Below are positions 1 through 64,000 of a stretch of DNA of 64,000 nucleotides, piece by piece. Position 1 is the stretch's first letter. Every line of letters begins with the position of its first letter. Made by a program: the position numbers and the translations under genes. Source of the DNA: Candidatus Latescibacterota bacterium. GTDB taxonomy: Bacteria; Latescibacterota; UBA2968; GCA-2709665. The notes under the pieces are model-generated. The model searched no databases. It was not told where the DNA came from and was given only the letters and a program-made list of their open reading frames with translations. Location of the stretch: the NCBI GenBank assembly GCA_965116875.1, contig OZ220733.1, positions 2,496,001 through 2,560,000 on the forward strand, given 5' to 3'.

Positions 1-56
1 GTCGGTACCATCGAGCCAGCGGGCGAGCACTATCGCACGCCTATATAGTAATACCC

Positions 57-95
57 GTTACAATCTGTTACAAAGCAGAAAATATCCATTTACAC
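57..95 (+). promoter_or_regulatory. Putative OmpR-family regulator binding site (GTTACA direct repeats, 10-bp period) upstream of the response regulator
   Basis: GTTACAatctGTTACAaaGCAGAAA at 57-81; a near-identical motif lies at 2323-2361 upstream of the TonB receptor. Confidence 0.6.
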
Positions 96-131
96 TGCAA
101 GGTTTTCTTCTCCTTACAGAAGAAAGGACTC

Positions 132-827
132 ATGGTAATGGATTCAATTCTGATCATCGATGATGACCAGGAACTCACCGACCTCTTAAAGACCTACCTG
201 GGAGACTTCGGCTACCGGACAACCGCTGTACACAGCCCGTCTAAGGGTCTCGAGCTCCTCGGAACAAGAGACTTCGACTTGGTCATTCTTGATGTCATGT
301 TACCAGAATTGGATGGATTCAAGGTGTGCAAGACCATCCGAGAAACGAATACGCTGCCCATTATTATGCTCACGGCCCGTGGGGACATCACAGATCGTGT
401 CGTCGGACTCGAACTCGGAGCAGACGACTACCTGCCCAAGCCATTTGAAGCAAGAGAGCTGGTCGCGAGAATACAAGCAGTCCTCAGACGAGGGCACAAG
501 CCGGCCAGGAGAGACCTTCTCCACGTCGGCAGTCTCAAAATCAGCCTGGAGAAATACGCCGCCACACTCGATGGCGTCGCCTTGAATCTCACAACAACAG
601 AATTCGAAATGCTGGCTCTGCTCGTCCAAAGCCAGGGAAGAGTCCTCAGTCGAGACTATATCATGCAGAGTATTCGAGGAGTAGACTGGGAGGCCTTCGA
701 CCGCTCAGTTGATGTCCTCATATCCAGAATACGCAACAAGCTAAAAGACGACCCGAAAAACCCTCGCTACATACGAACGATTCGCGGTGCAGGATACATG
801 TTCCTCGGTGCCACGGAGGCAGTATGA
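132..827 (+). CDS. OmpR-family DNA-binding response regulator (CpxR-like)
   Basis: Receiver motifs IIDDD, LDVMLP and LGADDYLPKPF; C-terminal wHTH with DRSVDVLISRIRNKL and IRTIRGAGY. Confidence 0.95.
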   Translation: MVMDSILIIDDDQELTDLLKTYLGDFGYRTTAVHSPSKGLELLGTRDFDLVILDVMLPELDGFKVCKTIRETNTLPIIMLTARGDITDRVVGLELGADDYLPKPFEARELVARIQAVLRRGHKPARRDLLHVGSLKISLEKYAATLDGVALNLTTTEFEMLALLVQSQGRVLSRDYIMQSIRGVDWEAFDRSVDVLISRIRNKLKDDPKNPRYIRTIRGAGYMFLGATEAV

Positions 828-2128
828 GACTCTTCAATATCAAGCGGTCGCTCTTTCTGAGGATCTTCCTACTGTTCTTCCTCGCCGTTGCAATCACGAC
901 AACCCTCCTCCTCTGGCTTGAAGACCGTGAACTGCAAAGCAGCATTCTACCGGCCCTATCAGGCCTCATGGTGAGGCACGCACAAGGCATTGTAGCCGAC
1001 CTTGGACCACAACCCGATCCGCATCGACTACAACAAACAGCGGACAGCCTGCAAGTACACATCAGGTATGAAAGCAACGGCGTCATTTGGCAGAGTGAAC
1101 CCGACATGCAGGTGAAGAAGAGAGAGGCCATGATCCCCTATGAGGAGGATGATCGAGTCAGGATCATGATCAGCGAGGAAAGCGAAAGCGAAGGCATATT
1201 CGTAGATCTGCAATCAGACCATGGCCACTATCAGTTCAATCTCCTCAAAGCCGGCCATCTACCTCAAGATGAACTCTATGATTTCATCTCACTTGGACTC
1301 GTCATATTCTCCTTCTTCGCCATCTACCTCCTACTTCGCAACCAACTCAAACCCATAAAAGCACTACATGAGGGCGTAAGAGCAATTGGGGAAGGCAACC
1401 TCGACTTTGAGATCAAGACCAATAGCGTCGACGAGCTTGGCCAGCTCGCACTCTCGTTCAATCACATGACCCAGCAAATCCGTGAGTCACTCCAGGCACG
1501 CGACCAGTTGCTGCTCGACGTGAGTCACGAGTTACGCTCACCGCTAACGCGCATGCTGGTCGCTCTTGAGTTTCTCAAGCACGACAAGACCAAGCAAACC
1601 CTCCACAGGAACATCAAGCATATGGAAGCAATGGTGACAGAAATCCTCGAAACTGAGCGCCTGAACAGCTCCTACGGAGGACTCCGGCCCGAACCGATCA
1701 ATATCCTCGATCTCCTGATGGAAACGTGCAAGAATTACCAGGACCAGAAACCTGGTGTTATCCTCCAATTCCCACCTGAAGACCTCATAGTGAGCGTCGA
1801 CCCCACAAAAGTAACAACGGTTCTCAACAATCTCCTCTCGAATGCCGCCAGACACTCCAACGCGAAAGATCCCATCGAAGTCACCTGTGCCCGAGAGCAA
1901 GGGAAGATCCTTGTCAAGGTGCAAGACTACGGATCAGGCATCCCGAAAGACGATCTCCCCCACATTTTCGAACCCTTCTACCGCGTGGATAAATCTCGCT
2001 CCAAACATACAGGCGGCTATGGCCTGGGCATGAGTGTATGCAAGAAGATCATGGAGGCACACGGAGGACAGATCGATATTACGAGCCAACCGAACAAAGG
2101 AACATGCGTCCTCCTTACGTTTCCCTGA
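824..2128 (+). CDS. Sensor histidine kinase (HAMP-HisKA-HATPase)
   Basis: Two TM segments, HAMP DELGQLALSFNHM, H-box SHELRSPL, NLLSNA, DYGSG, GYGLG; ATGA overlap with the regulator. Confidence 0.95.
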   Translation: MRLFNIKRSLFLRIFLLFFLAVAITTTLLLWLEDRELQSSILPALSGLMVRHAQGIVADLGPQPDPHRLQQTADSLQVHIRYESNGVIWQSEPDMQVKKREAMIPYEEDDRVRIMISEESESEGIFVDLQSDHGHYQFNLLKAGHLPQDELYDFISLGLVIFSFFAIYLLLRNQLKPIKALHEGVRAIGEGNLDFEIKTNSVDELGQLALSFNHMTQQIRESLQARDQLLLDVSHELRSPLTRMLVALEFLKHDKTKQTLHRNIKHMEAMVTEILETERLNSSYGGLRPEPINILDLLMETCKNYQDQKPGVILQFPPEDLIVSVDPTKVTTVLNNLLSNAARHSNAKDPIEVTCAREQGKILVKVQDYGSGIPKDDLPHIFEPFYRVDKSRSKHTGGYGLGMSVCKKIMEAHGGQIDITSQPNKGTCVLLTFP

Positions 2129-2322
2129 ATCCGTGACCACCCCTCTTTGTCGGTTGTCCGAATTGTGGACTGACTGGCAATAGAGGTAATGAGGGCGCAT
2201 CCACGCAGCCCCCAATAGCTTCTCATAACAACATCCCCCTACCATCCTTGCTTGAGGCAAGACAGAATCTGCCCGGGCACGAAATAATCGTGCGTCCGCA
2301 ACGCTCCCACCGTTCACATCTT

Positions 2323-2361
2323 GTTACAATTCGTTACCCGGCAGAAATCCTCGGTTAACAG
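2323..2361 (+). promoter_or_regulatory. Second copy of the GTTAC direct-repeat box upstream of the TonB receptor
   Basis: GTTACAattcGTTACCcgGCAGAAA...TTAACA, matching 57-95. Confidence 0.55.
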
Positions 2362-2681
2362 CCGTATCGTAATATTTGGTTGTGACGCTCGTCAGATGAC
2401 CACTGCACGGTGCAATACACAATCCTTGTGATGGTCACCGAGAAGCCTTGTCGCACATACCCGTAGCTATTAACCTCAATCCGAAAAAACAGCAACGCGG
2501 CGACGCGATAAAACCCTCCGAAACAGGTCGTTATCGACGTAAAGAAGGACGTTTTTTCCCTTCACGTCCAGTGACCTGGTGTATCCTGGTAATCAGCAGT
2601 TGAATCGCCTTTATTTACAATCACATATTCAAATTAACGTCCCCGAAGACTTACGAATCAAGGTTAACCAGGAAAGAAGAT

Positions 2682-5045
2682 ATGCACAAATCCCTCCTGA
2701 CAGCTTGTCTGCTGCTCACGACGATTACAAACAGCGCAGCCCAGGAGAAATTCACCGTTAGCGGCCAAATCAAGAATGCAGCCGACGGCGAAGCCCTACC
2801 AGGCGTAAACGTCGTTGTCACGACCCTGCAGGTGGGTACAACCACGAATGCCTACGGGCATTACTCGCTACGACTGCCAGCAGGAGTTCATGAAATCAGC
2901 TTTAGCTTCATCGGCTTCGAATCAATCGTGCGCATGACAGATCCGCATCAGGATCAAGTGCTCAACATCGAAATGCGGGCAGCCGTCATCGAACTGGGGC
3001 AGATCGCAGTCAGCGCACACCAAGCCGATGAGAATGTGGAATCGATCGAAATGAGCGCACCCGAGTTGGACATACAGACAGTACAGCGCACGCCGGCTAT
3101 ATTGGGCGAAGCAGACGTGGTACAAACAATACAACTGTTGCCGGGAGTGACGACCGTACGCGAAGGGGCTGCGGGCTTCAACGTACGCGGTGGCGCAGCA
3201 GATCAGAATCTCGTCCTTCTCGACGAAGCCATCGTCTATAACGCCGCTCATCTCTTCGGCTTCTTCTCAGTTTTCAATGCCGACATCACCAAAGATATCA
3301 AGATCTACAAAGGCGGTATCCCGGCGCAATATGGCGGACGCCTGTCTTCAGTGCTGGACGTGCGACAAAAAGAGGGCAATACCAAAGAGTTCCGCGGCAA
3401 AGTGGGAATCGGCATCCTCTCGGGGCGGCTGCTCCTTGAAGGACCGGTCGCCAACGGTCGCGGATCCTACGTGATCGCCGCTCGCCGTTCATACGGCGAC
3501 ATCTTCTACAACGCGTTCAGCAGTGACAAGAGCACCGCCCACTTCTACGACATCAACTTCAAAGGCAACTACAATATCAACGACAACAACCGGCTCTTTG
3601 TCTCGGGCTACCGTGGCAGAGACGCGTTCAAAGTAGCCGACATCTTCGGCAACGCGTGGGGGAATACCACAACCACCATCCGCTGGAACCTGTTCAGCCG
3701 GCGACTCTTCGCGAATTTCACGGGAGTGTTCAGCAGGTATAGCTACGATAGTGATACATTCACGGCAGGCGCAGAACACAATTGGTTATCACACATAACC
3801 AACTACATGCTCAAAGCGGATTTCTCATACTCACTGAGCGAAGGAAATGCGGTCAACTTCGGCGCGAGTACCATCCATTACAGCTTTACCCCCGGCACCA
3901 TCAAACCCATTGGGAAAGCGTCTTCTGTTGTGCCGACGGAACTGGATCAACAGAACGCCATAGAACCAGGCGCGTACGTCAGCCTGGACCATCAACTCAC
4001 CGGCTTTATATCCCTCCAATATGGGTTGCGTCTCTCAGCGTTAAGACGTCAGGGCGCCCAGAACCTTCCCGCCTATCGTGATAATGAACCCATCGTCTAC
4101 AACGAGGCCCTGGGCCGGTACGAAGCCGGCGTGGTCGAAAGCGTCATTTCGTTTGGTGAGAGGGAAAACATACAGAGCTTTGCTGGTCTGGAGCCCCGAG
4201 CGTCGGCACGATTGTCCTTGACAGAGTCCAGCTCGATCAAGGTGAGCTACAATCGCATCCGGCAGTACATCCACCTCATCTCCAATACTGCCGCGTCCCA
4301 GCCATTGGACATCTGGAGGCCCAGTGGACCTTTTGTTGAGCCGCAAACAGCGGACCAGATCGCCGCCGGCTACTTCCGAAATCTCCAGGACAACACGTAT
4401 GAAGCCTCGATCGAAGCCTACTATAAAAGAATGAACAACCAGATCGACTACGTCGACGGAGCCGACCTGACCGCCAACAACAACCTGGAAACTGAGCTAC
4501 TGAAGGGCGAGGGCCGTTCCTACGGCGTTGAGCTGATGGTGCGCAAGCGCACCGGACAATTAACCGGTTGGTTGGGGTACACGTGGTCGCGCACCGAGCG
4601 GCAAGTCCCTGGAATAGGTAACGGCGATCCGGGCATCAACAACGGGAGGTACTACCCAGCCAGCAACGACAAGACACACGACCTGACCCTGACAACGGTA
4701 TACGCGCTCAACCCCCGCTGGTCGCTATCGACGAATCTCGTCCTTGCCACAGGTACGCCCTCCACCCTCCCGGCGAGCCGCTACGAATTCGCCGGTTTTA
4801 TTGTTCCTCAGTACGAGACTCGCCATGGGGCTCGCCTGCCAGCCTATCACCGCCTGGATGTGGGACTGACCTACACGACAGCCAATGAAAACAGTTGGGC
4901 CTTTACCATCTACAACGTGTACAACCGACGCAACTCCGCCTCAGTATACGTGCGGCAAAACCAGAAGGACAAGCTTGTCACCGAAGCCGTACAAACATCC
5001 CTTTTCGGAATCCTGCCCAGCATAACCTACAACCGGAAATTCTAA
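2682..5045 (+). CDS. TonB-dependent receptor with N-terminal carboxypeptidase-regulatory-like domain
   Basis: Signal peptide, GEALPGVNV...GTTTNAYGHY, plug NVRGGAADQNLVLLD / GGIPAQYGGRLSSVLD, C-terminal F. Confidence 0.92.
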   Translation: MHKSLLTACLLLTTITNSAAQEKFTVSGQIKNAADGEALPGVNVVVTTLQVGTTTNAYGHYSLRLPAGVHEISFSFIGFESIVRMTDPHQDQVLNIEMRAAVIELGQIAVSAHQADENVESIEMSAPELDIQTVQRTPAILGEADVVQTIQLLPGVTTVREGAAGFNVRGGAADQNLVLLDEAIVYNAAHLFGFFSVFNADITKDIKIYKGGIPAQYGGRLSSVLDVRQKEGNTKEFRGKVGIGILSGRLLLEGPVANGRGSYVIAARRSYGDIFYNAFSSDKSTAHFYDINFKGNYNINDNNRLFVSGYRGRDAFKVADIFGNAWGNTTTTIRWNLFSRRLFANFTGVFSRYSYDSDTFTAGAEHNWLSHITNYMLKADFSYSLSEGNAVNFGASTIHYSFTPGTIKPIGKASSVVPTELDQQNAIEPGAYVSLDHQLTGFISLQYGLRLSALRRQGAQNLPAYRDNEPIVYNEALGRYEAGVVESVISFGERENIQSFAGLEPRASARLSLTESSSIKVSYNRIRQYIHLISNTAASQPLDIWRPSGPFVEPQTADQIAAGYFRNLQDNTYEASIEAYYKRMNNQIDYVDGADLTANNNLETELLKGEGRSYGVELMVRKRTGQLTGWLGYTWSRTERQVPGIGNGDPGINNGRYYPASNDKTHDLTLTTVYALNPRWSLSTNLVLATGTPSTLPASRYEFAGFIVPQYETRHGARLPAYHRLDVGLTYTTANENSWAFTIYNVYNRRNSASVYVRQNQKDKLVTEAVQTSLFGILPSITYNRKF

Positions 5046-5047
5046 AT

Positions 5048-5914
5048 ATGAAAAACGTAATTATGGCCGTCTGGCTGTCAGTCCCCGTGCTCATGGGATG
5101 TGAAAGAGTCGTCAATATCGATGTAGAAGAAGGACCGGAACGACTCGTAGTTGAAGGTCGCATTGAGCGCCACCAGGATGATCGCGAATTCGTGCAGTCA
5201 ATCAGATTGTCGACCACAGCCCCCTATTTCAGCAATGAACCCACACCGGTGGTCAGCGGAGCAGAGGTGATCATACACGACGATGAGGGCGCCACCTACC
5301 TCTTTGCTGAGTCCCGGCGCCAGGCCGGCATATACGAAAACAGGGACATGCGGCCAGAAGTTGGCAGAACCTATACCCTTGAAATCGACATTAACGGCGA
5401 ATCATATCGAGCAGTCGAAACACTGCATTCAGTCGCGCCCATCGACTCGATCTACCAGCAGTTTGAGAAGGCCAATTCGTTCGAGGACGGAGGCATTCGA
5501 GTAAAGATCAACTATCAAGACGTCCCGGGTCGCGAAGATTACTACTTGTGGGAGCAATTCGCGGACGGCGTACTACAGGCAGAGCCCGATCCTGGTAATT
5601 CGCTCAACTTTGTCGGATCGGATGAGTTTTTCGACGGAGAGTACGTCATCGGTTTCGAACCCAATCAGGAAGCCACGGTAAAACCGGATCAGTTGGTACT
5701 CGTGAGACAGCTCTCCTTATCGAAAGAGGCCTTTAAATATCACTTCCTGCTCTTTGAGGAAACAGGGCAAGATCCCCTCTTCACTACGCCTGCGTCGTTG
5801 ATCAGGGGCAATGTAGAGAATCTGACCAATCCCCAGCGATATGCATTGGGATATTTCGGAGCCAGTGAAGTGGACACTGCCGAACTGCAAATCGTGGAAG
5901 AGAGAGGGCGCTGA
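5048..5914 (+). CDS. DUF4249-type lipoprotein partner of the TonB receptor
   Basis: Start re-set to ATG 5048 (MKNVIMAVWLSVPVLMGC lipobox); RLVVEGRI and GNVENL..ALGYFGAS motifs. Confidence 0.82.
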   Translation: MKNVIMAVWLSVPVLMGCERVVNIDVEEGPERLVVEGRIERHQDDREFVQSIRLSTTAPYFSNEPTPVVSGAEVIIHDDEGATYLFAESRRQAGIYENRDMRPEVGRTYTLEIDINGESYRAVETLHSVAPIDSIYQQFEKANSFEDGGIRVKINYQDVPGREDYYLWEQFADGVLQAEPDPGNSLNFVGSDEFFDGEYVIGFEPNQEATVKPDQLVLVRQLSLSKEAFKYHFLLFEETGQDPLFTTPASLIRGNVENLTNPQRYALGYFGASEVDTAELQIVEERGR

Positions 5915-6149
5915 CCAGGACAGATATGGTATCTCATTACGACCAACTCTGTCAAAAGTTCGGAACCTCAATAACTGATTGGTTGGTGAAAGCCGGGCGA
6001 TATGGCAACTTTGCCCGGAGGTTGAGGTGGTTTATCCACAAAAATTGCATCGACGATTGCAGGCCGGAAGGCTGTGAGCGATACTATCCAGAGCAGGATA
6101 TTGATCTACTGTCATCCCCAAATAGCAAGCCCACCTTCGCTGCGTTTAT

Positions 6150-7886
6150 TCACCAGCCGATCGCATATGACGTTGAGCGAGGGTCCGCACCACCCATCCG
6201 CGTGCCGGCCCTGGGATCAATTGTAATCGCGCACACCCGGCTGACTCCGGCGCTCCATTCGTCATTATCGTCGACGATGTGCCCCCGGCCTCGCAGATCC
6301 TCACGCACGTGCGGGGCGATGCGGGCTTCCACCGTCACCTCGCCGGGCAACGATCCGTGGGGCCAGAAAGAATTCGGAAAGCTGTGGCTGATGACGCGCG
6401 GGGCGTCGATCGCTTCCTGCGGTTCCATTCCGAACTCGATGATATTGAGAAACACCTGCAGCATCCCCTGGACCTGCGCATCGCCGCCGGGACATCCGAA
6501 GGGCATGAACGGCTTTCCATCCTTAAGGACCAGCGCGGGATTCGGGGTGAGGCGCGGACGCTTCCACGGTTGCAGACAGGAGGGATGGGCCGGATCGAGC
6601 CAGGTCTGCGTGCCCCGACCCGATATTGGAAAACCCAGACCCGGCACGATCGGGGTCCAGCCGACCACGTCGGACGGGGTCGATGAGAAGGCGTTGCCCT
6701 GTTCGTCCACCACGCAGAGGTAGCTGGTGTCGCTTTCCCAGTGCGACAGTCGTTCCGGCTGCGGGCGGTCCGGATCCATGGCCGGGAAGGGACAGTTATG
6801 ACCGCGCGATTCCGGATGGAATGGCCACGGATTGCCGGGGGGCGGCATGTCGGCAGCGGCGCGATCCGGATCAATCGCGTTTCGTCTTCCAGCGGCATAG
6901 CGCTCGTCGAGCAGTCCGGCCAGGGGCACCTGCACAAAGTCAGGGTCGCCGAAGTACGCCTCCCTGTCGGCAAACACCAGTTTCATCCCCTCGATAATCG
7001 CATGGAGAGAGTCCGCGGATTCGTGCCCCATCCTCCGCAGGTCAACCCCTTCGAGGATCTTCAGGGCCATGTTCAACGTCGGCCCCTGGCACCAGGGGCC
7101 GCAGGTATAAACGTCGTAGCCCTTGTAGGTGACGTGCGACGGCGGTTCCACCCGGACCGAGAATGAGGCGAGGTCCTCGTACGTGAGCAGTCCCTCCTCC
7201 CGCGCGTAGAAGCCGGCAATTTCCCGCGCGATTTCTCCCTTGTAAATCAGATCGCGTGCGGCCCTGATTCCGGATTCCCGGTCTCCTGCTGCCCCTCGTT
7301 CGGCATCGATCATCCGCCGGAAGGTGTTCGCCAGGTCCTTCTGAAAGAATATCTCGCCGATCTGTGGAATATGTCCGCAGGGATTGAAGACCGCAGCCGT
7401 AGACGGCGCATCCCCCAGCGCCCCGCTGGCGAAGGCGTGGAACTGATCGTCGACAGGGTGACCGTTTTCGGCAAGGTCCAGCGCCGGCTGGATGACCTGC
7501 TCGAAGGTCATGGTGCCGAACCGCGCCAGCGCCGTCAGCCACGCATCCGGGGATGCGGGCATAATCGTCCGCAGGATGCCGGGGGGCAGGTCGCCGCTGT
7601 GGCGTTTCTTGAAGTAGTCCAGGCTTGCCGCCCGGGGCCAGCGTCCGAGTCCGCTGACGGTTTCAACGGGCGCGCCCGTACCGGGGCAATAGATGATCGG
7701 CGCGACGCCGCCGAAATGGGTGGATCCAGGCTGCAGCACGTTGATGCAGATCCCGGTGGCGACCCCCGCATCCGCGGCATTGCCGCCGTTTTCGAGGATG
7801 CGCACCCCGCCCATGGTTGCGAGATAGTGCAGCGATGAGACGACGTACCGCTTTGCGCGGATCGAGGGACGTTGACTTCCTGACAT
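6150..7886 (-). CDS. ggt: Gamma-glutamyltransferase family protein
   Basis: GGNAADAGVA, catalytic Thr in DTSYLCVVDEQGNA, PWKRPRLTPNP, GGADPR. Confidence 0.9.
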   Translation of the reverse strand: MSGSQRPSIRAKRYVVSSLHYLATMGGVRILENGGNAADAGVATGICINVLQPGSTHFGGVAPIIYCPGTGAPVETVSGLGRWPRAASLDYFKKRHSGDLPPGILRTIMPASPDAWLTALARFGTMTFEQVIQPALDLAENGHPVDDQFHAFASGALGDAPSTAAVFNPCGHIPQIGEIFFQKDLANTFRRMIDAERGAAGDRESGIRAARDLIYKGEIAREIAGFYAREEGLLTYEDLASFSVRVEPPSHVTYKGYDVYTCGPWCQGPTLNMALKILEGVDLRRMGHESADSLHAIIEGMKLVFADREAYFGDPDFVQVPLAGLLDERYAAGRRNAIDPDRAAADMPPPGNPWPFHPESRGHNCPFPAMDPDRPQPERLSHWESDTSYLCVVDEQGNAFSSTPSDVVGWTPIVPGLGFPISGRGTQTWLDPAHPSCLQPWKRPRLTPNPALVLKDGKPFMPFGCPGGDAQVQGMLQVFLNIIEFGMEPQEAIDAPRVISHSFPNSFWPHGSLPGEVTVEARIAPHVREDLRGRGHIVDDNDEWSAGVSRVCAITIDPRAGTRMGGADPRSTSYAIGW

Positions 7887-7935
7887 TCCGGTTCTTTCTC
7901 GTCGAGATAGTTACGAATAGACAGATGGGTAGTTT

Positions 7936-8775
7936 TCAGAAACGCGCGCGGTAGTTGATTGGCTGCAAGTGTACGTGATGGCCGACGTCCCCGTGTAACT
8001 GGAATAGCCCGGGGCTCTGCCGAAACTGGAACAGACGGTAGAGATGGTAGGCGTTTGCGTTCGCCTCGGAGAACCGGACCTCGCCGGCGCTGATGTAGAA
8101 TGGTGTGAGTTTGCCGTAACGTGGCGTTTTGACCTCGATGAATCGGTCCTGCCCGTTGACTTCGTACGAATGAATATCGAATCCGGCGTGGTCGCCCACG
8201 GTTTTGGAAACCTGCTCGACGTTTTCGGCCAGCCGGTCCTTGCCTTCACACCGCAGGCGGGTGCGCTCGAACCTCATCACCAGATCTTCTCCCGCATCCC
8301 CAAGGGATCGATTGAGCGCTTCCATCTGAAGATAGTTGATCGGTGGGCCAGGTCAGCTGGAAACGACGTATTCGATCGGTCTCTCAGCTACCGAAACAGA
8401 AGCAGGCACTGGCGGATCGACGCCGATACCGAGCACGTCGTCGACGGTAAACGGGTCCTGGAGTGCCGTGACATCTGCTACGACCAGATCCTCCAGCGAC
8501 GAAAGCTGCGCACGCACCACTTCCCTCAGCAGGTTCTGGACGTTTCCAAGGGGTTTGTAACCATTGATATACGGGAACCCCAACTCGATCAGAACCGCGC
8601 TGATGTTCTGGTGTTTGCGCTCCACCGCGCCCCGCGTGCGGTCATCCAACCGATCACGGAGCGCACGGTTGTGAGCGGCTTTGTTAAAACCGTCCCCTCG
8701 AAGTTCCGAAGCCAGCATATCGAAATAGTCTCGAACGGTGGCTTCGACCTCCTGTTGGCTCCAGGCACTTGACAT
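7936..8775 (-). pseudogene. DUF3883 (NOV C-terminal PD-(D/E)XK) nuclease-like protein interrupted by one in-frame TGA at 8353-8355
   Basis: ORFs 8353..8784 and 7936..8325 share a frame; read-through gives ...VVSS*PGPPINYLQMEALNRSLGDAGE...GFDIHSY...FIEVKT. Confidence 0.75.
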
Positions 8776-8856
8776 CGGCACCAAAGTTCACTTTCGTCTT
8801 CGTGGGTCCGGGGTGTGATGCTCACTCGTAATTTTCGCCACAACACCAACGTCCAT

Positions 8857-9066
8857 TCAGAATACAACAAATCTCATCACCAGCATAGTCACCAGAATTA
8901 CAATTCCAAGACTACACAGGAGACTCCACAAGAATTGGATCCACTTTCCCCATTTCTTGTGTCGAAAAACGCTGTACCAGAACGTAATCGTCAATCCGAC
9001 CAAAGCAATAAGGCTGATCCCAAATAGCTTTAACAATTCAAAGGTATGGAACATGTATCCACGCAT
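8857..9066 (-). CDS. Small hypothetical membrane protein (2 TM), low GC
   Basis: 69-aa ORF with two hydrophobic stretches. Confidence 0.45.
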   Translation of the reverse strand: MRGYMFHTFELLKLFGISLIALVGLTITFWYSVFRHKKWGKWIQFLWSLLCSLGIVILVTMLVMRFVVF

Positions 9067-9185
9067 AGTAAAGCTCCGAGCATCCCGGAGGGCATGCCCA
9101 TGGATGCTCGCTGGAATTACTCCGTCGTCTTCGGAATCAAGGTGTTCTTAGTTGACTCGATCCGGGTAATGGTTTACACTGAAAT

Positions 9186-9800
9186 ATGACCGCTCTGTCT
9201 ATACTCATTCTTCTTTTGGAAATGAGTACTGGTGCCAGTGAACATTGGCACCTTACCACGGAGCATTCTCCATTTACCGAAATGGAGGTATTGACAGTTC
9301 GTGGGAGAGTTCACCATGCATATAGTTCCTGGTATGGATCTCCAGCGCCGGGTGATTCACTTTACTGTGTCCTTTTGATTACCCCCACTATGATCGCCAT
9401 TGAATACCCATTGGAAAGGCTTCCTCGCTGGAGTGAATCAAACACCTTTCATCAAGATATGGTGGTTTTATTTAAGGGAAAGAATAGGCGTCCTCAGTTA
9501 ATAGGTACGTTCCGACGGGCTTTTGGTGAAATACATGGTGAACGCAATCTTCTATTGATGGCACCCAAAGATCGGGCAACTTTATTGTGGGCATTATTTC
9601 AAGATAAATTTCAAACAGTCGAGGTGCATTTGCAGACCATCCCTAAACGTAAGGTAGGACAACATCCAAACGAACTTATACGAAATCTGGGTCACGAACA
9701 CTTCAGGTTTAATCTCACAGGTTCGGGGAAGGCTATTCGGCGATTATTTGAGGTCACCAAGACCGATACTGCGATCTATACAACAGTTGATTGGAGGTAG
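9186..9800 (+). CDS. Hypothetical secreted protein, low GC
   Basis: 204-aa ORF with a hydrophobic N-terminus in an AT-rich block; no recognised family. Confidence 0.6.
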   Translation: MTALSILILLLEMSTGASEHWHLTTEHSPFTEMEVLTVRGRVHHAYSSWYGSPAPGDSLYCVLLITPTMIAIEYPLERLPRWSESNTFHQDMVVLFKGKNRRPQLIGTFRRAFGEIHGERNLLLMAPKDRATLLWALFQDKFQTVEVHLQTIPKRKVGQHPNELIRNLGHEHFRFNLTGSGKAIRRLFEVTKTDTAIYTTVDWR

Positions 9801-10570
9801 ACGTGGTTATTTTCCTTTTGGGTGCATTGACCGTTTTTGCACAATCGGGTCACATTACCCATGGCCTTACTCCTGAATCGGGTATCAAAGGACGTGTGAT
9901 TGAAGACTTTCATACCGTTGGAAAATTCGAGGTATTTGAATCACCGACGTCGAAACATCCCATAATAAGATCAGACGGTGAAATCTTACATTGGTATGGG
10001 CGCCCCTTGTGCAAGCTCGGTTATTCGGGCAATTGCACCAGGTTGTTTTTTTTGAAACGAAATGTAGTTGGCGATGCTTCTCTCTGGTTGCCCTACTTTG
10101 AGGAATCGGTGGTCGGGGGACAAACATGGTATCTCATTAAATGGTTTCAACCACCCTCACGTGATACTCGCATAATTAGTCTTCAATTCGGTTGGGTTAG
10201 GGCCGCGGATTTTCCCGAGGCCCAATCCCTGCAGGAGATTATCAAGTCACACAAAGGTATGTTGTGCCTAACCAGAAAATTGGATTATCTGCGATTTTAT
10301 GATGATTTAACCATGGAACCCAGGCTTCTCGCAGCAGAGCCAAAGGTTGTGTGCAATGCCTGGGATTTGCAGGAAAAGGGTTTGTCGAACGAAATAAACG
10401 TGCAAGAGTTCGTCACGTTTCAAGGCGTCGAATTTGTAAAGTTGAAATTGGATATTTATGTTTGTGATCCTTTGAAGAACAATCCAAAATCTCTTATGGC
10501 TGAAGGTTATATCAAGTTTTGGGACGTGGATTATCGACCTAATATCTGGGTGTGTTACATGTCGGATTGA
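9791..10570 (+). CDS. Hypothetical secreted protein, low GC, several Cys
   Basis: 259-aa ORF (start may be the GTG at 9803), signal-like VIFLLGALTVFAQ. Confidence 0.6.
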   Translation: MEVDVVIFLLGALTVFAQSGHITHGLTPESGIKGRVIEDFHTVGKFEVFESPTSKHPIIRSDGEILHWYGRPLCKLGYSGNCTRLFFLKRNVVGDASLWLPYFEESVVGGQTWYLIKWFQPPSRDTRIISLQFGWVRAADFPEAQSLQEIIKSHKGMLCLTRKLDYLRFYDDLTMEPRLLAAEPKVVCNAWDLQEKGLSNEINVQEFVTFQGVEFVKLKLDIYVCDPLKNNPKSLMAEGYIKFWDVDYRPNIWVCYMSD

Positions 10571-10594
10571 TCCGTGATAATAAGTCCATCTGAG

Positions 10595-11893
10595 TTACTC
10601 TGACGGTACCTCTACAATATAAATATCAAAAGTCGTCTCGGGGTTGGAGAGGAAGGCGACTTTCCCGCCATCAGGCGACCAGGCCGGAAAATACTCCGCA
10701 TTCTCGCGATTCGTCAAGCGCTTGACATTCGTACCGTCGGCGTTCATGACGTAAAGTGGGCCATCTCCCACGGCTGAGTAAACGACTCTGGTTCCGTCCG
10801 CCGACCAAGCGGCATCGACCCACAAATCATCCCAGATATCCTGATTAGTCAGGCGAGAAACCTCGCTGCCGTCGGCATACATCACATACATATCGCCATA
10901 GTTTGTACGGGCATTGTCGCGCCTTGACCAGAAGGTGATTCTGGTTCCGTCAGGCGACCACGCAGGCAGAACACTACCTTCGGTATCCGCGGTGAGTTGC
11001 GTAACCGTTGCCGACACAACATCCACTACGGAAATTACAGCGAACTCGTTTTGATTGGAATCGACTCCTATGGACGTATAGGCGATTTTCTTACTGTCGG
11101 GTGACCAGACCGGAATCAGATCCTGGAAAGTATCGATCGTCAGCCGTGTGAGATCTGAGCCTTCCGGATCCGTCACATAGATTTCGAAGTTCCCGTCCTG
11201 GTTAGAAGAAAAGGCGATCCTGGTGCCGTCAGGTGACCAGGACGGGTATAAATCTTCTGCGTCATTATCTGTAAGACGAGTGAGACCTTCACCATTTGCG
11301 CCTGCCTTATAGATCTCGGCATTCCCATCCTGAGCAGAGGAAAAAGCGATCTGATCACCGTCCGGTGACCAGGCGATGGTCGTGTATGATTCGGTATCGA
11401 CTGCAATCGAAGTGGCCAATCTCAAAGAATCACCACCATCCGCATTCATCACCCACAATTCCGGGTCTTCAAAACCGGAAAGATAAGCAATCTTCCGGCC
11501 GTCCGGAGGTGACCACGTGGGATGTAACTCGATGGTCTCGTTATTCGTCAATCGGGTGAGTTCGGCAACACAGGGTTGACCGAACAACCTCGCGAAGGCC
11601 AGAAAGTCGGCCAGATCAATTGAGCCATTCCTGTCCAGATCCATCGCAGCGTTATAGCCCGCCTCTCCCTTCTGACTGCCAAATGCACCGGCCAGCGCAA
11701 GAAAGTCCGCGAAGTCAATCTGACTGTTGTTGTCGAAGTCACCTGGGCAACCGGAAGCCTGGGTTGCGATAGCCAGGATTGCGAAGAAGACAACTGATCT
11801 GAAAAACAAAGAGGTCTCCCCAATAGCAAGCCGGATACATGCCAATATCGCCTGACCTGCAAATAAAAAAGGTAGTTTCCTTACACAAGTCAT
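10595..11893 (-). CDS. EF-hand/dockerin-like domain + TolB-like PD40 beta-propeller protein
   Basis: GDFDNNSQIDFADFL...DLDRNGSIDLADFL duplicated Ca-binding motif; repeated P(A/S)WSPDG PD40 motifs; start uncertain. Confidence 0.85.
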   Translation of the reverse strand: MTCVRKLPFLFAGQAILACIRLAIGETSLFFRSVVFFAILAIATQASGCPGDFDNNSQIDFADFLALAGAFGSQKGEAGYNAAMDLDRNGSIDLADFLAFARLFGQPCVAELTRLTNNETIELHPTWSPPDGRKIAYLSGFEDPELWVMNADGGDSLRLATSIAVDTESYTTIAWSPDGDQIAFSSAQDGNAEIYKAGANGEGLTRLTDNDAEDLYPSWSPDGTRIAFSSNQDGNFEIYVTDPEGSDLTRLTIDTFQDLIPVWSPDSKKIAYTSIGVDSNQNEFAVISVVDVVSATVTQLTADTEGSVLPAWSPDGTRITFWSRRDNARTNYGDMYVMYADGSEVSRLTNQDIWDDLWVDAAWSADGTRVVYSAVGDGPLYVMNADGTNVKRLTNRENAEYFPAWSPDGGKVAFLSNPETTFDIYIVEVPSE

Positions 11894-12029
11894 TGTATTA
11901 TATTATGGTTAGACAATTAACCAAACAACAATGATCTTGGAAGAAACTACGATGGAACGTCAAGATAATCATCACGGAGTGTCTTTCGCAAGTATTTCGG
12001 GCGAGCAGATAGAAGCAGCCGTCGTCGGG

Positions 12030-12228
12030 GGTCTGCCAGCGATCAGAAAACGCTATGCCGAAGGTTAAAAAGCACAGACACGGATCGCCGTGTTGGGTTG
12101 ATCTGGCGACAGTTGATTTGGCCGGGGCGAGGGCGTTCTACGCCGGGTTATTCGGTTGGGAGTACGTGGATGAGGAGATGGGGGAGATGGACATCGGGGT
12201 TTATTCGATGGCGATGCTGGGCGGGTCG
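12030..12228 (+). repeat. ~200-bp direct repeat, copy 1 (copy 2 at ~13338-13536)
   Basis: Visual alignment, about 90% identical over the VOC 5' region. Confidence 0.85.
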
Positions 12229-12252
12229 ACAAGCCGCCTCCCGAGTCCCTGA
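12055..12252 (+). pseudogene. Truncated VOC/glyoxalase gene (5' fragment)
   Basis: HGSPCWVDLATVDLAGARAFYAGLFGWEY; near-identical to the start of the 13363 copy, then diverges and stops. Confidence 0.75.
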
Positions 12253-12294
12253 GCACAACAGCCGGCGGTCGCGCCGGCCGGAAAGGAAGTTGAT

Positions 12295-13236
12295 TTGACA
12301 AACCCTCCAGCCATCTGGGAGATACCCGAGCCGCTGTCCACGGACAGCGTGAAAATGGACGACGACGCCGTCATCGTCCTGAGACGCCACGGGAATCCGG
12401 CGGGTCCCCGGCTTGTCCTCAGTCACGGGAATGGCCTCGCCATCGACCTCTACTTCCCGTTCTGGTCGTTGCTGGCCGCTGGCTTCGACCTGGTGGTTCA
12501 TGACCTCAGGAACCACGGCTGGAACGAAGTCGGAGCCCTGGAGAACCACCGTTTCGATGCGTTTTCCCGCGACCACGACAGCATCTTCGAAGCGATCGAG
12601 AGGCTCTACGGCGAGAAACCCACGGTGGGCGTCTTCCACTCCATTTCTGCCCTGGCGGCCATGCACCTGCCTTCGAGAGGCAGTCAGTACTCCGCGATGG
12701 TACTGTTCGCGCCGCCTCTGTGCAACAAGGGCTCGGGATACAGGGAGTTCGAGCTGCGGGCGATCCGAACGGGTGACATGCTCAGTTGGAGGGCGCCATG
12801 GTTCAGGGCCCGGGAAGAACTCGCCGAACTTCATACCAACCTCCATTACTTCCAGCACGCTGTGCCGGGCGTCCTGGATCTCATTGCCAGGACGACCCTC
12901 AGGGAGTCCGGGACCGGACAGGGTTTCGAGCTCCGATGCCCTCGCGAGTACGAAGCGCAAATCTGGTATGAAGCCTCGCAACCGGCGGTGTCTGTGGACT
13001 TCGGCTCCCTGCGATGTCCCACCAGGATCGTCGGTTCAGATCCCGCCCTGGATCCGAATCGTCCGAAGTTCGACTACAGCGCCGCCACAGGCGTCGACCA
13101 CGAGATCGTGCCCGGAACCACACACTTTCTGCAGCTCGAGAAACCGGAGGAGTGCGCGGCGGTGATGCTGGACTTCCTGAGCCGGCAGGGCTTTGTCGAG
13201 AGTCCGCGATTGACCGCGGGACACGCGCCGACGTGA
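12295..13236 (+). CDS. Alpha/beta hydrolase
   Basis: SHGNG, HDLRNHG, nucleophile elbow variant FHSIS, THFLQLEKP. Confidence 0.85.
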   Translation: MTNPPAIWEIPEPLSTDSVKMDDDAVIVLRRHGNPAGPRLVLSHGNGLAIDLYFPFWSLLAAGFDLVVHDLRNHGWNEVGALENHRFDAFSRDHDSIFEAIERLYGEKPTVGVFHSISALAAMHLPSRGSQYSAMVLFAPPLCNKGSGYREFELRAIRTGDMLSWRAPWFRAREELAELHTNLHYFQHAVPGVLDLIARTTLRESGTGQGFELRCPREYEAQIWYEASQPAVSVDFGSLRCPTRIVGSDPALDPNRPKFDYSAATGVDHEIVPGTTHFLQLEKPEECAAVMLDFLSRQGFVESPRLTAGHAPT

Positions 13237-13362
13237 CGCGAAACGTCCACTGCCGAATGATCGGTGGACCCGCAGGAGGCCGTGTTCGGTGTACGTGGTT
13301 GGCCGATGGCGATTGATGATGAAAACCAGGTCGACGAGGTCTGCAAGGAATCAGGAAACGCG

Positions 13363-13830
13363 ATGCCGGAGGTTGAAATGTACAGACACGGAACGCCGTG
13401 CTGGGTTGATCTGGCGACAGTTGATTTGGCCGGAGCGAGGGCGTTCTACGCCGGGCTATTCGGTTGGGAGTACGTGGACGAGGAGATGGGGGAGATGGAC
13501 ATCGGGGTTTATTCGATGGCGATGCCGGGCGGGTCCGCGGCGGCGGCGATTTGTGAGTCGGGTCCAGGGCAGATCCGCTCAGACGGGGCCGCGAAGTGGA
13601 ATCTCTACGTCTCGGTGGATGATGTCGACGCCGTCCTCGGACGGGTGGCGGCGAATGGCGGGGCTGTGCTGGCAGGTTCGAGAGACGTGGATCGCGCGGG
13701 TCGGGTGGCGGTGATCGCGGACCCGACGGGTTGTGTGACGACGCTGTGGGAGCCCGGCGAGTTCGTGGGATGCGGAGTGATGTCGGAGGTGGGCGCGTTT
13801 TCCTGGTGTGAGCATCTGAGCACGTACCGG
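13363..13830 (+). pseudogene. VOC/glyoxalase family protein, apparently 3'-truncated
   Basis: HGTPCWVDL...YVSVDDVD...ADPTG...GAFSWCE; homology ends near 13820 and the ORF runs on into the convergent selenoprotein gene to 14004. Confidence 0.65.
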
Positions 13831-13834
13831 AATC

Positions 13835-14572
13835 TCACGCGTTCCCGTCCGTCAGAATCGACACCACCTGCGGGACGGCCTCTTCCACGCATTCATCCAC
13901 TTTATCGCCTTCCATGGGTGCGGTGTGCGCGCGCAGTTCGATATTCCTGTAACCTGCGACGCCGTCAAGGGTACTCGACCAGGCGCCGGCGCCCGAAGGC
14001 CTGAATCTGGCCTCCAACTCCTTTCGTGGATACTCCCATCGCAGGTCCCTGCCGCGGTAGTGGACCCGGTCCCCGTCCTTCACGTCGTGCATCCGCATCC
14101 TGCGGTGTACACCGAAGTGAATCAGCCTGCGATGCGCGTTGTCCGGCTGCGGTCCGGCCTCCTCCCACGCCTCAATCAGGTAGTTTCCCGTCGCATGCGA
14201 CAGCCTGAAACCGTCACCATCTCGTTCGATCATTGGCACCCTGCCCGCGGCCGTGATGTAGGCGGTGGGGACGCCTCTCAACTCGAACTCCAGCATATCG
14301 TGCAAACTGCACGAACTGGCGCCGCATCAGTCCACCACCCCCATGACAAGCCCGTCGCACTCCGGGACGATCTCCTCCACGAGCTTCTTGGTGCAGACGC
14401 GGTAGGGCGATGACTTTTTCCAGGGTCCCACCACAGTCGCGTCGTACTCCGCCGCGAGCCGCTCACCGACGCCATTGAGAACGGCTCCCGCGGTTCGCTT
14501 TCCCGGATCCAGAAGTCCGATCCTGGCGCCGTTCAGGCGGGTCAGTCGGGATGCGGGTTCGATTCTTGACAC
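13835..14572 (-). CDS. UGSC-family-like selenoprotein (Sec at codon 82, DUCGA motif), ~245 aa
   Basis: ORFs 14327..14572 and 13835..14305 are in frame across TGA 14327-14329: GVVD-U-CGASSCSLHDMLEFELRGVPT; GTG start with AGGAG RBS; SECIS-like hairpin follows. Confidence 0.8.
14290..14319 (-). promoter_or_regulatory. Putative bacterial SECIS element
   Basis: CCAG-T-TCGTGC-AGTTT-GCACGA-TATG-CTGG hairpin starting 8 nt after UGA; loop G at +20. Confidence 0.7.
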
Positions 14573-14808
14573 AGGTTTGCTCCTTTCTGATCTTTACCCT
14601 CGGGTTAACGTCCGCAGTGTCAACGTATTGGGAATGTCGCCGGATTCGGTGCGTCCGAGCGCTCCTGCCCTTGACTCCGGTAATATAGCCAATGATCGAT
14701 CAGGTGTCTGCTACAAGTTTGCGTGATCATTCCCGGCGGATGTGGTCCCCCGCATCGCTCGTCGCCTTTGCGCGACCGTAGAATCCGAGCAAATTCGAGG
14801 AGGTCTTT

Positions 14809-15546
14809 ATGTTGACTGGCAAGCAGGTCCGACAGTTTCGGGAAGACGGCTATCTCGTTTTCGAAGCCCTGATACAGGGCGAGCGACTGGCCTATTACAA
14901 GCGGGTGTTCGATGAACTGGTCGCCAAGGGGAGCGAGTTGACCGAGGAGACGCCGCACTGGTCGCTCGAGTTGGACGAACACGGTAATCCACGGGCGGGT
15001 CTATTGCACAAGGTTCAGGGGGTTTGCGTGGTGGATGCCCGTGTGCTGGAACTGGCACGTGAGTCGGCGATTCTGGACCGCGTGGCCGTATTGACCGGTG
15101 AGAATATCGACGTGTTTGGCACCAAGTTCTTTCCGAAGCTGCCCAACGGCGGCACGTCGACAAGCTGGCATCAGGACAATTACTATTTTGGCACCGATAC
15201 GGACCGGATAATCAGTTGTGGAATCTATCTGGAAGATTCAAACGTGGAGAACGGGTGTCTGCGGGTGGTTCCCGGCAGCCACCGGACGGGAAGGATTGTC
15301 GAACACAGCAGGAATCCGGGCAGACATGGCAGCTGGACACAGGTCGATGAATCGCGGGCCGTGGATCTGGTCATTCCGGCTGGTACGGTCGTTCTGTTTT
15401 CCGCCAATCTCCTGCACGGCGCTTATGATAACCACAGCAATCGCACGCGCTACAGCACGGCCTGGCATTATCTGCCGGAGGAACTCAATCCGGACAGGTT
15501 TCCAAAGGGCGTATACGAAGATCGACACGTGGCGCGTACACATTGA
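14809..15546 (+). CDS. Phytanoyl-CoA dioxygenase (PhyH) family Fe/2OG oxygenase
   Basis: FREDGYLV, WHQD, ENGCLRVVPGSH, LLHG, NRTR. Confidence 0.9.
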   Translation: MLTGKQVRQFREDGYLVFEALIQGERLAYYKRVFDELVAKGSELTEETPHWSLELDEHGNPRAGLLHKVQGVCVVDARVLELARESAILDRVAVLTGENIDVFGTKFFPKLPNGGTSTSWHQDNYYFGTDTDRIISCGIYLEDSNVENGCLRVVPGSHRTGRIVEHSRNPGRHGSWTQVDESRAVDLVIPAGTVVLFSANLLHGAYDNHSNRTRYSTAWHYLPEELNPDRFPKGVYEDRHVARTH

Positions 15547-15588
15547 GAAGCGTGGCCGACCGATGCGCCGGGAAGAGTCCTATCTGGG

Positions 15589-16392
15589 TCAGAGCATTTC
15601 CGCAATTTCGTCGAGATACTCTTTAAGGGACAATCCGTGGCTTCTTGCCAAAATCGCCAGCGTGTCGATTCTTGTCCGTTCCCCCTTTTCAATCCTTCGC
15701 ACATGGCGTTCAGAAAGCCCTCGTATATCGGCCTGTATAAGCCCGCACTTCTTGCGCAATTCGGCAACGGCCTCACCGAATCGGAGGTCGTACATCAGTC
15801 TTTCCCGATCCTTTTTCTCACGCCATGTTTCGTCTTTCAGGTAGCGAACAGCATCCAGGTCAATGTGTACATCGACCTCAGGCCAGTGTATATAACTGCC
15901 TTCACTGGAGATGGTAAATGAAGAACGCTGTTGGGATGGAATCCGCTCCAGGGCGGGCATTTCGGCAAAACCCGCTCTGAATAAGGTATGATCACACGCC
16001 ATGACAAAGAGTTCCTCACCTACGACCTGTGCATCGGCAATGAGTTGATCAGGGCATCCAAGGCTCCAAGCCGTTAGCACACGCTTTGGAACATCCTTCG
16101 TCGAATGCACAATAATATGTCGGCTGCTCTTGAGTTTTGCCTCGTAAAGCATCTGCGGCAAAAACTGAGCGTTGCCGTCTTCGCGAACGAATAGGGTTCG
16201 AAGATGGTTCCGCTGATTGGCAGCACGGACAAAATCACTTACCGTAGGAAGATCGGCAACGGAAGTTAATACGAAAATATACCGAGCGTTCACCTCGCTT
16301 TCATCCGGTCTAAAAACGGTGAAAGTGGGCGGAATGATGTCATAGCTAAATTGATCTTGAGCCCAGACAATCATTTCAGCAGTCCTTGCCAT
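15589..16392 (-). CDS. DUF2442-domain + XRE-HTH putative antitoxin with extra N-terminal domain
   Basis: ISSEGSYIHWPEVDVHIDLD (DUF2442) and GEAVAELRKK..LSERHVRRIEKGE (HTH). Confidence 0.75.
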   Translation of the reverse strand: MARTAEMIVWAQDQFSYDIIPPTFTVFRPDESEVNARYIFVLTSVADLPTVSDFVRAANQRNHLRTLFVREDGNAQFLPQMLYEAKLKSSRHIIVHSTKDVPKRVLTAWSLGCPDQLIADAQVVGEELFVMACDHTLFRAGFAEMPALERIPSQQRSSFTISSEGSYIHWPEVDVHIDLDAVRYLKDETWREKKDRERLMYDLRFGEAVAELRKKCGLIQADIRGLSERHVRRIEKGERTRIDTLAILARSHGLSLKEYLDEIAEML

Positions 16393-16402
16393 TTTTGGCT
16401 CC

Positions 16403-16672
16403 TTATATCACTTTGGTTTCCCACTCGGCATAAAGGGCGTCTCTATGCTGAAGCACCAGACTTAACAGTTCTCTCAGCTCTTTGCTTGAAGGGCCTGATC
16501 CCGACGGGGGAAACTTCACATTAAAAGCCAGTTTCTTGCGTTTACACGCACGAAAAAAGACGCGTATCTCCCATTTGTCCGGTTTGCGAGCGTGAAAATG
16601 AGGAGGTTCGTGATCCGAGGAATTGAACCATAAATCCAGGCCTGCCAATTGAAAGCATTCCAACCTTCCCAA
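16403..16672 (-). CDS. DUF4160 family protein (putative toxin)
   Basis: FNSSDHEPPHFHA motif, C-terminal L..EW; TTG start with AGGAG RBS. Confidence 0.8.
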   Translation of the reverse strand: MGRLECFQLAGLDLWFNSSDHEPPHFHARKPDKWEIRVFFRACKRKKLAFNVKFPPSGSGPSSKELRELLSLVLQHRDALYAEWETKVI

Positions 16673-16714
16673 AAGTTGGCTCCTTGCTCTCTACCAGAGA
16701 ACATATCCAAAACC

Positions 16715-16752
16715 GGACAATTGTTCAATTATACACAAAATTAACAATGTCC
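16715..16752. promoter_or_regulatory. Palindromic operator overlapping the -10 (TATAAT, minus strand) of the DUF4160/DUF2442 unit
   Basis: GGACAATTGTTcAATT-atacaca-AAATTAACAATGTCC imperfect inverted repeat. Confidence 0.55.
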
Positions 16753-16857
16753 GCCATCTGGCCGCAATGATTTAGTTTGACGGTAGCTGATCGGCTGCCA
16801 TTAAAATCACTGATTCTCAGGTTATCGTTCAATCCGGAACCATGCCGCCGCGGATGT

Positions 16858-17751
16858 TTATGGTCTGGCCGGACCTGTATCGCGGAGGCCGGGAGGACGC
16901 CACCGCTCGGTGAGCCTTGGGGCGTGCGAGCGTACTGCGATGGATAGCCGCTCCAGCCCGTCGACTTCCACGTCCACGCGGTCCCCGTCGTTGATATTGC
17001 AGAGACCTCCGTGGTGGGTGCCGCACGCGATCACGTCGCCGGGCATGAGGGTGATGTACCGGCTGAGCCAGGCGATCTGCTCAGAGATTGAGTATGCCAT
17101 CGCAGACGTGTTGTAGTCCTGCTGTAATTCATCGTTCAGCCACAGCCGCACCCGTACGTCCTGCGGGTGGGCAATCTCGTCTCTGGTCACGAGTGCGGGG
17201 CCCATCGGCGCCCAGTCATCAATCCCCTTGGAGAGGAAGGTGGTGCGCCGCGCCTGCAGCCCCCGGCAGGACACGTCGATGAAGTTGACGTACCCGAAGA
17301 CGTGGTCCATGGCGTCTTCCCCGGACACATGCCGGGCCTGTCTGCCGATGACGTATGCGATCTCCGGCTCCGGCTGATAGGCCAAAGCGCCTTCCAGATC
17401 GGGTACCTCAATCGTCGTTCCCGTGCCGACGATGCTCGTTGCGCCCTTGTAGAAGAAATCGAGGGCGCCTCTTGTCGCACCCTCCCGTTCCAGGTAGTTC
17501 GAGAACGCGCAGAGCAGGTGGCGCGGTCTCGGCAGCGGCGCCAGGATCCGTACGGAGTCCCTGGGTACGCCCTTCTCGCCCCGTGCCAATTCCTCGAACC
17601 GCGGGCGGTACTCATCGAAGGCTTCGATCACGGCTTCCATGCGCCATTGCGCGGGCTGCTCGGCCAGGCTGCCGAGTGCCGGACTGAGGTCGATGACCCG
17701 GCCATCGTGGAGCAGGCCGCTTCTGGCATCATCGAACAGGACGAGTTTCAT
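16858..17751 (-). CDS. Fumarylacetoacetate hydrolase family protein
   Basis: EPEIAYVIG, VFGYVNFIDVSCR, KGIDDWAPMGP, PGDVIACGT; start re-set to the ATG overlapping the upstream stop. Confidence 0.9.
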   Translation of the reverse strand: MKLVLFDDARSGLLHDGRVIDLSPALGSLAEQPAQWRMEAVIEAFDEYRPRFEELARGEKGVPRDSVRILAPLPRPRHLLCAFSNYLEREGATRGALDFFYKGATSIVGTGTTIEVPDLEGALAYQPEPEIAYVIGRQARHVSGEDAMDHVFGYVNFIDVSCRGLQARRTTFLSKGIDDWAPMGPALVTRDEIAHPQDVRVRLWLNDELQQDYNTSAMAYSISEQIAWLSRYITLMPGDVIACGTHHGGLCNINDGDRVDVEVDGLERLSIAVRSHAPRLTERWRPPGLRDTGPARP

Positions 17752-18674
17752 CCGTTCCCTCCTCCCGAGACAATGTCCTTCGCCGCCCATCCCGGATCAG
17801 GGTCGCCCGCCATCGCCTTCCGAACGTCCGGGCCGGGCGCCCCTGCGGTACCCCACAGATCCGAAGTTTCAGGCGCCCGTTTCCACACCGTGGGTTCGTG
17901 CGTTGCTTCGTCCTCGATGTACTCGATGTCGCTGGAGTATTCGTTCACGTATCCGGCCGGATCCCTGTAGTAGCAGAAGATGTTGTTGCCCGGGCCGTGA
18001 CGCCCCGGTCCCCAGTCGGGTTCCTGTCCCCGGGCGCGCAGGTTGGAGACCCCTTTCATCACCTCGTCCACGTTCGACATCACGTACGCGACGTGGTTGA
18101 CCGACGCGTATTCAGCGCGAGTGAAGACAATGACGTGATGCCTGAGGCCGCATCGCAGGAAGGCCATCCGGTCCTCAATCCGGTCCGAGACCCGAAACCC
18201 GAGAAGATCGGTGTAGAACGCCACGATCTGCTCGAAACACGGCGTGTTGAGACCCACGTGGCACAGCCCGCGGGGGGCGACTTTCCCGGTAGAACGGCCG
18301 TTCGGATATTCGGCCACCCCTGCCGACAGCTCGATGCAGCGGTTCTCCGGATCGAGAAACCGCAGCCCGTAGCCGCCGCCGGGTTCGTCCAGGTCGCCCG
18401 GCTGCGCCACCAGCGTTGTGCCCCGCCGTTCGAGTTCGGCCGCCGCCGCGTCAATCGCTTCGCGCCCGTCAAGGCTGAAGGCCAGGTGGTGGAGCCCACG
18501 CCGGTCGGCCGGATGCAGGCTGAGAACGTGACGCCCGGTCGACGCGGCGCGGAGATATCGAGCGTGCCGGTCTTCTCCGGCCGACTGGAGTCCCCAGACC
18601 TCGAGGTAGTAGTTCGTGTGGGCGGCGATCGCCGGCGACAGCAGCCCCACGTGGCGGATGTCCCGGATTTTCAT
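17748..18674 (-). CDS. VOC-family extradiol ring-cleavage dioxygenase
   Basis: Two VOC domains; GLHHLAF, HVGL, NHVAY, WGPGRHGPGNNIFCYYRDPAG..EY. Confidence 0.88.
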   Translation of the reverse strand: MKIRDIRHVGLLSPAIAAHTNYYLEVWGLQSAGEDRHARYLRAASTGRHVLSLHPADRRGLHHLAFSLDGREAIDAAAAELERRGTTLVAQPGDLDEPGGGYGLRFLDPENRCIELSAGVAEYPNGRSTGKVAPRGLCHVGLNTPCFEQIVAFYTDLLGFRVSDRIEDRMAFLRCGLRHHVIVFTRAEYASVNHVAYVMSNVDEVMKGVSNLRARGQEPDWGPGRHGPGNNIFCYYRDPAGYVNEYSSDIEYIEDEATHEPTVWKRAPETSDLWGTAGAPGPDVRKAMAGDPDPGWAAKDIVSGGGNG

Positions 18675-18675
18675 C

Positions 18676-19383
18676 TCAGTGTCCTGCTGGATTTCCGGTG
18701 GGTTGCGCTCCGGATTTCTTCCGTGTCAAATCGATCTTCAGGTCCCGTCGAATGTAGATTTCGATGAACTCACGCAGCCACACCTCCTTCGCATGCGTGA
18801 ATCGCTCGATCAGTTTCTGTCTGGGCGCATCCGTGAGGTAGACGATGCGCCACAGGTTAAGAGGTCGCAATTCACTGCCATCGACCGCGTGCTCAACGTG
18901 AAAGAGAGGCTGTCCTTCGCCCGCCCGAAGCAGGTTCCCGCCTTCGTCGAGGAGATCCGCCGTCCCGATGAAGGTGGCGCTCTGCCGGACGGGGTTGAGG
19001 AAGACCTGTTCGAGGACCAGCCCGCGCTCGGACGGCTTCAGCCAGAGGCGCTGCAATGAGCATCGCACGAAGGATTCGGCGCCGTTGGCAGCAGCCTGCC
19101 GGCGCCAATATCGAGAGCTGCCCGCCGTTACGACCGAGGGAATATAGAGATCGGGCCGGAACGCCTTTTTCACCTCCATGTCCCATAGCATGCTCCGGGT
19201 AAACCCAAGCGGCTTGCTCGTGCGGTAATGCCGGGCGAGCACCATGTTGATATCAACCGGAGACAACTCGACCCGGGTGTTGGCGGGATCAGCCCAGGCA
19301 CGCTCGAATTCTTCCTCATGATTCAGCCGGGCGACAGGCCTCGATGCTTCCCCGGTTTCGCCGGTGCGTTTAGGGACTCCCAC
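18676..19383 (-). CDS. Hypothetical protein, possibly AtaL/DUF1857 START-fold
   Basis: FTRSMLWDMEVKKAFRPDLYIP resembles the AtaL N-terminal motif; operonic overlap with neighbours. Confidence 0.55.
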   Translation of the reverse strand: MGVPKRTGETGEASRPVARLNHEEEFERAWADPANTRVELSPVDINMVLARHYRTSKPLGFTRSMLWDMEVKKAFRPDLYIPSVVTAGSSRYWRRQAAANGAESFVRCSLQRLWLKPSERGLVLEQVFLNPVRQSATFIGTADLLDEGGNLLRAGEGQPLFHVEHAVDGSELRPLNLWRIVYLTDAPRQKLIERFTHAKEVWLREFIEIYIRRDLKIDLTRKKSGAQPTGNPAGH

Positions 19384-21130
19384 GACCCGTCTCCGGAACT
19401 TTCACGTGGACGGTCAGGATGTCCGTGTCGTGGAACTGCTGGTGGCGGACGGAGGACGCGATATGCCGCAACAGCCGTAGCGAGACTTCCCGCTCCATCA
19501 GCACGTCATCGGGCCGGTCCGCAAGCAATCCGATCCGGTCCTGGACGTTCTCCTCGCCAGCCGCGGCAATGAACTCGAGGACAGCTCCGCCGCTCTCCTT
19601 TTGCGCCTTCAGCAGCAGGCGCCGCTGTTCGGGTTCATCACGACCTTCGTCCTGTCCGATCAGCGTGAGCAACGTCTCTTCGCTGGCAGCCTCGAGACGG
19701 TCGACCATATCCGCGCCCCAGCCGTTGCGGGATGCGAACACACCGAGGAAATCTCTGATCTTCGGGAGTACGGAAAGATCGAGTTCCGTTTCGATCCGGC
19801 CGCGGCGCGACCCCGTGACTTCCAGAAACAGGGTCATGAGGATCGCCGTGATACCGCCGGCCGTGATGCCGTTGCTCAGCAGGCCGCCCCCCAACTCATC
19901 GAGAATCTCGGGAAACAGGAGGTCGTTCTGGCAGCCGACGCCGACCCAGAAGGCGACGCCCGTGATCAGCGCTTTGCGGTGATCGATCCCGCCCTGCACC
20001 ACTTCCGTCATCCCGCGGACGAAGGTCATCGCCAGCACGACGGTCAGATAAGCGACGACGACCGGGCTGGGTATCGCCAGTATCATCGCAAGGACCCTGG
20101 GCAGGAACGCAAGCACGATCAGCACGCCAGCCGCGACGAATCCCACCCGGCGGGCCGCGACACCCGTCAGTTCGACCGTAGGAACGCTGACTCCGATGGT
20201 CTGGGTCGGCACAATTCCCGTGACGCCTGACAGCAGTTTGCCGATGCCGTCCGCCGTAACGGCGCCCTCCACGGCCCGGTAGTCCACGGCCCGCGGCCGG
20301 CGCCATGATACGCGCTGGATGGCGACCGCCCCGGTGATCGTCTGGATAGCGCCGATGAGGGACACGAACGCAAAGGCGGGCAGGAGTTCCACGAAGGCCG
20401 GACCGAAGTCGAGCCCGATTCCCGGCCAGCCGCCCTGTGGCAAGCCGATCCACGGAGCCCGGGCAATCAGGGCATGGTCATAGAGACCCATCGATCCGCC
20501 GACAACGGATCCCGCGATCACCCCGATGAGCGGAGCCCACAAACGCAGCGTTGCCCCTGCCTTCAACGAGATGCCGCCGATGACCAGGCCTGTCGCCACC
20601 GCGGTGAGCGGCGAACTGAGAGCCGTTTCGGGAGGCGCATCGGCCAGGCGACTGAATACAACCGGAAGCACGGTCGCAGGGATCAGCATGTTCACCGTGC
20701 CGACGATGGTTGGTGTCAGAAGTCGCCTGAACAGGGCCAGACGCATCGAAATCACGATCGGGACGAGCGACGATGCCACGACCAGAGTGGCGAGCAGCGG
20801 TGGCCCGCCCTCGCTGAGCGCGCTGACGCAGACCCCGATGAAGGCTCCGGCGGGGCCCATGAAGAGCAGGTATCCTGCTCCGACCCGGCTCAGCCTGAGC
20901 GCTTGAAGAGCCGTGCAGACGCCACTGACGGCGACTGCGCCGAACACGGCCCAGGACAGGTACGCTTCGGTTCCGCCGCCGACCCGAATGATGATCGTGG
21001 GGATGAAGATGATGCTGGTGATGCCGAGAACGACCAGCTGCAGGCCGCTGCCCAGAGAGACAAGCGCCGGAGGATTCTCGTGGGGTTCGTATTGAACGTT
21101 GGAAGCGCTTTGCTCGTTGCCGCTGCTCAC
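19370..21130 (-). CDS. NCS2 (xanthine/uracil) family permease with C-terminal degenerate HATPase/RsbW-like domain
   Basis: YEPHENPP..GLQ, many TM helices, ADGIG...TGVAARRVG NCS2 signature; soluble ~145-aa tail. Confidence 0.85.
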   Translation of the reverse strand: MSSGNEQSASNVQYEPHENPPALVSLGSGLQLVVLGITSIIFIPTIIIRVGGGTEAYLSWAVFGAVAVSGVCTALQALRLSRVGAGYLLFMGPAGAFIGVCVSALSEGGPPLLATLVVASSLVPIVISMRLALFRRLLTPTIVGTVNMLIPATVLPVVFSRLADAPPETALSSPLTAVATGLVIGGISLKAGATLRLWAPLIGVIAGSVVGGSMGLYDHALIARAPWIGLPQGGWPGIGLDFGPAFVELLPAFAFVSLIGAIQTITGAVAIQRVSWRRPRAVDYRAVEGAVTADGIGKLLSGVTGIVPTQTIGVSVPTVELTGVAARRVGFVAAGVLIVLAFLPRVLAMILAIPSPVVVAYLTVVLAMTFVRGMTEVVQGGIDHRKALITGVAFWVGVGCQNDLLFPEILDELGGGLLSNGITAGGITAILMTLFLEVTGSRRGRIETELDLSVLPKIRDFLGVFASRNGWGADMVDRLEAASEETLLTLIGQDEGRDEPEQRRLLLKAQKESGGAVLEFIAAAGEENVQDRIGLLADRPDDVLMEREVSLRLLRHIASSVRHQQFHDTDILTVHVKVPETGRGSP

Positions 21131-21144
21131 GAGTCTGCCCTTAC

Positions 21145-21220
21145 CAGCACGTTGAAAAAGTCCATCCGGGCTGCCAAGACTTCACTGGCAGGCCTGCAGA
21201 GCGACTTTCTCAACGGACTG
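21145..21220. mobile_element. 76-bp MITE with IS-like terminal inverted repeats and 4-bp TTAC target duplication
   Basis: TTAC-CAGCACGTTGAAAAAGTC...GACTTTCTCAACGGACTG-TTAC; the left end recurs at ~62225-62254. Confidence 0.7.
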
Positions 21221-21249
21221 TTACAGTGTTGGGCGGTCCGGAAACGGGC

Positions 21250-21549
21250 TCAGGCAGGTCGACCCGTCAGCCAGTTCCATGGGCGGACGTGGGACTCGGC
21301 AAAGATGCCCGCCTGGGCATAGGGGCTGCCGGCGACAAATGCCTGGGCCGCCTCGAGCGAGGGAGCTTCGAGTACGAGGACCAAACCGGTAACGGACTGT
21401 TCATTTTCGCTGAGTGTCTGCCCGCCATGATGAACGGTCACGTCCGGATGTTGGGCATGATCGTGAAGGTAAGCGGCGAATGAATCCTGCAGTTGAGACC
21501 TTTCCTGTCCCTTTTCTGCCTTGTGAGTCGCGAACACGACGCAATACAT
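21250..21549 (-). CDS. YciI family protein
   Basis: 99 aa from MYCVVF; GLVLVLEAPSLEAAQAFVAGSPYAQAGIF..VRPW. Confidence 0.8.
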   Translation of the reverse strand: MYCVVFATHKAEKGQERSQLQDSFAAYLHDHAQHPDVTVHHGGQTLSENEQSVTGLVLVLEAPSLEAAQAFVAGSPYAQAGIFAESHVRPWNWLTGRPA

Positions 21550-21919
21550 AGGACTCCCTCCGTTTGCTGCCGGGATGCGCGCAGGACCGCCCGGATTTGC
21601 GGAAGCGCGGGCAGCCGGCAGTCGATCGCTTGAGTTGCGGGAACGTACGGATTCTCCACGTTTCGGCGCCCGGTCGTCCCAATAACGTCTGTGATGCAAC
21701 TGACACAAATCCGAACGCCGATAATGGAGGTTTCGTATTAGATATTATAAGGGAATTGTTGCCGATGGCAACCCTGAGGTCCATCCCGGTACGACGAGGC
21801 AGAATGTGGGCGGGCCTGGCAGGAAGCCCCAGGATGTGGGATCAGACTCGGAGGTGAAGTTGTCTCAGTCGATATCGGCATGCAGGGTCCGGCGCTGGCG
21901 TCGTATAGACGCCCACGGA

Positions 21920-22819
21920 CTACCTTGATCCATTGATGTCGTATCTTGACACGAAATTCCAGATCAGCGCGCCTGTATTGGCACCGTCGTAGCTGATGTC
22001 GAACCAGACATGACCTCCGTTGATCACCTTGTAATGCTCAACGGAGGTATTCTTGTCTCCATTCGAGTAGGAATGGCGTTCAATCGTTGTCGCGCCGTCG
22101 GTGATGCGATTCACCGTGGGAGTTGCGCCGGTATTGTTGTAATCCGTCCAGTACGCGAGCACGTCGTCGGTCGACTTCAGTCCCACGGCCCCGCCATACG
22201 GGACAATGGCGTCCGATGTGCCGTGGATATTGATCATGGCGGTAGGGTGTGACGGGTTACAGTTGTTGTATGTTTCCTCCATCATCGTTCCTGCAACGGA
22301 ACCGATCGCCGCGATTTTGTCACTGTGGTAGCAGGCGAGCGCGTACGTGAAGAAAGCGCCGTTCGAGTAACCGCAGGAATACACTCGTTCCGGGTCGATC
22401 CTGTAATGGGAAGAGATCTCGTCGATCAGCGCTTCCACGAAGCCAAAGTCATCCGCATCGCTCTTGTTGGCATCTGATTTCAGACCCGCATTCCAGTGCG
22501 GATCACCATCCAGCAGCGTGCCTTGAGGATAAACCAGTATGAAATTGTCCGATTCCGCCTGAGGCCGCATGTCCGCGAATCTCAGATACCGGTCCGCCCG
22601 CTGACCGAATCCATGAAAGTTGAGCATCAGCGGGACGCTCGCATCTCCGCCGTAAGAGTCCGGCACATACACGATATATTCTCTTGTTATGCCGCTATGG
22701 GAAAGTGTTCGCGTGAACAGACCCGATGAATCCGGCGCATCGAGCGGCACGTCGTCGTCTCCCGAACACGAAAACAGGAATGACATCGCCGCAATGGATA
22801 TAAAAAAAAGCCTTATCAT
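21920..22819 (-). CDS. PHB-depolymerase/LpqP-like esterase lipoprotein
   Basis: Lipobox FLFSC, LNFHG, GYSNG nucleophile, HGTSD, GGHVW. Confidence 0.85.
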   Translation of the reverse strand: MIRLFFISIAAMSFLFSCSGDDDVPLDAPDSSGLFTRTLSHSGITREYIVYVPDSYGGDASVPLMLNFHGFGQRADRYLRFADMRPQAESDNFILVYPQGTLLDGDPHWNAGLKSDANKSDADDFGFVEALIDEISSHYRIDPERVYSCGYSNGAFFTYALACYHSDKIAAIGSVAGTMMEETYNNCNPSHPTAMINIHGTSDAIVPYGGAVGLKSTDDVLAYWTDYNNTGATPTVNRITDGATTIERHSYSNGDKNTSVEHYKVINGGHVWFDISYDGANTGALIWNFVSRYDINGSR

Positions 22820-22901
22820 CAAGGCGGTCCCAATGTTCTTGTCGTTAAAACATCTCTCCGCCTCTCTTCGCTCTAAAGAGCCGGGGTGAGAGGTCGCGAA
22901 C

Positions 22902-22987
22902 AGGCGGTAAGACGGTAGAGGGTAGACGGGAGAGGAAATCTTCGCCCGGTAAATTCCCCCTCCTTGCCTTCGGCACGAAAAGAATCC
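22902..22987 (+). repeat. ~86-bp intergenic repeat; inverted copy at 60230-60315
   Basis: AGGCGGTAAGACGGTAGAGGGTAGACGGGAGA...GCCCGGTAA...CCTTGCCTTCGGCAC matches the reverse complement of 60230-60315. Confidence 0.7.
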
Positions 22988-23013
22988 TCGCAAGGCAGGC
23001 AATCTCTCCCGTC

Positions 23014-23493
23014 TCACGACTCGCGTCTTCCCGCTTTTGGCTGAAGGATGGCCTCGATCGAGGTCAGCAGCGTCTTCCACCCCTGCTCTGCACGCTCCGT
23101 GTACTTCGCGAAGGCCGTAGGCATCCTATGGGTGAGCCTCGCCGAGCAACCAGTCGCTTGAGGAGTGATCTCGATCTTGACAACCGATGATCCCTCCTTT
23201 TCCGACAATTCCCTTGTAAACCAGGTACACTGGATGACCGAGGGGCGCTCCAGGGTCAGGTACGTGCCCCAATGCCGCATCTCTTCGCCATCACGCATGT
23301 CGCTGAACAGGAAGGCGCCGCCGGGACGAGGATCGATCTCGATTCGAACGATCTTTCCGGAAAGGCCGAACGTGACCAGGGCATGGCTCATCCACCTCCG
23401 GACTTTCTGAGGGTTGATCCACGCATCGTAGACCTCGTCCGCCGTCGCAAGCCGGAAGTGATGGTCCGCACTGACTTCGACCGCATCACTCAT
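23014..23493 (-). CDS. SRPBCC/AHSA1 domain protein
   Basis: VYDAWINPQKVRRW, DPRPGG, GTYLTLERP, GWKTLL. Confidence 0.85.
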   Translation of the reverse strand: MSDAVEVSADHHFRLATADEVYDAWINPQKVRRWMSHALVTFGLSGKIVRIEIDPRPGGAFLFSDMRDGEEMRHWGTYLTLERPSVIQCTWFTRELSEKEGSSVVKIEITPQATGCSARLTHRMPTAFAKYTERAEQGWKTLLTSIEAILQPKAGRRES

Positions 23494-23648
23494 TTTTGCA
23501 CTCCGTCCCCTTGAATCTGCGTCGTGGGGTAGCGCCGCATTGAGGGGATCGGTTCAGTTGACGAAAACCGTCGACGCTCTCGGGTTTTACAATTATTCGA
23601 CGCAGCGGTCCAGCGGGGTAAACAGCGAACAGATGAGCCTCGACTTCA

Positions 23649-24080
23649 TCAGAAAACCCTTTCCCCGGGAAGGGCGGCGGCCTGCTCGACCCAACTCGCC
23701 AACTGCTCTTCGTCGAGGCCGTCATCCTCGTGAATATGGAGGTAGCGGACGTTTGGTACCTTCGACGCCTTTGGGGGCAGGGGCCTTAGCTGCCCGCCGT
23801 TCAGGAAGGTCACCTGCACGTAGCGCGTGTAGCAGTAGAACGCGAGAAACCAGCCCTGTCCTTCGATCCCGTAGAATGGCGTGTTCCAACGCACCGCTTT
23901 CCGGATGCGTGGCACGCGCGCATCCACCAGTGCGTCCAGCCGTTTCCCGATCGCCTGTTTCCACCCGGGCATGGCCGCGATATATGCCTGGACCGGGCCG
24001 TCCCCATCCCCTCTGGGGATGTAGGGGTTACCCCCGGCGTTTCTCCTGGGCGCCGTCATTCCTTGCGCCTTCGGCGTCAT
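23649..24080 (-). CDS. DUF1801 (YdhG-like) protein
   Basis: GPVQAYIAAMPGWK, KAVRWNTPFYG, AALPG; start re-set to the ATGA overlap at 24080. Confidence 0.85.
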   Translation of the reverse strand: MTPKAQGMTAPRRNAGGNPYIPRGDGDGPVQAYIAAMPGWKQAIGKRLDALVDARVPRIRKAVRWNTPFYGIEGQGWFLAFYCYTRYVQVTFLNGGQLRPLPPKASKVPNVRYLHIHEDDGLDEEQLASWVEQAAALPGERVF

Positions 24081-24580
24081 CCGTCGCCACTTTCCTCTAC
24101 CGATGACGGCTGCGGTGAACAGGAATGAGACACGTGGGCCTCCGGATTGCGATCCGCCACCAGATTCAGGGCGATTCCGTGCTCCAACCATGCCTTGAGC
24201 GCGGCGAGGACGAGAGAGAAGCCGCCCATGGAGTCGAGCGCCATCCCGACAACCTCTTCATCGGTTCCCTGGAACCCGGTGTTGGTGATCTGAACGAGGG
24301 TGGCTTCCGCTTCCAGTGAAGTGAACTGCCACTCGACCGTCGTCGGCGGATCGTCCCATTCGATGAGAATTCTGGAGGGCTGTTCGATCGCCTTGACGTG
24401 GACGTCCGCGGAGACGCCGTACATCTCCCATTCCCACGTCACCTTCGCGACCGGCTCCAGCCTGCCACTGCTCCCTGTGAACCAGAATCGCGTGGTGACG
24501 GCGGGGTCCACGAACGCGTTGAACACTTCGTCGACCGGCCGCCGGACGAGCATCTGCGTTTGAACCGTTGGATCGATCAC
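24077..24580 (-). CDS. SRPBCC family protein (YndB-like)
   Basis: MLVRRPVDEVFNAFVDPAVTTRFWFT...LKAWLEHGIALNLV; GTG start at 24580. Confidence 0.85.
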   Translation of the reverse strand: MIDPTVQTQMLVRRPVDEVFNAFVDPAVTTRFWFTGSSGRLEPVAKVTWEWEMYGVSADVHVKAIEQPSRILIEWDDPPTTVEWQFTSLEAEATLVQITNTGFQGTDEEVVGMALDSMGGFSLVLAALKAWLEHGIALNLVADRNPEAHVSHSCSPQPSSVEESGDG

Positions 24581-24612
24581 CCTGACCCCCAGGGGTTGCC
24601 ACCCGGGAAAGA

Positions 24613-25089
24613 CTACCGGCCTGAATCGCGCAGCGCCTTGAGTACGGCCGATCCGTGCCCCGCGGCTCGGGCCCGTTTCCAGACCTTGATCAGCACTCCA
24701 TCCGGGCCGATGATGAACGTTGACCGCGTCATCCCCTCGAACCGGCGCCCGTACAGGACCTTCTCGCCCCAGGCGCCATAGCGCGTGGAGACCCCGGCGT
24801 CCGCATCCACCAGCAACGGAAACGGCAGACGCTGGCTTTCGCGGAAATCCCGGTGCGAATCGGCATCGTCTCGCGAAACGCCGAGAACAACGGCGCCCTC
24901 GGCCAGGATTTCGGCATGATGGTCCCGCAGGGAGCAGGCCTGAATCGTGCAACCCGGCGTGTTATCGCGCGGATAGAAGTAGAGGACGACCGTCCGGCCC
25001 CGGTATCCGGCCAGCGAATGGATGTTGCCGTCCTCGTCGGCGAGTGAAAAATCCGGGGCGGCGTCACCGGCCCCCAGCGTGATCGGCAT
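24613..25089 (-). CDS. bcp: Thioredoxin-dependent thiol peroxidase (Bcp/PrxQ)
   Basis: YFYPRDNTPGCTIQAC, RSTFIIG. Confidence 0.9.
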   Translation of the reverse strand: MPITLGAGDAAPDFSLADEDGNIHSLAGYRGRTVVLYFYPRDNTPGCTIQACSLRDHHAEILAEGAVVLGVSRDDADSHRDFRESQRLPFPLLVDADAGVSTRYGAWGEKVLYGRRFEGMTRSTFIIGPDGVLIKVWKRARAAGHGSAVLKALRDSGR

Positions 25090-25143
25090 CGCGATTCCTT
25101 TCTTCCGCTACATCAATTGCACCGCTGTGGGCGTCCGACGAGA

Positions 25144-27390
<2,247 letters not shown>

Positions 27391-27649
27391 TCACACAATT
27401 GCGGAGGTCCGGCTCGTCCACCATGCGTAGCCGTAGTACTAATAGCGGGGCCGATGGCCGTGGATGCTGCGCCTTAGTTCCTGAAGCTGGGCATCTGATT
27501 TCTTGCTGGATTAGTACAAAGATAAACGCCCGTACGCAGGTCCGAACATTATCACCATGACACCGCTACAGGCATTCGAGAATACTCTACAAGCGTTGAG
27601 CAAGTTGGAAGCAGCAGCAGAAACGTGGCCCAAGCAACTATCCTTGTGT

Positions 27650-28215
27650 AGCGAGCCCTATTAACGCTCTCTACCACCTGCGTCTTGACCTGCTTTGTCT
27701 CCCGGTCTTTAGCGCCTACCACCGGGGTCTTGCCCACCGTACCACGACCGGCATGCAGCTTCTTTTTGGCATGCTTGTTGCCTTCCTTGCGGCCAATATA
27801 GGTTTCGTTAATTTCGATCGGTCTGGTAAGAAGACTACCAGGACTCGAAAGCGCTTCCCGAATCCGGTGAGTCATGAACCATGCCGTCTTCTGCGTTACA
27901 CGAAGACGCCTGTGAAGATGCATGCTTGAGACGCCCTTGATGCTGGTAGCGCAGATGTAAACAACATACCCCCACTTTCTGAGAGAAACCTTAGACCTCT
28001 GCAAGACTGTACCGGTACGAACCGAGAAAAATTCTCAGCAATTCTCGCAACGGAAAGGCATGGGCTTGCCGTTTTCGACAACCACTGTCTCTCCATGATT
28101 ACATCGTTGACAGGGACGTTTTCCGTCCGGCCAGCGCTGCTCAGCGAACCAGTCTGCGGCGGTTTTTTCATCAGGAAACATCTCGGCCAGCTCAATGTCG
28201 CTGATGCCGAGTCTA
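27650..28215 (-). pseudogene. Degenerate IS1595-family transposase
   Basis: Zn ribbon CQRC..CENC, in-frame TGA at 28035-28037, KGVSSMHLHR..TQKTAWFM.HRIREA, EINETYIG (catalytic D replaced by N), 3' truncated. Confidence 0.85.
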
Positions 28216-28280
28216 CAGGCTTATGGGTTCTCGGGAACTAAATCATTCATAAGCGCGTTACTCCTGCTTGTGACGCGTCT

Positions 28281-29258
28281 CTAGTCTGACCTGCCGTCGG
28301 TTTTAGTCCGGTATTTTCTCGGGCGGGCGGCGATCTCGGCCGCTTCCTTTGCCAAGGCTGCGCTTTTCGACGCGAGCAGATGGGACACACTTGCGGCCGC
28401 GACGTTACTCATGGCCTCTTCCGTGGCTTTGACAGTCAGGCGGGCGGCGGTTTCGGCCCGTATGGAATTGCCCTCCCTGGCAGCGCTCTGCGCCCGTTCC
28501 GCCTCAAGACGTGCGGCATCCGCGGCTTTGCGGGCCTTGCGGGCGCATTCGGAGGCGCCCGTGCTGGCAGTTGCCGCCGAGAGCGCAGACTCAAGAGCAG
28601 AATGCGCCAGTGCTGATATTTCTTCGCCCGTCTCGCTGGCGAAATCCGTAGCGGCTTTGTATTTCTTGTACGCGGCGGTCGCGCGGTCGGCCAGGTATTG
28701 CCCCCATGCGGCGGCGTTGTATGTGCGCCCGTCGGCATGGTATTTCTTGAACTCGGCGTTGTACTTATCGACGTCGATGCGATATTTCGTAATAGCAACG
28801 TCTCTCTTGGCATAGTATTCCTCCGAGGAGGCGGCGCTGGCGGCGCGAAATTCCTCCAGTGCGGCACCACCAGGGTCGCTGGCGGCCCAGTACTTTGCCC
28901 TGGCGTGGGCGTATTTTTTGGCCCGGTATTCCGACGCGGCGTCTGTTTCGGCATTGTATTTCGCCCAGGCTGAGGACTTCTTGTATTCTGCCCGTGCATC
29001 CTCTACAAAATCAAAGCCGTCGTCCAACGCCCTCATATAGGCACGGGCCGCCTCTTCAGCGGCGGACGAATGCCTACTGGCGTCCTCGGCGTAGGGCACT
29101 GCGTCCTCCGCCAAGTCCTGCGCCGCCAGTGCGGCGCTGTCCGCCCTGGCAGCATATCGGGTGGCCACTTCCGCCGCGGCATTGGCGGCTTTCTGCGCTT
29201 CACTCTGGCAGGATAGGACCAACGCCGCGGCAGGTAATGCCAATGCGATCCGTTTCAT
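28281..29258 (-). CDS. Ala-rich coiled-coil lipoprotein of unknown function
   Basis: MKRIALALPAAALVLSC lipobox; Ala-rich helical body with an (A/K)KY-rich central quasi-repeat. Confidence 0.65.
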   Translation of the reverse strand: MKRIALALPAAALVLSCQSEAQKAANAAAEVATRYAARADSAALAAQDLAEDAVPYAEDASRHSSAAEEAARAYMRALDDGFDFVEDARAEYKKSSAWAKYNAETDAASEYRAKKYAHARAKYWAASDPGGAALEEFRAASAASSEEYYAKRDVAITKYRIDVDKYNAEFKKYHADGRTYNAAAWGQYLADRATAAYKKYKAATDFASETGEEISALAHSALESALSAATASTGASECARKARKAADAARLEAERAQSAAREGNSIRAETAARLTVKATEEAMSNVAAASVSHLLASKSAALAKEAAEIAARPRKYRTKTDGRSD

Positions 29259-29481
29259 TTTCCCTCGCTTTCTCCAGTCCATACTTTCTCCGTTGATTTC
29301 TTCTGGTCGTGCAATCGAATGGAGCTCGTTTAGACCATATCCCATAATCGCGAAACGTATTTCTCAAATTGCATATTGCCGCCATCCGCGAGTTATATTT
29401 TTTGCAAGTGGATAAATCATCCCCATTTTCACGCCCCAAAAATTCATCTGTGGAACAGCCTGAATCCGCCGCTTAGCACGC

Positions 29482-30546
29482 CTACTCTGACTTGTCATAT
29501 TCCTCGGCTTCGGTCTTACCCTGCGTTTGGGCTGGCTCGACTTCTGGAAGCCGGCATTCTCTCCAAGGCCGCTGAATGTATTCGCAATACTGTCGTGCGC
29601 TAAAGGAAACGCAGTCTGGCCATGCGCACTTGGTTTTTCCTTTTTCAGTCGTCTTGAACGGGATACACATCAGGTCCCCGTCGACGTCTCCGAACATCTT
29701 GATCAGATAGAACTCCTGAGGATGATGGTAGAGGTACACTTTGTGGCATTTTAGTAGGTTCTCTACCTGCGATATCCAGCCAGGAAATGCATCTATGAAG
29801 AAGCGGTAGTCGGTCTCGTTACCCAAAGGGTTCTCTGCATGAAGAATGTTGCCCAGCCGTCCGTATATCTTGATCAGTTTGTTTTCGCTGAGGTAACTGC
29901 CCTTCAGTTCTGCTGGTTCCTCACTTGCTGCGCTTTCCTGTAAGGCTACGGGCTTCGGGTAAAAATCTGGATGGAGGCGATTCAATTCCTTGAGCTTTTT
30001 GTTTATGTCTTGGGAGCTCCGCAACTCCTTTTTCGACTTCTTCCAGGCATCCTTGTTGGACACCAAGGAACTGAACACGATGAGCTCCAGAATCATCCTG
30101 AGTTGGAGGCAGATCGACTCGACACGGGTTTGAATCCTGATTTCGGATATTTCCAACAATTGTTTGATCGATTCGACTCTGGACTTGACCTCTTCCATAA
30201 GATCGCAGTACTGAGCGATATCCAGTCCTTCTGCCTGCTTGATCGTCCATTCGCAATTAAGGCAAACTATGTTCCAGCCCCATTCGACAGGGCTATCCCC
30301 CTCAAGTTGCAGCGCGTCTTCTCCACACGCCGGACAGATTGAGTATTGGTGACCATCCACCCCCTTTACCGATCTATCTCCGTATAAATCCGGGCTCATC
30401 ATTGCATTACCGAACTTGGGAATCTCTCCGCAATCGGGGCAGGGCTCGGTAGGTTGGATCCCGTACAACATGAATGCCAGAGCTTCCTCCCGATGGCCGT
30501 GCGGGCATTTTCCCAGATTTCCCGATTCCTTCTGATCGGCAGACAT
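29482..30546 (-). CDS. Zn-ribbon + HEPN-like domain protein
   Basis: N-terminal CPHG/CPDC/CPAC/CLNC; helical core CLQLRMILEL...YPKP...YGRLGNILHAENP (R-x5-H); Cys-rich C-terminus. Confidence 0.6.
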   Translation of the reverse strand: MSADQKESGNLGKCPHGHREEALAFMLYGIQPTEPCPDCGEIPKFGNAMMSPDLYGDRSVKGVDGHQYSICPACGEDALQLEGDSPVEWGWNIVCLNCEWTIKQAEGLDIAQYCDLMEEVKSRVESIKQLLEISEIRIQTRVESICLQLRMILELIVFSSLVSNKDAWKKSKKELRSSQDINKKLKELNRLHPDFYPKPVALQESAASEEPAELKGSYLSENKLIKIYGRLGNILHAENPLGNETDYRFFIDAFPGWISQVENLLKCHKVYLYHHPQEFYLIKMFGDVDGDLMCIPFKTTEKGKTKCAWPDCVSFSARQYCEYIQRPWRECRLPEVEPAQTQGKTEAEEYDKSE

Positions 30547-31312
30547 AATCGAGACTTTCTCGCAAATTCAAAGCCCCATGCACAGTTCGATGTTTTCGAT
30601 GCTCCTGCTGGTAAGTCGAAGACTCTCGCTGGCACGTACGAACTGATGCTTCTCGTCCTCTACTGTTACAACTTCCCCGGCTTTAGGTCTTCCGTAATGC
30701 GATTCGCTATCGACTAACAGACACTTCCGTAGATGTCGGCGTCGCCGGTCTTGAGAAGCTCTTCAAGGGGCTGGATTTGTGACGCATTTCGCCTGGGCCG
30801 GTGTGATTCGTCTTTGGCCAATTCATACCCACGGATTGCGTATTTATCTGTCTCTCAGATTCAGCGTCCGTCGTTCTATGTAGCCGGACGTAAACACCTG
30901 AGTTTACTGTACCAATCCTGCCATTCCGAGTGCGTTCTGGACTCACGAATGCCATCTACTGACTATAATCTACCAAGATTGGCATTGACAATAGCGACCG
31001 CATTAAAGCTCGTCTTACATGATAGCCATCTCCCTCGCGCTCGCTCATTCAGTCTTGCGTCGGCCTTGTCGATCGTGTACGACTAGGTGTTGAATTCCGT
31101 CCCGTACAGAAGCGTGGCTACCGTCTTGCGGTGAACCGATGCAAGCAGGTAGCCACGTCTCCGTTTCAACGGTAAACATTCCTGCGTGTAGCTTATCGTA
31201 CAACAAAACATCAAGATCAGCAGTCTCAACTTAACAGGCCGAGCGGCCGTTCTGTGGACAAGCCTACGCCCAAATGAAGCCGACTATCGGCGGAAGCGAC
31301 TGACCAGAAGGG

Positions 31313-31957
31313 CTACGTTGGTGCAGTAGTGATCGGGCTGATCTTCATTGGTGTTGAGGTCGCGGATCGCGGTTCGAAATACAGATCACCTTCACGACGT
31401 CCTCGCTGGTGACGTACTAGGTAGCCCTCTCGATGGAGATTCACCAACCTATTTGTCGCCGCGGACGGCCTAATCCCCTCCTTCATTGCTAGCTGGGACG
31501 CGGTCACACGCCCGCCCAGTACATTTATGGTATCTAATGTGCCTTTTTCTGTTTCCGTCAATGCACCGACGGGGTTTCCTTCCCTTAAGTCGAACGGTGA
31601 GTGCGAAAGATAGAGCGGCAATTGGTGTGTATGCGCCATGTACCGAATGAAATCGCCTACGCCCGGGTCGGTGGTCGTGATGACAAGCCGGACAATTCCA
31701 TGCTCGCCGCCGCGGATTCGCTGGGCGAGCGGCAGGATCAATTCCTGCAAAGCCGCAGGGGTGTACGCAAATCCCGCCAGATCCAATACAAGTACCTGAG
31801 GATTCTCTGTAAGGTTCAGCATTGTGGCCAAATGATCACGCGCAGTTGCCGCATCTTCTTTTTTGTTAAGAAACCGAGTTGCGTTAAGTCGCGATTCAGA
31901 AGATTCGCGAAATAATCCTGATAGAAACACGATGCCTGCAGTAGGAAACTCGTTCAT
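31313..31957 (-). CDS. STAS-like + winged-HTH (MarR-like) putative regulator
   Basis: VLVLDLAGFAYTPAALQELI (STAS-like); VTASQLAMKEGIRPSAATNRLVNLHREGYLVR (wHTH); start re-set to MNEFPT. Confidence 0.65.
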   Translation of the reverse strand: MNEFPTAGIVFLSGLFRESSESRLNATRFLNKKEDAATARDHLATMLNLTENPQVLVLDLAGFAYTPAALQELILPLAQRIRGGEHGIVRLVITTTDPGVGDFIRYMAHTHQLPLYLSHSPFDLREGNPVGALTETEKGTLDTINVLGGRVTASQLAMKEGIRPSAATNRLVNLHREGYLVRHQRGRREGDLYFEPRSATSTPMKISPITTAPT

Positions 31958-32018
31958 TTGACCGATCCCCCGATGTGGTACTGGTTGCCGTTTAAGTCCC
32001 ACAACGCCCAAAGGGTAC

Positions 32019-33563
32019 TCAAGCAACTTGGGGTGAGTCAACTCCAAAATGGGGGTCGGCTTCCGCTCCATACTTTTCCTTATAGGTTGAGATAAAATCC
32101 CGATCCTCACAAATACAGCTGCCAGTCCCGGCCTTCAAAGCCGGCTGGGGAGAAGGATCGCGTTCCGTTAAGGGTTGCATGACGTCCAGTCTGCGCACAA
32201 GGGTTCTGCGTTGATTACCGTCGGACAGCACGTCGCGCACCGTTTCCGCAGCCAGCAGCACGCCAGCGAGTGCCGACTGGAAAGCAAGCGGTACTTGCAG
32301 TTCTCTAGGTGTGGGTCCGGCTTCTCCGAGTGGTATAATGCCGCCACCACAGATTCCCTCTATCCAAAGCTCATCTATTGGCCTATCTACGTATGGTTCC
32401 ATTGACTCGACTGGAATCGCCCAAGCTGCAGCAACAGCTTCGCAGATCACCTTGCCGGTCGCTTGTCGATCTCCCAACCGAAAGCGAACCTGATCCCTGA
32501 GTTGAGGGATCCTAAGACCTTCAGCGACTAATTGGTCCTGGCTCTTGGATTTCTGGGCTGGCAAGTAAAGGCAGGCTAGGCAGGCGTCACGACCCAAGAA
32601 GGTATGACAAGACACGCCGAGATCGCCGGCTTGGGTCCACCCGTTAACTATCCATCTTGGCAAACTCCCTTGTACAGCTCGCCTGTCATGGGCGGAGTCG
32701 AGGGCAACCAGAACGCGATCCCACGTGTAGCCCTTGGCTACAAGGAAGGATGCCCAGGTACCCAGATGAAGCAACGCCTGTAGCGATCCGTCGAATTTCC
32801 CTCCAACGATTTCAACCTTTTCGCCGCCTTCATCGCCCCGTGCACAAAGTACGTAACGCTGGAGATTGCTGAGCTCCACGACTTGTGGATCTATTAGGTG
32901 GATCTCGCCACTGAGTGGTGTGCGCGTTAGGGCCCACGCCGCGCCATTGCCGACCGCTCCAATGCCGACCAGCGCAAGGGATTCCGTCAGTGTGGTCGCT
33001 GTCAGCTTAGGAAAGCAATCGCCGTAGGGAGGGAAACTGACGTCCGTGTCAAGCAGGGATGCGCCGTTCGGGAGAAAGAGAAATCGAAAAAGGTTAGCTC
33101 CCGCCAGGCAGGCGGCAAAGCCTGCTCCAAAGGGGTTGCCTAGATCGCTGGTATTGTATGGCCCCTCAGTTCCGACCTTAGCCAGCCAGCCATCGCAGCC
33201 AGCGAATAAGGTTGGTGTGTCAATGGTGGGCGCACCCTTGCCGACAGCTAGACCAACATTGGCAGTACCCTTCCTAGACAACTCGATGTTAGGGTTGATG
33301 TTACTGGCCAGTGCCATTAGTTCATCGGCGAGCCGATTGCCCTCAGAAACGGTGGAAAACACCAAAGCCGGGTACAAGCGGGCCGCTAACCTGACAAAGA
33401 GATCAAGAAGCTCGCGTCCGTCTCGACTGTCCGCCGCATCTGCGCCGAATGAAATAGCCACTCGGACACCCTCAAGCTTTTCGGTGAAGGCGTCGATCTG
33501 AAAGCCTTGGAGGACTTGTGAGATGGCGACCGCGTCACGATGAAAGTAATCAGCCAACGACAT
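32019..33563 (-). CDS. bilD: Ubiquitin-activating E1-like (ThiF + Prok-E2_C-type N-terminal domain), Bil-type E1
   Basis: LVGIGAVGNG nucleotide loop, IDPQVVELSNLQRY, ALDS..DRR, CLAC, ICGG candidate catalytic Cys, C-terminal CIC. Confidence 0.82.
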   Translation of the reverse strand: MSLADYFHRDAVAISQVLQGFQIDAFTEKLEGVRVAISFGADAADSRDGRELLDLFVRLAARLYPALVFSTVSEGNRLADELMALASNINPNIELSRKGTANVGLAVGKGAPTIDTPTLFAGCDGWLAKVGTEGPYNTSDLGNPFGAGFAACLAGANLFRFLFLPNGASLLDTDVSFPPYGDCFPKLTATTLTESLALVGIGAVGNGAAWALTRTPLSGEIHLIDPQVVELSNLQRYVLCARGDEGGEKVEIVGGKFDGSLQALLHLGTWASFLVAKGYTWDRVLVALDSAHDRRAVQGSLPRWIVNGWTQAGDLGVSCHTFLGRDACLACLYLPAQKSKSQDQLVAEGLRIPQLRDQVRFRLGDRQATGKVICEAVAAAWAIPVESMEPYVDRPIDELWIEGICGGGIIPLGEAGPTPRELQVPLAFQSALAGVLLAAETVRDVLSDGNQRRTLVRRLDVMQPLTERDPSPQPALKAGTGSCICEDRDFISTYKEKYGAEADPHFGVDSPQVA

Positions 33564-33565
33564 CT

Positions 33566-34042
33566 CTAACAGACCTCTATAAGATTACTTAGTGAAGGGC
33601 TTATTTCGAGCCACCCGTATTTTCCGAGACGATAAGCGGCAATACCACTTGATCCCCAACCGTCGCGCCCGAAGTTGGGAAGAACGATGGATAGGCTACC
33701 GACCAAGGTGGTTATCGGGAAGGTCTCGTCGGTTTTTGAGTGATAGGCATCCGTTGGATGGCCGTGGACCTGTACGCCTATTACCTGCTTTGCCTCGTAA
33801 AGCCACACGTTCAAACGATGCAATTCGGAGCCGTCAACTCGTACGCAGAGACCTGAATCAAGTTTGTAGGAGACTTGGTCCGGGATATGCACATTGGCGA
33901 CGTTAAAAGTGTCGTGATCACGTGTACCTGACCAGACTACGAACAGCTCGTATCCATCCTCGCCCGCCGAAAGAATCGCCTCCACGGTTTCGCGTATGTA
34001 ACAGGCCGGGATTCGAAAACGCCGCACGCCTATTAGGTTCAC
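33566..34042 (-). CDS. bilC: JAB/MPN metallopeptidase (deubiquitinase/Ubl-processing)
   Basis: GYEL...QVHGHPTDAYHSKTD (E..HxHx7Sx2D); GTG start overlapping the E2 stop (GTGA). Confidence 0.82.
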   Translation of the reverse strand: MNLIGVRRFRIPACYIRETVEAILSAGEDGYELFVVWSGTRDHDTFNVANVHIPDQVSYKLDSGLCVRVDGSELHRLNVWLYEAKQVIGVQVHGHPTDAYHSKTDETFPITTLVGSLSIVLPNFGRDGWGSSGIAAYRLGKYGWLEISPSLSNLIEVC

Positions 34043-34644
34043 TGAGGCGCCTCCGAAACAGCAAAGGAGATCTGTGGTACAAGGTTGACACCCAAGTCGG
34101 TCACTGGTTCGAGGCCGTATTTGGAAATCACGCCCAAGAGGCGAACCAGACGACCACCGCCTGCGATCCTGTGAATTTCCCAATGGTCTCCGGAGTGGCC
34201 TGGGTGGTCGTGGTACTCCTTGACCCCTGCCACACAGAGGAAGGGTAGGTCTTCGGGGGAATAAGCTTGCATCAGGTCCTGCACCCTAGTACTTCGCATC
34301 TTAGTGCCGTCGGGCATGACCACCTCCGGCCCAAGGATCGTTTGAGGGAGACGTGTTGGGAGCTCTTTGAATACAAGGGATCGTCCAGAGAATGGATCGA
34401 TCAGACGAACCGAAGGCGGCTCAACATCATAGTTCGTATAGTCAAATTGGACGGCCGTCACAATCGTCGGTGGGCTTGTTTTTTTTGAAGCCAGAACAAC
34501 GACTGCCACGGGCCATTGTGCCTTCACGAGAAACCAGCCGCGAGCGTGATAGTCAGCCTCGAGGGACCGGAAGTCGGCGATCTCCCGCTCAAACTTCGCC
34601 TGTGACACTACCGGGTCGACATACTGTTCGGCTTCACTAGCCAT
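34039..34644 (-). CDS. bilB: E2-like conjugating protein (Metal_CEHH-type)
   Basis: FDYTNYDVEPPSVRLIDP, FLCVAGVKEYHDHPGHSGDHW; lies between Ubl and JAB. Confidence 0.78.
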   Translation of the reverse strand: MASEAEQYVDPVVSQAKFEREIADFRSLEADYHARGWFLVKAQWPVAVVVLASKKTSPPTIVTAVQFDYTNYDVEPPSVRLIDPFSGRSLVFKELPTRLPQTILGPEVVMPDGTKMRSTRVQDLMQAYSPEDLPFLCVAGVKEYHDHPGHSGDHWEIHRIAGGGRLVRLLGVISKYGLEPVTDLGVNLVPQISFAVSEAPQ

Positions 34645-34903
34645 GGCCGCCCACCCCGGCTTTGAGATTAAGGAAAAGGCGAACCTTTTCATCAAAGCCA
34701 TAGTCCTCGATCTTTTTGTCCAGGTCGAGCAGGTTTCCATCGGCGTCACGGAGTTCCCAGTTTTCTGGCGGCTGGCCGGAGTTTGCTGTTTGTCGCAAGG
34801 CATCCGGAATGATCGCGCGGAGTGGATCATCCTCGACAGCATCGACGACCGTGGGTTGTCCGTTGACGACCACTGTAATCGAGATTTTCTTTGGAATGGA
34901 CAT
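34637..34903 (-). CDS. bilA: Ubiquitin-like protein (DUF2604-type) with GG plus 2-aa extension
   Basis: 88-aa beta-grasp-like ITVVVNGQP...NWELRDADG..LD..KIEDYG..LFLNLKAGVGG-HG; AGGAG RBS. Confidence 0.82.
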   Translation of the reverse strand: MSIPKKISITVVVNGQPTVVDAVEDDPLRAIIPDALRQTANSGQPPENWELRDADGNLLDLDKKIEDYGFDEKVRLFLNLKAGVGGHG

Positions 34904-34958
34904 CGATTGGTCTCCTTAAATGTGGACATCGGCTGATCCTGTTGGCAACGACATTTCA

Positions 34959-34987
34959 AATATAATACACGGAATTCATTAAATCAA
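34959..34987 (-). promoter_or_regulatory. Sigma70-like promoter of the Ubl operon
   Basis: TTGATT-17 bp-TATATT on the minus strand, 55 bp upstream of the Ubl start. Confidence 0.55.
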
Positions 34988-35217
34988 GTGAAATTTGTGA
35001 CAAGCGGGATGATCAGAGGAAAATCGTCGGCCCGCGACTACCGCTTGCACCATTCACGCGAATGTCGGTACGCCTCGATCGAGGCGTACCGACCTCGATT
35101 CAAACACGTCGCCAGGTAAGTCTTCGTCGCCCGTGATGGACCCTCGCGTACTTACTATCCAGCGAATTGCCTTATACCGATGTTTTCCCGAAATTCCCGA
35201 TATTTGCTGCATAGACC

Positions 35218-36357
35218 CTACATTCTGGCCAACGCCTTCGCGAAGTCCGCGCACAGATCCTCCGCGGCCTCGATGCCGCACGCCACGCGGACCAGGCCGT
35301 CGGTTATGCCCAGACCCGCCCGATCTTCCGGGCTCATGCCGCTGTGCGAGGTGGCGGCCGGACGGGTAATGAGGGTTTCGACGCCGCCGAGACTGGGGGC
35401 CGTTACCGGCAGCGTCAGCCCGGACAGCAATCGTTTGGCCGACGCCACGCCGCCGTGCAGTTCGAAGCTCAGCACCCCGCCCGCTCCGGATAACAACCGC
35501 TGTGCCCGTTCGTATTGCGGATGGCTCTCCAGCCCGGGATAGTTCACCCGCGCCACCTGCTCCTGTCCGGTCAAAAATTCCGCCAGGCGCAGACCGTTCT
35601 CATTGTGCTGGCGCATTCTGAGCGCCAGTGTCTTCATGCCCCGTTGCAGCAGAAAACAGGCGTGCGTATCCAGCGAACCGCCCAGATGATTCAGCTTGTG
35701 TCTGATGGTCTCGACGTGTGCGGAGGACCCCGTGATCGCGCCCGCGACCAGGTCTGAGTGACCGTTCAGGTACTTGGTGGCGCTGTGCAGTTCGATATCA
35801 AACCCGATTTCCAGCGGGCGGAAATTGCACGGAGAGGCAAAGGTATTGTCGATCAGGGAGACCAGCCCGTTTTCCCGGGCGAACGCCACGACGGCCTCCA
35901 GATCGGCGACCTCCAACAACGGGTTGGTCATGGTCTCCACGTAAATCGCCCGGGTTTCCGGTCGGAGCTTCCCCGCCCACGTCTCCGGCGCGTTCCCGGC
36001 GATGAAGTCGAAGCTCATCCCCAGGCGCGGCGCATCCTGCGTCACAAAATTGTGCGTGCCCCCGTAGAGACAGTCCTGGATCAGCAGATGATCACCGCTT
36101 TCGAGTACGGCTATCAATGCCGTGGTGATGGCGGCCATCCCGGAGCCGGTGACGAGCGCGTCCTCACCGCCGCAGACCGCGGCCAGCTTGGCATGCAGTG
36201 CGCGGTGATTGGGTGTGTTGTTCAGGCGGAGATAGCGGATGGCGTTGTAGTCCTGCTCGTCCTGCGACACAAAGGTCGAGCTCTGGAAGATCGGCAGCAC
36301 CACGGCGCCCTCGATGCGCTCCTCGCCGGCGTGAATGAGACGGGTTTGGATATCCAT
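35218..36357 (-). CDS. PLP-dependent trans-sulfuration enzyme (cystathionine gamma-synthase/lyase family)
   Basis: SGMAAI, YGGT, ETMTNP, DNTFASP, HSATKYLNGHSD, SLGGVETL. Confidence 0.92.
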   Translation of the reverse strand: MDIQTRLIHAGEERIEGAVVLPIFQSSTFVSQDEQDYNAIRYLRLNNTPNHRALHAKLAAVCGGEDALVTGSGMAAITTALIAVLESGDHLLIQDCLYGGTHNFVTQDAPRLGMSFDFIAGNAPETWAGKLRPETRAIYVETMTNPLLEVADLEAVVAFARENGLVSLIDNTFASPCNFRPLEIGFDIELHSATKYLNGHSDLVAGAITGSSAHVETIRHKLNHLGGSLDTHACFLLQRGMKTLALRMRQHNENGLRLAEFLTGQEQVARVNYPGLESHPQYERAQRLLSGAGGVLSFELHGGVASAKRLLSGLTLPVTAPSLGGVETLITRPAATSHSGMSPEDRAGLGITDGLVRVACGIEAAEDLCADFAKALARM

Positions 36358-36660
36358 GCACGTTTCCTCGGGAAATTACAGCGTGACTTCTGCGCAAAAT
36401 GGATGCATGTATTCTGAGCAATACAGTAATCGTGGACCGACATGAATAGGCAGGATGAGCAGGATGCGGGCCAACGGCAGTACAACCCGAAAAAGCGAGT
36501 ATTGTTCCCGGATCGAGGAGGGAATCCATTACCCGCGGTGCGTCCGACGTCATGGTGACCGCCCCGATCCGACACCGACAGTGACGGACACGATTTTGCG
36601 GCCGGTCCGTCGTCGAACCCATTGTACCGTTTAACGCATTCATCGCAAAAAGGAAAAACC

Positions 36661-38076
36661 ATGCCTGAGACTGACCATTTGCAAGCCGGAGCGGCGATGG
36701 TTGACATCACGCCGCCATTGAGGACGCATCTGGCCGGAAGCGGGGCCGGTGAGCACCGACCGGCCGAGACCGTTTTGGATCCGCTCTTTGCAAAAGCCAT
36801 CGTCTTCGAAGCCGATGGGCGGCGCGTCTGCATGGTGATCCTGGATCTGACAATTGTCACCCAGGACTATACGAACCGGATCCGCGCCGCCATCCGCGAG
36901 CGCACGGGCATCCCGCCGGAGGCGATCATGGTCCAGGCGACCCAGACGCACTCCGCCCCGAGCCTGGGCTACTTTATGCTGGATCCGGATTTCCCGCTGG
37001 AGACCAGCGAGGCGACGGAGTACCTGCGCGGGGCCGAACGCGCCTACGGCGACCGCGCGGCGGCCGCCGCGGTGGAGGCAGCCGTCGCTGCGGCGGGCAG
37101 GCTGCAACCCGCCCGCATCGGCCTGGGGCGCGGCGTGTTGGGGGACCTGGCGTTCAATCGCCGCGGCATCCGACGGGACGGAACCATCACCATGCCCGCC
37201 CCCCTGGGCCGGGAAGAAAGGCCGTTCGGAAACACGGACGTCTGTTATCTCGAAGGTCCGATGGACCCGGAGGTCGGCGTGTGCTGCGTCCAGGACCTGG
37301 AGAAACGGCCGCTGGCTTTTCTCCTGCACTACACCTGTCACCCGGTCAATGCGTTCAGTAATCGCGACACCTATCGGGCTGTGTCGGCGGATTGGCCCGG
37401 CGCATGGACGCGGGAGATGCAGCAGGTGTTCGGCCCGGACGCGGTGCCGCTGGTCGTCAACGGCTGCTGCGGCAACATCAACCCCAGGCATCCCTTCGAT
37501 TCGGATTATCGGCCGGACCACAGGAGAATGGGGCGCGAACTGGCCGGGATGACCGAACGAATCGTCCACAGTATGGCGTTTGACAAAGAAGCCGCGCTGG
37601 CATTCAACGTCGAAAACGTCCGGCTGCCCTTCCGGGAGATTCCGGCAAAGCGACTGCGCGAGGTCGAAGCGATCCTGTGCGAGAGTCCCGAACCGTCGCG
37701 CGGAGCAAATGGCCAGGTGGACCCGCACTGGTTCCGGGCGGCGTCGACCCGAAGCGTCGAACTGTGTCGGCAGCGGGACGCCGCGTTCCCCTACGAAATC
37801 CAGGCGTTCCGCATCGGCGGCATGTGCGTTATCGGCCTACCCGGAGAGCCGTTTGTGGAAGGACAACTCGCACTCAAGACGAACTCGACGGCGCCGTATC
37901 TTTTCCCGGCGCACCTCACGTCGCACTACGTCGGCTACCTCCCCACGCGGGAGGCCTATGCACGGGGCGGACACGAGGCCAACGAAGACGTGACCTACTG
38001 GGCCAAACTCGCGCCGGGCTGCCTTGAAACCGTGGTGGGTCGGGGTCGCGCACTACTGGAAGATCTGTTCTCGTGA
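36661..38076 (+). CDS. Neutral/alkaline ceramidase-like protein
   Basis: VDITPP, DPLFAKA, ATQTHSAP, YTCHP, SADWPG, GCCGNINP, LPGEPF, GYLPT. Confidence 0.82.
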   Translation: MPETDHLQAGAAMVDITPPLRTHLAGSGAGEHRPAETVLDPLFAKAIVFEADGRRVCMVILDLTIVTQDYTNRIRAAIRERTGIPPEAIMVQATQTHSAPSLGYFMLDPDFPLETSEATEYLRGAERAYGDRAAAAAVEAAVAAAGRLQPARIGLGRGVLGDLAFNRRGIRRDGTITMPAPLGREERPFGNTDVCYLEGPMDPEVGVCCVQDLEKRPLAFLLHYTCHPVNAFSNRDTYRAVSADWPGAWTREMQQVFGPDAVPLVVNGCCGNINPRHPFDSDYRPDHRRMGRELAGMTERIVHSMAFDKEAALAFNVENVRLPFREIPAKRLREVEAILCESPEPSRGANGQVDPHWFRAASTRSVELCRQRDAAFPYEIQAFRIGGMCVIGLPGEPFVEGQLALKTNSTAPYLFPAHLTSHYVGYLPTREAYARGGHEANEDVTYWAKLAPGCLETVVGRGRALLEDLFS

Positions 38077-38132
38077 GGGATTCAACGAATGTGCTGCCGC
38101 ACACGGGAAATTTGAACAAAAGGGATGAACCG

Positions 38133-38609
38133 ATGCAGAAGATCGTTACCAATCTGTGGTTTGACGGCCGGGTGGAGGAAGCGCTCGAACTCTACACGTC
38201 CTGCTTCGAAGACGCGCGCGTTACGAAAATCACACGCTACACAGAAGCCGGCATGGGCAATGCGGGCGATATCATGACCGCAGAATTCGTACTGGCGGGG
38301 CAGGCGTTCTGCATCATCAACGGCGGTCCCATGTACACACACAGCCCCGCAATGTCGCTGGCGATCAACTGTGTTGATCAGGACGAGGTGGATACACTCT
38401 GGGAACGTTTGACATCCGATGGCGGCGAGGAAGGCCGATGCGGCTGGCTCACCGACCGCTTCGGCGTCTCCTGGCAGATCGTTCCCACCGCGCTGGGCGA
38501 AATGATGGCCAGCGACGATGCGGCGGCGGTCGAACGCGTCACCGCGGCATTTCTGAATATGAACAAGCTGGAGATCGCCAGGTTGGAGAAGGCGTTCCGC
38601 AATGAGTAA
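38133..38609 (+). CDS. PhnB-like / 3-demethylubiquinone-9 methyltransferase-like VOC protein
   Basis: MQKIVTNLWFD, NGGP, CGWLTDRFGVSWQIVP. Confidence 0.9.
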   Translation: MQKIVTNLWFDGRVEEALELYTSCFEDARVTKITRYTEAGMGNAGDIMTAEFVLAGQAFCIINGGPMYTHSPAMSLAINCVDQDEVDTLWERLTSDGGEEGRCGWLTDRFGVSWQIVPTALGEMMASDDAAAVERVTAAFLNMNKLEIARLEKAFRNE

Positions 38610-38771
38610 GAAGCTGTTTTAAAATTACCGGTGAGTTCCCGAGCGCGAGCGAAAAAGCGGCGGTCAAGGCGGGCAAATCCGCCCATATTTGTTTATACGG
38701 GTGGGTTTGACCAACGCCGACCGGCGCTTTTGCAGCCGTGCGAAGACCGCTGGGAGTTTTAAGACAGCTTC
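38610..38771. mobile_element. 162-bp MITE with terminal inverted repeats, inserted at the TAA stop codon of the upstream gene
   Basis: TAA-GAAGCTGTTTTAAAATT...AGTTTTAAGACAGCTTC-TAA. Confidence 0.75.
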
Positions 38772-38889
38772 TAAGCCGTTCCAGACCGTCACAAGCCGCC
38801 CGTCGCCTTTGCCCGGCTGGCTGCGGGCGCCGATTCAGTCAAGATTTCAATCGACATCACACCTGTCCAAAATCGTCTTTTCCAACCGA

Positions 38890-39111
38890 TATCACGACAT
38901 GATCCACCTGCAACCGGAGCGAGGGCATCCTGCCCTCGAACTTCGCGTTACCTACCCCTGTTCGCGTCGAGAGACTGACGGGTCCAATTAATCCGACACC
39001 GGGTCACGGAAAACACCGTGTGCGACGAGTTATCCGACGTCGAGGGCAGGATGCCCTCGCTCCCGGGAACGCCACCCCACCGGTCCCAAATCGGTTTCTG
39101 TCCTGGACAGC
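38890..39111. repeat. REPIN-like element copy 1 (inverted pair of GAGCGAGGGCATCCTGCCCTCG)
   Basis: REPs at 38914-38938 and 39041-39066; arms and flanks shared with 43820-44011. Confidence 0.8.
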
Positions 39112-39247
39112 CGTGGCCAAAAGAAGGTGACCTGCATTGGCACTTCGAAACAATTTTCAAGAAAAACAGATACTTACGCATTCAGCATCGTCTTTTTCAA
39201 ACTATCTTGGACAGCAGTGAATCGACATCAAGGGGGAGGACGTACGT

Positions 39248-39622
39248 ATGACCGGGAGTGACCGCTACGAAGCAGGCCGCAGAGTTCTCTCGAAGATGCT
39301 CGGAAAGGCCGCTGCGGAGGCCTCCGCCGAGAAGATGCGCAACCTTCATCCGGAGTTCGAGCGACTCGTGATGGAACAGGTGATGCATGACCTGTATGGA
39401 CGCGACGGGCTGGACGTCAAGACCCGTCTGCTATGCACGATCGCGGCCTTGACGGTTCTCGGCAGGCCGCAACAACTTGCTGTCCACATCGATCGGGCCG
39501 TGGGTTGCGGATCCACGAGGACGGAGATCGAAGAGGTCATGTTGCAGATGAGCGCTTTCGGCGGATTTCCGGCGACCTGGGATGCACTGACCGTTCTCCG
39601 GGGTCAGAACCGGGAGGAATAG
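39248..39622 (+). CDS. Carboxymuconolactone decarboxylase family protein
   Basis: GLDVKTRLLCTIAAL, QLAVHI..A..G..EIEEV..GFPA. Confidence 0.88.
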   Translation: MTGSDRYEAGRRVLSKMLGKAAAEASAEKMRNLHPEFERLVMEQVMHDLYGRDGLDVKTRLLCTIAALTVLGRPQQLAVHIDRAVGCGSTRTEIEEVMLQMSAFGGFPATWDALTVLRGQNREE

Positions 39623-39660
39623 TCAGATCCGTTTGAGCTGGACGGCCCCAGTCCGCGTGT

Positions 39661-41208
39661 TTAATCCCGGTCGAATAGACGCACCTGGGTATCGTCTGCA
39701 AGCGCCAGTTCGTAGCAGACGGCCTCGCTGTCCGTGCGCACCAGCAGATAGGGTGCGGCAAAGGACGGGGGATTCCAGGTTTTGCCCGCGAAGGCCGTCA
39801 TGCGCGCCAGTTCGACGTGGCGGTCCGGGCGGGCCTCGACCAGTACCACGTCGCCCGTTTCGCTCATGATCAGCAGGACGTCGTCTATCAGGATGAGCTG
39901 GCCGTGGCCGTAGCGCCCGCGCTTCCAGCGGCGCTTGCCGTCTTGCGGGTCCAGGCAGACCAGCACCCCGTCGTCGAGGCCATAGACAAAACCGTCGCGA
40001 TAGACCATGTTGGCAAACTTGGCCTTGAGCCTTGGGCTCTTCCAGACGATATCGCTCGTCAAGCCGCCGCCGGCATCGGCGTTTACCTGATACAGCCTGG
40101 CGCCAATGCCGTAGCCGGTGGAGACCAGAACCCGGTTCTCCGGCAAGGTCAGTGGGTTGGCAACGCACTGGACCTGGTCCCAGGGCTGACGCCAGAGGGG
40201 TGCGCCACTGTGCGGATCGTGCGCGACCACACTGTGGCTGTTGAAGATCAGGATCTGCTCGCGTCCGGCCAGCGTGACCAGACGCGGCGAACTGTAACCG
40301 GCCCTGTCCGTGCCCCCGCCCCAGACAAACGCGCCGGTCTGACGGTGATAGGCAACCAGCGAGCGCTCATCCGGGCCCCCTGCACTGACCACGACCAGGG
40401 TGTCTAGAACCAGAGGCGAACAGCTGATGCCCCACGCATTGGCCTCGGCCCGGTTGTCGGCGAGGATGTCCCGCGACCAGATCAGCGCCCCGCCGGCCAG
40501 ATCCAGACAATTCAGGATGCCGGTCGCGCCCAGGGTGAAAACCCGGTCTCCAGCGACGGTAGGCGTAGCGCGCGGACCGACGCCGGCGACGGCGGACTCG
40601 TAGCGAGTCGAGTCGGCGTGGCGCCAGAGCATGCGGCCCGTTGCCAGGTCGTAGCAGACAACCTGCTCCTCGGGGCCGTGTTGCTCCTGGGTTACGGCCC
40701 GGCCTCCGGCAATGGCAAAAGAGGACCAGGCGGCGCCGACCGGGCGACGCCAGATTTCACGCGGCGGGCGCCTGGTCCAGTCGCGCTCGAGGCGGACGCC
40801 CCGGAGGCGGTTGTTGCGCTCGGGGCCGAGAAATTGCGGCCAATCGCGGGCGTCGAGCGCGGTGGCGGCCCCGCCCTCCGCGACGGCGGCTTCTTCCTCA
40901 GCACTCCAGCGCCATTCGAGGACCGGTACGAAATCGCCGCTCAACCCCTTGACGCGAAAAAGCCCGATGCCAAGCGCAATGACGAAGAGAATGCCGCCGA
41001 AATACCTCAGACGCTGTCCCCAGGCCAGCCGCGATGCAAAGAGCAGCCAGAGCAAAGCAAGGATAACGGCGAGTATGGAGATGCCCATGGTGCGCATCAC
41101 CTGTTGCTGGCGATGGAGGGACTCGGGCAGCCAGATCAGCAGGAGCGCCAGGACGACGATGCCTGCGAGCAGATAAAGAGGCCACAATCGAGGGCCGGTC
41201 GAGGACAT
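39661..41208 (-). CDS. Membrane-anchored PQQ-binding-like (BamB-type) beta-propeller protein
   Basis: 3 N-terminal TMs, DWPQFLGPERN, GPRATPTV, GYSSP, KTWNPP. Confidence 0.85.
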   Translation of the reverse strand: MSSTGPRLWPLYLLAGIVVLALLLIWLPESLHRQQQVMRTMGISILAVILALLWLLFASRLAWGQRLRYFGGILFVIALGIGLFRVKGLSGDFVPVLEWRWSAEEEAAVAEGGAATALDARDWPQFLGPERNNRLRGVRLERDWTRRPPREIWRRPVGAAWSSFAIAGGRAVTQEQHGPEEQVVCYDLATGRMLWRHADSTRYESAVAGVGPRATPTVAGDRVFTLGATGILNCLDLAGGALIWSRDILADNRAEANAWGISCSPLVLDTLVVVSAGGPDERSLVAYHRQTGAFVWGGGTDRAGYSSPRLVTLAGREQILIFNSHSVVAHDPHSGAPLWRQPWDQVQCVANPLTLPENRVLVSTGYGIGARLYQVNADAGGGLTSDIVWKSPRLKAKFANMVYRDGFVYGLDDGVLVCLDPQDGKRRWKRGRYGHGQLILIDDVLLIMSETGDVVLVEARPDRHVELARMTAFAGKTWNPPSFAAPYLLVRTDSEAVCYELALADDTQVRLFDRD

Positions 41209-41342
41209 AGGTATTGTTCGCCTCCGGTGACGGTCTCCAGGCGGACGAAATCGCCGCTGGTGACCGAGAGGGCAATGAGGCCGCGGCGAAACACGGCAAT
41301 GGACAGGAGCCGCCTTTTTAATCTACGTGTTGCAGAACAGCG

Positions 41343-41714
41343 TTAATCGATGGCGTAGGCTTCGATCTCAACGACCAGGTGCGGCTTGAGCAGCGCGGCT
41401 ACGACAACCAGGGTCGAGGCCGGCCGAATCTCGCCAAATACCTCGCGGTGAGCTCGGGTGACGCCCTCTGCGTGGGCTGCATCCGTGATGTACGCCACCG
41501 TCCTCACCACGTCTTCGAGGCTGGCGCCGGTCTCGTCGAGCGCCCCGGCGATGATTCTCAATGCGTTCCTGGCCTGCTCGTAGGCATCGCCATGGTCATG
41601 CGGCGGCTGGGCGCAGGTTCCGGCGACATGAATGTGACGGTCCGCACGCACGGCGCGTGAATAACCAAATTCCGCGCCAAATGGACTGCTGGTCGGTATG
41701 CGTTTGCGTTTCAT
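41343..41714 (-). CDS. RidA family protein
   Basis: GYSRAVR, DVVRT, RPASTLVVV..L....VEIEA. Confidence 0.9.
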   Translation of the reverse strand: MKRKRIPTSSPFGAEFGYSRAVRADRHIHVAGTCAQPPHDHGDAYEQARNALRIIAGALDETGASLEDVVRTVAYITDAAHAEGVTRAHREVFGEIRPASTLVVVAALLKPHLVVEIEAYAID

Positions 41715-41843
41715 GGTTTCCCCTCGTCTTATGGGTTTCTTCGACCGTCGCCCGCGCCTCCAACCGGGGGCGCCGCCGGATCCTTGCGCACGGTTTTTTC
41801 GAACTACATATTATCGATGTGGATATGGGAGATACCCGCTGCT

Positions 41844-42602
41844 TCATTCCACGTCGAGGATGTAGCGCGCCAGCGGCGAGAGCCGTTTGTCGGTTTCGGG
41901 CCGCAGGTACTCGCGCTGGTTGGTCTGCTGGGCGTGCTCGCGGGCGATGAAGGCGCAGTGCAGGGTGCGGCGAGGGGCATCGGTGCGATTGCGGTATGAG
42001 CCGTGCCAGAGGCTGCCGTTGAATACGGCGACCGAGCCGGCGCGTCCGGTCAGTTGTACCTGGTCCGGGTGATCGGCCATGGCGTCGGCTACGTGGTCCG
42101 AGGCCCTGCCGGGTCTGCGATGGCTGGCCGGAATGCAGCGGGTGGCCCCGTTTGCCCGCGTGAAATCATCCAGCATCCACATGGAATTGACAACGTGATA
42201 CTGCCCTCCGGCCACGGTGGGCCCGCCCCAATCCGTGTGCAGGCCCTGCAACCCGCTGCCGGGTAGCGGATCGTGACCGTTGAGCGAGTGCAGCTTGAAC
42301 GGCCGCCGCAGGACGTGCCAGACCGCCGAGAGAAGCGTCGGTTGCAGGTATACGTCGTCGAAGACCGTCCCCTTGTTGACCAGGTCGGCGAGGCGGCGCA
42401 CGCCTTCCATCTGAGCGACCTCAACGCCGGCCTTGTCGCCCTCGCGGGCGAAGATTTCGTCAAAGGCCTGGCGCAGCGCTGCCAGCCACCCGGGAGCGAT
42501 GACGTTTTCAAGAATGACGAAGCCATTGGCGTCCAGGGCGCTGCATTGGTCGGACGTCAGCGGCCCGGGGATGAACCCCCGTTTCAACAATTCGCCGTCC
42601 AT
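41844..42602 (-). CDS. Phytanoyl-CoA dioxygenase family protein
   Basis: LDANGFV, LHTDW, NGATRCIPASH, LWHG; real start MDGELL (the 751-aa ORF is over-extended). Confidence 0.88.
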   Translation of the reverse strand: MDGELLKRGFIPGPLTSDQCSALDANGFVILENVIAPGWLAALRQAFDEIFAREGDKAGVEVAQMEGVRRLADLVNKGTVFDDVYLQPTLLSAVWHVLRRPFKLHSLNGHDPLPGSGLQGLHTDWGGPTVAGGQYHVVNSMWMLDDFTRANGATRCIPASHRRPGRASDHVADAMADHPDQVQLTGRAGSVAVFNGSLWHGSYRNRTDAPRRTLHCAFIAREHAQQTNQREYLRPETDKRLSPLARYILDVE

Positions 42603-42629
42603 AGTGGATGATCCTCGGGAAAGTACATC

Positions 42630-43223
42630 ATGCCCCGCAAGAGCAGGGTCCTCAACGTTGGTGATACGGCCCCGCTGTTCACGCTTCCTTTGCACCAGCA
42701 GCGAGAGGTGTCGCTGGCGTCGCATCGGGAAAAGGAACACGTCGTTCTGACGTTCTTCCGGGGGACCTGGTGACGGAGAAGCCGTCGTCAGTTGGCGACC
42801 GCACAGGAACACGTCGAAGCGTACGCCGAACGGAACGCGACGTCGATCGCTGTCGGCGCGGGACAGCCGCTCTGCCAGATGCGTGAATACGCCGAACGCA
42901 ATGGCATCACGTTTCCGCTTCTGGCGGACGAAGACTGGAGCGTCATCAGGAGTTACGAGGTCGGCCACTGGTTCGCCCTGGCGATGCACAACTTCGCCTA
43001 TACCATCGTCCGCCCCGCGACGTTCGTCATCGACAGACTCGGCTTTGCCATGCACGAATGGACCGGCCTGGCGGACCACGTCCTGAGCAACAGCATTGCC
43101 CGCCCCGCGACGTTTGTCGTCGACAGACTCGGCGTGATCAGATATACGTACATCGGATCGAGCCAGTTCGATCTGGCCGAACCGCAGAAAATCCTCGACC
43201 GCCTGGATTCGCTGGCGACATGA
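42630..43223 (+). CDS. AhpC/TSA (peroxiredoxin-like) selenoprotein, Sec at codon 48 in WURRS
   Basis: ATG 42630 is in frame through TGA 42771-42773 into ORF 42792..43223: VGDTAPLFTL...VVLTFFRGTW-U-RRSRRQL...FPLLAD...RPATFVID. Confidence 0.85.
42781..42802 (+). promoter_or_regulatory. Putative bacterial SECIS element
   Basis: GC-C-GTCGTC-AGTT-GGCGAC-C-GC hairpin, loop G at +18 from UGA. Confidence 0.65.
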
Positions 43224-43260
43224 GATCCGCAAAGCGGGACCTCTCCAACGGCCCTCATAC

Positions 43261-43450
43261 CTCTCTCCCCGGCCCTCTCTCCTAAAGGAAAGAGGGAGAA
43301 AGGCCGGACATCGACTCGCCGGTATTCTATAGAGACTCTCATTGAAAGGAAATCGCCGTCCAGGGTAGTTTGCAAGTCCGGCACATCCACCCGTTACCGC
43401 TCCTTCTTCCTTTAGGTCGGGGCCAGGGGGTAGGTCCGGGAGAGGGGAGT
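43261..43450. repeat. Inverted pair of CCTCTCCCCGGCCCTCTCTCC...GGAGAGGG-type palindromic repeats
   Basis: Related copies at ~51512-51559/51705-51745 and ~60121-60164. Confidence 0.6.
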
Positions 43451-43487
43451 TGAGCTGAGGATCATGTAAATTCAAGGGATTATAAAA

Positions 43488-43787
43488 ATGTATAAAGACA
43501 TCATCAGCTACAGGTTGGCGGAGAATATCTCGGAGGAACATCTTCTGGCTGTTGCACGCGACGTTCTGGACAATTGGATGAACCGACAGTCGGGTTTCAT
43601 AAAGTGGGAGATTCACCGGAATCGTGACGGAGGTTACACCGACATTGTCTACTGGGAATCCGAGGCCGACGCGAAGAACGCACAGGCGGACATGGTGAAT
43701 ATCCCAAACGCTGGAGACTGGTATGCCTGCTATGAAGAAGGATCCATATCCAGCATGAATCTCGATCACGTAACAACTTTCAAATAG
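43488..43787 (+). CDS. ABM-like (dimeric alpha/beta barrel) small protein
   Basis: QSGFIKWE...DIVYWESEADAKNA. Confidence 0.7.
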   Translation: MYKDIISYRLAENISEEHLLAVARDVLDNWMNRQSGFIKWEIHRNRDGGYTDIVYWESEADAKNAQADMVNIPNAGDWYACYEEGSISSMNLDHVTTFK

Positions 43788-43819
43788 CGGGGGACTGCCA
43801 TAGGATTGATTCAAATCAT

Positions 43820-44011
43820 CTATCCCGGCATGATCCACTAACATCCGGAGCGAGGGCATCCTGCCCTCGTACTTCGTGTGACCCATCAATACCCGAATCA
43901 TTGAAAATGACAGTGCCAGAGCCGCGCGAATCAGCCATCGAGGGCAGGATGCCCTCGCTCCCGGGAACGCCAACCACACCGGTCCCAGGTTGGTTTCTGT
44001 CCTGGACAGCA
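43820..44011. repeat. REPIN-like element copy 2
   Basis: REPs at 43845-43869 and 43939-43964; shared tail CCCGGGAACGCC...GGTTTCTGTCCTGGACAGC. Confidence 0.8.
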
Positions 44012-44072
44012 GTGATCCTCTAACGTTGGATTGATCTTCCGATATATGATTCAATCCATCCAGGAGACGCCC

Positions 44073-44843
44073 ATGCTTACGCAAGCGCAGTTGGCCCAAT
44101 ACGACCGGGACGGGTACGTGCTGGTGTCGGGGCTGATTCCGGAGGAGACGATTGCCGGCGCGGAGGCGGCGATGTGGTCCGTCCTCGGTATGGATCGGAA
44201 CGATCCGGCTTCATGGTCTCCTTTACCGGACGATGCCGACGGCGTTACCACGGTGGCCGGCCAGGGGGTGATCGAACATTTCGGGCTCAAGGACCCCGCA
44301 TTGCTGGCCTGCTGTACGCCCGCGTTTTATGACGTGCAAAGCCGGCTTGTCCGCGAGAATGAGGATGCGTTCCACTGCCGGAGACCTCAGCCCGAAGCCG
44401 TGTGGGCGCGCAGTGTATTTCCGGTCCCCGGAGATTGGAATCACCATAGCGGGCACGCCGATGGCGTTCATCGACCGTTCGGCGTGTTTCCCGGATCATT
44501 CCGCGTCTCGTCGCTCACCTATCTGGATACCGGGGTCGCACGGGGCGGAGGAACCACGGTCTGGCCGGGGTCGCATCGTACGCTCAAAGAGGCGGCGGTG
44601 CGGGACCCTGACAGGTTTCGCATGCTGCCGGATTTACAGAACCCAACGCAAAAGTTCGATCTGAGCGCGCCGATCGAGTTGACGCCGTCCCGGGGCGACG
44701 TTCTGTTCTTCCACTATCTGCTGGTCCACGCCGGGTCGCTCAATACCGGCGACAAACCGCGTTTCGCAATCCGCTGGATGTGTACCTGCGACGCCTGCCG
44801 CATCTGGGAAAAGTACGGCAGGTGGAATATCTGGATGCCATGA
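44073..44843 (+). CDS. Phytanoyl-CoA dioxygenase family protein
   Basis: YDRDGYV, HAD, GGTTVWPGSH, GDVLFFHYLLVHAG; AGGAG RBS before ATG 44073. Confidence 0.85.
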   Translation: MLTQAQLAQYDRDGYVLVSGLIPEETIAGAEAAMWSVLGMDRNDPASWSPLPDDADGVTTVAGQGVIEHFGLKDPALLACCTPAFYDVQSRLVRENEDAFHCRRPQPEAVWARSVFPVPGDWNHHSGHADGVHRPFGVFPGSFRVSSLTYLDTGVARGGGTTVWPGSHRTLKEAAVRDPDRFRMLPDLQNPTQKFDLSAPIELTPSRGDVLFFHYLLVHAGSLNTGDKPRFAIRWMCTCDACRIWEKYGRWNIWMP

Positions 44844-44960
44844 ACGTTGATTGCTAACGCGATGTGGCGAAACGTGGGCATTTCGACAATGGACGACCGT
44901 GCCGCAAACTGCCAGTTTGCGCTACCTGATAAAGCACGATCGGCCTCGAATGAACCAGGG

Positions 44961-45839
44961 CTACCCCTTCTCCGTCATAAACGCCTCGTACAGAGCGAGC
45001 GGTTGCGATAACGATTCGTCGATTTCGGTGACGGCGAAGCGCACCTCCACGGTCCGTTCATCCCCAACGCGGAAGTCATCCCCGAACAGCGAGAGGTAGA
45101 GCGGGTTCTGGTCCCGGAACGGGTCCTTCATGTTATCGCTCTGGTACCCGCTGATGACCGCGTAACAGTCCTGGGGCCTGGACATCAGCACCCCCGCGAC
45201 GCCCTTTTCCAGGTTCGCGCTCATGATCAGCGGCAACTCGAAATAGCGCTGGGGATTCCACTGGTAGAGTCCCCAGATCCGGTCCCATCGCCCGTCCGTT
45301 GACCGCCTCGCCGCGTGCTGGTCCCTCGAAAATACGAGTCCCGTTCCCACGAAAACGTCGTTTACCTCCGGCGCGATCCATCGGGCCCGGTCTGCCGGGA
45401 TATCGAACGGACTGCCCTGAACATACACGTACGGCCGAAGCGACAGATCGAAATAGTTGGACAGGAACACTTCATAGGCCGGGTACGGCCAGTTGGACGC
45501 CACGGTGATCGACAGGTCCACCGCGTTGGGCTCGACAACTTCGTACCTGGCCGTCATCTCCGCCTTGTGATCGTCCGTCGGCGCCCAGTGCACGTCGATC
45601 CCATTGCCGTCAGACGTAATGCTTCGCTCGTTCTGACGGGCCTGCCCCATGCAGTGGTTCTGCGAAAACATGAAAAACAGATTCAGGAGATCGTACTTCG
45701 GGTGTACTACCTGCGCGCCGGTCGGTTTGTGCGTCAATTCCTTGATCCCATGCCGGTCTCCGTCCGGCTGAATGGTGCCCGCCATCTGCTCCGTCTCGAA
45801 GTGCCAGACGTTCTGCCCGGCATCGTGCCTCAGCGCCAT
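44961..45839 (-). CDS. Hypothetical beta-rich protein (possibly galactose-mutarotase-like supersandwich)
   Basis: 292-aa ORF with GGAGG RBS and host codon usage; last gene of the catabolic run. Confidence 0.65.
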   Translation of the reverse strand: MALRHDAGQNVWHFETEQMAGTIQPDGDRHGIKELTHKPTGAQVVHPKYDLLNLFFMFSQNHCMGQARQNERSITSDGNGIDVHWAPTDDHKAEMTARYEVVEPNAVDLSITVASNWPYPAYEVFLSNYFDLSLRPYVYVQGSPFDIPADRARWIAPEVNDVFVGTGLVFSRDQHAARRSTDGRWDRIWGLYQWNPQRYFELPLIMSANLEKGVAGVLMSRPQDCYAVISGYQSDNMKDPFRDQNPLYLSLFGDDFRVGDERTVEVRFAVTEIDESLSQPLALYEAFMTEKG

Positions 45840-45890
45840 TTCATAACCTCCCTTGAGTTTGTCAATCTCATCCCGTCTGCGTCTGCCGCC

Positions 45891-48425
45891 TCACCTGATC
45901 CGGAGACATCTTGAAAATCCGTACGGATGGACCGGAAGCAGGGGGCCGGGCATCGGCGGCGTATCCCGGACAATCGTCTGCCTGGCGGGGGCCTCGTACC
46001 CGGCGACCCAGGCCTTGACCGTCAGTGCATCCAGGCTGTCGCCCGTAAGATCCACCGTTACCGAGGCCCATCCGCTGTCGTGAATGTTGAAGAGATAGTC
46101 GTCACGTTTCCTCGGTCCCACGGGGGGCAGGAACCGGGCCGAGCCGTGGCTGCTTCGGCCCTGCCGGTGGATGCGCTGGGTCACGTACGCGTATCGCGCC
46201 GGCACCCCCTTGTACCGGGATCCGCCGGCGCGGATGCTCACGCCATCCAGCACCTCTTCCGGTCCGAGCAGGACAACCTGCAGTTCCGGCCGCTCGAACC
46301 GGTGCGGCACCGCGACGTACCACTGCAACGTGTGGGTACCGGCTTTCCGTTCGTCGCAGGTCGTCTCGGCGGAGAGGCCGGGGATCTGCATATCCGGATG
46401 CACCGTGGGCCCCACGCCGCCCGGTAGCCGCCGGTCTCCCGGAAACAGGGTTTCCCATCCTCCATCGCACAACCGCGCCATGAACGGTGCGCCCGGTATG
46501 GGAGAGACGTCCTCCTGCCGTTCGGCATAGATCTTCAGCAGGCGGACTTCATTCCCCAGCAGGGTCACCGACTCCTCCATGTCCTGCCAGAACGGATGAA
46601 CCTGCCGGATGGTTTCGGGCGCGTACGCCAATCCGAGGTCTTCGCGAAGGTCCACCGCCTGCGGCTCGACGGAGGGATTTCGCAACAGCAGCCACGCGCT
46701 GCCGTCCGATGGATGCAGGAAGCCATACACTTCGCCGAAAGCCGGGTTGCCCAGCACCATCCGCGTCTCTTTCGTGCCCAGTTCGTCCGCGTTGAAACGC
46801 ATCCAGTCCATCATCCCCTGGAGGTGCTCCGCCCGGTCCACCCTGAGACTTTCGGGATTGATCGGCATCGGCATATAGGTGGTGCCGCGGCAGGACGCCA
46901 GCACGAGATTATCCAGCCACGTGTGGGGCGGATCGCCGAACGCGTTGGTCAACGCCTGGACGAATTCGTGATTGTCATACCCGTCGAAGAAGATGGGCGT
47001 CTCGGCCTTGCGCATAATCTGATAGTAAACCGTGTCCCGGTGCGTAAGGGCCCGGTCGCGCTGGGTGCGGGCTGGCCACGACGCGTATTCGCAGTCTCCC
47101 GAATGGATCAGCCACGTGTGGTTCGCCAGACACAGCCACCACGGGCTGGGCCACCATCCGTTTCGAGTCACCAGGTTGGGATTGATCGCACGCAGCCGGC
47201 GGTCGATCCGATTGAACGCGTTGATCGAGGCCTCCCGCATGTGGTGTGGAGTCGGGAAACGTTCCTGGAAATCGGGATGGGTGGCGCACTCATTGTCCCA
47301 ATCGATCTTCAGATGGACCGTCCCCACGTCTCGCACGAGCCGCTCCCAGCGCTGCGCCACGGCCTCTTCGAAGGACGGTTGCGCCATGACCACAAAGGTC
47401 CCGCTTCCGTAGGAGCCGGGCCCCTCGCCTACCCGCCAACCCTGTTCCTGAATCCAGTCGGTGTCGAAGCCCACTGGACCGTTGTGCGTCACCCACAGCG
47501 CCAGCGAGAATCCCTTTTGTTTCAAGTTTTCCGCGAACGCGATAAGCCGCGAATCCTCCTCATCGTCGCCCTTGTGCCGGTAGATGGTCTTCCTGTCGAA
47601 CCAGCCCGCGTCAAACGCCAGCGAATCCGGCTTCAGGCCCAGTTCCGATACTGCATCCGCATAGGCCTGGTTCATTTCGAACGAATCGAGATACTCCCGA
47701 TTGCCCAGATAACGCACCGACCACCCCACCGAAAGATGGAAGATCGGCTTCGACAGCCGGGGAAGGCGAATCTGCCACAGATAGTCCATGAACGCATCCC
47801 GCACCGTCTCATGACGCTCTGCCGCGCCGAAGACCGCCGTATAGCTCTCGATGCGCCGTTCATCGTCCCAGACCGGGTGGTGGAAGAGCTCCAGCCTCTC
47901 TCCCGGCACCACAAACCCCACCGGATGCTCAAGTCCGGCAAACCAGTCACCCGCCCACACCGGATACCCGCAGCCCGGTACCGGCGGGGCGTATGAGTCG
48001 AGCCCGGATTGCTCTTCCGCGTCCGGCCCGCCGCGGACGCTGTATCCCACGCGCCGCATCGGCCGCGGAGGATTTTCCTGAATGTCCACCCAGAGACGGT
48101 CCGGCGTGGGCGCGTTTGGGCTGTCCGGCGCCTCGAGCGTCAACTGCTTCCTGAACCAGGGATCCTCTCCCTCGATCCAGTACCGCACCCGGGCCCGAAT
48201 GCCGGTTGTTTCGTGCAGATAGCCGAACACCACGTCGTCCGTTCCGGCCCGCAACTCGGTCTGTACGAAACGGTCCGCCGGAATCTCCACGTCGCCGAGC
48301 CGGATCATGAAGGCCGGAAAGTCGAAGGTACGGCGAAGGCCCGAGCGCCGATTCTCGACCTGAAGTTTGCCGCCCTCCCACTTCAGGGAAAGGGCGCTGT
48401 TCCGGAGTATGCACGGATCGTTCAC
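45891..48425 (-). CDS. Glycoside hydrolase clan-D-like (GH27/36 alpha-galactosidase-type) protein
   Basis: FDAGWF and HLKIDWD motifs, N-terminal beta domain; GTG start with AGGAG RBS. Confidence 0.65.
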   Translation of the reverse strand: MNDPCILRNSALSLKWEGGKLQVENRRSGLRRTFDFPAFMIRLGDVEIPADRFVQTELRAGTDDVVFGYLHETTGIRARVRYWIEGEDPWFRKQLTLEAPDSPNAPTPDRLWVDIQENPPRPMRRVGYSVRGGPDAEEQSGLDSYAPPVPGCGYPVWAGDWFAGLEHPVGFVVPGERLELFHHPVWDDERRIESYTAVFGAAERHETVRDAFMDYLWQIRLPRLSKPIFHLSVGWSVRYLGNREYLDSFEMNQAYADAVSELGLKPDSLAFDAGWFDRKTIYRHKGDDEEDSRLIAFAENLKQKGFSLALWVTHNGPVGFDTDWIQEQGWRVGEGPGSYGSGTFVVMAQPSFEEAVAQRWERLVRDVGTVHLKIDWDNECATHPDFQERFPTPHHMREASINAFNRIDRRLRAINPNLVTRNGWWPSPWWLCLANHTWLIHSGDCEYASWPARTQRDRALTHRDTVYYQIMRKAETPIFFDGYDNHEFVQALTNAFGDPPHTWLDNLVLASCRGTTYMPMPINPESLRVDRAEHLQGMMDWMRFNADELGTKETRMVLGNPAFGEVYGFLHPSDGSAWLLLRNPSVEPQAVDLREDLGLAYAPETIRQVHPFWQDMEESVTLLGNEVRLLKIYAERQEDVSPIPGAPFMARLCDGGWETLFPGDRRLPGGVGPTVHPDMQIPGLSAETTCDERKAGTHTLQWYVAVPHRFERPELQVVLLGPEEVLDGVSIRAGGSRYKGVPARYAYVTQRIHRQGRSSHGSARFLPPVGPRKRDDYLFNIHDSGWASVTVDLTGDSLDALTVKAWVAGYEAPARQTIVRDTPPMPGPLLPVHPYGFSRCLRIR

Positions 48426-48495
48426 GGAGTGTCTCCTCGTAATTTCGATATCCAGGAAAAACCGCGCGGCCGCTTTGCGCTTGCCCTTAGCCGTT

Positions 48496-48940
48496 CCCTT
48501 CGATAAACTCAGGGCAATGCCTTCAATCCTTCGACATTTTGACACCCTTCGACAATCCTTCGGCAGGCTCAGGACAACGGCTCAGGGACCGCCGGCTCAG
48601 GGCAGGTTATGAGTCTCCTGACAGGGACTTAATGACGTCCAATGAACCAAATAACGCGTGGTCATTGAGCATGCCTGCATTGAACTTGTCGAAATGTCGA
48701 AATGCCCGCTATTCAAAAGCCCTTCGACTCTTCGACAATCCTTCGGCAGGCTTGCTTCGACAGGCCACTTCGACAAGCTCAGTGCAGGCAGCACAAGCAG
48801 GACAACGGCTAAGGGACCGCAAGCTCCAGGAACCGGATCGGCTTCTGCGAGTCAGCATTGACACGATCTGTGCTGACAATGAAGGCAGCGTACACGTTAA
48901 GTAGCTCAATGACGGCGTTTCGACAAGCTCAACGAACGTC
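48496..48940. repeat. Cluster of nested CCTTCGACAAGCTCAGG-type palindromic repeats
   Basis: Many (C)CTTCGAC and GCTCAG half-sites in stacked order. Confidence 0.75.
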
Positions 48941-48987
48941 ATTGAGCCCGCAGAAGGTTATCGATCGTTTCCCTCACGATAGTGAAT

Positions 48988-51396
48988 TCACATTTCAATT
49001 CGAATCGTCCTTCCGGCGTCGACCGTCCGTTCCTCGCCGTCAATATCACCGCCTGAAATCCTGACCACCTGCCGACCGGAACCGGTGTTTACCACATAGA
49101 TCCCGCCGTCAGGTGTTGAATCGATCCTTACATCCCCATCCACGCTTAGCGAGTGCGTCGCGGCCAGAAGGCAGGCGCTCACGCTGTTCAGCTGTACGTC
49201 ATACCGTACGGCGTCTCCATTGGCTACAACCGTAGCGCCCGAATAGACCACGATTTCCTCGCGCCTGTTCTGAGTAAACGCACATACCCGGCGGTCGCCG
49301 GAGAAATTGGCGGCCGCGAGGTAGCCCTCGGTAACCAGGCACGCGCTCTGATCCGGCCCGGTCAGGACGTCGAGACGACTGGCGGGCGTATCCTCGTGGG
49401 CCTGCTCGGGTATCAGCAGCGCCGTGAGATTTCCCGCTTCCTCGCCCGCCCGAATCGCCCGGCCGTTCCCCTGACGGGAAAGCGTGAGATCATCCGCGAT
49501 CGCGCGATACGGATTGTAATAGTGCCGATTCAAATAGACCGCGTCTCCCGTTCCCGAACATACGATCCCCAGCCGGTTGTCGATATTCAGCCAGGCCGGC
49601 TTGCCGAGGGCATCCTCGACGTCGTCCGCTTCGCGCTCGCCGAGCCAGCCTCTGTAGTCGGTCGATCCGCCGGGACGGTACAGCGTGCGGACGCCGCGGC
49701 AGTTCGGTTCGAGCATCGGAAAATGCTCATTGGTAATCCGCAGGAACCCCTGGTCGAGTGATTCCACCTTCAGGTCTTCCAGGGCCGTGAACCGCTCGAA
49801 GGACAGCGCCCGTCCATCCGGCAGGCTGGCGAACAGCACCTCCTGCCGCAGGGACTCCTGGCACCGGTCCATGACCATCGCGGCGGCGAACCCGTCGTCA
49901 TAATCGGTCACCCGCACCCGCTTCAGACGATGGCTGTCCGGCCGTCCCTTCACCACCGGTCTTCCCAACCAGCTGTCCGAACAGGGCGCGATCGTATAGA
50001 TTCCCTCCCTCGTCAGCGGCATCGCCATGACGGAATTCCGCCAGGAAAACGAAGTCTGCCCCTTCGGGTGCCGGTGATGCACGAAACCCGCGTGCGGGTA
50101 CTCCCGCACCCCGGCCAGCCGGCGTTCGAGTTCATCATCGGGGGTGGGCGCCGCCCCGGGGCCGAACAGCCGGTGAAACAGGTACTGGTGCGCGACCGCG
50201 CCGATGGTGACTTCCCGCATGATCATGGGGTCCTGTTGATCGTGCGCCCGTTCCGCGAAATCCCTGTCGTACATCCGCCCGCCGTTCCCGTCCTGCCGCA
50301 GTTCAGCATTGCGCAGCCCCCTGCGCAGGAGCGCGGCGGCGTCGGGGTCGTCAAAGAACACGGCGGCGGCCGAATGCGGCGTATCGGTTCCGGTGGTTGG
50401 CAGATAATGCCAGTCCATCCCCTGCACGGCCTGGGCATATCCGGACCCGTCGGTCATCGCTTTGAGGTTTTCGTAGACCCTGCGCCGGTTCCAGAACACC
50501 TCCGGCGGCAGTTCCCGTCCCCACAGCTTCAATTGTGCTCCCGCAGAGGTGAGCGGCCGAACGCCTGATGCGGTGTAGTTCGGGTGTACCATCCCGTGGT
50601 TTTCCGCCCAGTAATCCGGCAACGCCGTGAATATCTTTCCCGCCAGCGCCGCCGCCGTGGCGCCGTTCAACTTGCCGCGGTCCTTTGCGTCCTGGGGCGT
50701 TGCACACGTGGAATACATCCAGCGTCTGCACGTGGCCTCCCACTGAGCCGCCTGTTCGTGTCGATTCAGAAACAGGAAACACGATGTCAATCCGTTGGAG
50801 GTCCACGCATTCTCTTCCATCTGAGTGTCGACGTAGATCCCGCTCTTCGGCGCCATGTTCCCGAACCTGACGGCATAGTCCGCGTGTACCCGCGCCATCA
50901 TCATCCAGGTCTCGTCGTCGATCCGGTCCCGCAACAACAGGCATACCCGCCCCAGCAAGGAAATGCCGTGGCCGCACTGGCTTTCCTTGAAGAACCCCAA
51001 CCCGCGTTCACCCCACTTCGTCCCGCAGATTTCGGGCCGTCCCATTCCCGTGTCGGGCCGCAAGCAGTCCGGCGGCCCGGAATCGTGTGTGAAACACAGG
51101 TACCGCAACCCCATGATCGCCATGCGCTGAAGGTCGCTCCTGGAAACGCCGACGCCCTTCTCGTCATACTCCGGGGAGATGCTGGCAAGCGCGAACGTTT
51201 CCACCGGCGGCGCCGTCTCACCGCCGTACCAGTGACACCCCCCGAAGAAATGCCCGCAATTCGGCCTGTCCGGCCATTCCTGAAAATACTCGACGCCCGT
51301 TGGAATCCACTTCTCGATCATCCGCAGATATCGGCGGCTGAGTTCATTCTCCTCATCCGGCAGGAACGGCGCCTTCAATTCCGTTGTGTCTGACAT
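48988..51396 (-). CDS. ~800-aa hypothetical protein, paralogue of 55932-58346; putative (alpha/alpha) toroid + beta-supersandwich lyase-like
   Basis: Shared blocks CGHFFGGxHWYG, RYLCFTHD, KWGERG.GFF.ESQCG, DTQMEENAWT, LPDY.AENHGMVHP.Y. Confidence 0.75.
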   Translation of the reverse strand: MSDTTELKAPFLPDEENELSRRYLRMIEKWIPTGVEYFQEWPDRPNCGHFFGGCHWYGGETAPPVETFALASISPEYDEKGVGVSRSDLQRMAIMGLRYLCFTHDSGPPDCLRPDTGMGRPEICGTKWGERGLGFFKESQCGHGISLLGRVCLLLRDRIDDETWMMMARVHADYAVRFGNMAPKSGIYVDTQMEENAWTSNGLTSCFLFLNRHEQAAQWEATCRRWMYSTCATPQDAKDRGKLNGATAAALAGKIFTALPDYWAENHGMVHPNYTASGVRPLTSAGAQLKLWGRELPPEVFWNRRRVYENLKAMTDGSGYAQAVQGMDWHYLPTTGTDTPHSAAAVFFDDPDAAALLRRGLRNAELRQDGNGGRMYDRDFAERAHDQQDPMIMREVTIGAVAHQYLFHRLFGPGAAPTPDDELERRLAGVREYPHAGFVHHRHPKGQTSFSWRNSVMAMPLTREGIYTIAPCSDSWLGRPVVKGRPDSHRLKRVRVTDYDDGFAAAMVMDRCQESLRQEVLFASLPDGRALSFERFTALEDLKVESLDQGFLRITNEHFPMLEPNCRGVRTLYRPGGSTDYRGWLGEREADDVEDALGKPAWLNIDNRLGIVCSGTGDAVYLNRHYYNPYRAIADDLTLSRQGNGRAIRAGEEAGNLTALLIPEQAHEDTPASRLDVLTGPDQSACLVTEGYLAAANFSGDRRVCAFTQNRREEIVVYSGATVVANGDAVRYDVQLNSVSACLLAATHSLSVDGDVRIDSTPDGGIYVVNTGSGRQVVRISGGDIDGEERTVDAGRTIRIEM

Positions 51397-51430
51397 TCGT
51401 ACCATATCGAAATCTCCTAAATCTAGAAGC

Positions 51431-51560
51431 AGCGATCAGCTATCAGCCATCAGCGGTCAGCTAAAGTCAAAAACGAAAGGCAGGATCAAAGGCAACCCCC
51501 ACCGCCCCGCAGACCTCTCTCCCCGGCCCTCTCTCCTACCAGGAGAGAGGGAGAAAAGGC
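51431..51560 (+). repeat. ~130-bp intergenic repeat (heptamer tandem GCxATCA + hairpin), second copy at 60041-60164
   Basis: AGCGATCAGCTATCAGCCATCAGCGGTCAGCTAAAG...GCCCCGCAGACCTCTC shared. Confidence 0.75.
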
Positions 51561-51751
51561 ACACGTCGCGTGCCGGTCATTGATAGACACTCTGATTGAC
51601 AAGGACACGCCGCCGGTTTTCCGCTCTCCTCAGCAATCCGCTCCCATTCGATTCTTGCGAGAGTCCGATTGCAGAAGTGACAGATGTCAAAGTTACAGCT
51701 ACTTTTTCCTTCTTCCTTCAGGAAGGGGGTTAGGGGGTAGGTCCCGCGTCC

Positions 51752-54460
51752 CTAATGTTCCGTCGCGGGTCGATGTCTCACGTCCATGATCTCGTAACGA
51801 TTCTCGCCCGACCATGACCTACCGGGGAAATAGACGTGCCGGCTCGTGCCGTCCGGTTTGATTTCGAATCCGGGATCGTCCGCCAGCACGAGAACCGTCC
51901 CTCCATCTCTTCGGATGACATCCGTCAGACGAAGACCAAGCGAAAACCCCGCGCCGTCTTTGACAACGACGGTCAGATCCCTTAACCGGTCGCTATTGGG
52001 AACATCGCCGTCCACAACCAGTCCGTTGATGTCCGAACCGCTTTCCTTTCGCAAAACGCCCAGAACCGCGCCTTCGAAGACGCCTTCTCCCGAAAGTTTG
52101 ACATTCCCCTTTCGCAGCAGCGACCCGCCCACCAGGGTCATCTTCTCCACGGCGCCGTCCCGTTCACGCATGAATCCGATCCGGCCATCCAGTACGGTAT
52201 CTCCCGCAACCATTCGTCTTCCTTCCCTGCTATGCAAAAGGAAGTCTGTATAGTCGTCGCCTTCAATCTTCAACGCCAGACCGTCGGAGTCACTGTCCAG
52301 CATCTCCACGGAACGCAGGAACGGCGCTTTACCGAAGGGTTCCAGCACATTCACGAATTCGCTGGAGAGGTCCTTGCCCTCCCTGCGATGGATCAACGCG
52401 GGCATGGTAACTTCATCGAGCCGGCCTTCGCTCTCTTCCGCGCGCCTGACCGATGGCATGCTCCCGAATAGCAACTCTCCATCCAGTCCTGAAACACCGT
52501 GAACGCGGACGCCGCCCTTCGGTTCGCCCTCGCTGGTGAAGACCACGTTCCACGGCGCGGAGATTTCCGCCCGGCGCACGTCCCGCACGTACGCGTACAC
52601 GAAGTTGTGTCCCTCGGCATATCCCGGTACGGTCTCCCCGCTGGGCAATACAAACTTCACATCGGGCGGCAGCAGCGTCTCGCCGTATGGCGATCGATCC
52701 AGGTCCGTTTCGATCGACCCGTCGTTATTCGCGTCGCCCACCAGTACGTATTCGTGCCGATCTCCGCCGTCAACGCGAAACACATCGACCACGTAAGCAT
52801 CCTGCGCAGAAACACCGATCATCACCAGCAGGCGCCTGTAGTCCCTGACGACCCCGGGATAGGCCCGATTGCCCCGGGCGGCCACTGCCTGGAACCCGCT
52901 GTTTCCCGGGACAAACAGCAGCAGGTTGCCGTCGGAAGGATTGTTTTCGTCCCCCCGCGCCTGGTCGTCGCCGTCCACAACCACGGTGCTGTGCGAAAGC
53001 GTGCTCGACGCCCACTGGCGCTGGTGGGTCCAGGTGTAGCCGATATCGGACAGTCGTTCCTGTCCGTGTGCAAACAGGGTGATACTCAAGAGGTCCGCGT
53101 GCGCGTGCCCGTATGCTCCCGAAAAGTGCAGGTGCGCCTGCGTCTGGTTCGCGCCGCTTCCCCGTCCCAGCCACGCGTGTCCGGCGCCGCCGAGAAGGTA
53201 CGGGCCGGAGCATTCAGTGGCGGCGCGATGCTCCCGCGCCCAGGTATCGTGCACCGCAACAACGCGACCGTTCGGGTATCGCAGGAGTTCCGGAATTCGC
53301 CTGGCCTTTTCGAAGAGCGGAAACCCGTCCGACAGATTCAGGTTCTCGTAACGCACGCCGCTTTCCGGATGAACATAGCTGCCTGGATCGCTATACCCCT
53401 CAAGCAGGTCCATGACATCGGCAAGTCCCTGCACCGTCTGGTTGTGGTACGACACCGCCGCTTCGCGCCACATCCCATCCACGAAAAACTGCTTGCGGAT
53501 CAGGTCGGTGATCCATTGCACGGCGTCGTGCACGTACGCCGGCTCGGCGAGGACCCTGCCCGCGGAAATCAGTCCTCTGAGGATCACAGGGTCCATGTTG
53601 CTCAGCGTTATCGGATAGGACCGCACAAAAGAAACGCTGCCGCGAATCAGATCATTCTCAATCCTCCAGCGCATCCCGTCGTCCACCTGGCCGCTGTCGC
53701 GAATCAGGTCGTAGGCGAAGACCAGGTTCGACGGGATATCGCCATACGCCCAGTAGTCCCACTTCGCAGCCAGATACGGAGACACCGGAAAGGGAAACGA
53801 GCGATTGCCCTCGAAAATTACCTTTGGGCGGAACGGCGCATCGAATCTGGGACAATACCCCGGATAGACCTGGGCGAACCGGTCCAGGATCAACGCCGCC
53901 CGCCGCGCGAACTCGGGATTCCCGGTCAGATGATAAAGCTTCCCGAGGCGATGCGCCGCATCGGAGAAATATTCCCGGGCGACGTACCATCCCTTCGCCC
54001 GGAAATAGTGCCGGTACTTCGGATCGGGTTCGATATGAGAAAGGGACCCCTGCAGTTGCGCAGGCGGCGGAAACGGCGCCTCCCAGTAGGGATACTCCTG
54101 GACTTCGCCCCGCGCATTGGTCACCCGCATCACCCCGTTTTCCGGGTAGACCTCGTTGGGAAAACGCATCTGGCAGAACTGGCAGAAGACCCGGTCGGGT
54201 TCCTCGATCGACCACGACAACTGATTCTCCTCGGCGCCTCCCTCGCAATTCGGGCAATCCACAAACCGGAAACCGGACCGGTCCGGAATCAACCGCGCCA
54301 GTTCGTCTTCGGACAGCGCCATCAGGTGCGCCAGGCTCTCCTTCAGTCCAGCGACGTGACTCCGGTCGACATCGGGCCGAAACACCGGTTCAGCGTTCAA
54401 CCGTTGAGGAATCAGGCACAATAGAATCGCCAGGGCCAATATGATACAGATCAACATCAT
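51752..54460 (-). CDS. Secreted heparinase II/III-family protein with CxxC...CxxC insert
   Basis: Signal peptide, DGMWREAAVSYH, GHAHADLLSI, DIGY, STLSHSTVVVDG. Confidence 0.8.
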   Translation of the reverse strand: MMLICIILALAILLCLIPQRLNAEPVFRPDVDRSHVAGLKESLAHLMALSEDELARLIPDRSGFRFVDCPNCEGGAEENQLSWSIEEPDRVFCQFCQMRFPNEVYPENGVMRVTNARGEVQEYPYWEAPFPPPAQLQGSLSHIEPDPKYRHYFRAKGWYVAREYFSDAAHRLGKLYHLTGNPEFARRAALILDRFAQVYPGYCPRFDAPFRPKVIFEGNRSFPFPVSPYLAAKWDYWAYGDIPSNLVFAYDLIRDSGQVDDGMRWRIENDLIRGSVSFVRSYPITLSNMDPVILRGLISAGRVLAEPAYVHDAVQWITDLIRKQFFVDGMWREAAVSYHNQTVQGLADVMDLLEGYSDPGSYVHPESGVRYENLNLSDGFPLFEKARRIPELLRYPNGRVVAVHDTWAREHRAATECSGPYLLGGAGHAWLGRGSGANQTQAHLHFSGAYGHAHADLLSITLFAHGQERLSDIGYTWTHQRQWASSTLSHSTVVVDGDDQARGDENNPSDGNLLLFVPGNSGFQAVAARGNRAYPGVVRDYRRLLVMIGVSAQDAYVVDVFRVDGGDRHEYVLVGDANNDGSIETDLDRSPYGETLLPPDVKFVLPSGETVPGYAEGHNFVYAYVRDVRRAEISAPWNVVFTSEGEPKGGVRVHGVSGLDGELLFGSMPSVRRAEESEGRLDEVTMPALIHRREGKDLSSEFVNVLEPFGKAPFLRSVEMLDSDSDGLALKIEGDDYTDFLLHSREGRRMVAGDTVLDGRIGFMRERDGAVEKMTLVGGSLLRKGNVKLSGEGVFEGAVLGVLRKESGSDINGLVVDGDVPNSDRLRDLTVVVKDGAGFSLGLRLTDVIRRDGGTVLVLADDPGFEIKPDGTSRHVYFPGRSWSGENRYEIMDVRHRPATEH

Positions 54461-54471
54461 CCTGGGTTCCG

Positions 54472-55860
54472 TCAGGGAGAGAATACGACGTCGTCGTCCA
54501 GTGGAAACACGGGACGACGGATCCGTTCGTAGGACAAGTTCTCCAGCGCCAGGGTGGTACACCCGGGACTGACCGCCATCAACGCCGCCCCGGCGATTTC
54601 ACGAAGTTCAGGTGCGAGGTACCCGTGTTTCACAACCACGATCTCGTGTTCCAGGGGGTTTACGTTCGCCTCTTCGAAAGCCCGCAACTCCAGGAACGGC
54701 ATGCGGTCGGCCGTCAGGACCACCCGGACGCCGTCCACCTGAAACACGGCGATCCTCGGCGGGTTCATCGAAATCACCCGGCCGGTCACGTTCAGAGGAG
54801 AACCATTGACCCTGTCGAGCCTGCCGCCCAATGTCAGCGTCAGCACGGCGCCGACGCCGGCGCCGGTACACAACTCGACCGCCGGGGCGTCCGCGATCCC
54901 GGTGACAACCGCATCCCGGGCGCCGGCCTCGAGCAGCGTCTTCAGGACGAGGGGGACGTCGCCCGCCGCGCCCGCGGTTACATTGTCACCTGAATCGGAA
55001 ACAAACACGGGATGCCGGGCCTGGCGGATCGCTCGCTGAACGACCTCTTCCACCGGCAGCGTCACCACGTCCGGCTTGAATTCATCCCGGCGCCGCCAGA
55101 TTTTCACCGCGAGGCGCTTCGCGTGTTCCTCTGCCACGTTTCGATTCTCCGAAACCACGATCGCGGCAACGGACGTAAACGGCGAATCCGTCCACGCGCA
55201 CCCGATCGTAATCGAGGCGTCCATAATCTCCGGGTGCGCTTCTGTCTCCTCGAGTCCTGCGTACAGGGACCGGGCGGGCTCCACCCCGGTGGCCGCGTGT
55301 TCGCCGGGCAGCAGCATGGGCAGCCTTACGATGGTGTTCGCCGGGTGGATATCCTCTTTTACGCAGCGGACGAGGTGTCCGATCGCGCGCATCTGCGTCT
55401 CGCGCCGGTCCACGTGAGGCGCGGTCCTCAGCGCCGTGAGTACATTGGTCTTCTCGATGACCTCGGGCGCAAGATTGGCGTGCAGGTCCAGACTGGCGAC
55501 GATCGGAATCTCGTCGCCCACCGCCTCGCGCACACGGCAGACCAGGTCGCGTTCCCCGTCGCCGATGCCGTCCACCTCCATTGCGCCGTGCAGGTCCAGG
55601 TACACGCCGTCCACGGGGGATGCCCGGCGCAGACGTTCCACCAACTCGTCTGCCATGGACTCGCTGGCGTCCCGGAGGACCAGTCCATGCGGCTGCGCCT
55701 TCGAGACCAGCGTGGGCGCCCACTCGACGTTGTCGAACGCCTGCCAGGGTCCGTCGGCCAGTATTTCCTCTCCGCGCAGGACGTGAAAGTCATCGATTCC
55801 CGCGCGTAACGGGGAGAAGGTGTTCGTTTCGTGCCTGATCCCACAGATCGCCAACCGCAT
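54472..55860 (-). CDS. MlrC-like M81 metallopeptidase
   Basis: HETNTFS, DLHGAM, DLHAN, APHVD, DSGDNVTAG. Confidence 0.9.
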   Translation of the reverse strand: MRLAICGIRHETNTFSPLRAGIDDFHVLRGEEILADGPWQAFDNVEWAPTLVSKAQPHGLVLRDASESMADELVERLRRASPVDGVYLDLHGAMEVDGIGDGERDLVCRVREAVGDEIPIVASLDLHANLAPEVIEKTNVLTALRTAPHVDRRETQMRAIGHLVRCVKEDIHPANTIVRLPMLLPGEHAATGVEPARSLYAGLEETEAHPEIMDASITIGCAWTDSPFTSVAAIVVSENRNVAEEHAKRLAVKIWRRRDEFKPDVVTLPVEEVVQRAIRQARHPVFVSDSGDNVTAGAAGDVPLVLKTLLEAGARDAVVTGIADAPAVELCTGAGVGAVLTLTLGGRLDRVNGSPLNVTGRVISMNPPRIAVFQVDGVRVVLTADRMPFLELRAFEEANVNPLEHEIVVVKHGYLAPELREIAGAALMAVSPGCTTLALENLSYERIRRPVFPLDDDVVFSP

Positions 55861-55931
55861 TTTGCATATTCCCGTCTATTGGCCCGTAGACACGGACCGT
55901 TGAAAACCCAACCTGAGACTCATCCTGGACG

Positions 55932-58346
55932 TCAGATGCACGCCACCTGTGCCGCTTCCATCCGAAGGGTCAGTTCTTCCCCGTCTCTCAAAATGATCAC
56001 GTCGACCCTTCGCCCCGCATCATTGGTGACATACGCGTCTCCGCCGGGAACCGCTTCGATGCGAATGTCCCCATCGCATCGGACCTTCATGACTTCCTTC
56101 ATGCAGACGGCTTCGCCGCCCTCGATGGGCACTGAATACGCAACGCGTTGTCCGGTGACGCGCGTGGTGCTTCCAAAGACCGGGACCGGATTCCCGACTC
56201 CCGTCGTAAACGCACATAACTTCCGCTTCTCGCCAAAATTACCCGCGCAAAGATAACCGTCCACGAGTACACAGACGGTATCTTCGGACGACTCGGCGAC
56301 TGTGAGAAACTGGTCCGGCGTTTCCTCGTGCGGCTGCTCGGGGCAGATCAGCATGGCCAGCGCGCCAACCTGTTCACCGGCGCCGTATTCCTTCGCCCGT
56401 TCTTCGAGGCTCAGGAACAGATCGTCAGCGACCGCCCGGAAGCTGAATGGCGGGAAATAGTGACGGTTCAGATAGCGGGTCCCGCCGGTTCCTTTGAACA
56501 CAATTCCCAGTTGATCGTCCACGTTCAGCCAGCCGGGGTTACGAAGGTCGAATACCACGTCCCCGGCGGGATCATTACCTGGAAACCCGGGAAACGGCTC
56601 CGCTCCGTCCGGATGATAGAGAACCCGTTCTCCGTCGCACTGGCCGCCGACGAGGGGGAAGTTTTCGTTGACGACCCTGATGAATCCCTGATCCAGCCTC
56701 TCCACCGTACAATCCCGCAGCGCCTGGAGCCGTTCGCTGCACACCATCCTTCCATCGGGAAGCGAGCAGCACAAGACGCGCTGGCGGATCGTGTCCTGAG
56801 CCCGGTCGTTTTCCATGAGCGCCGCGAACCCGTCGTCCGTCTGGTTGATCCGCATGACGCGAAGATTCTGGCTTCCCGGCCTGTCCTTTACCGTTACGTT
56901 GGCCAGCAGACTCCAGCGGCTGGGTCCCACCGTATGCACGCCGTCGCGCGTGAACGGCAGCGCCATCACGTAATTTCGCCAGGACAGGGAATTCTGGCCC
57001 TTTCCGTGTCGATGATGCACGAACCCGGAATGCGGAAATACCCGGACGCCGTTGAACTTCGCCGCAATCTCCGCTTCCGACGCGGGCGCCGGCGCCTCCG
57101 CATCCATCAGCCGGTGCAGGAGATAGGGTTTGACGATCCCGGCGATCATTTCCGATTCCTTGATTTCCATGGGATCTTCCACCTCGTGGCACGTCGCCGC
57201 AATCACAGGATCGATCAACCGGCCCCCGTTCCCTTCCTGTTTCTTTTCCCGGATCTCCAGCGAGACCTCCTCGAAATATCCCGCGTCCGGGTCTTTCAGA
57301 AACAGATAGGCCGATGCGTGCAGCACGTGTTGTTCCCCCAGATAGAGACGGTCCATTCCCTGCGTGGGCATCGCCGAACCCGTCGCATCCGTGAGCAGCT
57401 TGATCGCATCGTAGACCCGCTGGCGGTTCCAGTAGGCCTCGGAGGGTTCGATTCTTCCATACATCCGGTAGAGCAGTCCCAGGCTGGCCACCGACTGGAC
57501 TCCGGAAGCGGTATAGCCGGGATGGACCATCCCGTGGTTCTCGGCCATGTAGTCCGGCAGCGTGGTGAACGTCTTTCCCGTCAACGCTGCCGCCGTCGAT
57601 CCGGATTCCAGCGCCCCTTCGTTGAACCGGTCCTGCGGGACCGCGCATGCCGAAAACATCCATCGACGGGCGCAGTCTTCCCACGCTTCCGCGCGTTCGT
57701 GTCCGGACAGAAACAGATAGCATGCCGCCAGGCCGTGCGCCGTCCACGCGTTCTCCTCCATCTGCGTATCGGCGAATACCCCGCTCTTCGGCGCCATCTC
57801 TCCGAACCGATCGAGGTAATCCAGGCAGATCTCCGCCAGCATCATGCGCGTTTCGTCGTCCACGTACGGCCGCAGCATCAGGGCCGCGGACGTCATGTTC
57901 GCAACGGTCCCGCCGCACTGGCTTTCAGGAAAGAACCCCCGGCCCCGTTCCCCCCACTTCGTGCCCCAGGACCTCGGCATTCCCAGCCCTCTGGACGGAC
58001 GCAGGCATTCCCCGGGGCCCGTGTCGTGCGTGAAACACAGGTATCGGATGGCCTTGATGACGACGTCACGGAGGTCGTCGATCGACAGTCCCGTGATATT
58101 CTCGTCGTATTCGGGCGACGTGCCCACCGCGGCCAGGGCGTGCAGCGGGACGGCCGTCTCGATGCCGTACCAATGGACCCCGCCGAAGAAATGACCGCAA
58201 TGGGGACGCTCTTCCCATTCCTCGAAATAGCTCAGCGCGGTGGGAAGCCACTTCTGCGCGATCCCCAGGTAGCGCCGGCTCATCGGCGTTTCGACGGGGG
58301 GTATGCAGGCGCGTTCCAGGCCTGTGATCATGTCGGCGGTGACCAT
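55932..58346 (-). CDS. ~800-aa hypothetical protein, paralogue of 48988-51396
   Basis: Same conserved blocks, collinear over the full length. Confidence 0.75.
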   Translation of the reverse strand: MVTADMITGLERACIPPVETPMSRRYLGIAQKWLPTALSYFEEWEERPHCGHFFGGVHWYGIETAVPLHALAAVGTSPEYDENITGLSIDDLRDVVIKAIRYLCFTHDTGPGECLRPSRGLGMPRSWGTKWGERGRGFFPESQCGGTVANMTSAALMLRPYVDDETRMMLAEICLDYLDRFGEMAPKSGVFADTQMEENAWTAHGLAACYLFLSGHERAEAWEDCARRWMFSACAVPQDRFNEGALESGSTAAALTGKTFTTLPDYMAENHGMVHPGYTASGVQSVASLGLLYRMYGRIEPSEAYWNRQRVYDAIKLLTDATGSAMPTQGMDRLYLGEQHVLHASAYLFLKDPDAGYFEEVSLEIREKKQEGNGGRLIDPVIAATCHEVEDPMEIKESEMIAGIVKPYLLHRLMDAEAPAPASEAEIAAKFNGVRVFPHSGFVHHRHGKGQNSLSWRNYVMALPFTRDGVHTVGPSRWSLLANVTVKDRPGSQNLRVMRINQTDDGFAALMENDRAQDTIRQRVLCCSLPDGRMVCSERLQALRDCTVERLDQGFIRVVNENFPLVGGQCDGERVLYHPDGAEPFPGFPGNDPAGDVVFDLRNPGWLNVDDQLGIVFKGTGGTRYLNRHYFPPFSFRAVADDLFLSLEERAKEYGAGEQVGALAMLICPEQPHEETPDQFLTVAESSEDTVCVLVDGYLCAGNFGEKRKLCAFTTGVGNPVPVFGSTTRVTGQRVAYSVPIEGGEAVCMKEVMKVRCDGDIRIEAVPGGDAYVTNDAGRRVDVIILRDGEELTLRMEAAQVACI

Positions 58347-58368
58347 GTGTCGATTCCCTCCAAAACGC

Positions 58369-59169
58369 TCAATTCAACATCCGTTCAGCACGTTTGTAAC
58401 AGATTTCCTCCAGCGTTTCCTCATCCACCGGCAACACCGCGCACTTGACCCTCGCGGCGGAAGGATAGGAGAACGGTGCGTGCGTGCCGAATACGAGATG
58501 GTCCGCGCCGCCCTCGTCGATGAAGTTCGCCAGATCGCCCAACTGGTTCACGTTCAGGCTCAATGAGTAATGGACTTCCGCGAGGGACAGGTCGAAATAC
58601 CAGTCGCGGTCCCGGATCTCCTTTCGCTGCCACACGGCGGAACCAGCAATCCCCCGTGCATTGGGGACCACGATGGTCGCCCCAGGGACCGCGGCGATCA
58701 GATTCGCCACGCCATTGAGGTCCAGCATACGCCCGGGGTCCATCCAGTGCTTCTGTCTGACGTCCTCGATCCGGTGGGGTATGAATACCGGAAGACCCCG
58801 CTCCGCGCATGCGGATACGACGTTTCGGGCCTCCGGTCCGTCAACGGCGAATTCGTGATACTCCGGGAACAGGCGCGCCCCCTTCATTCCCAGGTCTTCG
58901 TGGCAGCGGCGCAGATCGCCTTCCCAGTTCCGATCGGCCGCATTGATCGTCGCCATGGGAATCAATCGATCGGTATACCCCTCCAGGTCCTCGGCAAGCC
59001 GCTCGTTGGCCGGCTGAACGCTGCGGTGCAATATCGCTTCGATTCGGGACACCGCGGCGTTGCCGATTCCGGCGCGGTCAAGCCTTCGGATGAGTGTTTC
59101 GGGCGTATTGTCGCGCAATGCCCGAAAGGGCCACGAACCCAACCATGCATTGAGATCGAAGTATTTCAT
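58369..59169 (-). CDS. Amidohydrolase-family protein (degenerate metal motif)
   Basis: FDLNAWLGSWPF, LFPEYH, LVFGTHAP. Confidence 0.8.
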   Translation of the reverse strand: MKYFDLNAWLGSWPFRALRDNTPETLIRRLDRAGIGNAAVSRIEAILHRSVQPANERLAEDLEGYTDRLIPMATINAADRNWEGDLRRCHEDLGMKGARLFPEYHEFAVDGPEARNVVSACAERGLPVFIPHRIEDVRQKHWMDPGRMLDLNGVANLIAAVPGATIVVPNARGIAGSAVWQRKEIRDRDWYFDLSLAEVHYSLSLNVNQLGDLANFIDEGGADHLVFGTHAPFSYPSAARVKCAVLPVDEETLEEICYKRAERMLN

Positions 59170-60008
59170 GCCATTGCCTCCTTCCCCGTCCGGATTGGCG
59201 CGGCGCCCTGCGCGGCCAGGATCCGCTCCGCGTTGCCCCGGAAAATCAGGTCCTTTTCTTCGTCCGTCAACGTTGCGTCGATGACCTTCCCCACGCTGCC
59301 GGACATGGTGCCGTCCGTGCCGAACAAGACCCTGTCGGCGCCCATTTCCGCCACGGCGAGTTCTACCTGGCCATCGTCAAGATTGCTGCCGCTGACGTCG
59401 CAGACCAGGCTGGGGGACGTGTCCCGCATTGCTCGGATGGTATTCTCCCAGTCGCCGCCGCCACCGATGTGGGCGTGAATGACGATCGCCTCAGGATACC
59501 GCCGGTTCATCTCCGCGAAGTGGGGTCCGTTTGAAATCAACGGCTGCCCGTCCAGGAATTCCCTGGAGGTGGGCAGGCCCGCGTGCTCGAGAAGCGGCAC
59601 CCTGCGCTCCGTGATGCGTTCGAGAACCGGATACACCGCCGGATCGTCGATGCGGTACTGGTTGTAGAGCTTGACGCCGATCATCCCCGCGTCGAGGCAT
59701 CGATCGATCTCTCCCACCGCGTCCTGATAGTGTCCCGGAATGACGAAACACAGACCCCGGATATGGTTGGGAAACCGTTTCATGGCCCGCAATACCGCGT
59801 CGTTCTCCGCGCGTACTTCCTCGATACTGGCGAGGCGACCGCCCGTAATGGGCGACGAACACCAGTATTCCGTTATGCCCAACATGTCGCCGGTGGCGAT
59901 CAGCCGCTCCGCGGACGTGGCCTCGTCCTCCTCGTTCCCCAGATTCCAGACGTGGCAGTGCACGTCGATCTTGGGACGGCGGAGCCATCGTTCGATATCC
60001 AGGCTCAT
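59166..60008 (-). CDS. Amidohydrolase family protein
   Basis: IDVHCH, GVKL, HAG, AHIGGG, RVLFGTD. Confidence 0.88.
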   Translation of the reverse strand: MSLDIERWLRRPKIDVHCHVWNLGNEEDEATSAERLIATGDMLGITEYWCSSPITGGRLASIEEVRAENDAVLRAMKRFPNHIRGLCFVIPGHYQDAVGEIDRCLDAGMIGVKLYNQYRIDDPAVYPVLERITERRVPLLEHAGLPTSREFLDGQPLISNGPHFAEMNRRYPEAIVIHAHIGGGGDWENTIRAMRDTSPSLVCDVSGSNLDDGQVELAVAEMGADRVLFGTDGTMSGSVGKVIDATLTDEEKDLIFRGNAERILAAQGAAPIRTGKEAMA

Positions 60009-60362
60009 ATCAATTCCTCCGTGGGTTTGAATGCGAATAAAGCGATCAGCGATCAGCCGTCAGCAGTCAGCTAAAGACGAAAGGCAAGATCAAGAGCAAC
60101 CCCGCCACCCTGCCCCGCAGACCTCTCCCCCGGCCCCCTCTCCTGAAGGAAAGGGGGAGGAAAGACGGGTTTCGCTCTATCAATGTATTTCACAGCCGGC
60201 AACCGGGGGTTTGGGGGGTTTTTCCGTGCGGATCCTTTATGTGCCGTAGGCAAGGTAGGACAGATTACCGGGCAAGGGCTTCTTCTCCCGTCTACCCTCT
60301 ACCGTCTCCCCGCCTTTCAGCGACCTCGTCCAGCGGACTCCTCGGAAAGAGCGACCGGCGAT

Positions 60363-62123
60363 TTACTCCCTATCCCAGGGAAACGCGAATGTGGGTTGAT
60401 TCGCATATCGCTTCGTGGTAACCACAAGCCGGCTGCCGCTTCCGGGCGCCAGTCGTACCGTGAAGAACGGACAGTCCATGGAATGGGTGATGCCATCAGA
60501 CTGAACCGCGGTCACCTGGTGTTCTCCGTAGGCGCCCGCCTGAACGATCAGCGTGCGATGATCCACGGGGTTCAGGTTTACCAGGGAGACCGTGGCCGTT
60601 TCGTCCGTCAACCCTTCCACGAGCGCCGCCACGTCCTCCGGTATCCCCGCCCGCCGTCGCACGGGATCGAAATATCGCAGGCGGCAGTGCAAGGCTTCGC
60701 CGTACCGTGGGTTCAATCCACCCAGCATCAACTGGGTCAGACAGCTGTTGATGGCCGGATTGAACTTCAGCGTATCGTCCGACATCCGGGTATCCGGCGA
60801 ACTGGTGTCCCGCCGCATTCCGTTCATCTTCTCGCGGATGGACGCGAACTCCCGTCGAAGGGCCGCCTCCGCGAATCCCTCGTTTTCGCCATCCAGAAAC
60901 TTCAGCCATGCGTCCTCGGGCACGTATTCCAAATCCCTGCGATCCATCGACCAGTAGTAGACGTCCACGGCGCCATGGTTGTAGGGCGATTCCTGGTAGT
61001 CATACCAGCCGTCGTCGCCGTACATGTGCGGGTACATGGTTGTTCCGTTCACCGTCCGTGAATTGCCATTCACCGCCGCGAGCATCCTGCGCCAGACGTC
61101 CACGTATTTTTGTTCGCCCGTCAGGAGCAGCGCGTTGCCAAAGCCCGCCACCCCACGGGAAATTGCATTCCTGTTCGACAGTTCGCCAGTCTGGGGCACG
61201 ACCACCGTAAACCCCCAGCCGTAGCACCCCCCGTACCATTTCCCGCCGCATTCGCCGCCGATTGTGCCGTCCAACCCGATATTGCTGGGTAGAATCCCGT
61301 TGTTCGCGGCGGCCCGTTCCGCCCAGGCATCCACGTACTCCACCACCCAGTCCCTGTATTTCCGATCTCCGTCGACCATATAGGCGTTCAGCCCCAGGGT
61401 GGTGGCCGCCAGGTTGATGGGATGATCGCCCACGACGTCGGTGTAGTCTTCAAAGTGCGCCAGCATCTCCTCGAAATTGCGTTCGCCGTGCGCCGGGTCG
61501 AACCGTCCCTCGATTTCGATCGGGTCACCCGCCCAGTCCAGCGCCGTCGCCTTCCGGAGCAGGGGCCCGCGGCTTCCGGTAAACAGGCTGCGGATGATCC
61601 TGTGCTCAGGATCGTAATTCTTCGCCTGTGGGTCCTCATCCATATAGAAACCCGCGTAACGGCGCGCACGGTGCTGAAAACGGTTATCGTACGGATCGGA
61701 CAGTCCCTGGAGATTGAACACGGCCAGGCTTTCGCCGTGGTGGAACCAGTCCAGGCTTACCGGGAACTCTTTATATATCATCCCGTCTCGCGCCAGCGGA
61801 ACGTCCGCGGTTTTCGCCTCCGTATACTGCAGCAGGTGCCCCTCCCACCCCAGTTTATACATGTCCAGAATGCAATCCGGCGCGCCCACCGCGTGCAGAA
61901 CGGGCCAACCCGTCAGGTTCTCGATGGCGTCGTCCGGACCGTCGTTCCCGCCCCAACGGGGTACGCACTGGAGATAGCCCCGCGAGTCAAAGTAGCGATG
62001 GAAGAATTCATCGCACGCCCGTGTCTGCGCCCGGATCAACGCCCGTTCGAGCAACGCCCATTCCGGCGGCGGCATGGGCGTCTCGATGGCAACGGTCAGT
62101 GCATTTGGATTCACTCTGGACAT
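60363..62123 (-). CDS. Conserved hypothetical protein (~586 aa), probable (alpha/alpha) toroid enzyme
   Basis: RWGGNDGPDDAIEN, DWFHHGE, WYGGCYGW, RLRYFDP.RRRAG.PEDVAALV; start re-set to MSRVNP. Confidence 0.7.
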   Translation of the reverse strand: MSRVNPNALTVAIETPMPPPEWALLERALIRAQTRACDEFFHRYFDSRGYLQCVPRWGGNDGPDDAIENLTGWPVLHAVGAPDCILDMYKLGWEGHLLQYTEAKTADVPLARDGMIYKEFPVSLDWFHHGESLAVFNLQGLSDPYDNRFQHRARRYAGFYMDEDPQAKNYDPEHRIIRSLFTGSRGPLLRKATALDWAGDPIEIEGRFDPAHGERNFEEMLAHFEDYTDVVGDHPINLAATTLGLNAYMVDGDRKYRDWVVEYVDAWAERAAANNGILPSNIGLDGTIGGECGGKWYGGCYGWGFTVVVPQTGELSNRNAISRGVAGFGNALLLTGEQKYVDVWRRMLAAVNGNSRTVNGTTMYPHMYGDDGWYDYQESPYNHGAVDVYYWSMDRRDLEYVPEDAWLKFLDGENEGFAEAALRREFASIREKMNGMRRDTSSPDTRMSDDTLKFNPAINSCLTQLMLGGLNPRYGEALHCRLRYFDPVRRRAGIPEDVAALVEGLTDETATVSLVNLNPVDHRTLIVQAGAYGEHQVTAVQSDGITHSMDCPFFTVRLAPGSGSRLVVTTKRYANQPTFAFPWDRE

Positions 62124-62316
62124 TGCGCTTCCTTTCAATCGACAACGAACATGGATACACAGGATAGGCAGGATTAAGGGCAAAGTCCGGAAAAACACGC
62201 AAACAAAGCGAGATGTCCCCTTATCAGCCCGTTGAAAAAGTCCATCCGGGCTGCGGCCGGCCGGGCGATCGTAAGATCCACGATGGCGAGAATCAATTCA
62301 CGGCGACGTTGAATGT

Positions 62317-62341
62317 GTAGGGGCAACCCTTGTGGTCGCCC
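62317..62341 (+). repeat. GTAG-type REP hairpin (single copy)
   Basis: GTAGGGGCAACCCTTGTGGTCGCCC. Confidence 0.55.
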
Positions 62342-62496
62342 GCTTTTCGACAAACCGCCGTAAAATAGGGAATGAGTCCCGGTCATACAACGCAAAAGGA
62401 CGCGCACGCGAAGTGCCGCGCAGGACAAATCGAGGCGGGATCGGGATCCACGTCTCACAGGAACCAGCGACAAAGTGACTGTTCGGAAGAAAAACC

Positions 62497-62525
62497 TTGA
62501 CGTGTAATTGCCGTTTATCTATCTT
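62497..62525 (+). promoter_or_regulatory. Sigma70-like promoter of the his leader
   Basis: TTGACG-17 bp-TATCTT. Confidence 0.65.
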
Positions 62526-62534
62526 AGCGGCGCT

Positions 62535-62678
62535 ATGACACCACTCAACACCACTCCGGCCAATTTGCGGGAACCGGGCGATGTTTCCACCGGCTCCCTT
62601 TGCGCCTATGCCGTCCATTGCCATGCCCATCATGCGGGTACGGCGACGCTTCTCGCAATCTGCTCGGCGGTGGACTAG
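62535..62678 (+). CDS. Putative His-rich leader peptide (47 aa, HCHAHH)
   Basis: MTPLNTTPANLREPGDVSTGSLCAYAVHCHAHHAGTATLLAICSAVD*, lying between the promoter and a terminator upstream of hisI. Confidence 0.65.
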   Translation: MTPLNTTPANLREPGDVSTGSLCAYAVHCHAHHAGTATLLAICSAVD

Positions 62679-62706
62679 ATCTGGATTTCAATTGCTGCAA
62701 GTGAAC

Positions 62707-62736
62707 GCCCGCTGTCGAGAGACAGCGGGCTTTTTT
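62707..62736 (+). terminator. Intrinsic terminator (attenuator) upstream of methyltransferase-hisI
   Basis: GCCCGCTGTC-GAGA-GACAGCGGGC-TTTTTT, perfect 10-bp stem plus U-tract. Confidence 0.85.
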
Positions 62737-62814
62737 GATGGGCAGCGCCGAATCTCGGATCCGGGGATGACCGCGGCGCTACAGGTCGGACCTATCATGG
62801 AGGGAGTGCTGAAA

Positions 62815-63582
62815 ATGGCACACAGCGACGACGCGTACGGACAAATGATGTGGGACTTGCATTGCGGCATACCCGCCCGGGAAATCGTGGAACGGGACGA
62901 CGGGTGCATTTCCGCCGGCAAGTCGCATGTTTATTTCGAGCCCTTCAGCGAATGGCCGCATCACCATCAGGAAGCGATGACCCACGTGTCGGGGCGCGTG
63001 CTCGATATCGGCTGCGGCCCGGGACGACACGCGATTCACCTTCAGCAGAAGGGATTCGACGTCATGGGCATCGATGCCTCGGCCCTGGCCATAAAGGTCG
63101 CCCGCGAGCGCGGCCTCAGGAAAACCGGCGTTCTGAACGTCACTCGGATCTCCTGCCGTCTGGGCGAGTTCGACACCCTGCTGATGATGGGCAACAATTT
63201 CGGTCTGTTCGGCAACCTGAAACGCGCCCGGTGGCTGCTGCGAAAAATGCGCAACATGACGTCGTCGGACGGGAGGATCATCGCCGAATCCCGGGATCCC
63301 TATGGGACCACGAGAAACGCGCATCTGGACTATCACGAAACCAACCGGAGGCGCGGCAGGTTTCCGGGCCAGCTCAGAATGCGGATCCGGTATGAACGGC
63401 TTGTCGGTGCCTGGTTCGAATATCTCATCGTTTCCCGAAAGGAAATGGCGTACATACTCGAAGACACGGGATGGAGGATTTCAAGGTTCATCCCCGAATC
63501 GGGACCCGCATACGTCGCCATTATCGATAAAACCCGAAGGTCAACCGATCCCGGGGAGGAAGGAAATCGCTATGGACATTGA
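62815..63582 (+). CDS. Class I SAM-dependent methyltransferase
   Basis: ERDDG, VLDIGCGPG, GIDAS, FDTLLMMGNNFG; start re-set to MAHSDD. Confidence 0.88.
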   Translation: MAHSDDAYGQMMWDLHCGIPAREIVERDDGCISAGKSHVYFEPFSEWPHHHQEAMTHVSGRVLDIGCGPGRHAIHLQQKGFDVMGIDASALAIKVARERGLRKTGVLNVTRISCRLGEFDTLLMMGNNFGLFGNLKRARWLLRKMRNMTSSDGRIIAESRDPYGTTRNAHLDYHETNRRRGRFPGQLRMRIRYERLVGAWFEYLIVSRKEMAYILEDTGWRISRFIPESGPAYVAIIDKTRRSTDPGEEGNRYGH

Positions 63583-64000
63583 AAACGTACTTGAAGAGTG
63601 CACGGAGATCCGGCTCGATTTCGAGAAGCTTTCCAGGGTTGCGAATACCGGCCATGCCGTTATTCCCGCGGCCGTGCAGGACGTGGACAGCAAAGCCGTT
63701 CTCCTGATCGGCTACGTGAATGAACAGGCGCTGCGCCACGCGCTCGAACACCGCGTGGCGACATTCTGGAGTACGTCGCGCAACGAACTCTGGATCAAGG
63801 GGGCCACGTCGGGGGATATGCTCGACCTGATCGACGTGCGCGTCAACTGCGAGCAGAACTCGTTGCTCTATATTGTGCGCCTGAAGGGCGAGGGAACGTG
63901 CCACACGAAGGTCAACGATCGATCGCGCTATGGTTGTTATTACCGTAGAATCGTCAACGGAAGACTCGGATTCACGGATCCGAAAACCATCCCGGAGTAA
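63572..64000 (+). CDS. hisI: Phosphoribosyl-AMP cyclohydrolase
   Basis: FWSTSRNELWIKGATSG, NCEQNSLLY, GTCHT...CYYR. Confidence 0.92.
   Translation: MDIENVLEECTEIRLDFEKLSRVANTGHAVIPAAVQDVDSKAVLLIGYVNEQALRHALEHRVATFWSTSRNELWIKGATSGDMLDLIDVRVNCEQNSLLYIVRLKGEGTCHTKVNDRSRYGCYYRRIVNGRLGFTDPKTIPE

What the first reader, a model, noticed from the sequence alone, without database searches (positions are those of the whole stretch)
31313..34987. Complete bacterial ubiquitin-like conjugation operon (Ubl-E2-JAB-E1) extended by a fifth STAS-wHTH gene
Seen: four translationally coupled genes (overlaps or a 2-bp gap) with intact motifs: Ubl ending GVGG-HG, E2-like FLC...EYHDHPGH, JAB HxHx7SxxD, and E1 GxGxxG/CLAC/ICGG/CIC. 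A STAS-like + wHTH gene follows 61 bp downstream on the same strand, and a promoter lies upstream. Known: this order matches BilABCD anti-phage systems (type II-like, single-domain Ubl), which conjugate the Ubl to phage proteins. Inference: the trailing STAS-wHTH gene is not part of the four-gene core and has no partner kinase visible here. It may be a dedicated regulator, or a conjugation substrate, making this a five-gene variant (six with the HEPN-like gene). This is the best candidate for an undescribed system in the window.
Basis: partly seen in the sequence, partly recalled or inferred. Interest (0 to 1): 0.85.

Follow-up and report, generated by a model that had tools for sequence, protein, structure and literature searches.

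The report
Ubiquitin-like defence operon with built-in repressor
This is a known kind of bacterial ubiquitin-like tagging operon (Type II Bil) that carries a conserved fifth gene, most likely its own DNA-binding off-switch, related in design to the recently described CapS repressor but lacking that repressor's partner kinase.

Summary
On the minus strand lie bilA, bilB, bilC and bilD, each matching the solved Ensifer aridi Type II Bil proteins (E 2e-25, 4e-45, 2e-30, 1e-103). A 214-aa gene (g5) starts 61 bp downstream.

The core operon is already published. g5 is not a chance neighbour. Of 24 g5-homologue loci fetched, 19 have Bil genes beside g5: 14 in tandem after bilD and 5 divergent from bilA.

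g5 has a STAS-like N-domain (fold level only, not significant) and a MarR-like winged helix. This is the architecture of CapS (EMBO J 2026, PMC13373217).

An 18-bp palindrome, TTCAC-N8-GTGAA, overlaps the bilA -35 box. It sits next to bilA in all 17 g5-linked loci that keep that region. It is missing from 5 of 5 Bil operons that lack g5.

No CapK-type kinase travels with the cassette, and the CapS phospho-serine column is not conserved.

Best reading: a kinase-less, CapS-like autorepressor dedicated to one Type II Bil clade; its input signal is unknown. The HEPN-like sixth gene is not part of the system.

The scan earlier noted the divergent relative on other DNA (e1-3865944).

The parts
34975..34992 (-). 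Operator-like palindrome TTCACttgatttaATGAA (consensus TTCACT-N6-AGTGAA; one mismatch here) covering the -35 hexamer and part of the spacer
   Evidence: Positions 1-6 and 15-18 are invariant in 17 of 17 aligned sites while the spacer varies. 14 exact matches occur in 415,667 bp of loci against a mean of 0.135 (max 2) in 200 shuffles.
34997..35000 (-). Extra upstream TCAC quarter-site, about one helical turn 5' of the palindrome (possible third contact)
   Evidence: C, A and C at positions -6, -5 and -4 are kept in 14, 13 and 14 of 17 sites. Its function is inferred only.
34959..34987 (-). bilA promoter: -35 TTGATT (34987-34982), 17-nt spacer, -10 TATATT (34964-34959)
   Evidence: consensus scan. 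An equivalent TGTGGTA-type -10 lies downstream of the palindrome in the related loci.
34637..34903 (-). bilA: single beta-grasp ubiquitin-like protein, 88 aa, ending in the conserved GVGG followed by HG
   Evidence: DUF2604 7.8e-29. PDB 8tyx_A Ubl(BilA) 2.1e-25, with Gly86 aligned to E. aridi Gly97.
34039..34644 (-). bilB: CEHH-type E2, 201 aa, catalytic Cys in PFLCVAGVKEYHD
   Evidence: Metal_CEHH 1.1e-49. PDB 8tyz_C E2(BilB) 4.2e-45.
33566..34042 (-). bilC: JAB/JAMM deubiquitinase-like peptidase, 158 aa (Glu in GYELF, HGHPTDAYHSKTD)
   Evidence: PADLOC BilC 4.2e-10. PDB 8tyx_B DUB(BilC) 2.3e-30.
32019..33563 (-). bilD: E1 with an inactive adenylation domain (Pfam Prok-E2_C) plus an active ThiF-type domain, 514 aa
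   Evidence: PDB 8tyz_A E1(BilD) 1.1e-103 over residues 1-510.
31313..31957 (-). g5: 214-aa STAS-like (about residues 1-125) plus MarR-like winged-helix (about 133-200) protein; proposed kinase-less CapS-like repressor of the bilA promoter
31279..31291 (-). Weak terminator-like hairpin 22 nt after the g5 stop codon (possible operon end)
   Evidence: Terminator-like sites are not above chance in this region (6 found, 4.1 expected), so this is weak.

Best explanation
The locus is a horizontally acquired five-gene cassette. Four genes form a Type II BilABCD ubiquitin-like conjugation pathway. BilC trims BilA after its conserved Gly, BilD adenylates and thioesterifies it, and BilB transfers it to lysines; these steps are established for the E. 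aridi homologues and inferred here.

The fifth gene encodes a two-domain protein with a STAS-like N-domain and a winged helix. I propose that it binds, as a dimer, the 18-bp palindrome TTCAC-N8-GTGAA that covers the -35 box of the bilA promoter. In this reading it keeps the operon, and itself as the last gene, at a low level by negative autoregulation until a signal acting on the STAS-like domain releases it.

The design is that of CapS, but without the CapK kinase and without the conserved phospho-serine, so the input signal is different or supplied in trans.

Shown here: gene identities, co-inheritance of g5 with this Bil clade, and co-occurrence of g5 with the palindrome.

Inferred: DNA binding, repression rather than activation, dimerisation, and everything about the signal.
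For: (1) Core identity. PDB matches to E. aridi BilA, BilB, BilC and BilD are at 2.1e-25, 4.2e-45, 2.3e-30 and 1.1e-103.

(2) Linkage. Of 24 g5-homologue loci (18 genome, 6 metagenome), 14 have bilD directly upstream on the same strand and 5 have bilABCD divergent from g5. One intact g5 (L006) has no Bil genes, 3 are truncated remnants, and 1 is cut by a contig end. All-against-all clustering of flanking ORFs found no other real gene shared by more than 3 loci.

(3) Similar divergence. In the tandem loci g5 is 59-73% identical to the window copy. This compares with BilD 65-74%, BilC 62-73% and BilB 57-75% (60-75% without the 5'-truncated L005 copy).

(4) Architecture. Pfam MarR_2 hits occur in 25 of 27 members. 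The AF2 model has pLDDT 83.6 and pTM 0.81. For the N-domain alone, the best PDB fold hits are STAS proteins (3t6o, 7b0u, 1th8_B, 1tid_B, 4hyl). phmmer aligns g5 residues 54-198 to residues 45-183 of V. cholerae CapS 9z72 (E 0.18).

(5) Operator. The palindrome lies upstream of bilA in 12 of 12 tandem loci that retain that region (9 exact, 3 with one mismatch). It lies between bilA and g5 in 5 of 5 divergent loci. The half-sites are invariant and the spacer is variable. It spans about -40 to -23 of the predicted promoter. Its 18-bp span equals the CapS 'wide palindrome' TTAA-N10-TTAA (PMC13373217, section 9).

(6) Negative control. 5 of 5 Bil operons without g5 lack the site near bilA: L026/G146, three rhizobial plasmids, and L030/G449 (L030 was scanned for exact matches only). 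G146's BilD is nested inside the 100/100-supported g5 clade. That operon instead has an XRE-HTH gene plus a 231-aa ORF upstream.

(7) Second copy. In L012 a second exact operator-plus-promoter copy precedes an inserted NYN-domain gene.
Against: - No binding, repression or dimer has been measured.
- The STAS assignment is not statistically significant: Foldseek E 0.065-0.3 and TM 0.44-0.53, with no Pfam STAS or DUF4325 hit in 27 members.
- Sequence similarity to CapS is marginal (E 0.18), and the family profile did not recover CapS at E<=1.
- The Pfam MarR hits are below the gathering score (21 vs 24.6 bits).
- A repressor encoded last in the operon it represses is unusual; published CapS, CapW and CapH/P sit upstream.
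- One intact homologue (L006) sits 4 bp upstream of an AIPR/Mrr_cat gene, with no Bil genes and no palindrome. The family is therefore not strictly Bil-bound.
- The loci are related by descent and transfer, so the counts overstate independence. The variable spacer and flanks argue against mere recent copying.
- No anti-phage activity is known for Type II Bil (PMC11601603 discussion passage).
Confidence: 0.78

Rival explanations
1. g5 is an ordinary CapS whose kinase is encoded elsewhere. A host anti-sigma-type (CapK/RsbW-like) or other Ser/Thr kinase phosphorylates the STAS-like domain, for example at the invariant Thr66-Pro67, and releases it from the operator after DNA damage.
For: Thr66 and Pro67 are invariant in 27 of 27 members. 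They sit at the N-cap of helix 2, where STAS proteins are phosphorylated (model). The divergent form has Ser at this position (read by eye). The genome holds HATPase_c_2-type domains: 9 matches, two of them small RsbW-like ORFs.
Against: The cassette moves between phyla without any kinase. The nearest HATPase_c_2 match in this genome is 29 kb away and is a HAMP-HisKA two-component kinase. In five other genomes the nearest match is at least 100 kb away. In the phmmer alignment the CapS phospho-serine falls on g5 column 68 or 69. Column 68 reads S 11, A 8, L 6, V 1, G 1 of 27. In the paper, all 443 capK genes are immediately followed by capS (PMC13373217, section 7).
Confidence: 0.12
2. g5 acts mainly on protein rather than DNA. 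It could be a VapS-like inhibitor or adaptor that binds a Bil enzyme or the Ubl, or it could be the preferred conjugation substrate, so that Ubl attachment switches it.
For: A CapS-like protein (VapS) does inhibit a partner protein, VapC (PMC13373217 abstract and section 14). g5 is co-inherited with the enzymes at similar divergence. It is probably co-transcribed with them (61-nt gap).
Against: The winged-helix recognition helix (P164 S165 A166 A167 N169 R170 L171) is invariant. A matching invariant palindrome accompanies it, which is hard to explain without DNA binding. No lysine column is invariant in the family. No interaction was tested with a Bil protein.
Confidence: 0.07
3. g5 is an unrelated neighbouring gene of a defence island, and the palindrome is bound by some host factor.
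For: The island also holds other unrelated genes: an IS1595 transposase fragment and two 354-aa unknowns. One g5 homologue occurs without Bil genes (L006).
Against: 19 of 24 loci from several phyla keep g5 beside Bil in one of two fixed layouts. The palindrome is present with g5 and absent without it, even inside the same BilD clade. A host factor would not be shared across the host phyla as labelled in their records (Chloroflexota, Gemmatimonadota, Actinomycetota, a Spirochaetia-labelled MAG, and this phylum).
Confidence: 0.02

Closest known systems
Type II BilABCD (CEHH/6C) operon, Ensifer aridi TW10 (Chambers et al., bioRxiv 10.1101/2023.09.26.559546; PDB 8tyx-8tz0)
   Same: The gene order is Ubl-E2-DUB-E1. 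All four proteins match the solved chains. The Ubl has a single beta-grasp domain with a conserved Gly and a short tail, the E2 is of the CEHH type, and the E1 has IAD plus AAD domains with CxxC/CxC zinc cysteines.
   Different: BilD is only about 40% identical to the rhizobial ones and forms a separate 100/100 clade. A fifth gene and a conserved operator are attached. The paper reports 83% of 162 operons as four-gene and 15% with CapH/CapP; no STAS-wHTH gene is mentioned in the parts I read (section 5 and passages).
CapK + CapS, 'controller of associated pathways' (Chambers, Rani, Min, Villa, Corbett; EMBO J 2026, PMC13373217; PDB 9Z71-9Z73)
   Same: The repressor architecture is an N-terminal STAS-type domain plus a C-terminal MarR/ArsR-like wHTH, about 185-214 aa. 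There is a palindromic site over the promoter with the same 18-bp span as the CapS wide palindrome. It is associated with ubiquitin-like immune operons, including five Bil operons, and probably autoregulates.
   Different: There is no CapK next to it, whereas all 443 capK genes in the paper are followed by capS. g5 lies after bilD rather than upstream. The phospho-serine column is not conserved. The half-site is TTCAC rather than TTAA. Sequence similarity is only marginal (E 0.18).
CapH+CapP and CapW/BrxR regulators of immune operons
   Same: These are also regulators hard-wired to defence operons. A close relative of this very operon (G146) carries an XRE-HTH gene upstream where g5 is missing, which suggests regulator swapping.
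   Different: The folds are unrelated (XRE HTH plus M78 peptidase; WYL). g5 has neither domain.
Divergent wHTH + 247-aa unit beside Bil operons in soil Actinomycetota
   Same: It is homologous to g5 over residues 52-200 (43-45% identity) and has the same TTCAC-N8-GTGAA site between it and bilA.
   Different: It is divergently transcribed. It carries a roughly 95-aa C-terminal tail and a 247-aa partner gene, neither of which has any match in the window or the tandem loci.

Membership tests
Type II BilABCD | Gene order Ubl - CEHH/E2 - JAB DUB - multidomain E1 on one strand | tested here: met
   junctions are -8, -4 and +2 nt.
Type II BilABCD | E1 with an N-terminal Pfam14459 (inactive adenylation) domain plus a ThiF-type active domain, homologous to E. 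aridi BilD | tested here: met
   Prok-E2_C 2.5e-21 and ThiF 6e-10; 8tyz_A 1.1e-103 over residues 1-510.
Type II BilABCD | CEHH-type E2 with the catalytic Cys in the FLC(M/V)AGV(R/K)EYHD motif | tested here: met
   Metal_CEHH 1.1e-49; the alignment to 8tyz_C keeps the motif.
Type II BilABCD | JAB peptidase with the catalytic Glu and the HxH...S..D metal site | tested here: met
   The alignment to 8tyx_B (an E33A mutant) places the window's Glu at the mutated position, and HGHPTDAYHSKTD aligns with HSHPGRAYHSTTD.
Type II BilABCD | Ubl with a conserved C-terminal Gly followed by 0-9 residues | tested here: met
   ...KAGVGG-HG; Gly86 aligns with E. aridi Gly97.
Type II BilABCD | Ubl-lysine conjugation activity; any anti-phage effect | not testable with these tools
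   This needs biochemistry or phage assays. The literature passage read says the targets of Type II Bil are unknown.
CapS (STAS-wHTH repressor) | C-terminal MarR/ArsR-like winged helix | tested here: met
   MarR_2 hits in 25 of 27 members, below the curated cut-off. Foldseek wHTH hits have probability 1.0. 2hr3 is matched at 2.7e-5 with the family profile.
CapS (STAS-wHTH repressor) | N-terminal STAS domain | tested here: inconclusive
   The top fold hits are STAS proteins, but E is 0.065-0.3 and TM is 0.44-0.53. There is no Pfam STAS or DUF4325 hit. The Atlas lead DUF4325 scores 0.82, below its 0.9 mark.
CapS (STAS-wHTH repressor) | Encoded immediately after a CapK (HTH-STAS-GHKL) kinase gene | tested here: not met
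   No conserved neighbour other than bilABCD was found. There is no HATPase_c_2 match within 29 kb here or within 100 kb in 5 other genomes. Caveat: I had no CapK sequence, so only the Pfam GHKL model was used.
CapS (STAS-wHTH repressor) | Absolutely conserved phospho-acceptor Ser on STAS helix 2 | tested here: not met
   The aligned column reads S 11, A 8, L 6, V 1, G 1 of 27. The alignment to CapS is weak, and an invariant Thr66 lies two residues earlier, so a shifted acceptor cannot be excluded.
CapS (STAS-wHTH repressor) | Palindromic binding site over the regulated promoter | tested here: met
   Met in silico only. Binding was not tested.
CapS (STAS-wHTH repressor) | Significant sequence homology to solved CapS | tested here: inconclusive
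   phmmer gives E 0.18 over residues 54-198. The profile search did not list CapS at E<=1.
Canonical MarR family | Whole-protein Pfam score above gathering, with helical dimerisation arms flanking the wHTH | tested here: not met
   The score is 21.0 bits against a cut-off of 24.6. The model has an alpha/beta N-domain in place of helical arms.

The most novel reading that the evidence does not exclude
The five genes are a self-contained mobile immune module. Its repressor needs no kinase. Instead, the STAS-like domain reads an infection cue or the state of the pathway directly: for instance by binding a phage protein, by binding free or charged Ubl, or by being Ubl-conjugated or trimmed by BilC. 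The ubiquitin-like cascade would then feed back on its own transcription. That would make a ubiquitin-type modification system wired to its own promoter in bacteria, and a second, phosphorylation-independent way to operate a CapS-type switch.
Probability: 0.2. Interest if true: 0.75.

Novelty: new variant of a known kind. Interest (0 to 1): 0.52.

Why it matters
What Type II Bil systems target, and when they are switched on, is still open in the passages I read.

This clade offers a compact handle on the question: one repressor, one predicted operator, and no accessory kinase. The cassette is conserved across several phyla.

If g5 binds the palindrome, the signal that releases it would reveal what this ubiquitin-like pathway responds to.

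It would also show that CapS-type STAS-wHTH repressors can work without CapK. The operator consensus and the g5 profile additionally give a simple way to find and classify such cassettes in metagenomes.

Tried and rejected
- The look-up of encoding contigs was closed, so no neighbourhoods could be read for the 252 database homologues of g5. The census therefore rests on 24 loci from the search for related loci plus whole-genome searches.
- Complex prediction on two copies of g5 gave 'no answer' (score 0.38, mark 0.42). It counts neither for nor against dimerisation.
- The look-up of sequencing runs listed no RNA holder, so nothing can be said about expression or co-transcription.
- Foldseek with the full-length model was dominated by the wHTH domain and did not identify the N-domain. 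The fold library ends 2026-04-08 and returned no CapS entry.
- PADLOC and NCBIfam gave nothing for g5. Pfam gave nothing for its N-domain.
- The 354-aa 'HEPN-like' gene (29482-30546) was rejected as a system member. It has no Pfam, PADLOC or significant NCBIfam hit, and its one homologue, in L011, is in a different position.
- The Ala-rich 354-aa ORF (28281-29345) has no homologue in any locus.
- The idea of a CapK-like kinase elsewhere in the window was rejected. The only HATPase_c_2 match in the window (824-2128) is a HAMP-HisKA-HATPase_c sensor kinase, and the permease at 19370-21130 shows only Xan_ur_permease.
- Literature searches and the parts read found no description of a kinase-less STAS-wHTH gene downstream of bilD.
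They may list such operons.

What I saw of each paper:
- 10.1101/2023.09.26.559546: abstract, outline, all of section 5, and passages.
- PMC13373217: abstract, outline, all of sections 7, 9, 14 and 33, and passages.
- PMC11601603: passages only.
- All others: search listings only.

One supporting example (G516, divergent layout) is an unpublished genome. No count in this report depends on it.

Full report
**What is there**

Five genes lie on the minus strand between 34903 and 31313.

- The first four are tightly coupled: bilA/bilB overlap by 8 nt, bilB/bilC share a GTGA overlap, and bilC/bilD have a 2-nt gap.
- The fifth gene (g5, 31957-31313, 214 aa) follows after 61 nt.
- Upstream is a sigma-70-like promoter, TTGATT-17-TATATT, at 34987-34959.
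- A weak terminator-like hairpin follows g5; it is not above chance.
- The region has lower G+C (0.50-0.56) than its flanks (0.60-0.66).
- It lies between katG (25144-27378) and a Cys/Met-metabolism PLP enzyme (35218-36357). An IS1595 transposase fragment sits at 27552-28004.
- None of the 14 same-genus genomes, and only one other of the 168 genomes held for the phylum, has the E1. None of the others has g5. The cassette is therefore an acquired island.

**The four-gene core is a Type II BilABCD operon**

- Pfam gives DUF2604, Metal_CEHH, and Prok-E2_C plus ThiF. PADLOC gives BilB, BilC and BilD.
- All four proteins match the solved Ensifer aridi proteins: BilA 2.1e-25, BilB 4.2e-45, BilC 2.3e-30 and BilD 1.1e-103.
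- The alignments keep the activating Gly of the Ubl, the E2 cysteine motif, and the JAB Glu and HxH...S..D site.
- This system was described by Chambers et al. (bioRxiv 10.1101/2023.09.26.559546; I read section 5). They found 162 operons, 83% with four genes and 15% with CapH/CapP.
- This part of the finding is therefore correct but already known.

**The fifth gene is conserved and linked to Bil**

- g5 has 252 database relatives; the best 120 are 62-77% identical, and none has a functional name.
- A pattern scan of one genome per species found 18 loci, and a metagenome scan found 6.
- By tblastn, the 24 loci divide as follows:
  - 14 have bilD directly upstream of g5 on the same strand.
  - 5 have bilABCD divergent from a shorter-matching g5 relative (43-45% identity over residues 52-200).
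  - 1 intact g5 (L006) has no Bil genes. It sits 4 bp upstream of an AIPR/Mrr_cat gene in a defence-type context.
  - 3 are truncated remnants (L014, L018, L025).
  - 1 is cut by the contig end (L015).
  - L023 and L025 look like second copies of L016 and L018.
- Clustering all flanking ORFs showed nothing else real shared by more than 3 loci.
- In the tandem loci g5 has diverged about as much as the enzymes.
- A BilD tree (20 rows) puts the 13 tandem operons in one 100/100 clade, with host records labelled Chloroflexota, Gemmatimonadota, a Spirochaetia-labelled MAG and this genome. The rhizobial plasmid operons, which have no g5, are the outgroup.

**What g5 looks like**

- The C-terminal third is a MarR-like winged helix: Pfam MarR_2 hits in 25 of 27 members, all below the curated cut-off. 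The family profile matches 2hr3 at 2.7e-5.
- The AlphaFold model is confident (pLDDT 83.6, pTM 0.81).
- The N-terminal 125 residues form a beta-alpha-beta sandwich. Modelled alone (pLDDT 79.5), its best PDB matches are STAS proteins: an anti-sigma antagonist, stressosome subunits, SpoIIAA, and SLC26 STAS domains.
- None of these matches is significant (E 0.065-0.3, TM 0.44-0.53), and Pfam sees no STAS domain.
- A literature search led to CapK+CapS (EMBO J 2026, PMC13373217).
  - CapS is a STAS-wHTH homodimeric repressor of immune operons, among them five Bil operons.
  - It is released when the adjacent GHKL kinase CapK phosphorylates a conserved serine.
- The weak phmmer hit of g5 to 9z72 (E 0.18, residues 54-198 against 45-183) turns out to be V. 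cholerae CapS (data availability section).
- g5 therefore has the CapS design, with only marginal sequence similarity.

**A matching operator**

- Aligning the regions upstream of bilA revealed a palindrome, TTCACT-N6-AGTGAA.
- The exact core TTCAC-N8-GTGAA occurs once, 57-69 bp before bilA, in 9 tandem loci. It occurs with one mismatch in L008, in L012 and in the window at 34992-34975.
- It occurs exactly between bilA and g5 in all 5 divergent loci.
- That is 17 of 17 g5-linked loci that still have the region. L005 has lost bilA, and L020 and L021 are cut.
- Positions 1-6 and 15-18 are invariant in the 17 aligned sites, while the spacer and flanks vary.
- Exact matches number 14 in 415,667 bp of loci, against a mean of 0.135 (max 2) in 200 shuffles.
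- In the window the site covers the -35 hexamer, roughly -40 to -23. This is the position of a repressor.
- Its 18-bp span equals the CapS 'wide palindrome' (section 9 of the paper).
- A further TCAC one helical turn upstream is kept in most loci.

**Negative controls**

- Five Bil operons without g5 have no such site near bilA: G146, three rhizobial plasmids, and G449 (G449 was scanned for exact matches only). L029 has a one-mismatch match about 2.7 kb away.
- G146 is the sharpest control.
  - Its BilD is the closest of all to the window's (77% identity) and is nested inside the g5 clade.
  - Yet g5 and the palindrome are both gone, and an XRE-HTH gene plus a 231-aa ORF sit upstream instead.
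- In L012 a second exact copy of operator plus promoter drives an inserted NYN-domain gene.

**What differs from CapS**

- No kinase travels with the cassette.
- The nearest HATPase_c_2 match is 29 kb away here and is a classical two-component kinase. In five other genomes it is at least 100 kb away.
- The column that aligns with the CapS phospho-serine is variable: S 11, A 8, L 6, V 1, G 1 of 27.
- Thr66-Pro67, two residues earlier at the N-cap of helix 2, is invariant.
- In the tandem form g5 is the last gene of the operon it would repress, which gives simple negative autoregulation. The releasing signal is unknown.

**Verdict**

- The core is known.
- The fifth gene is best read as a dedicated, kinase-less, CapS-like autorepressor of one Type II Bil clade, with a deducible operator (confidence 0.78).
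- This is a new variant of a known kind. It is not a new system, and the 'sixth' HEPN-like gene does not belong to it.
- Binding, repression and the signal all remain to be tested.

Noticed in passing
L004:6782-7975 and L010:7098-7961: In two related operons the Ubl and the E2 are read as one open frame. L004 has two tandem beta-grasp copies plus BilB (397 aa), and L010 has one Ubl plus BilB (287 aa). BilC cleavage after the conserved Gly could release them. A two-domain Ubl is reported as rare in Type II Bil (1 of 134; PMC11601603 passage).
   Followed up: partly
L012:2920-3564: A second exact copy of the operator plus promoter (extended palindrome GGACTTCAC...GTGAAGTCC) sits directly before an inserted NYN-domain gene (PF01936, 1.9e-15), just upstream of bilA. 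It is a possible extra member of the g5 regulon.
   Followed up: partly
L026 (G146:C1:178000-197000), 6182-10235: This is the closest BilD relative (77% identity), in the same class as the window's genome. It has no g5 and no palindrome. An XRE-HTH gene (114 aa) and an unassigned 231-aa ORF lie upstream on the same strand, an apparent regulator swap. katG lies about 1 kb downstream; katG also lies within a few kb of the cassette in the window and in L010.
   Followed up: partly
window 29482-30546; L011:5184-6203: The 354-aa Cys-rich 'HEPN-like' gene has a 41%-identical homologue in one other Bil+g5 locus. There it is divergent and upstream of bilA rather than downstream of g5. No family hit was found in Pfam, PADLOC or NCBIfam.
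   Followed up: partly
L006:4854-12365: An intact g5 homologue occurs without Bil genes and without the palindrome. It is followed after 4 bp by an AIPR/Mrr_cat protein (559 aa) and lies near an AAA_21 ATPase plus HNH pair. The g5 family may regulate other defence genes with a different operator.
   Followed up: partly
L010:10777-11691, L013:10681-11742, L006:13073-13987: A roughly 304-aa protein with weak Mrr_cat and Effector-associated-domain-1 hits lies next to g5 in three loci.
   Followed up: no
L030 (G449:C41:4000-17000), 3583-5402: This Bil operon lacks g5 but has a homologue of the 247-aa partner gene of the divergent type. It also has an ORF divergent from bilA whose tail matches the C-terminal extension of the divergent g5 form (E 1e-7). 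This looks like another regulator variant.
   Followed up: no
L005:7203-10001: This operon appears 5'-truncated: no bilA was found, bilB lacks its first 28 residues, and there is no palindrome. It also has an unusually long gap of about 300 bp between bilD and g5.
   Followed up: no
window 27552-28195: An IS1595-family transposase fragment (PF12762, 5e-9) sits at the katG-side edge of the low-GC island. This fits acquisition by transfer.
   Followed up: no
L008:9877-10001, L012:6556-6695: The bilD-g5 gap in these loci contains TTGACA/TATAAT-like hexamers close to the g5 start, read by eye. g5 may therefore also have its own, possibly leaderless, promoter in some hosts. None was called in the window's 61-nt gap.
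   Followed up: no
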